A stretch of 54,430 nt of DNA, the filler included, from Circinaria calcarea (Eukaryota): NCBI GenBank assembly GCA_051942165.1. It is 4 parts of 4 records of this genome, joined end to end, with 100 filler letters (N's around TTAATTAATTAA, not from the genome) between each part and the next. Parts side by side here need not be neighbours in the genome. Positions count along the whole stretch, not along the records: positions 1 to 13,586 come from JAVECS010000487.1; 3 more parts are not named here. One strand, written 5' to 3'. Below the pieces are notes generated by a model. The model was not told the origin of the DNA and searched no databases. It saw only the letters and a list, made by a program, of their open reading frames with translations. Position numbers and translations under genes: made by a program. Shown one piece after another: positions 1 to 54,430 of the stretch. Within the stretch, counting starts at the first letter, position 1. Every line of letters starts with the position of its first letter.

Positions 1-935
1 GGGAGGGAGTGAAGGATTGGGTGGGACGGTTCGCGGTTGGGAGACGATGAAGATGGTAGTGGGGTAGGTGAGTAGTAGAGAGGGAGTAGTGAGTAGGTGG
101 GAGAGTTTAGATGGGAGAGTTCAGGTAGTGGTTGGAGGGAGTATGGCTGCGCTCGTTCCGAGAGGGGAATACAATTTGGTGAGGTCGTCGAGAATGCACA
201 GTACGGAGTAATGGATGCAGAGAACCGGCTTTCACTTGCAGGCGCATGGCGACATCATTGGGACAGGGGCTAGGGGGAAAAGGGGTCCAGGAGGCATGAG
301 GTTTTGCGACAGGGGGGGGGGTTCCTCGGCAGATGATGCCTGGAAATTGAGAAAGTTTGGTTCGTGGAACGCCACACGGTCGTGTGATTTTTCCTTCAAT
401 GCCGGATTTTGGAAACGTTCAGTGCAATGAATTGCTCGAATGTTAGAATCTACCTGAGTAAGCAGAGACTGATTGATTGATTCTGATACTTTGCTCATTA
501 TATTTACTTGATGGATAAAACCATCCATCTCCATCAATTCTACGTTTTATGGAGGGTAACTCCATCGTGACATGTCCGATTAAGACGTAAGCAGAGCCAC
601 CAAAACTGTGGCTGACCGGACAATGTTCCGGAGCGTCAAACTTGGCAGATACCCTGTTATCAGGGGCCCCGGTCATCCGCTTGCTTATGCCTTGGAAAGC
701 TGCGACAGTTGTGGCTGGGGCCTCAGGATCAGGGGGCGCATTGCCGATTGCCTTCGAAGCAGACCTCGGAGCATTCTTGCGTCAGAGTATAACCTTGATC
801 CATTTCATGCTTGATGGGTTCTTCTCCATTTTACATTTGATTGCCACTCTTCGATCGACTTGACTACATATTGCTTTCGCATAGCTACACTTGCAACCTA
901 ATTAGCCCGTTAGACCCTTCGTTCTTACTGTCAAA

Positions 936-1755
936 ATGTCCGAAGAGCAGACAAAGACCGACGAATCCCAGGCCTCTGCTGGCGCAAACGCTTCTGGCTC
1001 TGCGGCGGCCTCTGGTGGTGTCAACGCGCAAGGCTCGCAAAAGTCGACTCAGTCGGCCAAGCGCACGCCACCAAAGCTAAGCAAGAAGCAGCAGCAACAG
1101 CAGCAGCAGCCACAGCCGGCCGAAGATCCTCCCCAAACCAACGGAGACGCGAACGGGGACATAGACGGCGGTGCGCAAGCTGAGCCAGAAGCACAACCTA
1201 CTCCATCGCAACCACAATCTCGGGCCCCCTCGAAAAGGCGTCAAAGTCGTGGACGAGGGAGAAGCAAGGCCCCCGACTCCGACACAGAAAGTATCGCGCG
1301 GTCGGACATATCTGCGGCTGGTGGGCGTCGGAACCGCAATCGAAAGAAGACGCAGCAGAAACCTCAAGCCAAAGGAAGTAGCGGCGGTGGACCGCTGGAT
1401 TCACTGGATGAGGTTGGGGAGACGGTCAATGGCGCAGGCGAGATGGTGCAACAGACGGCGGGCAATGCGGTCAGTGGTGTTACTGATAAGGCAGGTGAAG
1501 CCGTGGGTGGGGTTACAGATAGTGCTGGGAAGGCACTGGGTGGCTTGACTGGAGGCCAAAAAGAAGGAGACGGGGACGATGAAGGAAAGGGAGAGCAGCT
1601 GAGGTTGAGGCTAGAATTGAATCTCGACGTGGAGATCCAGTTGAAAGCAAAGATTCATGGTGACTTGACAATTGGATTGCTGTATGTTCACTCCTTTCCG
1701 TCTGAACTTTTAGCCGTCGGTGAAAGCACCCTACTAACCATGATTCAGGAACTAA
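936..1755 (+). CDS. Hydrophilic LEA-like/stress-associated fungal protein; join(936..1681,1749..1755)
   Basis: Q/G/S/K-rich N-terminus, short GxxVxGVTDxAG repeats and C-terminal LRLRLELNLDVEIQLKAKIHGDLTIGLL motif typical of a filamentous-fungal family. GTATGT donor at 1682, CTAAC branch and CAG at 1748 give ...GLLN*. Confidence 0.75.
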
Positions 1756-2378
1756 ATAAATCGAACTCATCGACAACTATACTACCGCCACGTACCATCT
1801 CTAAATTACTGTATAGGCCGCAAAGATGGTATAATCCGCGATGTGGAATAAGGTTTCGGGGGTTACCTGTGTCGGTTTATTATCTTTGGGCGCCTGTGTT
1901 TGGATAGTGCTATTCCTTGGATGAATAACCTAACAGTAATATCTTTGCTCGCTATGAAGTATGTATCTGTTGAATCGCCATGGATCTCCCTTTTTTGAGA
2001 AATGAAATTTAGGTGAAGCTGTAAAGAGCTCTGGATAAGTTATCTATTTGCATAGGTAAACTCATTGGCCTTGTTTGAGCTTACTGTTTCTCGAGCTTTT
2101 CAATCTCACATGGTACTGGTAAATACCTCTAGATAGCATCTAACGTATCTGATATCTTCATGTTAAATATGTAGTCACTCAAACAGAGCAATTGTTGAGT
2201 ATAGGAGCTAAGATTTCTAGATATGCGCGTTACCCAAAGTCGTTAGATCGTTCACAGAGTTCCAAGCGAATAGGGCACACCAGGAAAGTGAAGGTCTGCG
2301 CGACTTCGACATTGACGATATCTACAACGACACAATCCTTACACTCCTTTGCGCTGGACGACTAACAGACAATCCACG

Positions 2379-2577
2379 GTGCGTATCTTTTGAGACGACC
2401 CTCTCTGCATGAAATGTGCCCATCTGTGAGGATCTTGGGTATTCACATATCCTGGATGGAGCCCTACGGACTAGGACTTTCCTCCCCCAAGAATCGTCTC
2501 CAGCGCAGCCTATACATTGCGCTGGCTTGAAGACAGATGTTACTTACAAGTAACTTGCTAACAACCTTGTATCATAG
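2379..2577 (+). other. Probable 5'UTR intron of RPS8
   Basis: GTGCGT donor at 2379, GCTAAC branch near 2557, TAG/AAG tandem acceptor at 2575-2580, about 20 nt before the ATG. Yeast RPS8 genes also have a 5'UTR intron. Confidence 0.7.
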
Positions 2578-2600
2578 AAGTTCTGTGAGCCACCGCAATC

Positions 2601-3269
2601 ATGGGTATCTCACGAGATTCCCGTCACAAGCGCTCGGCCACTGGTGCAAAGCGAGCCTACTACCGCAAGAAGAGGTATGGGGGATATTTACGAAGCTTGA
2701 ACTAGGTGAATCTAATATTCTACAGAGCTTTCGAAAAAGGCCGTCAGCCAGCCAACACCCGTATCGGCGCTAAGCGTATCCATCTTGTCCGCACTCGAGG
2801 AGGAAATCAAAAATATCGTGCTCTCCGTCTCGACTCCGGCAATTTCTCATGGAGATCTGAGGGGATTGCCCGCAAAGTCCGTGTTATCATCGTATCCTAC
2901 CATCCCTCCAACAACGAACTCGTTCGCACCAACACCCTTACAAGATCTGCCGTGATTCAAATCGACGCAGCACCCTTCAGACAATGGTACGAGGCGCACT
3001 ACGGTCAGAGCTTGGGAAGGAGACGTCAGCAGAAGACCGCCAAGGAGGGAGCAGAGACGGCTGAGGAGAAGAAGAGTAAGAGTGTGGAGAAGAAGCAGGC
3101 AGCCAGACACACGGCGCAGGGCAAGGTAGAACCGGCGTTGGAAAGACAATTTGAGGCTGGTCGTTTGTATGCGGTTGTCGCATCACGGCCTGGACAGTGC
3201 GGGCGTGTCGATGGATACATTCTGGAAGGCGAGGAACTTGCTTTCTACCAACGTGCCATCAGAAAGTAA
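2601..3269 (+). CDS. RPS8: 40S ribosomal protein S8 (eS8); join(2601..2674,2726..3269)
   Basis: MGISRDSRHKRSATGAKRAYYRKKR|AFEKGRQPANTRIG...RTRGGNQKYRALRLDSGNFSW...RPGQCGRVDGYILEGEELAFY; GT-AG intron 2675-2725. Confidence 0.98.
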
Positions 3270-3657
3270 AAGGGACACTCGTCGTGAATCCGGGAAAGGG
3301 CAGCTTGCACTGGCCTTTCTTGAATTGCGTATGGCCTAGATAGAGAAGATAGCAAGGTCCTAATGGCACAAATGGCAAACCTTCTATTATCCGGGGTCTG
3401 TCCTTTGGATTACAATGGAAGCCTAAACTTTGCAACCCACTCCACTGACCATTTCATTCTTCTACAGTTACAGCGATGTACATATGTGGACTACGTACGA
3501 CCTGGCATGGAATGGAGCTTCAAGTTCTGCTGCCTGGTGAGTGGGATATACAGTCGAATGTACACTGCACACCCACTCCGCATTCCCTGACGGCTGACTT
3601 CTTGCACTTCCCATCATGCCTCTCCTCTCTCTTTACCCTCTGAGTTTCTTTTCCTGA

Positions 3658-4590
3658 TTGCACGTCGCGTTGCGGATGTCGATACCGAGGCCGAAGGCAA
3701 CGATGTGTCGTCTGCTTCGCTCAGTCTCGGAGAAAGCGTTGAGGAAGTACCTCGATGAGGCACGTTCCCATCGCTATCTCACGTCCCGAGGCCCGCTCGC
3801 GGCCGATGTTGGATTCTTTTGTCGGTATCCAATCGGGCCCAAGAGCCCAAGGGCTCGCTGGCATATCCGGACTTTGGGGGTTGAAAGTCTCCGACTAGAT
3901 TCGGTTGGGAGGCGCAGCGAATCGGGCAGTCCTACTTCAGTACAAGTATATGGAGGGATTTAACGTATGATCGGACCTTTGCTGGCTATTTTCAGAAGCC
4001 CTTCCCCCCCCCCAAGAGGATGAACTATATCGGAAAGTGAATGAGGGTTCGGAGATGGTACTTCTTGCTTTACTTTTGTTATACTTACCTCGTTTGCAGT
4101 CTGTCAACTCTAATTGGTATAGAGATGATTTCTTTGGGTCTCGGTTCATCCGGGTCCACGGAGGGAAATGTCAATGGGATGGAGCTTTCGCCAGCGATGT
4201 TGAAGGTGGGACATTTAGCAGTGGCTTGGCGGACCGTTTCAGAATTCCCACCGTCTAGGATACCTCAGTCTCGACAAATGCAATGTTTATCACAGAAGAC
4301 ACCAAAACAGCTCAGCCTTTCTCGAGTCTCGATTATATTACCGACATCTCTCAAACGCCTCGAGATATGGAATTGCTTTTGCTCCAGGATATAAGATTGC
4401 CAATCTGCAAGAAGTTATTCGGAGCCTTCGATCATACTACCTTCCCGCTACTTCGCCGAATCGCGTTTCATGTGTACCCAAAGCACGTCGATAAGAAACA
4501 TATATCGCATCTGGGGGCTGCACTGACCAATGCAGAGTTTCCTCGCTCCAGACTTCAATATGAATGGCCATTCCCAATGCGTCAGTGAAT
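3658..4590 (+). pseudogene. Possible decayed gene (F-box/LRR-like accessory protein remnant)
   Basis: Protein-like fragments in different frames (GSEMVLLALLLLYLPRLQSV; ELLLLQDIRLPICKKLFG), separated by a stop at 3961 and a frameshift at the poly-C run near 4004-4013. Confidence 0.3.
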
Positions 4591-5395
4591 TCACCAAGCC
4601 TTACTTATTGGCATTGCATGGACAGCTGGTATGCTGGAAGAATTTCACTACTGTGGGATTGGGAACGATACTGTTAATAGCTACTGTAAGCCAGAAGGTC
4701 AGTAGTCCTCCCAGCCAAAGAGTCATGGCAGCATTTCGTCTTCCTAGCAAATTGAAAGATAAGTTTAAGAGAACTCCCATGCTAATAGAATACAAAAACC
4801 ACGTTTCGTTTGTTGTTCGCCTACGACAATGAATTTGCTTTTTTGGGTAGGCAAAAAGCCCCAAGGTAATGACTCCTCCCACTATAACTGTATGTTCATG
4901 TCTTAATCGTGACCTTCTTGCGTGCCTCTGGTATTAAATAGTTTGAACAGTGAGCATAGTAGCGATTGCCGCTAGAGATTGGGCAGCTTCATATCTGAAA
5001 TATCTCCCCCGCATTTGGTCTGCAAATGGTATTGTCTCCGCTGGGTCATTCTCCCGTTGCCTTGGAGTACACACTTTGCTGCGTCCATGCTGGAGCGATA
5101 TAGGGCATTTTTTCATACAAGACTTTGCTATGTCAATAATAGAGTTGCAATGGGGTCTGCTCATTGACCTTTCGTTTATATGCCTTTGCTGCTACGCTCG
5201 GTCTGTGACTTGGCCGTGGAGAGTTCGATTTCTCTTGATGTAGCCAGTTCCAAAACCGTACTATACGACCGCTGAAGCGACACATGGTATATACCCTCAA
5301 GAAATCGTGTTCTACGCGCTCCTTTACCAGGCCCTCGCGAAATCACAGCTCTCATCAATTTATTCTAACCTACCTAAAACTATTCCTTATTTTAC

Positions 5396-6301
5396 TCACC
5401 CAGCCGGGTGCTTCTCTACAAACTCCACCACCAGCCGCACAAACTCCTCGGGCGCCTCTTCTGCGACATAATGCCCACTTCCCGCCGCCTCGGCAACCTG
5501 GAAGTCCTCATACATCTCCGCCGCCATGTCACCCGCAATCTCCTTCAATGGGCTCTCAGCTCCGCTCAACGCCAAACACGGCACCTTGCACTTGCCTTTT
5601 TCCTCCACCCACTTCCGATTCTCCTCCGCATCGGTTGGAAAAGCGCGATACAAGTCAAACCCGGCGCGCATCGCTCCCGCCTGCGCGAACTGCACGGTGT
5701 AATGCTCCAAGTCTTCCGTCGAGATGGCGGTGGGATTAACAGCTTCGCAGGTAAAAAAATGCTGCAGGTAAATCCGCTCCCGCCCCGCGACCAGCGCCTC
5801 CGGCAAATCCGTCTGCGCATGGAACGTAAAATGCCACATGTCCGGCGTATTCTTGACCTCTTCAAACGCTTTCGTTCCCGGCAACGGGCACTCACCCCAC
5901 GTCAGGCTCGCTGTGTGTTCCGGGTATCGTGCCGCGTACGCATGTGCTATTATACCGCCGATATCGTGGCCGACAACGTGCACTTTTTCTCGAATGCCTA
6001 GATGCTCGGTCAGGAGGGTGAAGATGTCGGAAGCCATGACAGACTTGGTATAGCCATCTCGCGGCCGCGAGGAGAATCCGGCGCCGCGGTAATCCGGGAC
6101 GATGAGGCGGTAGCCGTGCGAGGCGAGCGGCTCGAGGACATGCCGGAACTGGTAGGAGGTTTGCGGGTAGCCGTGCAGGAGGAGGATAGTGCCTTTGGGC
6201 GACGAGGAGGGGGAGGTGGGAGGCGGAGGGTAGTCGAGGTAGTGGAGGCGGAGGGGTTCGGGCTGGGTACTGAGGAAAGCGTTGCGGGATTTGGGGGGCA
6301 T
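5396..6301 (-). CDS. Alpha/beta hydrolase, epoxide hydrolase-like, 301 aa, intronless
   Basis: LLHGYP oxyanion motif, PDYRGAGFS, nucleophile elbow GHDIGG, cap WHF and LYRA, catalytic His in SGHYVAEE. Confidence 0.93.
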   Translation of the reverse strand: MPPKSRNAFLSTQPEPLRLHYLDYPPPPTSPSSSPKGTILLLHGYPQTSYQFRHVLEPLASHGYRLIVPDYRGAGFSSRPRDGYTKSVMASDIFTLLTEHLGIREKVHVVGHDIGGIIAHAYAARYPEHTASLTWGECPLPGTKAFEEVKNTPDMWHFTFHAQTDLPEALVAGRERIYLQHFFTCEAVNPTAISTEDLEHYTVQFAQAGAMRAGFDLYRAFPTDAEENRKWVEEKGKCKVPCLALSGAESPLKEIAGDMAAEMYEDFQVAEAAGSGHYVAEEAPEEFVRLVVEFVEKHPAG

Positions 6302-8083
6302 GGTTCGGGTGCCTTGCGTTTGTACTATAGTACGAGTAGCAGACGAGATTGGATAAGTTTGGAAAAATGATACTTCTGGTGGAAGTTGATATTGTGGGGA
6401 AGGTCGGGACTGATTTATTAGGTTCGAGTGATGTCATCGTAGCTGTACTCCGTACTGTGGTCGAAGGCATAATCAAATGTTAGCGTAGTTTTTCCATTAA
6501 AATGATGGTTTGATTTCAGTACAGAGAGCTGGAAGATACACCGGAGGATAACCCTCCCATATTACACATTGTTTCCCTAAAGATTTATTCGGCCTTTGCT
6601 GAGTACACCGGGGTTGGTCGAAAGCCGCGCTAACATTGGTTATGCCTGCCACGCATACATCCATAAGCTGATTAAGTCCGACATGGTACTATAAAAGGAT
6701 AACGCGTCAGATTTACTATTTTGGCTGAGCTTCCGTTTCCTTGGTACAGAGTCTCCCAATCTCCTTCATCCTGTCTTGAAGGTTGAATTTCTACTCTCCA
6801 GGAATATGTGGATGCCTACCTGGTCCATCTTATCTCCGATGGGATTCCTTTCCATTTCCGCAGCGGTTTTAGCTTTTGCTCACTACAAACTCCATTAGAG
6901 TTGACTTGGTTTGAGGGGGAGGGAATGGGCATGGTTGGGAAACTGAGCATTGTTAAGGACGGGATTCGGGGATATTCTACCATATCCGAGATGCGCATCA
7001 GCCACTGCATTGGTTGGGATCTGAAAAAACGCTAATCAACGTTTGATGAGCTTGGAAGACACCTCCCGTATGCTGCCACTATCAGCATCGTCCATCAACT
7101 TGAACTCACACAAGGCAAAGGTAGTCTATCATTGGGCATTGGCCCTTTTCTCTGGGTCAATGTTGTTCTCATCGCATATCAACCTGAGCGGTAATCGCGA
7201 ATTGCTTTGATGTCTCACTTTGATACCCTCATGTTCGGGCACTCCAACTTTACGGGAATCTCATAGCTGGTCTTCTATATGGCTGCCACCTTTACCTTTG
7301 CTCAGTTGTTCCCGTTCCGTTCCGCTTTGCTGTCTCAGGATTGCTCTGGAATACTCTCGGTTATTGACTCGTATAGCGCTTCAGCAAGAACCATGGTGAG
7401 GGAAAGAACGGACTCGGTCAATGCCTTTTTGATCTAGAACGTCAACCGTGCAACAGGGATGGTTTCTACTACATGCGAGCCATGTGCAAAATAAAGAGTC
7501 AATTGGTTTCTGTTCCCATTGCTACAGATAGTTGACGGCGCATACAATTGGGGTTACCCTATCATCATTCAGGTCTGCTGCATCCAGTACGAACTAGGAT
7601 TGTTCTCTGTACATCCCGCACTAACAGTCCGTGTGGCTGGTTTGAGTATGATTCAGCCTACCGCCCCACGCCAAGTCGCCGCTGGAGAAATCTATATTTG
7701 CTACCCGGCATAGTTAGGGGTATGGTATGCCGGTGTTCCAGAAAACGGTAGGACAAAGGAAGGTCGAGGTCTAGTTTCAGCTCGAGCGTGACCCATTTGG
7801 ATAAAGAAGCTGCCAGGTCCGCAATGGTATCATCGTACCCTCGTTACTAGAAGTTATTGCAGGTCTTGCTTCTGAGGAGGCGGAGTCAAGAAAACTGTGC
7901 CTTTCTGTCAACTTGCTCTATATTTTCTACATAATATCGAGAATGCCTTTCAGCTCGACAATATGACATTGCACCCCCACGGACTACAAATAGCGATTTA
8001 GGCCCTACTCAGATCCTACTCCTTGTCCCAAGCAGAACACCTAGCTCAGCCTCATAACGACCAAGCAGCTCTGAATCATAGCA

Positions 8084-8962
8084 ATGCTGCTCTCTTCGGT
8101 CAACGTTCTATTGCCTCTTTTCCTTTACGGTTCAATAATAGCAGCAGCTGAGATGGACAACCATTCACAATCCAAAGTCCGCGACTTCGATTTTGCTATT
8201 CGACGTTCCGAAGAGGGCTTGGCGTCTATAGTTACGAGAGGTGGAGTTTCTCTTCAACATGATGATGTTGGCTTCCCATGGCGGCGTTGTACTGTCTGTA
8301 TTTGGCAATGCATCGCCTACACCGCAGTATGCGGGGCCGTGTGCTTTGGAGGCGAGGTTATCCCGTTTGCCGGCCTTGAGGCATGTCTTGTAAGTTTTCT
8401 AGGCCCTTTCCATTCTCCAGCATCGTACCAGAATCTCAGATAATCATCTTCAGTTAGTCTTATAGGTCTTCGGACAGCTAAGTTTCAGTGCAGACTTGTT
8501 TAGGAACATGGGGTGCATCTCAACAGTGTGTACAGTGTGTTTCGGACAAATGCGGTGGGCCACAGATGCCAATAAAACGTGAAGAAGTGGCATTGCAGTC
8601 TCCGTGTACGACCCCGGAGTTCCAGAAGGCAGCATTGCAGTATGTATTCCTTCCGTCCCGCTACGAACTCATGGCATTTGGATTTCTTTGCAAGACTCTA
8701 CTTACTCTTTTCAATCAGCTGTACCGGCATCAGTGGGTTACCAGGGATCTGTACAATTCGACCGCCAAGAGGATCTAAGCATCGCTGGACGGCTATCCGC
8801 AGTAACGATCCTCATACGAATATCGGTAAAGGTTGCACGGCCGCTGTCCCAGACTGCGATATCGCGATTGGAAACTTCTCCGGTCCTTTTGGCTGTTTGA
8901 CCCCACTTGGGGTGGCACGGTTTGCAAAAACAGGAAGAGCCCGGCTCGGCCCTGTCCAATAG
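8084..8962 (+). CDS. Secreted cysteine-rich preproprotein, ~231 aa; join(8084..8389,8494..8639,8719..8962)
   Basis: Hydrophobic signal peptide ending ...IIAAA. Introns GTAAGT(8390)..CAG(8493) and GTATGT(8640)..CAG(8718) join three ORF fragments in compatible phase. Dibasic RR/KR sites; 10 + 6 Cys. Confidence 0.72.
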
Positions 8963-9380
8963 TAGCAGAGTCTTCCAAATTGGAGTTTTTGGGCATTTAG
9001 TAGCGATTCTTTGCTTTTTCTCGTTTCGGCTGCTGCTGGTCAGCCTCAATTATAGAATCATCATATATGCATGCACGACTTTCGCCCTCTACGTAATATA
9101 AACATGTTTCGTTCATACTTTTTTTCAGTTCCCACCGCCTTATTTCTCTTCCTTGTTCCTCGACCCTTTTTCAGCCCTCGATATAAGCTTTTCGCTCCTA
9201 CAAGATTTAACCTTTTTTTGGACGACACGGGCGAGGATGATGCAAAGCGTCAGGGGAGAGTAGGGTTAGGGTGGAAATTCGGGGTGTGGTGTGTAAATTA
9301 ATCTTTGCATATAGACTGGTGGGAAATTTTAATATTTCGCAGGAACTTGGGTGGTCGAAGTCAAATAATACGGGGTGTGT

Positions 9381-9766
9381 CCGGCTGGGTAAATTACCCA
9401 GCGCACCTAGCCGGGCAACGAGGACGGAGATGATGCTCCGTATTCCGCGCAACAGGGCGGAGTTGATGCTCCGCCATCCGCGCAACCCTCCTAGCGCTCG
9501 ACGTTCAACGATGGTCTCTAAGCGAGTGAGGATTTCCGTTTTGAGCATTGCCGGCGCTGAAAGCATCGCCGGCCTAAACTTCAACCACAGCCGCGCAACG
9601 TGGACGGAGTTAACTCTCCGTATTCCGCGCAACCCTCCTAGCGCTCGACGTTCAACGATGGTCTCTGGTTTCCGTTTTGAGCATGGTCGGGCTAAACTTT
9701 AACCACAACCGCGCGACGAGGACGGAGTCAATTCTCCGCATCCCGCGCAACAGTGCTAGCGCTCGA
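9381..9766. repeat. GC-rich degenerate tandem repeat (~118-bp unit, ~2.5 copies) with four (A/G)CGGAG-N6-CTCCG(T/C) palindromes
   Basis: A 43-bp block is identical at 9477-9519 and 9624-9666. Palindromes at 9424-9441, 9457-9474, 9604-9621 and 9722-9739. Inverted repeat GCTGGGTAA-A-TTACCCAGC at 9384-9402. Confidence 0.85.
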
Positions 9767-10781
9767 AGTTTAAGGATAATTTATACAAGGCTGGCTTCCG
9801 TATTGGGTATACACACCGCCTTAAGCTTAGTTTTGCCACGCGGAGGGTCAGGCACATCTACCGCAAGGAAAAGAGTGGAAACATTCATACTATTGTACGG
9901 CGTCGATGGTTGCCCGGGCGAGTAAAGTGCATTGCATACTATTTTGGATTTATCCCCGTTACGGATTGTAAGCCTTTACATTTTGAGTGCATACCTATAT
10001 CTTCTCTCTCTCTCGCGCTCGCCGGGCTCCCCTCGCTGAATCATCACTCCTTTCTTTTCTCTCCCCAACTTCCCCTTAATAAGAACAAGAACAAATCAGC
10101 CTTTCGCCCCTTTTTTTTACAATCAAAACCCATTCCGTATCATACATTTAAACCGAGAATTGTGTGTTTGAGGGGGTTTTCCCCCTCGATAAAATTTTTA
10201 GAAAAAAAGAGGTGTTGTGCGCGCAGACATTGATAATAGGGGTAACATCGTGCTTCATTCAGAGTCTCCAATAAAATGGTATAGTCGGTGTAGAAGATTA
10301 TCTTGACTAGCGCCTTCGGTTGATCCCTGCAAAAATTGCTGGGAAGAAACATGTACAGTGCACTTTTTGCCACCAAACGATATAAGCTGAAGGTTGTGAG
10401 TCCGAATATAAATTTAGTGTTTAGAAATCAATCGTGTTGGTTGGGCTGATGCTGAAGATTGTTAAAAGTTAGAAGGTTGCCGCATCGGTTATTATTTTAG
10501 GCAGCAGCTATACCAATCTATTTTAGCGATATGGCAACCAAAAATACAGGCTCATGAAGGGTTTTTCGAGGTGAAGATTAAATAATATTATATTGATTTT
10601 GTTCCTTCAGAAACTATTATCTGTTACTGGATACCTATATTCCCATCTGCTCGACCAAAGGCTTATATCTTCTTATGTTTATCTAAACCTACATCTTAAT
10701 CTATCCATCTTCTTTCAATACCTCTTTCTCCCGTCCGTCATACCAGATAAGTCAGCCGTAGCTATAATTACTGCATTTACC

Positions 10782-11228
10782 ATGGAATTCCACACGTTTC
10801 CGCGCATCACCGATTTCTCGTTCTCATCCTCCCTCCCCCTCCCGGCCAATTACACACGTGAACTCGACCCCAGCGGCCGACCTTATTACATAAACCACAC
10901 CGACAACACCACATCTTGGTACCACCCGTCCGCTTCCAGACCAAAGCAAGACCCGCGGCTCCCGTCACACATCAAACGCCGCGTCGACGTCAGGGGCCGC
11001 TCCTACTATCTCAATCACGAGACCAAAGAAAGCAGCTGGCCGAACCCACTGAAGATCGACATGGTCCGAGCGAGGGGCCCGGGTATGGGGACGGAAATGG
11101 AGAGGACGGAAGATGGCATCGAGGATTATTTGGTGGATTACGAGACGGGACGTGTGACGGTACCGAGGGTCACTGGCATCGTGTGGGATGATGAGAAGGC
11201 GGGAGAGGAGGATGGTAAGGGCTGCTAA
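10782..11228 (+). CDS. Small tandem WW-domain protein (148 aa)
   Basis: LPANYTRELDPSGRPYYINHTDNTTSWYHP and LPSHIKRRVDVRGRSYYLNHETKESSWPNP match the WW pattern (GRxYYxNH...SWxxP), with a possible third degenerate copy. ATG in ACCATGG context. Confidence 0.85.
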   Translation: MEFHTFPRITDFSFSSSLPLPANYTRELDPSGRPYYINHTDNTTSWYHPSASRPKQDPRLPSHIKRRVDVRGRSYYLNHETKESSWPNPLKIDMVRARGPGMGTEMERTEDGIEDYLVDYETGRVTVPRVTGIVWDDEKAGEEDGKGC

Positions 11229-12033
11229 GGTGGAAATAGTTTCTACGAGGAAGAGTGTACAAGCCTTCTTCTGCTCCAACTGGGGAATGCCACGCTCACT
11301 GTGAACGTTTCTCGGAAACTCGACACCATATACACACTAGACGTACAGAACATGCCTTTGGATACAATTAGTTACCACCCGGCTGATTTGATGTCTACCT
11401 TTGAAAACTCTCAGGAAACTTGGAGCACGCCCACTTTCCAAAAAGTGGTTTCCGGTGCGTGCTATATTGCCTATCTCTGACATATCGGAGTTGTGCCAGG
11501 GCTCTCGGGCGCTCTGCCGAATTGCAGCCCTTAAACATCAGCCTGACGAAACCTCCCTTCCATCAAGAAACCCCCTGTGCTGGTATAGTAAAGTGAGCTT
11601 CGGCAGGAGGCACCTAGCATGGAAGCAAGACTTAAAGGAGTAAAAGAACTCATGGCTTCGGCTGGTTGCACTCACCCCGTCCATGCAAGCTCTTTGTATT
11701 TGATACCCGTACTATATAATTATTAAAAATTTAAACGCTAATCTGATGCCAAAATTCGACGTTTAATTTTACCTGATGGAATGCTGAATCTCTTTTGGAT
11801 GGTGGTAGGCTTTTCCGTTTTCGGTTCTAGCTTCAAAGTTGGTTTTGTGGCCCTCCCCAAGCTTCCCTTTAGGCCTAGCATACCCAAGAACACCAATACT
11901 TCAGCCTGGTTCATGAGATACGATAAGCCAGTTCCATTGTGTTTAGTGCTGACTCTGTATATGGGATGGTAAGCACTGCTGAAATGGCCGACCTTCTCTC
12001 CTTAACAGTTCATCTGGACAATACAAGCAAAAG

Positions 12034-13586
12034 ATGGAACCTGTTAGTTTCGCTTTCGCTGTTGTCGGCGTGTTCCAAACCTGCATCCAAGGTTATGCCA
12101 TCATCTCGGATGCTTACAACGCCCCCAGCGATGCGCAACAAGCCGCCCGGCGGATTAGAATTGAGAGTGCTGTCCTGCATGGATGGGGACAGCATTTCGA
12201 TGTTCTAGGACAGCCTCCTGATCAGAATGAGAAGTTGAAAGTCTTCATTGGGAGAGGGCCAACCTATGCCGGAGTTTTCAGTACTCTGTGTGCTATCTCA
12301 GAGATCTTTGTCGATATAAGGCGCATGAAGGATAGATATGGCATAGTATTCGACTATAAGAAAAAGCGAGAGGTTGGTATTCTTAACATACTATATACCC
12401 GTGCCACGCTAACCAAAGGCTAATGGAAACAGAAGATACCTCGCGATGTTGAGGACCTACTCAATGGCCGTGAACTATCGCCGCAGCCGTCCCCCGGGCA
12501 GAATCAACAATCTAGCGCCGCCCTTAGCAGAGTCAAGTACTTCAAAACAAAAATGTCCGTCCTTGCCAGATGTCAATGGTCTTTGAGTGGCAAAACACGG
12601 ATTAATAGTCTCATTAATGAACTGCGAGAATATAATGATGATCTAATCCGCCTTTGTACTTGGGTGGCGCAAGCACAGATCAACCGTGGTCTGCCAACTG
12701 TGGCTTTACCAGGGGTCAATAACTATGTCGCATTACATACTTTGGCAAATACCGCCGAGGAAGCAGCGAAGGAGAATCCGTCCTCTCCTTCCGCAGAAGG
12801 CCGTCGAAGGATTGCAGATACGGCGCGATTTAAGGCTAGGATCAAGACTCCCAATAGCGTTTCGGACAAGCTCAGGAGTCGGAGGCATGAATTAGATATG
12901 CAAGAATTCCGAATCTTCCGGAGCAATCGGAATGAACACAAGTGGACCACCGCTGTTTGGCTGAAGGGTCAGATTATGGTTTTCATTGAATGGAGAACCT
13001 ATGGCAGAAACAGTGTTGTGTTAAATGACCCAACATTGGCTCGCACACTCGATAAACATGAACTCGAATCATTAATTCAAGTGCAGATACAACGCCTCGG
13101 AGACTTTCTCTGTACTCGCGATCGCCCTTCCGAATTTCGCACACTGCATTGTCTAGGGACATTTGAAGATGCGCAGAATCAACGTTACGGCTTCGTATAC
13201 CAAGTGCCACGCCATCTTCAGGAACTGCCACCACACTTTCAACCGGAAGACCTGACTGAGCGACTCCCTGGTTCTTTAACAAACCTGTTCAACGGGACCT
13301 CCCCCATCGATCTCGGCTTTAGATTTGACGGCGGCAGGAAGCTCATGGAATCAATCATAGTTATGCATGCATGCGGTTGGCTACACAAAGATATCTGCTC
13401 TGATAATATTCTTTTCTTCCCTGCCAAATCTACGGATCGTAGTGGCCGTATTGACAACCGCAAGAAAGATTTTGGAAGGCTCTACATTATGGGTTATGGT
13501 TTGTCTCGACCGGACGACATTAACCGTAGTAACGACAGAGAGCTAAGCGCTAGAATGCCTCGTAAGGTGGAGCGTTCACGTTCACG
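12034..13586 (+). CDS. HeLo(-like) prion-inhibition domain + protein-kinase-like domain, 3' truncated; join(12034..12372,12433..>13586)
   Basis: N-terminal MEPVSFAFAVVGVFQTCIQGY...RIESAVLHGWG and CQWSLSGKTRINSLINELREYNDDL (HeLo-type). Kinase-like FRTLHCLGTF..RYGFVY, WLHKDICSDNILFF, LYIMGYGLSRPD. In-frame 60-nt intron 12373-12432. Confidence 0.88.
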
Positions 13587-13686
13587 NNNNNNNNNNNNNN
13601 NNNNNNNNNNNNNNNNNNNNNNNNNNNNNNTTAATTAATTAANNNNNNNNNNNNNNNNNNNNNNNNNNNNNNNNNNNNNNNNNNNN
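13587..13686. other. Artificial contig spacer (N44-TTAATTAATTAA-N44)
   Basis: Exactly 100 nt with stop codons in all six frames; identical to the other two spacers. Confidence 0.98.
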
Positions 13687-13688
13687 CA

Positions 13689-15281
13689 ATGGAATCAAAC
13701 GGCAGCCTCGAATCCCTCCGTCGTCTACGGGAGAAAGCCGACACCGTCCTGTCCGATCCCCATAAAAACACCCTCCCATCCATCCCAGCCCTCCACACCT
13801 CCACAGCCTCACTCCTCCAACACCTTCCTCACGAAGGCCTCGGCCTTCGAAAAACGACAGACCACCTCCTGGAAGACATCACCCCGGGCCTCAATGGTTC
13901 CAGTCTATCGCCAAACTACTATGGCTTCGTCACCGGAGGATGCACGCCGGCGGCCCGGATCGCAGATAATCTGGTGACGCTGTATGATCAAAATGTGGCC
14001 GTGCATTTGCCGGGGCAAAGCGTAGCGACGGTGGTGGAAGACCGGGCGTTGGGGATGCTCTTGGAGCTGTTGGGTTTTCACCCGGCGGAGTGGACGGGGA
14101 GGACGTTTACTACGGGGGCTACCGCGAGCAATATTCTTGGTCTCGCTTTGGGACGAGAGTACGTTTTACTTCAGGCGTTGCAGCGGGCGAACGGAGGAAA
14201 AGAGGCGGAAGAGTCCATTGGGGAGTTGGGGATTCTCGAGGCTTGCCGGAGGGCTGGTATCGAGCATTTTCAATTACTAACCACCATGGCGCATTCGTCA
14301 ATGAGAAAAGCCGCCAGTGTCGTCGGGCTAGGGCGGACTTCGGTACACGATGTATGCATGGATGAAAACCCACTTGCTTTTGATATGGAGAAATTAGAGG
14401 AGATGTTGGGACGTGCCCAAACAGCTTCCATTGTTGTGATTTCCTGTGGCGAAGTTAACACTGGGGGGTTTGCCACTCAATCATACGACGAAGTCTTGAA
14501 GTTGAGAAGCATGTGTGACAGGTATGGTGCATGGCTGCATGTCGATGCCGGTGAGTTTGCTTGCCATCTTCAACCCAAACGCAAATATTGATATTAGCTT
14601 GAAGCTTTCGGAATCTTCGCTCGAGTCTTACCAGGACCCGAATTCGCAAAAGTACGAAATGGTGCTGGGGGGATCGAACTGGCCGATTCCATTACCGGTG
14701 ACGCACACAAGCTGCTCAACGTGCCGTATGATTGTGGCTTCCTCTTCTGTCGCTACTCTAGCATTGCTGAACACGTCTTCCGAAATCCCAATGCCGCCTA
14801 TCTGAACTCTGGACATCAAGGACCCGACAAGATTCAGTCCCCACTAAACATCGGAATAGAGAATTCTCGACGCTTCCGAGGTCTGCCGGTTTATACTACC
14901 TTGGTGGCGTATGGCCGATCTGGGTATGAGGATATGCTGAGTCGGCAAGTTTGGTTTGCCCGGACTGTTGCCGCCTATGTATCCCAGCACCAGGAGCTCG
15001 AACTTCTACCCAAGGATCGTCATCAACCTACCGACGTAACATCAAGGATATTCATCATTGTTCTTTTCAAAGCGAAAGATGCAAACTTAAACGCAAGGCT
15101 GGTGGAGAAACTCAATGCCACTTGTAGAATATATGTGTCAGGAACTACATGGAATGGAGAGCCTGCGACCCGGATAGCGGTGTCAAACTGGCAGGTAGAC
15201 GTGGAAAGGGACTTTAACCTTGTCAAAAACACCGTCGAAGGCTTGGTGCATAATTGGAAAGCTGAAACAAGGATAGGCTAA
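13689..15281 (+). CDS. Group II pyridoxal-phosphate-dependent amino-acid decarboxylase; join(13689..14550,14605..15281)
   Basis: SPNYYGFVTGG, FTTGATASNILGL, AHSS, WLHVDA|AFG, PLP-lysine motif DSITGDAHKLLNVPYDCG, IENSRRFRGL, RIAVSNW. Confidence 0.93.
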
Positions 15282-15407
15282 CCTAAGCGTCAAAATCAGG
15301 TGTAAAAATATGACCTATTGATTGACTTAGTTACAATTAGTTACCGTATAACGAATAACAAGAGGATTACCGTCACTCGACCATTGTTAAGAGGGGCCTT
15401 CTTTTAT

Positions 15408-17729
15408 TTACCGCCGACGCCCTCCTCCTCCACTCTCTCCCCCACGCTCCGACATACTGACCACCTCGCCAATTCCGGCTTCCTCTTGCTGGTCTTCAAG
15501 CGCCGTTATCTCCTCCCTGCAATCCCACCATTTCGCTTCGGCCATGTCGAACGCCTTTTTCCGAATCTCCTTAACTGCTTGATTTGCAGTGGAATCGCTC
15601 AACCGTAGGATTTGAAGCAGAATCTCTTGCCAATCATTAGATGTCCGTGTGAAGAAATCCCGTAGACTTTCAAAGGGACGTGGATGGGGTCTATTATCCG
15701 ATAGAGCAGACTCAGGCTGCTCTTCTTCAACCTCAGCGATCTGCTGCGATGAAACCATCTCTGCAGAAGATGTCATAGGCTCAGATTGCTCTCGAGGTAG
15801 CGGCACACCACTCGAGCTGCCTCCGTCCATATCCTCGTCTTCTGAGTCGGTGCTGTCTTCGTCCTCCGCTGAGTCACTATCCTCATTGTCATCGCCATGC
15901 CAGTTCTCCAGTTCCCTTCGATAGATTTCTCTGACTCCGTCGAGCTTACCCAGATCGATGGCCCATAACTCATCGAATGTAAACTCTCGGTCACCACGTT
16001 CGTAAGTTCCCCCGAAGATGTACAGAACATCATCTTGCACTGTCAGTTGTGCGTTGAACCTCGGATGGGGCATAGTCATGAGGATTGGGTGTATGGACTT
16101 GACTGGCTCCACCACCTCCTCTTTAACAATATCGATATCCATAATGTTCGGGTCAGCAAAAGAGCCTTTAGTCTCCAGAGCTGCAAGGTTTCGCAACAGG
16201 TCTTCCTCGTCAGCTTTTCCTCTCCCTCTTTTGGCACCTCCTCGTTCAGCCAGTGCCTTTTTATTAGGCCCTCTTGGTCGCCTCAACGTCAACTGGAAGA
16301 ATCTGTTACGTTCTATATTCCATACAAATAGATTGTCAAAGAACTCGCTCTCTATGCCTTCTTCACTCTCTTCTACATCATGCACGCCACCGAACAAAAT
16401 ACCGCGACCTTTGTGATAAGCCATCTTTGCCCCAGCTCGAGGCGGATTTGGAGGATTTGCAGGCTTTTTCCGACGCTCCCATCGTATTGTTGGTGGCGTG
16501 CTAGCCAGAGCATCGGGACCGGGTTGCATAATCCGTAAAAACCACGTGTCCTGGTGAACCATAGGTTTAAGCACAGATCGAAGGCCTTGTTGGCCTCCTT
16601 TGGTTTGTTTTCCAGCTGTTGTAGTGGACTTCACACGCGAATACCCTCCATATATTACAGCCCCAGAGTCGTGAGGGAGAAAGGAAAAGGATGATCTCGG
16701 ATCAGGTTTTTGTGTAGCGGGTGGGAGCGTGGCATTGTGCCAAACATAATTCTGGCAGTCATAGATCCAGAGATCTTGAAGATACTTCGTCTGCTCGGAA
16801 GTGTCTTGAAATCCTCCAAAGAGAAGGATATAATTCTAAATTAACATTACATACATGCCTTTATAACAATAAACAGATTATACAGCGGCACTGACCTTAT
16901 AGTAAGTCATTCGGTGCCCACTTCTTGCTGGAGGACCTTTGCCTTTAGTTTCTATCCTTGTCCATTCTCGCGTCGACGGTTCCAATCTCCAGAAGTCGTT
17001 GTAGTGGTAAAATGTCCTAGATCCGTTCATCAGAGGTTTACCATGACATCTATCATTCACGAGTACCAGTTTACCCTTGTTTCGGAGATGAAAATTCACC
17101 TATGGAGACAGTCTTCAGTACTATAAAGCAAGTTCAAGGGACTTCCATGATATACCACCAAATAAGTAGACACCGCCTGCGTTCCCTCCCCGGCACCATG
17201 CATGCCCGCTTCGGTTTAAAGGGCTGTTTGAGCTCGAAATCTTCCTCCATTCTCCCCGATCGATGAGGTAGACATACAGATCATTGAAGAAAGTGGCAAG
17301 AGCCCCGTTGTAGTACTCTCCTCCGAAAAGAAACAACTCGTTGCTATTAGAAGGTGATCCTATTAAAGTTGAAGAAGAACGTGGCGAGGGCGGCTCGGAA
17401 ACTGTTTCCGTGACTTTAAGATACAAGGCTTGCTGCAAGGGCAAGAGTTAGCTACAAAGTGATAGAATCTCGCCCGAGAACAAGGATTGAAAGGGTCTTT
17501 TCCCAGTCTTCCATGGCCGGTAATACTACATTGAAATAGAACGTAGGGCACGCACCTGCTTAGCATATTCTTCTAAAACAGATTCGAGATCAACATCATC
17601 GGCGTCGCTATCTTCCTTGCCACCCTTTGACTTGACCTTTCTCTCCTTTTGGGTAGCTTTCTTGGTTTGTTTAGCTGCCACACGAGCTTTCTGCTCCGCA
17701 GTCTTGGACTTTTTGTCTTTCTTAGCCAT
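15408..17729 (-). CDS. KEL3: Kelch-repeat protein (KEL3/KLHDC4-like), multi-exon
   Basis: Basic N-terminus MAKKDKK, kelch repeats (PSPRSSSTL, LFLFGGEYYNG, PPARSGHRM, ILFGGVHD, LYIFGGTYE), acidic tract, C-terminal PRPFESLRDFF...AEAKWWDCREEI. First intron 17433-17555. Confidence 0.92.
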
Positions 17730-18225
17730 GTCTGTACGTCTGTACGTCCAACAAAAAGTACCCTAAAAGCTACGATTAACAAGTAAATACTGCTGGAAAT
17801 ATCTGAAAGTATATCCAGAAATATTGGATCAAGAGCTATGAAGAGTGAGGACACCTTCTTGCAACAATCTCAAATACGTAGAAGTATTCTAGAGCAAAGA
17901 TTCGGCTGTCATCAACCCAGTTTTAGTAATTGATGAAGACCTTTAGCTCTATTAACTTGAGCAAGACCCTAAGTTAATCGGCTGTTGAAAGTATACATAA
18001 CAGGATACCGCGAAGTACGAAGTAGAGGCTTGGGGCATTAAGACCCAGCTCGGGCCGAATGGACCGTCGAGTGTCAGGCGAACTCTACTAGTAGGGATGA
18101 TACTTGTCGCGTCTCGCCCATCACGTCCCGCTTCGACATCAAATGCCTGAGGATCTTATACGTTCTCATGTAACACAGCTTCCAATTGACATTGATGGAA
18201 TAGATGCTGAAGATGAGTGGCTCTC

Positions 18226-21200
18226 ATGACGAGCCATAATCTGAGGGAGCATCTGCACTGGCTTTTGGTCTCGAAACCCTTTGCTCCCCCAGAAGGGATT
18301 CCCACCCCGCATACACAATTAGCATCGACCCAGGGCGGAGCGGAGGTTCTGGACACAGCTCCCGTACAAGTATCCTCATCAACACCACCAGAACCCATTG
18401 GGACAGCGGAAAGCGGCAATGCCGCCGAACCAGGGAGAAACCCCGAATTTCTTCGTCCTGCGATACCAAACCGATCCAACTCTCCGACAGGTTTAGAGGA
18501 TATGGCCCGGCTACAATCTGGGCCCAGGTCCACCAACAAACCACGTTTACTGAGTCATGCATCCTCAGACCCATTGCAGTTACCCACACCTAGGACTACT
18601 CACACGACTCGGATCTCTTTGACGGATCAGTATAAAGCCGCCTACGAACCTCGGACTGGAAGTGAGTGTTCCATTGCATTCTCAGACTCTCGACCCTAAC
18701 ACATGACGAGCAGCTTTAAACTCCACATCCACCACCCCAAGCAGACGACGGCCGCAGCAGATTCCAGAATCGTCACGCCCGAGGCCATTGACGACAGTTA
18801 GCGAGAGACTTTCGCCCGAGAACGAGCGGGAACTTGATGTCCAAACTTCTTCCTCGAGCACTGTAGAGGTTTTCGGTGAATCTCGAGCGATATGGAGGGA
18901 AGACTCAGCATCTCGTATAGAACCAGTAATAAGAAGGGGCCGGAAGAGGAAAAGCGAAGAGATGGAAACCAATGCCTCTAATCGGCCGTCGAATCGTCCC
19001 TCCAACATGCATGATCGATCATCACAAAGCAGTTTTGTGGCCATAGACTCGTATCCCGAGGAAGAACCACCACCGTATTCTACGAACCCCGTGCAAACAA
19101 CTAAACAAGCCTCGTTTACTTTTGCTGGAAATTTAGATCATGAGGACGATGATGATTTGCTGGAGGTTGTAGAGCAATCTGATCTGCCTGATAGTCCTTT
19201 CGGTGAGCGCGGGGACGGCGTGGATATATCACTCCAACATGCCTCGAGTTTTAAACGTTCCTTGTTATCGCGATCTGGAGCAGCCGACCCATCGCCCATT
19301 GATTTTGTGAAGAGACACGCTGCTAAAACCGGCTCCGTGAATGGCCGCAGAATACAGAAATGTTCCATTACTGACTCAGAAGATGAAGATGACGCTCTGA
19401 TATCCCAAGAGACATACCAAAACAAGAAATTGAGTAGTTCTTCGTCCGCAAAACAGGGGCCTATCGATATGAAATATCCTAGTTTGTCCGCTGCTCAGGT
19501 TGAACCTCCACGTTCTACGAAAGCCAAGGTTACTAAACCACAAGCTCGTGTCACGGCAAGTCAAAATGCCGATGTCAAGTCTATGAGGCCAATCCTTACA
19601 GAAGCCAAATCCGTTGCGTCTCCTTACCAACGGGATTCCCCTACAAAATACACGGGCAACAACTCAGAGGAACAGCCAAAAGAAACATCCTCTAGTGGTC
19701 TCGAAAGCGTCCATCACACCTCCGTTCAATCCTTTCTTGCGCTGCAGCCAAATCGATTACAAGCTTTTCTCGACAGCCTACATAGCGCCAGAAGATCAAA
19801 TGCCCAAGTGGGTTATGAATTCTTGATGGAGGGGAAGGGTGACTTTGAGAAGCTCCAGCAAGACATTGCACGACTGAAGAGTAGAATTGATGACATGGAC
19901 ATACTCTTACCACTGAGGGACGAGCACCTTGAATTGACCGCCCGCAAGGAAAAGATAAAAAATCGTATGATTACCGCGATTGAAAAAGACAACATGCAAG
20001 ATTATTCTCAAGATGTGGCGGAGACCCAAAAAGTAACACGACGGTTGGCACAGATCGAGCAGGAAATTTCGATACTTCTAATTAGGGTTTCTCTTCCTGT
20101 ATTGGACGACGAATCTCCAACGCCCAGTGCGTCAGCCACGATATCTCATATAACAACCCATGAGAATATTCAGCCAGCTGTCATTGTCCAGTCTACCCAA
20201 GCGCTATATCGTAGGCCTGAGGCAGGTAGTCGAAACACTTCGGTACCACCATCGAGCGTTCCTATGCGCACTCAATATGTCGGACAAACTCAACTTTTCA
20301 CCAACAGTCCACAGACACCTAGAATGAAAGCTCAAACCTATATCAAGCCCGATGGAAGCTCGCGGCAGGATTTAACGGAGGCCCAGTTGCGCACAGAGGA
20401 AAATCAACCTTTGTCTCGTCGCCCCCAGAGAACACCGCTTCGGACATATGTTCCTCACCCTGATGCTACAGATGTCACAGCATATTTCTCTCCTTCTAAG
20501 CAGAAGCTAGGACCAGCCAATCTTCCTGCCCATGATGTGCAGCGGGGTGCCGAACATTTCGCCGACGAGGAAGATGCATACAGGAATCAAAAGATTACCC
20601 TCCTAGAGACTTTGGAAGATGATGAAGAATACGGACAAGATGAAGATGACAACGACATGCTTGAAGTTGCAGAACAGCTAGATAACCGCGGCACATGGCC
20701 TGCTCCCAAGGCTGCAAGCTATCAGCGTGTCGTCTTTGCGGAGACTGCAGGTAATGTGACGAGGTCTGCATTGCCAAAAATTCCTCTGCACCATTCTCAG
20801 GGTCCCACTCAAGCCCTTCACATGCAACATCCATGGTCTCGCGATGTCAAAGCTGGGATGAAAGAACGATTTCATCTACGTGGATTTCGTCCAAACCAGC
20901 TTGAGGCTATAAACGCAACATTAAGTGGTAAGGACGCGTTTGTTCTGATGCCTACTGGAGGAGGTAAATCCCTGTGCTATCAATTGCCCTCCATCATTCA
21001 ATCCGGAAAAACTCGCGGGGTGACCGTCGTCATATCCCCATTGCTAAGCCTAATGCAAGACCAGGTAGACCACTTACAAAAGCTTAAGATCCAGGCACTT
21101 TTCATTAATAGCGAAGTGAGCCCGGAACACCGTCGTCTGGTCATGACGAGCTTAAGGGACCATCATGTGGACAAGTATATCCAACTATTGTACATCACAC

Positions 21201-23740
21201 CAGAGATGATAAACAAAAGCCAGGCTCTTATCAACGCATTTCGTGAACTTCATCAAAGGAAAAGGTTGGCTCGGTTTGTGATCGATGAAGCACACTGCGT
21301 TAGTCAATGGGGTCACGACTTTCGTCCGGATTACAAACTTTTGGGCGAAGTGAGACAACAATTCCAAGGAGTTCCAGTCATGGCATTGACAGCAACGGCA
21401 ACAGAAAACGTCAAGCTTGATGTGATCAATAACCTGGGCATTCAAGGTTGTGAGGTCTTCTCTCAGAGCTTTAATAGACCCAATTTGACATACGAAGTTC
21501 GCAGCAAATCGAAGGGAAAAGAGGTCCTTGAAAGCATGGCACAGACGATTAGCATGTCTTACAAGAATCAATCAGGCATAGTGTATTGCTTGTCACGCCA
21601 GAATTGCGAGAAAATTGCTAAGAAACTACGGGAGGAATACGGTATCAAAGCACAACATTACCACGCAGGCATAGACCCGACAGAAAAGACAGCTATCCAG
21701 AAGGAGTGGCAGGCTGGAAAATTTCATGTCATTGTCGCGACCATTGCTTTTGGCATGGGTATTGATAAGCCAGACGTACGATTTGTTATTCACCACACTA
21801 TTCCCAAAAGTTTGGAAGGCTATTATCAAGAGACTGGTCGCGCAGGGCGTGACGGCAAACGCTCAGGGTGCTATCTGTATTATGGCTATCAGGACACAAG
21901 CTCGCTGAAACGTATGATAGATGAGGGAGAAGGTAGCTGGGAGCAGAAGGAGCGACAGCGCAAAATGCTTAGAAACGTCATTCAGTTTTGTGAGAACAAG
22001 AGTGACTGCAGAAGAGTACAGGTATTGAACTACTTCAACGAGATTTTCAGACGCGAAGACTGCAATGGAGCATGCGACAACTGTAACTCAACCAGCACCT
22101 TCGAGAGTCGAGACTTCACTGAGTATGCCATTGCTGCAATTGACTTGGTCAAAATGATGCAAGGGAATAACGTCACGCTACTACATTGCGTTGATGTTTT
22201 CCGAGGGGGTAAAAATAAGAAGATGGCCGCCCTGGGCCACTATAATCTGGAGAACTATGGGGCTGGTTCAAACCTTGATAGAGGAGAGGTGGAAAGACTG
22301 TTCCACCGCTTGTTAAGTGAAGGTGCCTTGGCAGAGGTCAATGTGATGAACAAGGCTGGATTCCCATCGCAGTATATCCATGTAAGTTCCCCGAAATAAG
22401 CCTGATACATTAACTAGAGATTTGTACTTATAAAAAGTAGCTCGGCAAGAACTGTAATGGGTTTATGAGTGGTCGCCGCAAACTAAAAATACAGGTGCGG
22501 GTGTCGCCGAACGGTAAGAGCAAGGGCCCTGCAAAGGCTACAAGGGCAAAGGTCACTGGAGTTTCAGCATCCCGAAGAGAGTATCCCCAGTCCACCAACG
22601 TATCTTCTCCTATCCAAGCAGCAACTAGGCGGCGGAATATGCAGGAGTTTGAGGACGTTGAAGATTCTACACTACATAGAAACGGATACAAACGGGATAA
22701 TTTCGTGGTCAGCGATGCTGAGGATCAATCTTTCATGGAAAGTGATGAGGATGAAGAGGTTGCCTTCGAACCTATCCGTAAGGCTGGGAAGCGTCAAACA
22801 GTCAGGAAACGACAGCTAGGACCGCCTATTACTACTGATCAGAAGATGGATAGACTGAACGATACCCATCGGATAGTAGTAGAAGATTTCATGATAAATG
22901 CAAAAATAGAGAGTGAAAAGGTGAGTGTAAAGACTAGGCTTTTTACCAGAATTTTACTGATGTTCCAGCTCCTCATCTCCAAGGGCCTGAGAGATCAACC
23001 TTTTACCGATTCGGTACTCCGAGAGATGGCGATTAATTTTCCCAAAGGTGTGGTGACCATCTCAGATCTCATAGCAGCATGGCTAACGCATTGTAGATGA
23101 GAATGAGATGCACGAAATACCAGGCATCAAAGCCGACAAGATCGAGCTTTACGGTAAACGCTTCCTTAAGCTCGTTCGGACATCCCAACAGGGCTACGAG
23201 GCTATGATGCAACAGCAGGAGGACCGCCCTCAGGATCCGAATCATCAAAATGTTATCAGCATCAGTAGCGATGACGATTTTGACAACCCTGAATTGGATG
23301 AATTTGAAGATGACAATGCTTCCCAAGATGAACGAAGCTCTTATTTTCGGGCGGACCCTGAAGTTGATGCTTTCAACGCCCAATGTAAGTAAAAGCCTTG
23401 TGATTTATCTACCACCCAATAACCCGTCTTTTTAGTTTCTCAAATTCAAAATGAACCTTTGGCAGCACCCACCCGCACATACCCACAAGCACAGGAGTCC
23501 AAAAGTCGTGGAGCAAGTAGAGGAGGGCGCGGTGGCTTTCGAGGTAGCTTCCGCGGGGGATTTAAAGGCAGCCGTAAGGCGTCTAGCGGAGCCAGTAAGA
23601 ATAAGACATCCGGCGCAGTTACGAAGAAAAAGCCCGCCACGAACAGGCACAGCAATAATAGTTTCAATGGGGCTTCCACCAGGCACGGCGGTGGCACTGG
23701 TGGATTTGGCGGCGGGGGGATCGGTATGATGCCGACGTAG
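18226..23740 (+). CDS. SGS1: RecQ-family DNA helicase Sgs1/MusN, multi-exon
   Basis: FRPNQLEAINATLSGKDAFVLMPTGGGKSLCYQLP, DEAHCVSQWGHDFRPDY, ATIAFGMGIDKPDVRFV, YYQETGRAGRDG, RQC Zn motif (CRR...CDNC), HRDC-like region, RGG tail. Confidence 0.96.
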
Positions 23741-24191
23741 GGGTCTGGCGAAACCGGAAGCTTTGGCATGAGGCCATTCATCTTGAGTCTGGCATAGCTA
23801 GAATCGGCTGCCTTGGAAGGGGTTCACAATGGGGGTATGCAGCCCTTTTGCTGTCGTGCACGAGCCCACCACCACATTTCATGTCTTTTCTTATGCTCAC
23901 AGGATAATCTCCAATTGTAAAGAAAGCAGTCCCTGGGCTCCTTTGGACCATCCTCATGTCATACTTTCCCTTTCCGTGATTTGTCCGAGTGATGGGTGGA
24001 ATATCGAGGGAAAGAACCTTAGGGCTGGATAGAAGCTCTTCCAACCGGATAGGGACTAGTCATCATTCTGATTGCGCCTTCCCAGCTCTTCCCATGTCAT
24101 CGACCATCCCATGCATCTCTTACCCATATCCTTCACCAGGACCTTTGGAAGGCATCCATCAACTTGAGGCCGACGAGTGTCAAGCGGCAGA

Positions 24192-27100
24192 ATGCCACTT
24201 TCCGACATCTCGGTCAATATCGTCGGTAGACCTAGGAATGCTGGTCGTTACGACAACCCAAGGGCCGCCAAGGTCGAGGTTCATGGGGAGAACCCAGTCG
24301 GCTTCGATTCATCCCTCGCGTCGATACATGGGATGCTCAAGAATACCACCGAGACTGGAGATATCGGGCAGTTCTCGATCAAGTCTGCTCCAACCCCACA
24401 TCCGGTTGCCTTGGTTCCACCTGAATCTCCCACATACCTGCATCATCACCTGAACCTACCGAAGCACCAGGTTCATCAGCTTGAAGAATACACCTACCAT
24501 GGTCAGCGTCGTGTCGATAACTGGCCACGAACGTCGATGCTGGATTACAGAGGTACTGGAGCCTCGAGCATGGTCTCTCTACGCCATTACGGGAGTCAGG
24601 AATCAGTCAACCTTCGACCTCGTCATTTAGTCAACGGTCCTTTAGCTTTCCCTTTGCTTCCAAACTTTCATGTTGGCTACGGCGTCTCTCGTCATCAACT
24701 ACACACCAGCCCTAGACCACGGTCCCCCTTTGCTTATCCCACTAGATTGAAACGACCTGGCTATCGACCCGCTTCACCAGCTTTAGTTAGTCTTCATGGG
24801 GTTGCATCAGGAATGCGAGGTGATGGTGAACAAGTAAAACCCTTTCGTACTTCTTCTCCCTTATCTCTGCACGCAGGAAAGAGAATACCATTAAACAATC
24901 GTTACGATCCTAATCGATCTGTTCCATCTGTTCCATCTCTATCATACTCCCATAATACCACCCCATCACCGCTCACCAGATTCAAAGATGGAGCATGGAG
25001 TACGCCAAGTGGGCCAAGTCAAGGCCCAACCCCACAACCATCCCCAAGACAAAGTACTACATATTACGATGGACAGTTTGGTGAAACTACCGCCAAAGGA
25101 CGGATGCACCAACAATCGCCATCTCCCGTTCCCTTGTTCTACGACTACACTGAGGCATTTGAAGAGGAATACAGATATCACAGCGCGAACTTATCCGTAG
25201 TTTCACTAGTGGGTCAAATCATACCTGAAGATGAGGAAGTAGAGACCTACCATGAGCTTGAGGGGGATTTGGGAGTCTTGCCGCCTGCAGAACTACCAAC
25301 CCAGTATCATGCTAGTCCAGCGTCGTCCAAGGCTTTTAGACATACATTGGACAGTCCGTCACCAAGTTCTATCCCCGGCAAAGTCCTGGCACAAATGGCC
25401 TCTTGGATGAACGTGGAAGGTGATGGAGCTGTAGATACTTCTCTTCAGACCACAGAGCGAGAAAGGGAAGATTCAGAATACGAGGAGGGTAATAAGATAT
25501 ATTGCAAAGAGGGGACCGAACCTGGAACATCAGATGCAGACACCATGGGACACCATATACTCTCCTCCTCGAAGCGAAGAATCCAAGCTCTCTCCGTCCT
25601 AAATCCATATCGTGCTGCCAGCTGTCCGAATTTTCGGCGAGCTTCTGTGCTGCCAACTCTTCCATCGAATAGGCTTAGTGGTCAAGCAGAGCCTCCCAGG
25701 AAGCCGCCCATGGTTTGTGAAGATAAAAACGCGACAAACTCCGATACGAATTATCGGTCGTCGCGGTCATGGAGGATCCCATCGATGAATTTTGACCAAT
25801 TAGAGGCTATTCGTCAGGAGGACGTATCGAACGTCGAGACATCACAGGCCTCACGGAATGATACGACCCGCCAGGTTGAAGGGATAGAGATATGTGCCCC
25901 TGTTGCTGAGCGACCTGTCTCAATTCAAAGTCGAAAAGAGAGGCTGAGCCGTATACTATCCATCAATGAAGCGTCAGCCGAACTTGCAAACGTCGTCAAG
26001 GATAGAAGAGCCGACAAAGTGAATGGACCAACGTCGGATTCAATAGCAGAACTCCCTGCAACACCACCGCCTCATGACTCGATTACGAACCTCACTGGAA
26101 AATCAGTTAATATTAGCATACCTGCCAGACTACCAACGCTAGAAGGGAAGGATTCAAATCAGAGTGTGCCTGTAGAGTCATGTGCACTGGGAGAAAACAG
26201 TGAGGAACCTGTGCAAGGAAGGTTATCAACAGCATCCAACGCAGGTCATTCCAGATCGAATTCCGAAGATCTCCAACACATTGACAGTAGGAACGCATAT
26301 CCGTGGACATCGATGTATCACCGTACATTCAATTTCCCTCCAGCAGCAGCTCGGCCAAAGTTACATGTGTCCATGTCCCACAAAACTACCAGGTCGACCT
26401 TACCTACTACTGAATCTCACATTAGTCGAGGCTCAGAAGATGCGTCCTCGATGTCACGAACTGTATCATATGTGTCTGTTCCGCCTAGAACGAGCTCAGT
26501 ATCAGAGCAATTGCCGTTCGCCTTCACTCCTTTGATCAATGTCAAGAACAAGACTCATGTACCAGCAGAAGGTCATCATGGGATGGAGGAATTTTCAGAT
26601 ACTCAGAATCTCGAAAGAGAAATCCGGCCGCTTCTGATGCCCAAGTTCAAGCTCAAGATGAGAGCTGAGAACAGTATAAAAGCCTTATTTCAAGAATCAC
26701 AGTCCGGACAGTTGGGCGAGTCAGCCGTAGTTGGCGCTTTCTTGAATGAGTCGAGCCTCAATACGTCTGACCCAGCTATAAAACCACCAAAATTTAGACT
26801 AAAGGTGACAAAACCTACGAGTTCGACCGATGGGACTGTTAGGGCTAGAAACGGCAGCGCGCCTTCTTTGACATCTTTGACGCAGAGATGGGCCGTTCCC
26901 TCCAATCTCTTCCAACCCCGACAGTGTAGAGAAAGAGGTAATTCAGAGGATACTGCAGTGGAGGAGAGTGGCCCTGTGCCTGCACCGATTCGTACGCGCT
27001 TCACCGAGGCCCTCGATACCCCTTCAGCATCTCCGCCATTTATCACGCTGAGTCCGCCGTCACCTGGCTTGCATTTGACAGAAGTTCGCAGCTTCTTCTC

Positions 27101-27204
27101 GGACGATAGTTCACAGCTACAGCAAGAAGGCAGCATAAGGAAACGTATATCTCAGCTCAAGGCTATCGCAGGTAGAGCAAGTTCGATGGATGATTTCAGG
27201 GGTG
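24192..27204 (+). CDS. Large Ser/Pro-rich, probably disordered protein of unknown function, 3' truncated; start uncertain
   Basis: Open frame of about 1000 codons running into the spacer, with motif-like islands (MLKNTTETGDIGQFSI, RPRSPFAYPTRLKRPGYRPASP, LFYDYTEAF, RSFFSDDSS). Confidence 0.78.
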
Positions 27205-27304
27205 NNNNNNNNNNNNNNNNNNNNNNNNNNNNNNNNNNNNNNNNNNNNTTAATTAATTAANNNNNNNNNNNNNNNNNNNNNNNNNNNNNNNNNNNNNNNN
27301 NNNN
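27205..27304. other. Artificial contig spacer
   Basis: N44-TTAATTAATTAA-N44. Confidence 0.98.
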
Positions 27305-27965
27305 GAAAGAAAGGAGAAAGAGAAAAGGGAAAGAGGACCCAAGAGGAATAAAGAGGAAATAAGGAGGGAGGTAAGTAAGTACCATCTATAGTAAGGGGGA
27401 GGCGGAAAAAGATACAGGGGTACCATAAAAGAAATCAGTTTTGGAAAAAAAGGAAAAAAGGGGTGTGTGTGATTGGCTGGCGCTACCAACATTCTAGCGC
27501 ATCATCTTATCTGCCAGCCAGCCAGCAAAACGGGAATTGGAAAAAAATTAAAATATCGGGGGATGAGTTCTTTTGGTAATTCGAGAGAATTCTGATTCGT
27601 TTCTTTTCTTTTGTCTTTTTTTTGGGGGGTTCGTTTAATTGCTACTTACTACCATCTTTCGGCTCCATTTCACCTATCACTGGCTACTACTACTATCACC
27701 TAGCCATCTAAAACCAGCTTCCCCCCCCCCCAAACCCTCTTCCTAATCGCTCAAAACAAATGCCGAGAGTTGTAAATGCTTCAACCCGCTACCCTCTCCC
27801 AAAAAAAGACCAATCACGCCTCGAGTCCCCCCAAATTCCAGCCCCACGTTTTCCATGCAAGGTGAAAAAAAACTCCCCAGATGTTATATACATTCGCTCG
27901 AAAGATGGTAAAATTGTCCTAATTCCATTTCGTATTTTACATTTCCCATCCCCATCCCATCTCCA

Positions 27966-30900
27966 TTATCTCTTCCGAACCCGATGCTCGCCGCCCTTTT
28001 TCGGTTTTTTCTTGCCCTTATCGACCGGGAGCATGACCGGCACGTCTTGGAGTTCCCACTGCACGTGCGCGAGGATATAGTCATCTACATCGTGCGCGGC
28101 TTCATCGGTTCCCTCCAGCAAGGGATTAGAAGTTGATGTGAGATTTGATTCCATGCTTTCAAGTGTAGGAGTTCCCCGAACAAGCGTACTGCCGGGAACC
28201 TGCAAAGAAGCAGATGATGGTGGCAGGAGGCTTCCCGGGGTATACGGTCCAGGTGTCCTCGGTGTTGCCGCACCAGCACTAGCCGTCTTCTCATCGAAAT
28301 CGGCATCATCGGCAACCAGTTCCTTCTCGGCGACCTTGGCGGCAGCGATATCTTCTTTATCCTCGGCCTGCTCGAATATCTGTCCAGATAGCTTCCCACG
28401 CCCGGTCCCCGCCCCAAGTACGCGGTCCATGGCTGCACTTGCTTCAGCATCTCCCTCATGGAGAGACTCGTTGTCAAAGGCGTCCTTGATATCGGGCTTG
28501 TTGAAATAATCGGTGGTAAAGTCGCCTTCTTGAATGATGACGTCGTCCAGCATGCGTTTCTGGTTCGCTTTACGGAGAATATTAGCTTCGATCGTGTACT
28601 CGCTGACAAAACGGTAGATGTGCACATCTCTCGTCTGTCCGATCCGATGACATCGATCTTGGCATTGTTTGTCCATCGCGGGGTTCCAGTCCAAATCGTA
28701 GAAGATGACAGTGTCGGCCCCAGTCAGATTGATGCCCAGGCCCCCAGATCTCGACGATAGGATGAAAGCTAAGATCCGATTATCGCTGTTAAAGCGGTCG
28801 GTAAGAATTTGACGCTGTTCGATCTTGGTAGATCCATCAAGTCGGAGGTAGCGGTGTCCATGAATGTTCAAGAACTGTTCGAGGATATCAAGAACCTTTG
28901 TCATTTGAGTGAAGATAAGGGCCCGATGTCCGCCAGCTTGCAAAGTACGTAGAAGAACGTCAAGTCGCTGTAATTTCCCACAGTCGTATTGAAGGAGTCG
29001 TTTATCAGGAAATGCAATCGAGAGACGCATGCGAGCTTCGTGAAAGGAATCCGCCGGATAGGTCTGCTGTGCTTCTCGAATCATTTGAATACCAGGCTGG
29101 GAGAGAGTCAGGGGTGTCAGATCTGGTGCAATTACGGCAGGTGTCACACAAGCGAACTTTTGGATAGTGGATTGCAATGCCTCGGAGCGGCGTGGTAATG
29201 TCAGCACCATGTCCCCCATTGCAGGTGATAGATCTGAGAACCAATCCAGAAGTTCTGATCGTCGCTTTGGATAAGGTCGTGAAGGCAAGCGATCAAGATC
29301 AAGACGTAAACGCTCCATAAGGCTGTAACTGTACAACGGCCGTCGTTGGCTTCTCAGGCTTGTCAAATAGGCGTTGTGACGAAGCCTTTCCAACGTTGAG
29401 GTGCGAGCGGTGTTTTCCATATATGCCAAGCATGAATCGATGGATGTACCTTCGTACGGCATGTTGGTAAGTATCCGTCCGTATTGCTGCGCCACTAATT
29501 GCCTCAATTTACCCAGAGCCCCAAGTCTGCAGTTCTGAATGGTATCAAGAGCAGACACCGGTCCATTGGCGCCAGGTAGCAGGTTGACGACATCAATATC
29601 GACTTTCTGCATAGGATCCTCCTGCAAAAGGCGTCGTCGGACCAGAAGCTCTTTGATCTCAAAATCGGCAATAGCAGATTTGGACATAGCAAACGAAGTG
29701 ACAATCTGTCGAGTCTCGAAAAGATCCGGATGATTGCAGACTTTACGAAGTTGCATCAAACAGTTGATAATTGACAGATAATTGCCACTGGCCAAAGTCT
29801 CCCGTGTCTGCGCCCTAGACATGAAACCATCATAAAGATACCGTTGACGTTTGGATAATTTGCAGTAGACCACATGTTCATACTTCCCTGGCATCTGCTT
29901 CTCCACGTCTGCCTTGAGTCGACGGAGGAGGTATGGTCGCAGGACGCCGTGGAGCCTCCGAACAAGTTCCTTGGCTTCGTCATCCATGGTGTCTCTGCCT
30001 TGTTCGAGGATCTGATCCACTGGCTTCTTGAACCAGCTGGTGAAAGCCTGCAGATCTGCGAAACCTGAAATGCCAGTGTCGGTGCTATCAGAAGGCATAA
30101 GGAAGAACATCAACGACCATAATTCTGTCAAGTTATTCTGGAGTGGAGTCCCTGTCAAGAGGAGACGAGCTTGGGTTCTAAAAGTAAGAAGGGCTTGCCA
30201 TCGCTGGGAACGGAAGTTCTTGATATTATGAGCTTCATCAAGTACTAGATAGTGCCAACCGCGTTTCTTGAATGTGATCTGATCCTGTAGAACAAGTTGG
30301 TACGAGGTAATGCAGACGTTCCACTTGTCGTCATCTAGCCATCCTTTACGCTTCTGCTTTCGCTCCTCCTGTGTCCCATAGTATGTCAGAATCTTAAATG
30401 CTGGCAGGAACTTCTTAAACTCCATTTCCCAGTTAAGCATGACACTCGTAGGGACGACAATCAGATGAGGTCCCCAAACTTCATGCTCAACAGCAAGGTG
30501 AGCAAGCAAGGAGATTGTCTGTATCGTCTTCCCAAGACCCATTTCATCGGCGAGTATACCGTTGGTTTTGTTTGCATAGAGACCGGCCAACCAATCAAGG
30601 CCATAATGCTGATACTCTCGAAGTGTGCCCCTCAAAGGGGATGGAACTTGGGTTTTCAGAGGTTGTGATGATACTGGAGTCATAGGCAGTGAGTCCTGCT
30701 GACTTTCTGCCGTGGTGTCAAGGTGTGCCAATTCGTTAAGCAAGGAAGGCTTGCTGGGACCCAAGAGATTTTTGGAAGTCTTGTTTGACTCAATCGTAGA
30801 GCTTGCCACGCTAGGAATATCGGTGTCGATAGCAAGTTTCATGCCTTTACTGGCGTCAATGGATGGTGCTTCACTATTGCTCGCAGATGGAGTCCGGACT

Positions 30901-33092
30901 TGGGTAGCGTCTGGAATGAGAGATACTTCTTCAATCTCTTCATCAAAATCACCATCATCTTGAAGTTGCTGATTGTAATTTCCATTTGCAGGTTTTTCTG
31001 GGACTTGAAGCTGTTTCTTTTTGAAGAAGCCGAGAAGACCCTGCTCTTCCTCGCTCTCAGGACTGTCATCGTCTCCATCCTCAGCTTCCCCCGAATCTTC
31101 CGAAGGCTCATCACTATCGCCCATATCATCCTCCATATCGGTGCTTTCGTCACTGTTGTCCAGCAGTTCCTGATCCACCTCCTCTAGTGACACCGTAGTT
31201 AATTCTGCGTCGTTGTTGAGGGATTGCGTTAGTGCTTTTGAGTTGCAGTTTTGCTCCGCGACCCAATGGTGTTTGCCTGAGCCATTCGCATTCGGTGAAT
31301 TGTCAACTATCATTGGATCTTCGTTCTGGTCCGTGTCTGGGGGTCTATCGAGATTTTCTGTAGGTATCTTGGCGTATTTCTTGCGCAACTCATCTACCGA
31401 AAGGCGCTCATCGTCATTCGGAATGCTACTATGAGACCCCTCTTCGCTATCTGACTGGCTAGATGACATGTTATCCTCGTCCTCACTCACCGATTCCGAG
31501 CCGGCTTCACCCCCAGAAGAATCATCCGATCGTCCGCTCGAGTCTTGATCCCCCTCCTCGGCTTCAGCAATACTCGTGCCTGCAGACCCTCTGCGCCGTC
31601 TTTTATGCAGCAGCTTTGTTGACTGCTCAAGTACCCTATTTAGAGCTTGCTTACCAAGAGCCTGTTGTTCCTCTTCCCATTTCTCCAGTCTTTGGCGGTG
31701 GACCTCCTCTTTGGCCATTTCCCACTTACGCGAGAGGTCCTGCATAAGCTGCGAGTATCTCGCCTTGGTTAGCTCCATCTTTTCTTGTTGTATCTCCTGT
31801 AAGGTCTGAGGCTGACTTCGCTTCCACATCGCTGCAGCTGCATAGGCTAACTTTTTGGCATCGGCTATGTGTCTTCGATGCTCCCTGTTCATCAATTTCC
31901 GAAAGTATACAGCGTGCGCAAGGAGGTGATCTTTATGTGCATAGTGCTGTGGCGGCTCATCTTGCGGATCTGGCACATACACAGAGCATTTCCCAGGGCT
32001 AAGGACCCCACCCGGCTCTGCAGCCCTGAAGATACGATGTCGAATCCGAGCTTCCTTTTTGGCTTGTTGACTGGTAAGACGTGCACCATCATCACCCGTC
32101 AATGGGTTATCTTCTTGGATCCAATGTCGAAAGGACGAATATCGTCGTGGCAAAGTCACGTTACCAGGATGCTGTACTGTGACTTCAGGCATACGGACGC
32201 TGAGCTTGAGCCGTTGGGGCTTGAATTTAGGACCGACCCGTAGCTCTTCTTCTCCTTCATCGTTGTTCAATGTCATGTCCTGTTCCTCTTGATCTTCGCC
32301 GTTGTCCGAGTTCTCTCCATCCACTTTCTCGTCCTCGTCGGATGCATGCCATCTGTTCCTAGTCGGCGTTTGGTTGACTATGTTGGAGGTAGTAGACTTT
32401 GGAGGACGCCCTAAACGGCGAGTGTGATGAGGGTTGACAGGTACCGCCCCGGAAGGCAGTGGACTGGAGGGCAATGGCAAACCCTTCTTCTTGTAGGAGT
32501 GTCTTGTGGCCGGAGTAGAATCCGAATGCAGATTTGGGTCGACGCCGTTCTGTACCCGTAGCTTCGATGGTGACTCTTTGAGATGATGAGGCGCACATAT
32601 TCCCTTTGCCTTCACAGCTTTCCCAGCCATCTGCGTTGAACCCTGTGTCGATGTCTTCGGCAATGTTTGATGAGCCGGTGCGCTAGCATATTTGCTCTTG
32701 ATCGTGTGGGTCTGCTGAATTGCGGCGCGCGTCTGACGCTTCGCTGCCTGAGGCTGTAATTCGAGCGGTACGGCATTTGTACGAGATGACTTTCTCCTCC
32801 CTCCCTCCACAAACGATGTCGGTCCTTCGACGGTGACCTTCTTCCATGGAGGCGAGAGTGGTTTTGATACCGAGCGTTGTTGGCCGGCGGAGTCTGCCCG
32901 CTTTCGTTTCTTACTAGGCAGTCCTTCGTCAGGGACTTCGCAACTGGTGTCTTCATGATTCAACAACCTCTGAGGATGGCCGGGTGTCACGGGGGTATTT
33001 TGCGAACTGTCTGGCGTGGTTGAGGTGCGGTTTTGGCCGGATGGTTCATGTTGTGCTTGAGCTTGGAACTCGTGTCCGAGGCCGTTTTGCAT
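27966..33092 (-). CDS. SWR1: Chromatin-remodelling ATPase Swr1 (H2A.Z deposition), apparently intronless
   Basis: HSA-like region, LREYQHYGLDWL, GILADEMGLGKTIQTI, DEAHNIKNFRSQRWQ, split ATPase insertion, FPDKRLLQYDCGKLQ, DWNPAMDKQCQDRCHRIGQTRDV. First ATG at 33092. Confidence 0.97.
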   Translation of the reverse strand: MQNGLGHEFQAQAQHEPSGQNRTSTTPDSSQNTPVTPGHPQRLLNHEDTSCEVPDEGLPSKKRKRADSAGQQRSVSKPLSPPWKKVTVEGPTSFVEGGRRKSSRTNAVPLELQPQAAKRQTRAAIQQTHTIKSKYASAPAHQTLPKTSTQGSTQMAGKAVKAKGICAPHHLKESPSKLRVQNGVDPNLHSDSTPATRHSYKKKGLPLPSSPLPSGAVPVNPHHTRRLGRPPKSTTSNIVNQTPTRNRWHASDEDEKVDGENSDNGEDQEEQDMTLNNDEGEEELRVGPKFKPQRLKLSVRMPEVTVQHPGNVTLPRRYSSFRHWIQEDNPLTGDDGARLTSQQAKKEARIRHRIFRAAEPGGVLSPGKCSVYVPDPQDEPPQHYAHKDHLLAHAVYFRKLMNREHRRHIADAKKLAYAAAAMWKRSQPQTLQEIQQEKMELTKARYSQLMQDLSRKWEMAKEEVHRQRLEKWEEEQQALGKQALNRVLEQSTKLLHKRRRRGSAGTSIAEAEEGDQDSSGRSDDSSGGEAGSESVSEDEDNMSSSQSDSEEGSHSSIPNDDERLSVDELRKKYAKIPTENLDRPPDTDQNEDPMIVDNSPNANGSGKHHWVAEQNCNSKALTQSLNNDAELTTVSLEEVDQELLDNSDESTDMEDDMGDSDEPSEDSGEAEDGDDDSPESEEEQGLLGFFKKKQLQVPEKPANGNYNQQLQDDGDFDEEIEEVSLIPDATQVRTPSASNSEAPSIDASKGMKLAIDTDIPSVASSTIESNKTSKNLLGPSKPSLLNELAHLDTTAESQQDSLPMTPVSSQPLKTQVPSPLRGTLREYQHYGLDWLAGLYANKTNGILADEMGLGKTIQTISLLAHLAVEHEVWGPHLIVVPTSVMLNWEMEFKKFLPAFKILTYYGTQEERKQKRKGWLDDDKWNVCITSYQLVLQDQITFKKRGWHYLVLDEAHNIKNFRSQRWQALLTFRTQARLLLTGTPLQNNLTELWSLMFFLMPSDSTDTGISGFADLQAFTSWFKKPVDQILEQGRDTMDDEAKELVRRLHGVLRPYLLRRLKADVEKQMPGKYEHVVYCKLSKRQRYLYDGFMSRAQTRETLASGNYLSIINCLMQLRKVCNHPDLFETRQIVTSFAMSKSAIADFEIKELLVRRRLLQEDPMQKVDIDVVNLLPGANGPVSALDTIQNCRLGALGKLRQLVAQQYGRILTNMPYEGTSIDSCLAYMENTARTSTLERLRHNAYLTSLRSQRRPLYSYSLMERLRLDLDRLPSRPYPKRRSELLDWFSDLSPAMGDMVLTLPRRSEALQSTIQKFACVTPAVIAPDLTPLTLSQPGIQMIREAQQTYPADSFHEARMRLSIAFPDKRLLQYDCGKLQRLDVLLRTLQAGGHRALIFTQMTKVLDILEQFLNIHGHRYLRLDGSTKIEQRQILTDRFNSDNRILAFILSSRSGGLGINLTGADTVIFYDLDWNPAMDKQCQDRCHRIGQTRDVHIYRFVSEYTIEANILRKANQKRMLDDVIIQEGDFTTDYFNKPDIKDAFDNESLHEGDAEASAAMDRVLGAGTGRGKLSGQIFEQAEDKEDIAAAKVAEKELVADDADFDEKTASAGAATPRTPGPYTPGSLLPPSSASLQVPGSTLVRGTPTLESMESNLTSTSNPLLEGTDEAAHDVDDYILAHVQWELQDVPVMLPVDKGKKKPKKGGEHRVRKR

Positions 33093-33527
33093 TTCTCGTG
33101 GCGTGAATTCAGTCCCTTTCCCCGAGGGACCCCCAAGTGACAAACCAAACCACGCTTAAACGGGTCGATTGTGGCATCAAAAGAAAGCTTAGCATGTGCC
33201 TAGTCGAGTCCCGAGTTTTTGAACGGGATGGCGACAGTTTTGCGTCCTATGTCGGGGAAACAAAAGCTGTCAGACCTGTTGGTGTGAGCATTGGACTTTT
33301 CGGCGAGGCTTAAACTCTACTGCCGCACCACGCCTTACCACACTCGTCCGGAGCAAAGTGCCCCGGTCATGCGCAAACTCGGCCGCCGTAATGACATACC
33401 TAACCCTTCGCGAGTCGAGACCACCAAAGTACGGTCAACGCTCGTAGCTTCACGATGCAGTAACCAGTAGTACTTGAACCTCCTATTGAGATTGATCATC
33501 CCACATGGTCATCAATTATTTCCCCCA

Positions 33528-34105
33528 ATGATTTCTCAAAGGCTGGCCGCCGTCCAGCCACTCACTCGCGCTCTCCAGTCTCGAAGCTCTCTCCTCACTC
33601 GCCCGCAAATCAGATGCCTCACCCAAGCCGACATCGACGACCCGGATATGGTATGTGCTCCCTTCCCTCGGCGCTTCGAACACAGGGCTCAGAGCGTCAA
33701 CAGAACGGTGGCTATGTCAATCCTCCGGCCCAGAAGCGTCAATTCCGCGACCCCTACGGCGACTGGTGGGATAAGCAAGAGCGGAGGAACTACGGGGAGC
33801 CGGTACACGAAGACAACGACATCCTGGGCATGTTTTCGCCCGAAGAGTATACGCACGTCAAGTCGGGCACAGCATTCCTTCAACTGGGGTGCTTTGTCGC
33901 CACCGTTCTCGGTTTTTGTGGGGTAGCCAGTCTATATTATCCTGATAAGCCAAGTGCGCCGAGGACGTTTCCGGAAGGCCTCTCGAAAGAGCTGGGAGGG
34001 CCCGGGGCATTACCGGTAAGTGGGCTCGGTCTCCTATCCAGTGGCGACACAGTCTAAGAAGGGCAGGCACCGGCAGGCGAAGAGTCACAGGCTAGTTATG
34101 TATGA
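33528..34105 (+). CDS. NDUFB8: NADH:ubiquinone oxidoreductase subunit B8 (ASHI); join(33528..33650,33704..34015,34067..34105)
   Basis: Mitochondrial presequence, DPDM|NGGYVNPP..KRQFRDPYGDWWDKQERRNYGEPVHEDNDILGMFS, one TM helix, YPDKPSAPRTFPEGLSKELGG. Confidence 0.92.
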
Positions 34106-34447
34106 ATGAAGCGGAGACACCATAGTGCAGGACCATCAATGATCAGTGTATACAACTTCTATCGTCTATGGAGTTTCAACCGTCTCTTCCTAAACAAGAG
34201 GTCTGTGACCAGAAGTATCGGGTCAGCATGGCTAAAATACTCCATCACCGAGCTTCTTTTGTCTGCAAAGGCCGCTATGATCATGCTTTGGGTATTCTCC
34301 CAACGCCATGGCCCAATGCAATGCCTGCAAGCAATGTGCGCCATGCTGCCCATTAGAAGAGACTTGAAACATCCGCTTGCTATGCTAGTAGACTCGACGC
34401 TCAGACCCAAACTCCCGCTAAAGTTGCAGTCAAAATCCTTGGTCGAG

Positions 34448-37400
34448 TTACCTCCTCGGCAGGCTTCCCATCATTCTGCCACCACCCGCCATGATGCTCT
34501 GCTTCACTATCAGCTCCGCTGCGGCTGCAGCTGCTAGCCTCTCTTTTTGCCTACTCCTGTCTCTTAGATACCGTTCGGCTTCAGGGCGCATTCTGAGTAT
34601 TCGTAAAATCATATCGTCGTTAGGGTCCGCTTGTGCTTCTTTCCTCTTCTCCTCTTTTGCCTGCTTCATCGTGCCGAGGTTTCGTGAGAGCATGATGCTT
34701 TTGGATCGCCTTGTAGATTGCATGGCGAGCAAGCCAGCTGCCCCTCCAAAAGATAAAGACGCTGGCGCCGACTGTCGATTTCGCTGTGCTTGCTGACGGG
34801 CTGCCGTAGCGGATGCCATCCTTTCTGACGTTCGTATGAGGTTTTCAGTAGAGTCAAAGTAAAAGAAATTCAGCGTCTTGATTTCGAAATATTTAGGGGA
34901 TCTCAACACGTCAAGTGGGACGCCATTTGCCTCCCCTGTTTCCTCATCGACTGCATGGAAAAAGTCGAAGAGCAGCTGGAGCCATTTGAAAACAACATCA
35001 ACCTCCTGCTGGTTAAGTTGACGTTGTTGGGAGGGCTTGTCGGAAAGGGGTGGGACCATCAAAGACTCAATGGTAACCAGCACCTCCTTCCACAGCCGTG
35101 TCATAACCATCACCATGGCAGCGCTGGTAAGTGTCTGATTCATGATAACAAAGTTGTCGTCAAAGTAGGTGAATAGCGGTTTCAGGGCATCCGTTATTTC
35201 AGCCTGGGTAGGTGCCTGACTTGGTGGTGCAGGGCGATTACGATTAAAGTAACTAGAGACACTAGACATGGTTATGCCTTTGGACAAGAGGCTCCGCAAA
35301 GCACGCCGAGATAGGCAGTGGCTTATGTAGGCAGAAAGCTAGCAGTGATAATTAGCGTGGAGCTCGCCGTCTTCAAAGCCCTCTGGTGAAATACCTTGTC
35401 TGTGATTATCCTTGTCATGTCCCTTTCCGTTCTTCTCAGCATTCGAAATGCCTTGCCAAAGTAGAACTGGATATCATCACGCTCGCCTTCCATGCTAACC
35501 CGAAGTAGAAGTCGTCCCTGTGTATCCAAATCCAGCCAGTATTCTCTCGGCATGAAGTCACCAAAATGTGAAGGATCGAGCTTAATCGATGTTCGGCCGA
35601 CGCAGTCATGCTCACCAAGAGCATCCCAGTCCCACACCGTGGCAATGATATTTAGTGGGCCCTGTGTGGTGATATCCACTGTCTCGTCCCAGCGCGGGTT
35701 AAGGTTGCCATAGATGATTCTTGTTTTGGCCAAACGCTTCTGGTATTCATCACCTAGTACCACATAAGGGTCGCTAAGACCATTCATATCGCACGCCTTG
35801 AGGTCTTCGGCTTCGACTATCTTGATACTAAAGACGTAATTATTGACTTTGCGCTGTCTTTGGTTTAACGGAGGGCTGTTTCTTTCGATAACCTCAACGC
35901 ATGCGTCGACATTGACCTCCCGCTCAACTTTGTCCAGTTGTCGCGTGGCAAATTCGATGTTGTTCAGCTTCACGAAAGACTGGCAAGATTTTTAGTTGGC
36001 TTTAAAACTCGGAACGTATGACAAACCTCAGGGAAAAATTGAAATGGCTCAATCTTTTCCTTGTTGCTCCAAGCATCCTTGGCAAGCTGCATCCATTTCT
36101 CTTGCCTGGTTTGACTGGCCGTAGCCTCTTGTTCGGGGGTCAACCGATCCATTTCTTTGGTGAACTTTTGTTCCACAACCTCGCAATAGCGTGCAATGCC
36201 AATCCCAACAATCTTAGCTAACGCCGTCATGAACTTGGCATACTGAAGGTCATTGTCCCAGTTGAGCTGGACAATCCGATCGATGGCTTGATTAAATGAG
36301 CTGAAGATATCGATAACGGACACACTATGACGTTCGTCCTCTGAAGGAACCTGGCCGACGCTTTCAGTCCGCACCTTGAAGTCATCCTGCTTGACAGCGC
36401 CATCTACCCAGTTGGGGATCGAAGACTCTGTCATTGATATCCATCTCCACACGAAGTTGGCTAGGAGGTCTTCAATGTGAAAAGCAAAAGGAACTCTACA
36501 TGCCGGATGGGCACCTGTTAGCTTGATCACGAACATCGCCAGGGTCAAGTGCTACTTTACCGTGGCAATGCTTCCGCGTGTATCTGCCGGATCTCGACTA
36601 ACTCCCGATATAAATCGAAACCATCTTCAATCGGTACTTCTTCGCCTTTTTGCTCGGTCAACTGCAAGATCCTTGCCACAATGTCACGAGCGTCTTCAGC
36701 ATATAGGGGCAGAATCGTCTCCACCAAGGCAGATAATGGATTTACCCTATTTGGTTTCATTAGTCCGGAGGTGAAATATTAGTTCAGATCACTTACCCCA
36801 TAATTTCAGGGTTCTTACGATATCTCTTTTGTATGCGCTGGGCCAGTGTCATAACAGCCTTTCCGAGTTCGATAACATGGAAGAATTCCCAGCTGCGCTG
36901 ATCTTGCGGAAGGTGTTTTTCAAGATACTCTTTATACATGACAAACGCCTTATCCCTCAATCCTTCGCGAAGCTGTTGCGAGAATGCATCGAGGTCTTCG
37001 GGTGTCTTTGGAAAAGTTGGATCATCGTATATATGATTCTCTAGGACATAGATTATCGGGCCCACGGACGGTGGCTTCGATTCGTAACATTGCAGGGCAA
37101 TGTCATATAAATCGCGAAGTAAAGCATCATGAAGCGCCATTAGAACTTGCTGATTCAATGCGAAATCTAAGAGTGTCCATGAAGCACGATCGAGCGGTAG
37201 AGGGCTCATGAAACCCGGATTCTTGCGAGTATCTGCTACAGGTTCTTTGATAAAGTTGAATGCTTCGTCCAGAGTGTCAAGAGAGATCTCCTGCTCTATG
37301 AATTTCTCACGGATCACGTCAAGGAAAAGAACTATCCTTGAGCCTTGAGGGATACGCCAACGCAAGCATATCTCACTGAGTAGGTCGGTGGACGACTTTG

Positions 37401-38766
37401 AGAGGAGCCTGGTGGCTGGTGCGTCTTTGGTTGCCTCAGAGGCCTGAAGACTGTTATCACGCAGATCATATGCCAAAGCCTGGGCGAGAATCAAACGATA
37501 ACACCCCCTTGGCTCCGGAGGGATGAACGTGAATGGATTGGCTTCGTCTTGTACAAGGTCGGGTTGGTAATCTATCGATGCCAAGGCACCCATATCCACA
37601 GGTTGGTCCACCGCATAAAAAGAACCGTCAGATACCGACGTCTTGCGGGGTGAATCTGAGTATCCCGAGTCTGAAGCTTCACTGCTACTCGCGAGGGAGC
37701 TGAACTGCGGGAGGCTGTTTCTGGACTTTGACTTTGCGAGGTCCGGGTTTGACTTCATTATCGCAAGCATCATCTGTGATAGCTCTGGACCCTCTGCCTT
37801 TTTCCATGCTTCATAAGCTTCTTCAAGGTCAAAGTCATCACTGCGGAGTGTCTTTCGGGAGTTCAAGTTGAGTAGAGTCTGATACGTTTTGAGATCTCGT
37901 AGCGCAGCTTCTGCAGTCCACGAAGATCTGTTCTTGTCGATATCGGATTGAATCTGCGTATTTGTAAGGCCGAATATTCGTGCAACGACCTGCACCAAAG
38001 GCATATCCTTGACTTCGTGACTCCGAGGAACGACCACTTCAACCGTGGAGCCACCACCACCGTTACTGGACGATTGCGTTGCTAGGTCTTGATCATGAGC
38101 CAACAGTTTGCTTTCCAGCGTCGATAATCGGCTTGCTAGCTCTGGTCTATCCCTTGACCAGTCATGATCTTTCAGTATCAGACTAACTAAGCGGATAAAT
38201 AGAGCAACATGCCGATCTACCATGAGCTTCCATGTATCGTCCGACGGGGCCTTTCCTTTCTGAAGCTCCTTGGTAGCGTTTGAGAAGAATATAAGTACGA
38301 GGTCCTCCACCCGCCGGTCTTTCTCCATCCGCTTTTTAAATCCTTGCTCCGTAAAGGCATTGAAGAAGGCAGCAAAGGTCCTCTTGATTGTCGCATCGTT
38401 GAACTCGGGTTTCTTCTCCTTCCCCATAATCACCCCAGTAAGGCGCTTCTCAAGCTCGGACATGAAGCCATGAGGGAACCTTGTGCTCTTGGAGTCTCGC
38501 AGCAGACTGAAATCCTTCATCAAATCGTTTATCGAGGACGAGGACCGTTGGATAACCGGTGGAGGGGTGGATATGTACTGCATACGTCGTGCTTGGGGCT
38601 GCAACAGGTAGACGAGGTAGGCCACCCGTAGGGCGTACATGTAGGCATCATTGTGAGTGATGGGACGCTTCTGAGATCGAGAATCTTCTCGGGGTCTGGT
38701 TCCATTATTTTGTAAGCCATCTACTCGCCGGTTGATGGCTCCAGATTTCTGCGAGGACGTCGACAT
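34448..38766 (-). CDS. Munc13-homology (MHD1-C2-MHD2) protein, five exons
   Basis: C2 domain FSIKIVEAEDLKACDMNGLSDPYVVL...NLNPRWDETVDI...VWDWD flanked by helical MHD-like regions. Consecutive minus-strand ORFs are separated by short GT-AG introns. Confidence 0.92.
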
Positions 38767-40655
38767 TACGGAACTTCCGAAGTGTAGTGGTAGTTGATAC
38801 CTTTGGCAGGCATTGATTGAGCTTCAGTCGAGGTCTGATATTGGTTACCATGAGTCAGTAAATGTAGACCCTTGAGCTTCGGTTACTGCCTTTGAAAACA
38901 CCAAGTATAACTGACAGTACCAGACACCGTTGAGCTTGGAAGGCGATGGCCGTTTCGTCAACTCCAGATTTGGGCCAAGTGAATCTGTATTAGGCCCAAT
39001 GACCATGTATTGTTTCTAAGTATAAATATAAGGTAGAGGCTAGTGAGAGCCCGATCTACAGCTAATGTTTTTGGAGAAGAAGCTTCAAGGATCAGATGGA
39101 TGAAACCAGTCACATCATCTTCTCGGACTTATCAGAACAATCTGAACAATCCCCGCCAGTTAGAAGACAGACCAATTCGGCAGGCAATTCAAACTGATAT
39201 GCTTGTCAGTAACTAACGATTTAACGTCTGTATTTGTTCCCCCTCCGCAGGTCTGGTGCTCAGGTCCATGCTTCTCTTAACCTTCTGGGATATCAGCGTC
39301 TTGCCCTGATCTGGAACATATACAGAAGGCAATTCCCTTCGAGGAAAGGATTTTAGGAATCTCGTAATTGTATTGTAACGATTTGGCGGGTGTCACATAT
39401 GTGTCTGGCATAAAGTTTCGGCTACATGGCGAACAGGATTCTTGAGCGTATCCTGTCGGCCACCGTCATATCAGAGGGTGTGGGCTCATGTACCCATCAA
39501 GCAGATACTATCTACGAAATACTAATCGAGGTGTTTGGGTTGGAGAACTGTGAGACCCCAAAAATTGGCTTTGACTGTGGGCTTCCTCTCCGTCACCTCA
39601 CTATTACTCCCGAGTCTGGATCCTTGAGGCTTAAGCAGAGGCTGATTTCGATCCTGTCACGGATACCCACTCCCATCACGGGGGCGCTTGAGAATAGCAA
39701 GGGGAGCCGTTCCACTTTCTCGGCTCTGATGCAATATCGGATAACCGGCAATCGCCACTAGTGATTCCAGTCTTCTGTATTACATGTGAAAGCTTCCTAC
39801 CATACTTTAGTAGTAGATCATGGATCTACCTGCTTAGGGACCAAAAGCTGTACTGGGGTCTCTCCATGAAAATCCATGTCTAAATTTGGCATGATAGTTC
39901 TGTGAGATCCCGGTCAAGGATACGTCATGGGGAAATCGATCGAAAACGGTGACTGGACGTTTTGTAAGAGCCTCGATATAAATTAATATTTAAATAAAAT
40001 AATAAGGGAGCGGTATGCCTCCAACCACAGCTTGAGGGTAATTAAGTACGTGACCCCCCTCATCGGACATCTTCCCATCACATGTGAGACCGTTTTTGCA
40101 TGAGCCAGCAGCTTTTCAACCTTAGATTCATACTGAGGTTATCATGCACGCACTACTGTCCAGCACCAGCTTATATGTCCCCCTGCTTCCAATAGCGTCT
40201 CTGCATGAACCTCAAACCATTCAGTCGTGCAACCGTTCATCCTTCTCCATCGAGAGACGTCATACCTACAGACCATGTCTGTGTCTCCAACATTCTGTCT
40301 AGAAATATCTGCTTGCACAGCCATCTGACAAATTACAAGATGCCTTGACAATCCCCCTTACATTACTCGCGAGAGAGAAACTTGAGTTTCGATGCTGCGC
40401 TTTAATCTGTCTGGATAGATGTTTTATGTTCCTCTGGCAATCTGGATAATCTGGACAATATCAATTCATCAACCGTCTCACTCGCTTAGCCCGAAAACAA
40501 AAGCCGAACAACCTCGTTAAACGTTTACCCTATCCTAGCGACCAAATAAAAACAAAAGCACACAAACCCCAAAAACCCAACCCCCTCTCTATACATCGTT
40601 GCCCCACCAGTTCAAACACCAGACCACCCAACCGTCCGGCAGCCTCAACGAAACC

Positions 40656-40819
40656 ATGTCATCAGCTCAAGAACCCACCTCAACTACCTCCGATGCACCT
40701 CCTATCTCCTCATCAACCACTATGCCAGACAACACGCCAACCCAAGAAAGCTCCACTCCCCTAACCAGCCACCCCGCCAGCGGCACCATCATCGTCCCGC
40801 GCGAAGACCTCCCCCACAC
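40656..40819 (+). CDS. 5' fragment of an uncharacterised protein, truncated by contig end
   Basis: ACCATG start after a C/A-rich leader; S/T/P-rich open frame (…HPASGTIIVPREDLPH) up to the spacer. Confidence 0.5.
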
Positions 40820-40919
40820 NNNNNNNNNNNNNNNNNNNNNNNNNNNNNNNNNNNNNNNNNNNNTTAATTAATTAANNNNNNNNNNNNNNNNNNNNNNNNN
40901 NNNNNNNNNNNNNNNNNNN
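40820..40919. other. Artificial contig spacer
   Basis: N44-TTAATTAATTAA-N44. Confidence 0.98.
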
Positions 40920-41339
40920 GGTATCATACGGAGTAGGCAGCGTGGACTTACGGGATGGTATTGATCCTGCCATCTTAGCGGCACCCAAGAGCTACCACTT
41001 GCCTCTATCTAGATCAATTGCACCTAAGATCACAGAGTTTGTTTAGCGTTTTGCGAACACGGGGGGTTTGCTTTTTTATCAATATGTAATGCTAATTTTA
41101 AACAAATGTGCATTAAAGCAGAGTCACATGCTAAATTTCCCAGAGTCAGTGAGGACTCGTAGATCTCCCGTCAGCCCTAAGCGTGGGGTATCATTGACAA
41201 GGGGATCCGCGTCGTTTCAATACGAATCATCAAAGATGAGGAAGCAGTTTCCCAATAATGGCAATTTTAAAACAAAAAATCCACGTGTGAGCCTCACTGG
41301 TGATACCCTTGCTATCCCCTACTTACGCCCTCATCCACA

Positions 41340-42137
41340 ATGACAACCGTCGACCCCTCCACCGGCGCCCCCCTCCCCGCAGACGCCATCCAACGAGTCC
41401 TCTTCATCGCCTCTTCCGTCCACGTCTACTCCATCCCCCCAGCCACAAGCACAAAAGGCTACCTGGCTGCCTCCTGGACCGGCTCCGGCAGCGCCGCCCG
41501 CCAGATCTTCACCGCCCGCCTCCGCGTCATCGAAACCGCCATCCCCAACGAAACCGTCCAGACGGACGTGGTGCTGGAAGATCCGAGCAACGGGCAGCTC
41601 TTCGCCGCGGCGCCGTACACGGACGCGGGCGCGGTGGAGCAGGTGTTGGATAGTTCGCGCTTCTTTGCCGTGCGGGTGGTGGGTGAGGGCGGCCGGAAAG
41701 CGGTATTGGGAATCGGGTTCGAGGAGAGGAGCGAGGCGATTGATTTGGGGATCGCGTTGCAGGAGGTGAGGAAGTTTCAGGGCGCGGGCAAGGAGAATAC
41801 AGCACCGGGGAGGAAGAAAGCCACGGGGAAATCGGCCGTGGCGGAAAAAGTCCCCGAAAAGATAGACTTTAGCCTCAAGGAAGGCCAGACCATCCACATC
41901 GATATCGGCAACAGACCTGGAAAGCGACGAGAAGGCCGCGGTGAAACGGTCGACAGATATATCGCGCCGCCCTCTGGCGGATTCCTCGACAACGGAGCCA
42001 TGTCATTCCTACCTCCTCCCCCCAGCGCTCAAGACATCAGAGCCGAGAAAAGCAAGAACAGGCACGACGCTGTGCCCGAGCCTAGATCGATTGCCGCACT
42101 GGGCTTCGATGACGGAGAGTTTGGGGAGTTTCAATGA
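41340..42137 (+). CDS. NECAP-family adaptin ear-binding coat-associated protein (PHear domain)
   Basis: VHVYSIPP...KGYLAASW, GQLFAAAPY, VEQVLDSSRFFAVRV, KAVLGIGFEERSEAIDL, DFSLKEGQTIHIDIG, LPPPP, terminal DDGEFGEFQ. Confidence 0.93.
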   Translation: MTTVDPSTGAPLPADAIQRVLFIASSVHVYSIPPATSTKGYLAASWTGSGSAARQIFTARLRVIETAIPNETVQTDVVLEDPSNGQLFAAAPYTDAGAVEQVLDSSRFFAVRVVGEGGRKAVLGIGFEERSEAIDLGIALQEVRKFQGAGKENTAPGRKKATGKSAVAEKVPEKIDFSLKEGQTIHIDIGNRPGKRREGRGETVDRYIAPPSGGFLDNGAMSFLPPPPSAQDIRAEKSKNRHDAVPEPRSIAALGFDDGEFGEFQ

Positions 42138-43740
42138 AAATTTTCTATCGTGATACCTGAGTAACTATTCAGTCTATGACAACTCAGTAAAAGAAAATGC
42201 CGACTCCATGGGGTATAGTCCAGTCCCCGAACGGCAAAGGGACATGATCCCGTATTCTAGATCACAGTAGTATCTCAGGTAGACTAGGAATCTCACAAAC
42301 TCGTGTTCCCAGACAAGCAACGTCCTCAACCCTCCTGATCTGATCAGTCCGTATAAACCGTCCGGTAGACGTCCCTTCCCTAACGGACTCCACAGCTATC
42401 GGTATCCGTATACGTACCCCAAATCCCCCTCTATCCAGAACACACACCAAAGAAGCCGTCAAAACATCCCACCTCCCACCGATCCAGCAAATCCCCTTTC
42501 CTTCACCACCACTCCCAATTCCCTCCAGCCATTTCGCCCCGGTTTGTAGATCCAAGCCCACACGTAAGCACCCTCCAAGCACCCACATATAGTGGAAGGA
42601 CTTGATGGATTCTGAGCCTGTTGGAAGGCGAGAACGGGGGTATCCGGACGCAGCGCAAACACCTTGCATCCGCGGGCTGGATGAGGACTGGCGGGGATTC
42701 TATCGAGAAACCCCGGCAGCGGAGCTAGAAATGCCCCGAAGGGGTGAAGAGTACCGAGCAGAAGTCGCCGGAAGCGCTCGACAGCGTTCTAGACCTGAGA
42801 AACTGCCCATCTGCTCTATACCGGTACCGTGGTTGGTTGTCTGCTGTCCAAACCACAGCGGCAAATTATCGGAGGTTGAGAGGGACGACCCATGTCTCCT
42901 TGAGGTCGCTGGTATGGAAATGTAACGTGGCTATCACTTACCTTACCCTTGATTGTGTGGGGCCTGCAAGGCTGAAAACTACAGGAACTACAATCATGGC
43001 ATGGTGGTTCAATGTAGCGCCGTCCAACACATAGTGGCATATACCTCAGCAGAGAGAATGAATCTGAGGAGTCAACTTTACGCAGACAGAAACAGTAGTC
43101 AACGGTGGGCAGGTAAAAACTTGACAAAGATCTACCCGTCGTAGAAAAAGCCTCAAACTTTGTTACTTTCAATTGTAAACCATATCGACGTCAGTCATTG
43201 TCATACGGCACAATTTGATACTGTGGTGACGACTAAAGGAAATTTGGATGGTAGAGGAGATTACGGGTAAAAATATGTTGAACAGTCTTTTACGAGTCGG
43301 ATCATGGTCGTCAAGTCATCTGAACGCGCACCGCATAAAGGGTACACCAGGCGTCAATATGACCTACCTTGAAAAACTGCCACTCAGCTCGAAAAGTTAG
43401 TAATATCAGAATCAGAATACAAGATGCAAGTATGCCTGAAAACCTTTCATAAGCCTAGGATGCAAACGCACTTGATTGAGAAGGCGACGACGCCATAGTT
43501 GAGATGCAGCGAGTGCAGAGCCATAATCAAACTTTTAATTAACAGCAACAGATGATGATGTCCGACCTCTAAAGTGTGAAAGGATCATACGAACACTGAG
43601 TAGCTAGAAAAGCACACCTTTCCAATACGCAAGTTCGGTAAGAAGCTCATGCGTTTATCACAGACATACTTCTGGCTAGAAGTGGATGATTGCACAGTAG
43701 TAGAAGGAGATGACCATAGCAAGTACCTTTGGCACAATGC

Positions 43741-46356
43741 TTACCATCGACGACTGTAGAGTCGAGAATATTAGAATGTATAGACAACTCAGATACCGTT
43801 GAAGACTTACCTATATGCCGCCGCTACTTTTGGTTGACGTCTTTTCAGCTTTGGAGTGACATCGTCGACTTGGCGTTTCCGTTCCTTCCCTCGTTCATCA
43901 TCTGAAGAATCTCTAGCGTCGTACTCCCTCTTGCGAACTACAACCCTCTCGGAACGAATCTTGACTGGAGAGTATAGTTTACCGTCTGCTGAAAATCCAT
44001 TGTAGCCGTTGATGTGATCTGGATTATAAGCTGCATGACTGTTATGGACATGGCCAGATTCCGGGGAGATTGGACTATCCTGGACACCATCGAGAGTCGA
44101 CGATTTGCGCTTTGGTAGTGGAGGCGGCGGCGGAGGATGGAACCTTCGGGGGAATTCTCTATATGCGATGGTCCCTTCTCGGTTCATAACATTTGGCGCT
44201 TCGTTTGCACTTTTTGGATCAGCGAGATCCCGGTCTTCTGGATCGAATGGATCGTGATGTGATATACTCCCTGGAGTTCCAGGGCGCTGTTCTTCGGCAG
44301 CAAAGTTTGAGAGCTGGCTGCTAGTACCGTTGATGCTAAGAGGGTCAATAGTTCAGTGCCTGCTGTTACGGTATAAACAGGGTTGGTTGAGCTTACAGAG
44401 CATGATTCCTTGGAGTAGGGCTTCTTGACCTTTGAACGCGGCCGATCGCGGCTTTATGCGCTCGTCGACTGGATTCAGGTGGTGGGTATGGTCGTGCAGG
44501 AGCTCTCACCGGTTTTGGTGCACCTGTAACGCCAAGGGCGGCGAGTATATCTTCAGTATCTCGAGCTGAGTCAGGTATCTTCTCTATTTCTGGCTCTGAA
44601 GTTGAAGACTTCTGGTGTGGCTGAGATATCTTAGGAGACATAACAGAACTCCTGTAGTATGTAGAAGGTTTGTCGGGAGCGTCTGCGGTATTGACACTTT
44701 CTTCGGAAGGGGACTCAATATCCATCTCGTTATCTTGAGTCCACTCGCCGTCTTCTCTATCCAGGTCTGATTCCAGATCCGGGGATATTTTGAGTCCTCG
44801 GCTCCCTATCCACTCTTCGATTGCAATTATGTCTCCATCATCCCGTACTTCCAAGAAAATCGGATCATCGACAGAGACCTCTCCAGCAGCAAAGTCCGTA
44901 AACTTTTCGGACAGAGTGTCGAGACTACTTTGGGTTACGAACACAGATTGAAGGCAGCCGCCTGCTTCGAACGCGGGAGGAGGAAGAATACCACCAACAC
45001 TCTCGAATACGTCAAAATCGGCGGGTAATGCAAAGCCAACAGGCCGAGGCTTCATCTCACCTATTCAAAGATGTTAGTGATTGAGCCGAAAAGCAAGAAC
45101 ACCTTAGGCCTACCGTTAGGCCCTGGGTATTTTGGAGCGTCCGGGATATCCAGCAAACCTAAGTCGTCTTCTTCGGCTTGGTATGTTGACATTGTCGCTG
45201 ATTGCGGTCTTGGTGTTGCGGAGAGAGACTGTAACGAAACCGAGCGATCAAAAGAATTATGACGGGTGCCATCGGGATTGATCTTGGCATGGTTCTGTTG
45301 CGGTCCCGATTGATCGACGATTGATGGTGGTCTAGCTACGCTTGGAGACGCGTTTGGAAATGGTTGGTTTTGCAGCGTATGGCTTGGCTGGAATTGATTT
45401 TGAGGAGGGAAGTAGCCCCCATGGTGCTGCGGTCCTTGAGCAGAGACAGAACCTTGGTACTGTGGTACATAAGGAGTGCTAGCAGCAGGAGACGGTGGAA
45501 CAGGGTAGTTTTGCTGTGGATATGGGTTGCCTTGAGTGTAGGCTTGTTGATATTGTTGGTAAGGCTGCTGGGGGGCTGGCGGCCACTGCGGATGATGCGG
45601 AGAGTGTGCAGAAATTGGAGTTGGTGGCCCGTACGAGTGTTGATAAGCTGCATAGCCCGGTTGTACGTACGGTTGACCTCCATAGCTTGGAGGGCCATAA
45701 GGCTGCTGAGGTGGCTGAGGAACCGCGTATTTCGTAATCACTGGAGGGTTGAACTTCTGTCTTTTGATAGGTCGCTCAGAAATCGTACGATTGAGTTCGC
45801 CCCTTCGAATAGACGATTAGCCATGCTTTCTGAGGTTTCCAAGACAAACCTGCTAGTGTACGACTTACGCTGGAATCTCCCGGCGTGGCTCAGGACAATG
45901 CTGTGCCCAGTGTTCTGGAGACCCGCAATTGTAGCACGTCGGAGGAGTAGGCTGAGCCACATGCGGGACTTGCTCTTGGCTCGGTGAGTGATGGTAAGGC
46001 TGCTGATAGGTAACCACTGGGGCTGCTTGTCCTTGGCTTAGTGGTTGAAAATACGACTGCTGGTAAGGCCCTTGCTGGGGATAACTATATGCCTGTGGAG
46101 GCACTGCCTGTGGGGGCATTGGCTGGGGGGCATACTGCTGAGCTGGATACTGCTGGGTCGGATACTGCTGGGTCGGATATTGCTGAGTTGGGTATTGCTG
46201 GGTTGGGTGTTGCTGAGTCGGGGTCTGCTGAGTCGGAGTCTGCTGGGTTTGATACTGCGAAGCACTCTGGGGAGGAGTATATGGCTGCTGCTGATCCGGC
46301 TGGGGGTACGGATATCCTTGAATCAAAGGCGGATGAGGCGCCCACTGCGCAACCAT
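43741..46356 (-). CDS. Q/P/Y-rich low-complexity protein with one CCHC zinc knuckle; exons ~46356-45869, 45802-45114, 45060-44397, 44335-43811, 43753-43741
   Basis: CYNCGSPEHWAQHC knuckle. Four GT-AG introns join the ORFs in frame, ending DDVTPKLKRRQPKVAAAYSRRW*. Confidence 0.82.
46127..46258 (-). repeat. Coding 15-bp tandem repeat (QQ[Y/T/H]PT pentapeptide, ~8 copies)
   Basis: TQQTPTQQTPTQQHPTQQYPTQQYPTQQYPTQQYPAQQYAP in exon 1 of the zinc-knuckle gene. Confidence 0.9.
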
Positions 46357-47549
46357 GATGATTTAAGGATATAAGCTGTTGTCGGGCACTGGTCAATCGA
46401 ATCCTGTAATCACAGCATTGGTGCGCACTCGAAACTTGCTCAAAGCTCTCGGGGATGAGGCGCAACAACTACTCGCAAACTTAGATACCCACTGCGCGTG
46501 AAGTTGGCAGGAGTTATTTGTGATGGACAAGAAATCTGCAACCTTCACAATGATGAGAAGGGGACGATGTGGGTTGTTAGAAAGTGAGATAGACACATGA
46601 GAACTAATCTGGGGTTATCCAAGTATCGAAGTTGAAAGTAGCGTCTATGTATGCCGAGATCGGCCCGGGCTCTAATAGAACTAGCGTGTTGGTGTTCAAA
46701 ACAAGTACACAAATATATGCACTGAAATCTTGAGAGCCCACAGGTAGAGAAATCACTCGGTCGGTCATCTTACCGATAGAGTGACATTTGTGCCGGGACC
46801 TCTTCATATATTCTCGACAGCTTGGATACTTGTGGGCATTCAGTCACCGCATGAGACCTCATAGGCTAGCTGTAATATCTCCTGTAGAAATTCCACGTAA
46901 TAACCAACCCCGCATGAAAAGTTTACACAGATTCACCAACTTAGTTAATTACCTCAGATACCATCGCCCACCTCGACTTCAGAATTGCATCGTGACGCGA
47001 TCAATCAAAGAAGATCAAGAGAGAGCTGGGGGACGATGGGGAAAGCATGAATATTTATCTCGGTCTAGTTGAGTTAATATATGAGACGACCAACCAAAAT
47101 GGGATATTTCATGCCCGTCTATGCGATCTCTGCTTCACCATATAAATATAGAGCGGTGTCAAGGATCTAAAATGCAGAGATATGGGGTACAGCGGCAAGA
47201 TAATGTTCCTGAAAGGTTAACTATGATATTGTAAGAGGACCAACTATCTTGCAATCTCGCCTTCAACCGGGCGGCTTAAATATGATGCGTCCCCTGAAGC
47301 CTAATTCGGCGCGGAATAATCAACACGGGATTATGGACGGAAGAACCCCGGATGAGAATAATTATCAGATTGGCGATATTTTAGGATGGCGTTTGGTGTT
47401 CTTACTCCAAAATTCGGTACAGTCTCAACTAACGCTATGATTGTCAGAAGCAGGACAAAGCCCACTGTCTCTCTCTTGTGCTTCAGCATAGCTAGCAAAA
47501 AGCTTCTTATTTCATAGAATCCGCCGCAGGGCCAGGCAAAGTTCTAGCT

Positions 47550-48620
47550 ATGCCTGGACTTCCAGGTTGGTCCTAAATTGCACTGGAACGTGAGCGCCGC
47601 TGATGTTTTGTACAGCTAGTGTTGATCTCGACCAATGCATTGAACGACTTTACAAGAAAGAACTGCTTGCCGATACCGTTGTAGAAGCAATATGCGCCAA
47701 AGCCAAAGAACTGCTCATGAAAGAAAGCAACGTCGTACATATCTCGGCACCAGTCACGGTTGTTGGAGATATACACGGGCAGTTCTTTGACATGATAGAG
47801 ATTTTCAAGATTGGGGGTTTCTGTCCGGATACCAATTATCTTTTCCTTGGTATGAGAGTGATCCAAGGTTGGGAGGATATAGTTGCTCATATGCTTTTTA
47901 GGAGATTATGTGGACCGCGGTCTGTTCAGCGTCGAGACAATATCTCTGCTTGTTTGCTTGAAGCTCCGATACCCAAACCGTGTCACCCTCATTCGCGGAA
48001 ACCACGAATCACGTGGCGTTACTCAGTCTTATGGCTTTTATACCGAATGCTCCCGGAAATACGGTAACGCAAACGTGTGGCACTACTTCACCGACATGTT
48101 CGACTTCCTTACTCTCAGTGTGGTCATCAATGACCAGATCTTTTGTGTTCATGGTGGTTTATCCCCATCAATTCACTCAATAGACCAGATAAAGATAATT
48201 GACCGTTTCCGTGAGATTCCACACGAAGGACCGATGGCAGATCTCGTGTGGTCGGATCCAGACCCTGAGAGAGATGAGTTTTCGCTTTCTCCCCGTGGTG
48301 CAGGCTATACTTTTGGCGCTCAAGTTGTCAAGAAGTTCCTTCAAGTTAACTCGATGTCTCACATATTACGGGCCCATCAGCTATGCCAGGAAGGGTATCA
48401 GGTTCTCTACAACGATCAACTGAGTACGGTATGGAGTGCACCAAACTACTGCTACCGGTGCGGGAACATGGCAAGCGTACTGGAAGTTAGTGATACCAAT
48501 GAGCGATACTTTAATATTTTTGACGCCGCCCCGGAAAACGATCTTCATCGAGGAGAACAGCAACAGCAGCAAAATCAGGGTAAAGACGGCCAGGGTGTTG
48601 TGGTAGAGTATTTCCTCTAA
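47550..48620 (+). CDS. PPG1: PP2A-like Ser/Thr phosphatase Ppg1; join(47550..47565,47616..47849,47902..48620)
   Basis: [47 protein letters not shown] and C-terminal [13 protein letters not shown] is characteristic of Ppg1. Confidence 0.9.
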
Positions 48621-48910
48621 GATACCAATCATGAAGCGTGGCGTTGTCGGATATTAGGATAGCTGTCGAGCATTTGTGGTGTTCTGGATTTGGTTCATGT
48701 GGATACGTCCAGATGGTCTCAGTAGAGCCTAGCACATTTCTTTTCAGATGGTACAGGTGGACGTAAAGGATAGAGCGCAGACATATTGCGTTTCTTTAAT
48801 GGACCTAGCTACGAATAGTGAGACGTTTGGGACCCAAGGCATATCTGCGTCCACAAGCACGAAAGCATGCCTTAAGGCCGCTAAAGTCAAGTCTATTTAG
48901 ACCCGTGCCA

Positions 48911-49920
48911 CTATTTCCAGTCCTTGGCAATGTCAAAAGACCATTCGAACTTTAGGTGTGTAACGTTGTCATCGTCGACGAATTTTGAAACGGCATCATA
49001 GTGACCCCTGGCCATCATTCCTGACGGTGCTTCATCCTGCGTGACTACGAGAATGGTTAGGGCACCGGAATCCGCAAACGAGTATCGACTTACACTTCTT
49101 CTCATACGAGGGCTTGTCAACGGTATTCGGCGAATACGACCCCTAATCCACGCACCCTCAATTAGCATATGCGGTCAATTCTCTCCTGCCTGTTGATTTG
49201 CACTGCGAGCGACTCACCAGCATCTCCTCGTCCTTGGCCACCCGAATCCCCTTCCTCTTCACCACCGTCAGATACTTCAATCCACTCAGGACATCATGCT
49301 GAACCCTGAACACCGCTTTCATCCGAAACACCGCCCCTTCTTTGATGACGAAAGGTTTCGACTTCAAGGACTCGAGAGTGCCCGGGGCCGTCAGGTCCAC
49401 TATTAAGTCCGGACGGCCTTCGACTTCGAGGGCGAGCGACAGAATGATACAGCGGCGTTTGTCTGAAGGGTCGACGGCGAGGGGTGCGGAGGCGGAGATT
49501 CCGAGAGAGGCTTTCCAGCGGTTGAGGGATTCATCTTGTTGGTCTGACGGATAAGGAGTTTAGCCAATCATTGTCCTGCTTGGTTAGGAAGGAAATTAAA
49601 GTCCCGATTGAAAGAGAGGGAAGACGGGCATGAGCAGTAAGGACACAAGGCTGAACGATTGAATATGTAGACATTGGCAAATTGCACTTGTCAAGGAATT
49701 GGATTCTGTCACTATCAATTGTACACATAGCTTTCTGCACATTCAATCCAAGCCCCCTATTGAATCCAGTGATGGTGCTGTCAATGAGAGACCGGACCAG
49801 TAGCCCTTGAATCAAGCCCTACCTACCTAACTTAGCATATTCTTCGACCGTCTTCTTCTCTCCCACCTTGAAACCTTCGGTCGTGGAAGCCACCAGGTCA
49901 TCTTCTGCTTGACTTGCCAT
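48911..49920 (-). CDS. RDI1: Rho GDP-dissociation inhibitor, four exons
   Basis: TEGFKVGEKKTVEEYAKL|DQQDESLNRWKASLG, FVIKEG, DVLSGLKY, EAPSGMMARGHY..SKFVDDD...FEWSFDIAKDW. Confidence 0.96.
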
Positions 49921-50763
49921 GCTGGGATGATATGGAGAGTATGTTCAGATCTGTGCTAGGATGTTGTTGGATGTACTCGGTAGGTACTGTACAAGAAGAG
50001 GGATCACTCTACCGTGGCGGGGTCTGGTTGCATTTCGCTTCGTCCTGCATGCCGCTTCAGTCGCGGTACTGATGAAAAGGAACGACAATTGATTGTCTTG
50101 AGTTCACCCTCATGAATAAGGGAGTCATTGTTGGAGTAGACAATAGTCGCAAGACCACAGATTGGCGTGATACCTGTGTTTCTACCCAGGAACCCCTCAA
50201 AGACGGCAGCCTTGGGCTTCTTTCGATATGGATCATCACTGGTCATGTTGCGAGATATCTCTATTATAGGTAGACTTAAAGCATCCCTACACCAAATCAA
50301 TCTTCTACAGGAGTGCCAGCCACTCTCGGGCGTCGAGTCGATACAATACTTGGCTCCGTGCTCACGTCTGTACAGAGTACACAAAGTGGCTGAATCTTGT
50401 GACGTTATCGCGATCCCCCCCCGAGTAAATTGCGACCAGCCATCTTTTGGAAAGCTATGACCAGCCACCATTTTGCATTTTGCCGAAAGCGTAGACGGAA
50501 CTCCAACTGCGACAGCTCATTACTGCATCACTCCTCTGTCAATCTTTTACCTCCTACCCAGACCACAACCAAGCAACAGTGACATTACTATCGTCTCTAG
50601 CGAATCGCATCATGACACAGACAGTCAAGTGTAACTGAAGATATCCTCTCGGAACCATCAATCACTGTCAACGCGCTTATCCCTCGCGACATCGCGCGAC
50701 CCCATAGTTTGCTGGATATCTCTTCATCCTCCCGCGCATTTCCACTATCGCTGTGTCGCTGCA

Positions 50764-52248
50764 ATGGCGCAAGAAAGAGTCCTGCCGAAGAAGAGAAATC
50801 CGCTCCTCGCGCCCGACAAGACCCCCGAGCGTCAGATGCCTCCCCATCGCATGGGAACGACTTGTGCTGACATGCCTTTCTGCAGATTCCGAGCTTGTTG
50901 CCAAAAGACGACTCGGCCAAACCCATTTGGCAGTCAAGCCTGGTCAAGTGGGGACGTCGAATGCGACGAAGCCAGAAAACTTAGGAATGTTCGACTACGC
51001 CCATCTACGAGCGCCCCTACCAGAGAACCTGAAAAGCTCGGAAATCTTTGCTCCCCAGCCAAAGCAACCCCATCCAGAGGCTTACTTTCTAATGGTACGT
51101 TCAACAAACGACAGTCGACACCGCACGCGGGCTAATCGCTTGTCCCCCGATCAGAGAAGAAGCAGTGACGGTTATGTCAGTGCGACGGGGATGTTCAAGG
51201 CTAGCTTTCCGTGGGCAAAACACGCGGAAGAGCAAGCGGAGCGCATGCACATCAAGGGTCTACCCATCACTAGTCACGACGAGGTGGCTGGCAACGTTTG
51301 GATCCCCGAGGACTATGGTAGGTACTGTCATCTAATCTAATATCATACGGTGCTGATTTACTTTCCAGCTCTTGAACTTGCCGAGGACTATGGCATAGGA
51401 CCATGGATTAGGGCACTTCTCGATCCGGCGCCTGTTTCTAGCGGTGGAGACGATAAGAAATCTATTTCTCCGCCGCCTAAATTTATATTCAAAGCCAACG
51501 GTGATACCTCCTTACCACCCCCAAGCGCAACTCCACGCGGTAGAGGCCGTCCGCGAGCAAGATCGCCGAGTAAAATTGCTGCGCCTACGAAAGCTCTTTC
51601 GCCAAGGAAACCACGTCCTAGCCATACCAAGTCATCCAAGCGAGCTAATGCCTCATCTGGTGAAGCCGCTAGGTCATCCTTGCAACCATCTATAGACGAT
51701 GGTGCGTCTAGGGCTGATACCGAATCTGCGGATGAAGAAAGGCACGACGAGATTCACGAAGTCGATCAAAAGGACAAGGTGGAGGAATCTGACAAGTCCG
51801 AGGAGAAAGTTACTGTCGAGGTAGACTCCACAATCGAAGTAAATGGAGACACCGAGACGACTCACACTAAACTTACGGTCGAGATGCCATCGGGAAACCC
51901 TAATCTCCCCCTGCCGGAAACCACCGAAGAGATGATCACCCGGGCAAAGGAGATGGTGGAAGAGGCACGGAAACTGGAGGGCGAGTCGTTGAGGAGTGGC
52001 ACCAAGCGGAAGGCAGAAGAGCTGGACGATGATGATGATGAAGAGGAAGATGAGGAAAAGGACAAGGAATTGCAACCGGCCAAGAAGGCGAGGCTTCTGG
52101 AAAAGGAGCTCAAGAAGCAAAGGGTCCGATCGAGAGCTCTTATCGGAATTGCGGCAACGTTAGCCATTGGGTCAGTCCTACAATTCTCTATGGAACGAGA
52201 CGCTGTTGCTGACTTCTTCCCAGGGCCTTCATTCCTTATGTAATCTGA
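50764..52248 (+). CDS. BQT4: APSES/KilA-N-domain inner nuclear membrane protein (Bqt4-like); introns 50831-50885, 51095-51154, 51318-51368, 52171-52223
   Basis: RRLGQTHL..GTSNATKPENLGMFDYAHLRAPLP, YFLM|RRSSDGYVSATGMFKASFPWA, AGNVWIP...ALELAEDYGIGPWIRALLD, C-terminal TM ALIGIAATLAIGAFIPYVI*. Confidence 0.85.
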
Positions 52249-53058
52249 GTTTCAGAGATCGATGAGGTGACGGCTTCTTGATGGACATGAGGAGTGGCTC
52301 GAGCTGGGAGCGATTGAATCTCACACTACTTCTGTCTGGTTCAATACCCGTTTCTTCTCTATGATGTACCACGGTGTGACTTGGAGGCGTTGGGAGCTGG
52401 ATCTGTAGCGCTCACAGCTTCCTCAAGTAGCCTTGGGTGGGGTGGGTAGGCGGCGGCTTCCAACTTACTGGCAATCCTGTACTCCAGTTGGATAAGTCGG
52501 TGCATATCGGCCTTAGCCGCGCGGAGGATGTGCTTAGCCCAAGGGCAGCGGTTGCATTCGCTACCGAAATATGAATGATAATCTCTACATGATTTCATTG
52601 ATATCCCGAGTGGGCATGGCCCCACCGTAATGGACTGTTGTGTATGTGATCGAATCGTCTCCGCTATCTATCGGTTGCCCTACCCGTCAATCGGTCCCCC
52701 CTTATCTGAGTTTAGCTCAGCGTGGACCCTTGGACCCTGAAACCCCCCATCGGCATGGCACGCACAGTTACACTGCAGCTGTTTGATATAACTGATGAAA
52801 AGCAAAAGGGAAGCCTGCTTCTTCCCCATCCTGCGAACCCGGCCCCTATTCGGCCCTTCCATTCGGGCACTCCATAAGCGCGGCAATGTCGGGTCTTATC
52901 GGGCAGACTGTCGCGCGACCCACATCTGCTATCAACAAGCGGTTTTCCTCCAGATCCACTATGGTGCACCTTCCCCATTTCTCCACATGAACCTACCCCA
53001 CACACGTATAATAATACATACACCTCTCCACTGACTCTGGTTGCATCTACCGGTGACC

Positions 53059-54430
53059 ATGAGGGCTGTCATTTCTGTCCGTTTGTCGCCTTCGAAGCTT
53101 CGTCTGTTGGGCAATGGCGGTACAGGTACAGCGTCGATAGTATCCAGGAGGACTTTCGCAACGAGTGGGTCGAGATGGGCTACGTGGGGGTTTGTTGGTC
53201 TGGGCCGGATGGGTAAGTCTTCCTCGATTGGCATACTTATAGTTCTTATCCTCTAACATGACCGTGGAAGTTCATGGAACGCATGCTGACTACCTCTCTG
53301 TTAAATAGGATATCCAATGGCCAAGAACCTGCAGTCAAAGATCCCCAAAGGCGATACACTTCTCATCCATGACCGTAATGCAGAATCCACCGCCCAATTT
53401 GTCCAGAAAGTCGGATCTGGTACCCAGACGGAAGGAATGGGAGCCGAAGTCGAGGTCCTTGGCACCCCTAGAGATGTAGCAGAAAGAGCTGTAAGTCCAC
53501 CCAATTTACCCTCTTCACACAACTATCCTCTACATGATGAGTATGTTCTATCGATGATCTAAGTTGGGAGCATGGCCTCAAAACCGGCTCTTTCCATGAA
53601 TATACAAATTTTTCTACATCAAAGCCAATCCTCTGAATCTTCCACCTATCTTTCAAATCCTCATTCACAACTACCTTTCAAACTCCATTCTAACAAGCCA
53701 TCCTAACCAGTCTACGATAATTACCGTCCTCCCTGGCCCTTCCCACGTCAGAAACGTCTTCCACTCTATCCTCGCAGGCCCTCTTCCCCCAACCGCCCAC
53801 CGCTCCGAACGCCTCTTCATCGACTGCTCCACCATCGACCCGGCCTCTAGCCGTGAAGTCGCCAACGCAGTTCACTGCACCAACCAAGGCCGTTTCGTCG
53901 ACGCTCCCATGTCAGGCGGGGTAGTCGGTGCCCGTGCTTCCACACTTACATTCATGCTAGGCGCGAGTTCGCGCTCGGGCCAACTAGTCGAAAGAGTGAA
54001 ACCAATCCTCCACCTTATGGGAAAGCGGGTAGTCCACCTGGGGGAACAAGGGAATGGACTCAGCGGCAAACTAACAAATAACTACCTCCTAGCCATCTCC
54101 AACCTCGCCACCGCCGAAGCCATGAATCTCGGCCTCAAACTCGGCCTCGATCCGCTCAAGCTCGGTGAACTCATCAACAGCAGCAGCGGCCGCTGCTGGA
54201 GCTCCGAGGTCAACAATCCCGTCCCCGGCGTCAGTCCCGGAGCGCCGGTGGAACACGACTACGAGGGCGGGTTTAGCGTCGGCTTGATGAAGAAGGATTT
54301 GGGGCTGGCGATTACGGCAGCGGGGGAAGTGGGCGCTAGGCTGGAGTTGGGGGAGTGGGCCAAGGGGGTTTATGGGGATGTGGAGGAGGTGGAGGCGGGA
54401 AAGGATTTTTCGGTTGTTTATCGGTGGTTG
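53059..54430 (+). CDS. HIBADH: Mitochondrial 3-hydroxyisobutyrate dehydrogenase, 3' truncated; join(53059..53212,53309..53490,53711..>54430)
   Basis: Presequence, WGFVGLGRMGYPMAKNL, FIDCSTIDP, FVDAPMSGGVVGA..LTFMLG, KLTNNYLLAISN, SSGRCWSSEVNNPVPG, YEGGFSVGLMKKDLGLA. Confidence 0.95.
53530..53640 (+). ncRNA. Candidate intron-encoded box C/D snoRNA
   Basis: Inside an oversized 220-nt intron (53491-53710): box C ATGATGA 53534-53540, D' ATGA 53554-53557, C'-like ATGAATA near 53596, box D CTGA 53633-53636. The guide segments look complementary to LSU rRNA. Confidence 0.72.

Follow-up and report, generated by a model that had tools for sequence, protein, structure and literature searches.

A predicted three-exon gene on the plus strand of Circinaria calcarea DNA (assembly GCA_051942165.1) appears, in our best reading, to encode an orphan within a very common kind of protein, the small secreted Cys-rich pre-pro-proteins of fungi. 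The gene lies in a stretch of 54,430 nucleotides, filler included, which is referred to here as the window. Judged from its relatives, the first exon is a genuine coding exon under constraint, and the hydrophobic Cys domain that begins in this exon is, by the same comparison, under purifying selection. With confidence a little better than even, we suggest that the product is a secreted, Kex2-matured, disulfide-rich hydrophobic protein that acts extracellularly, and that it is encoded by an orphan, lineage-restricted gene of a filamentous ascomycete. Of this, the comparison shows directly that exon 1 is under coding constraint and where the 5' splice site at its end lies. Among the families searched, none was found to which the conserved hydrophobic ten-Cys core would belong.

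Removal of two GT-AG introns from the region 8084-8962 leaves 696 nt in frame, which translate into a product of 231 aa (Table 1). Three separate stop-to-stop frames (8075-8443, 8482-8778 and 8576-8962) are needed to assemble it and none of them alone contains the whole, in agreement with the statement in the first-pass annotation that no single ORF shows the product; the coordinates, introns, Cys counts and dibasic sites given there were all recomputed from the sequence and proved exact. The product has 16 Cys, ten of them in module A (positions 69, 72, 76, 83, 87, 101, 104, 114, 117 and 122) and six in module B (140, 152, 162, 190, 197 and 210), and its dibasic sites are RR at 40-41, RR at 67-68 and KR at 130-131. 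The description of module A as hydrophobic is borne out by a GRAVY of 0.96 for residues 69-122, which are also acidic (pI 4.1), and module B as modelled (residues 132-231) is basic, as had been proposed, with a pI of 9.15. The spliced protein matches only itself in the window.

Table 1. Features of the gene at 8084-8962 and long ORFs elsewhere in the window (KD19, Kyte-Doolittle 19-residue maximum; P0009 and P0010, the two relatives of exon 1).
Feature	Position	Strand	Evidence
Exon 1	8084-8389	+	ATG at 8084; 102 codons
Start codon and predicted signal peptide (residues 1-22)	8084-8149	+	translation; KD19 1.88; identity of relatives
Pro-region (residues 23-66), hydrophilic, 0 Cys, GRAVY -0.81, poorly conserved; contains RR 40-41	8150-8281	+	
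Conserved RR (residues 67-68) abutting the first Cys, candidate Kex2 site	8282-8287	+	GFPWRR 6/6 in both relatives
Module A, exon-1 part (residues 69-102, 6 Cys), hydrophobic	8288-8389	+	34/34 (P0009) and 28/34 (P0010) identity; KD19 1.72 at 71-89
Intron 1, 104 nt, GTAAGT...CTAAG...GTGCAG	8390-8493	+	canonical ends; similarity collapse
Exon 2	8494-8639	+	translation
Module A, exon-2 part (residues 103-122, 4 Cys)	8494-8553	+	translation; codon usage of exon 2
Linker (residues 123-131); KR at 8575-8580, candidate second Kex2 site	8554-8580	+	translation
Module B, start within exon 2 (residue 140 is its first Cys)	8581-8639	+	translation
Intron 2 as modelled, 79 nt, GTATGT...CTTAC...AATCAG	8640-8718	+	canonical ends, pyrimidine tract
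Exon 3 as modelled: remainder of module B, 5 Cys, basic; stop TAG at 8960-8962	8719-8962	+	translation
eS8	2706-3269		long ORF
alpha/beta hydrolase	5396-6433	-	long ORF
WW-domain protein	10575-11228		long ORF
Kelch protein			long ORF
RecQ	18707-22399		long ORF
SNF2 ATPase	27966-33155	-	long ORF

Support better than chance is confined to exon 1, where conservation in two independent relatives is of the kind expected for a coding exon ending at 8389. With this exon as query, a word-index search of 5.8 billion proteins returned three candidates of 56-179 aa, two of which are relatives, and no match among longer proteins. Both relatives are single-member ENA metagenome ORFs, P0009 with 132 aa and P0010 with 139 aa, which are 87% and 61% identical to the window over the whole exon, share its start and run on into the intron. 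The identity is distributed unevenly among the segments. The leader retains 18/22 residues in P0009 and 15/22 in P0010, residues 23-62 of the pro-region 31/40 and 13/40, and GFPWRR followed by the Cys domain is conserved as listed in Table 1; the in-frame read-through of the intron is of a different length in P0009 and has 18/37 identical residues in P0010. In P0010 conservation of the Cys domain exceeds that of the intron read-through (Fisher p=0.0057), and conservation of GFPWRR and the Cys domain together exceeds that of the pro-region (Fisher p=3e-6). Identity in the pro-region does not differ from that in the read-through (p=0.17), suggesting that the pro-region drifts at a roughly neutral rate. 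It is this segment-wise identity in two relatives, an unusually clean pattern of conservation, that shows the hydrophobic Cys domain to be under purifying selection.

The same relatives locate the end of the exon. Similarity to both of them ends at the first codon of intron 1, exactly at the predicted GT, and this collapse pins the 5' splice site to 8390. In the window the read-through contains an in-frame TAA, and that of P0009 stops at another length. Ten acceptors were paired with the donor at 8390. Of these, 8493 keeps the frame open longest, for 196 aa up to any second intron, and the AG five bases upstream of it (8487-8488) leads to a stop after four codons. The read-through of P0010 is 37 codons long, as in the window, and its last 13 codons are 8/13 identical as against 10/24 for the part before them. 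At the position of the upstream CAG of the window P0010 has His, and in the last read-through codon the sole change, Val to Ala, would be silent, falling on the third position of the first Cys codon of exon 2, if the protein is carried back to DNA. These two points would fit an acceptor at 8493, and fall short of proof.

The leader begins with a hydrophobic stretch whose Kyte-Doolittle maximum lies at residues 1-19, and a stretch of three alanines before Glu23 places small residues at -3/-1 of a putative cleavage site, the position of which was judged by eye. The signal peptide proposed in the first-pass annotation is consistent with this signal-like leader and with its retention in both relatives, and stands as a prediction. 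If so, the leader would take the protein into the ER, and the fast-evolving pro-region would end in the conserved GFPWRR, where a Golgi protease of the Kex2 type probably cuts after the candidate RR. Such a cut would release the conserved, acidic and very hydrophobic domain of about 54 residues, the ten Cys of which would probably form five disulfides. The existence of the basic module B with its six Cys, and of the KR preceding it, depends on intron 2 being spliced in the way modelled. The most likely role of the product would be that of an extracellular, membrane- or surface-active protein directed against competitors or hosts.

The two RR sites, both of which had been put forward as processing sites, differ in how they fare in the relatives. 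PWRR holds up, as GFPWRR is invariant in the three sequences; AIRR, the site at residues 40-41, is replaced by AIRP in one relative and ASQP in the other and is not supported as a processing site. The conservation of GFPW exceeds what Kex2 recognition needs, so that the RR at 67-68 may belong to the mature domain rather than mark a cut.

The hydrophobicity of the domain could also be that of a small membrane protein, with a transmembrane helix at about residues 71-89 followed by a CxxC-x9-CxxC segment on the cytosolic side that would bind metal or be acylated. The customary KD19 threshold for transmembrane segments is 1.6, and it is because residues 71-89 score above it, at 1.72, that we give this alternative a place at all, although an improbable one. 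An AlphaFold2 model of exon 1 with its two relatives contains a helix at 66-88, of low confidence, and the pairs 101/104 and 114/117 provide the CxxC motifs. The putative helix would, however, contain five Cys and three Gly, and its score is inflated by the high value of Cys on the scale. The positive-inside rule for membrane proteins is well established, and the conserved RR would lie on the luminal side, contrary to it; the even Cys counts, moreover, suit disulfides. A secreted, disulfide-rich protein is the reading that we retain.

Downstream of exon 1 the gene model becomes less certain. Over the whole CDS codon usage is out of the ordinary, with a score of -0.009 per codon where 23 segments of nine long ORFs give 0.185 +/- 0.064, largely because of its Cys codons. 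With Cys codons set aside, the proposed frame of exon 1 scores 0.214 against 0.114 and 0.027 for the other frames, and that of exon 2 scores 0.219 against 0.07 and 0.08. The proposed frame of exon 3 is not favoured, at 0.067 against 0.098 and -0.028. Since non-coding flanks score 0.05-0.18 when Cys and stop codons are set aside, the test is a weak one with little discrimination. For exon 2 the intrinsic support is modest, and its frame gave no candidate relative in the word-index search. Intron 2, exon 3 and module B are predicted from canonical splice signals only.

Across 8583-8778, about 200 nt that run from exon 2 through intron 2 into exon 3, none of the three forward frames is interrupted by a stop, so that several alternative gene models are possible. 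At least seven other acceptors for the donor at 8640 keep 190 aa or more open, and unspliced read-through is open to 8778; the read-through and seven of these acceptors give products of 190-239 aa. The gene may therefore be genuine and its 3' part mis-modelled, with intron 2 retained (stop at 8776-8778) or another acceptor used, in which case the module B described here would be absent. We consider this a real possibility, which we are inclined to doubt. The indifference of codon usage to the exon-3 frame is in line with it, as is what is found for exon 3 in searches and in folding. No real relative of exon 3 turned up among 1.84 billion representatives in a full HMMER search, and AlphaFold2 gave no usable model for this exon alone (pLDDT 38.8). 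The five HMMER matches at E<=0.001 were judged spurious, being sums of weak matches over several stretches to repeat-built proteins of 240-1859 aa. Against a mis-modelled 3' end stands the fact that 8640/8718 is the most canonical of the pairs, with a GTATGT donor, a branch-like CTTAC 14 nt upstream of the acceptor, a pyrimidine tract and a terminal CAG, and that its use gives an even Cys total of 16; 79 nt is a typical length for a fungal intron. Neither relative of exon 1 is accompanied by an exon-3-like ORF, though the 87% relative sits on a contig of 6251 bases, which speaks weakly against module B being conserved or else reflects the way ORFs were called. A mis-modelled 3' end is compatible with the secreted, Kex2-matured protein that we favour, and does not exclude it.

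Searches for a family or fold were made with the exons separately. The three exon translations have no match in Pfam or NCBIfam, the best being a sub-threshold EF-hand (E 0.027), and for 8165-9049 neither the six minus-strand frames nor three alternative ones on the plus strand have a relevant Pfam match. One sub-threshold Pfam match, to Bact_transglu_N, lies in a part outside the exons and was set aside. Among PDB sequences exon 3 has no match and exon 1 has two at E above 1; in the ESM Atlas the best score for exon 3, 0.77, is below the lead threshold and residues 63-102 have no usable match. A string of 15 residues from module A occurs in no paper in the literature searched. The statement of the first-pass annotation that neither module is recognisable as a named fungal family is in keeping with these results, with Pfam, NCBIfam and PDB all free of family matches and the HMMER search of exon 3 likewise. 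Hydrophobins and CFEM proteins have eight Cys in a family pattern, which in hydrophobins includes two adjacent pairs, and a clear match to hydrophobins or CFEM had been named as what would speak against a new family. No two of the 16 Cys are adjacent, and the separate exons have no Pfam match to either at E up to 10. The AlphaFold analysis that had been proposed was carried out on exons 1 and 3 and left both models unusable, at pLDDT 42.7 for exon 1 with its two relatives, where helices of low confidence are placed at 66-88 and 94-101, and at the value given above for exon 3.

Pattern scans of other sequence collections led to matches of a different kind. In JGI metagenomes, 11 loci match the pattern DDVGFPWR and nothing beyond it, several of them with stops, and they are rejected as antisense readings of alpha/beta-hydrolase genes. 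Conservation at these loci has a period of three, and the opposite-strand ORF of the one locus put to a Pfam test (L006, 3259-4140, minus strand) is an Abhydrolase_1 with E 4.9e-27. DDVGFPWR, which comes from the pro-region of the fungal protein, recurs in unrelated metagenome contigs because bacterial alpha/beta-hydrolase genes have a conserved motif near the N-terminus that reads this way in antisense, and such matches are a trap for scans with back-translated patterns. A scan of prokaryote genomes gave 81 pattern matches and no relatives.

The long ORFs of the window are fungal housekeeping genes (Table 1). The eS8 fragment is closest to the PDB chains 7r81 and 5oql, which we take to be from the Neurospora and Chaetomium ribosomes and which would point to a filamentous ascomycete as the source. 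No biosynthetic or mobile context was seen in the window around 8084-8962, and the window has no match in Rfam. Just downstream of the gene, degenerate direct repeats at 9415-9777 form three 98-nt copies with 60-100% identity, a 33-nt tandem repeat lies at 9411-9486, and long frames are open on both strands at 9207-9702 with no Pfam match. Elsewhere a PLP-dependent decarboxylase, another of the housekeeping genes, is split over adjacent frames at 13635-14591 and 14598-15281, presumably by an intron, and two large ORFs, 24168-27260 and 36793-38823 (minus strand), are also without a Pfam match.

Module A had been noted to recall halocin C8, and if it were a fungal homologue of that bacteriocin domain, for which the family model is named TIGR04449 in the part of the source available (PMC13368582), the gene would be exceptional. 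For comparison, 301 genomes of one haloarchaeal class were searched, of which 34 have a TIGR04449 match at E<=0.001 and 33 a match over the family cut-off; 30 domains with loci were fetched from 47 listed matches, 26 of them distinct. The genomes sampled carry up to four such matches each, and one group of identical copies is spread over four of them (L137-L140). Both domains are hydrophobic, both open with CxxC and contain CxxxC, 23 of the 30 fetched domains have exactly ten Cys, as module A does, and both have I-P-x-A-G-L within a 13-residue loop between Cys. I-P-V-A-G-L is found in 3/30 archaeal domains, and I-P-V-A-G in the relative P0010.

Homology is nevertheless highly improbable. TIGR04449, with a family cut-off of 24 bits, matches neither exon piece at E up to 10, and an HMM built from the 26 distinct haloarchaeal domains scores the spliced module A at -4.4 bits, which 743/2000 shuffles equal or better. 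Profile-profile alignment of the halocin C8 domains with module A by hhalign gives a probability of 1% over seven columns, and the best Smith-Waterman score, 52 against 45.5 +/- 5.9 for shuffles, is reached by 143/1000 shuffles, or 259/1000 with the Cys positions fixed. The Cys spacing, which had been said to differ, is 2-3-6-3-13-2-9-2-4 in module A and 2-7-3-7-13-7-8-8-5 in the HalC8-like domains. The precursors also differ in layout, with module A central (69-122 of 231) behind a Sec-type leader without twin arginine, and the domain of ProC8 C-terminal and exported by Tat. HalC8 is described, in the accessible text of the source, as 76 residues at the C-terminus of a Tat-exported precursor of 283 residues, the N-terminal part of which gives immunity (PMC11509114). 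Judged from titles and the openings of abstracts, none of the papers found that name both halocin C8 and fungi deals with a fungal homologue. The proposed resemblance fails the HMM, hhalign and Smith-Waterman shuffle tests and shrinks to one short motif, and on this sequence evidence we reject membership of module A in the halocin C8 family. An analogy of function stays open, in which both would be hydrophobic, disulfide-locked peptides. As far as the sources on halocin C8 go, the two are alike in being hydrophobic, in a length of about 54-76 residues, in having ten Cys and in coming from a longer precursor, the release of module A being a prediction.

The cross-domain link to halocin C8, which was the source of the apparent exceptionality of the product, does not hold. 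Should module A prove to be secreted, as a hydrophobic peptide locked by disulfides, it would offer membrane-active antimicrobials a new scaffold, and the gene would be an example of a pro-region that drifts about neutrally beside a frozen mature core.

Comparison with known fungal systems suggests two ways in which the precursor may be understood. One is as a Kex2-processed, two-subunit preprotoxin, in which module A, acidic and hydrophobic, would correspond to alpha and the basic module B to beta, the two acting together as a killer toxin or antimicrobial by analogy with K1, KP6 and SMKT; we think this rather unlikely. K1-type toxins have, according to the part of the source consulted, a delta-alpha-gamma-beta precursor cut by Kex2, and the alpha domain of K1 carries the toxicity (PMC13211469). 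The order of leader, pro-region, RR, hydrophobic module, KR and basic module would parallel that arrangement, the two modules are of opposite charge (pI 4.1 and 9.15), and each has an even number of Cys. Module B, however, hangs on the modelled intron 2, with no support from relatives, codon statistics or folding; a single KR and a linker of nine residues stand between the modules in place of a gamma spacer; and the separate exons match no killer-toxin family in Pfam or PDB. In the descriptions available, S. cerevisiae K1, K2 and K28, Ustilago KP6 and M. farinosa SMKT likewise have a leader and a pro-region and then two modules separated by dibasic sites, the second of which is only modelled here. 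KP6, KP4 and SMKT have an alpha/beta-sandwich fold, and the exon models here, with pLDDT values of 38.8 and 42.7, are below 45. A wider form of this proposal, an undescribed family of chromosomal, Kex2-matured two-chain toxins of filamentous ascomycetes, in which a disulfide-locked, acidic, membrane-inserting peptide of 54 residues would be paired with a basic partner of 100 residues and the peptide would have converged with archaeal halocin C8 in composition and one loop motif, seems to us distinctly unlikely. A toxin role for the product is, by analogy, only a guess.

The other comparison, which agrees with the secreted and Kex2-matured protein that we prefer, is with the K2PP effectors. As far as the accessible text describes them, these have a signal peptide, a pro-domain, a Kex2 motif of the form KR, RR or LxxR and a Cys-rich mature domain, and they include SnTox3, Avr1/SIX4, Avr3/SIX1 and SIX6 (PMC10942635). 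The product described here would, on that description, present the same parts in the same order, namely a leader, a pro-region of about 46 residues, a conserved RR and a ten-Cys domain; the RR at 67-68 stands directly before Cys 69, and an invariant GFPWRR follows a pro-region that is variable among the three sequences. Unlike the K2PP examples, to which it has no sequence relation, it has an acidic mature domain of unusual hydrophobicity (GRAVY 0.96). What unites K2PP proteins is a mode of processing and not homology, and it is as a member of such a class that the product most resembles a known system.
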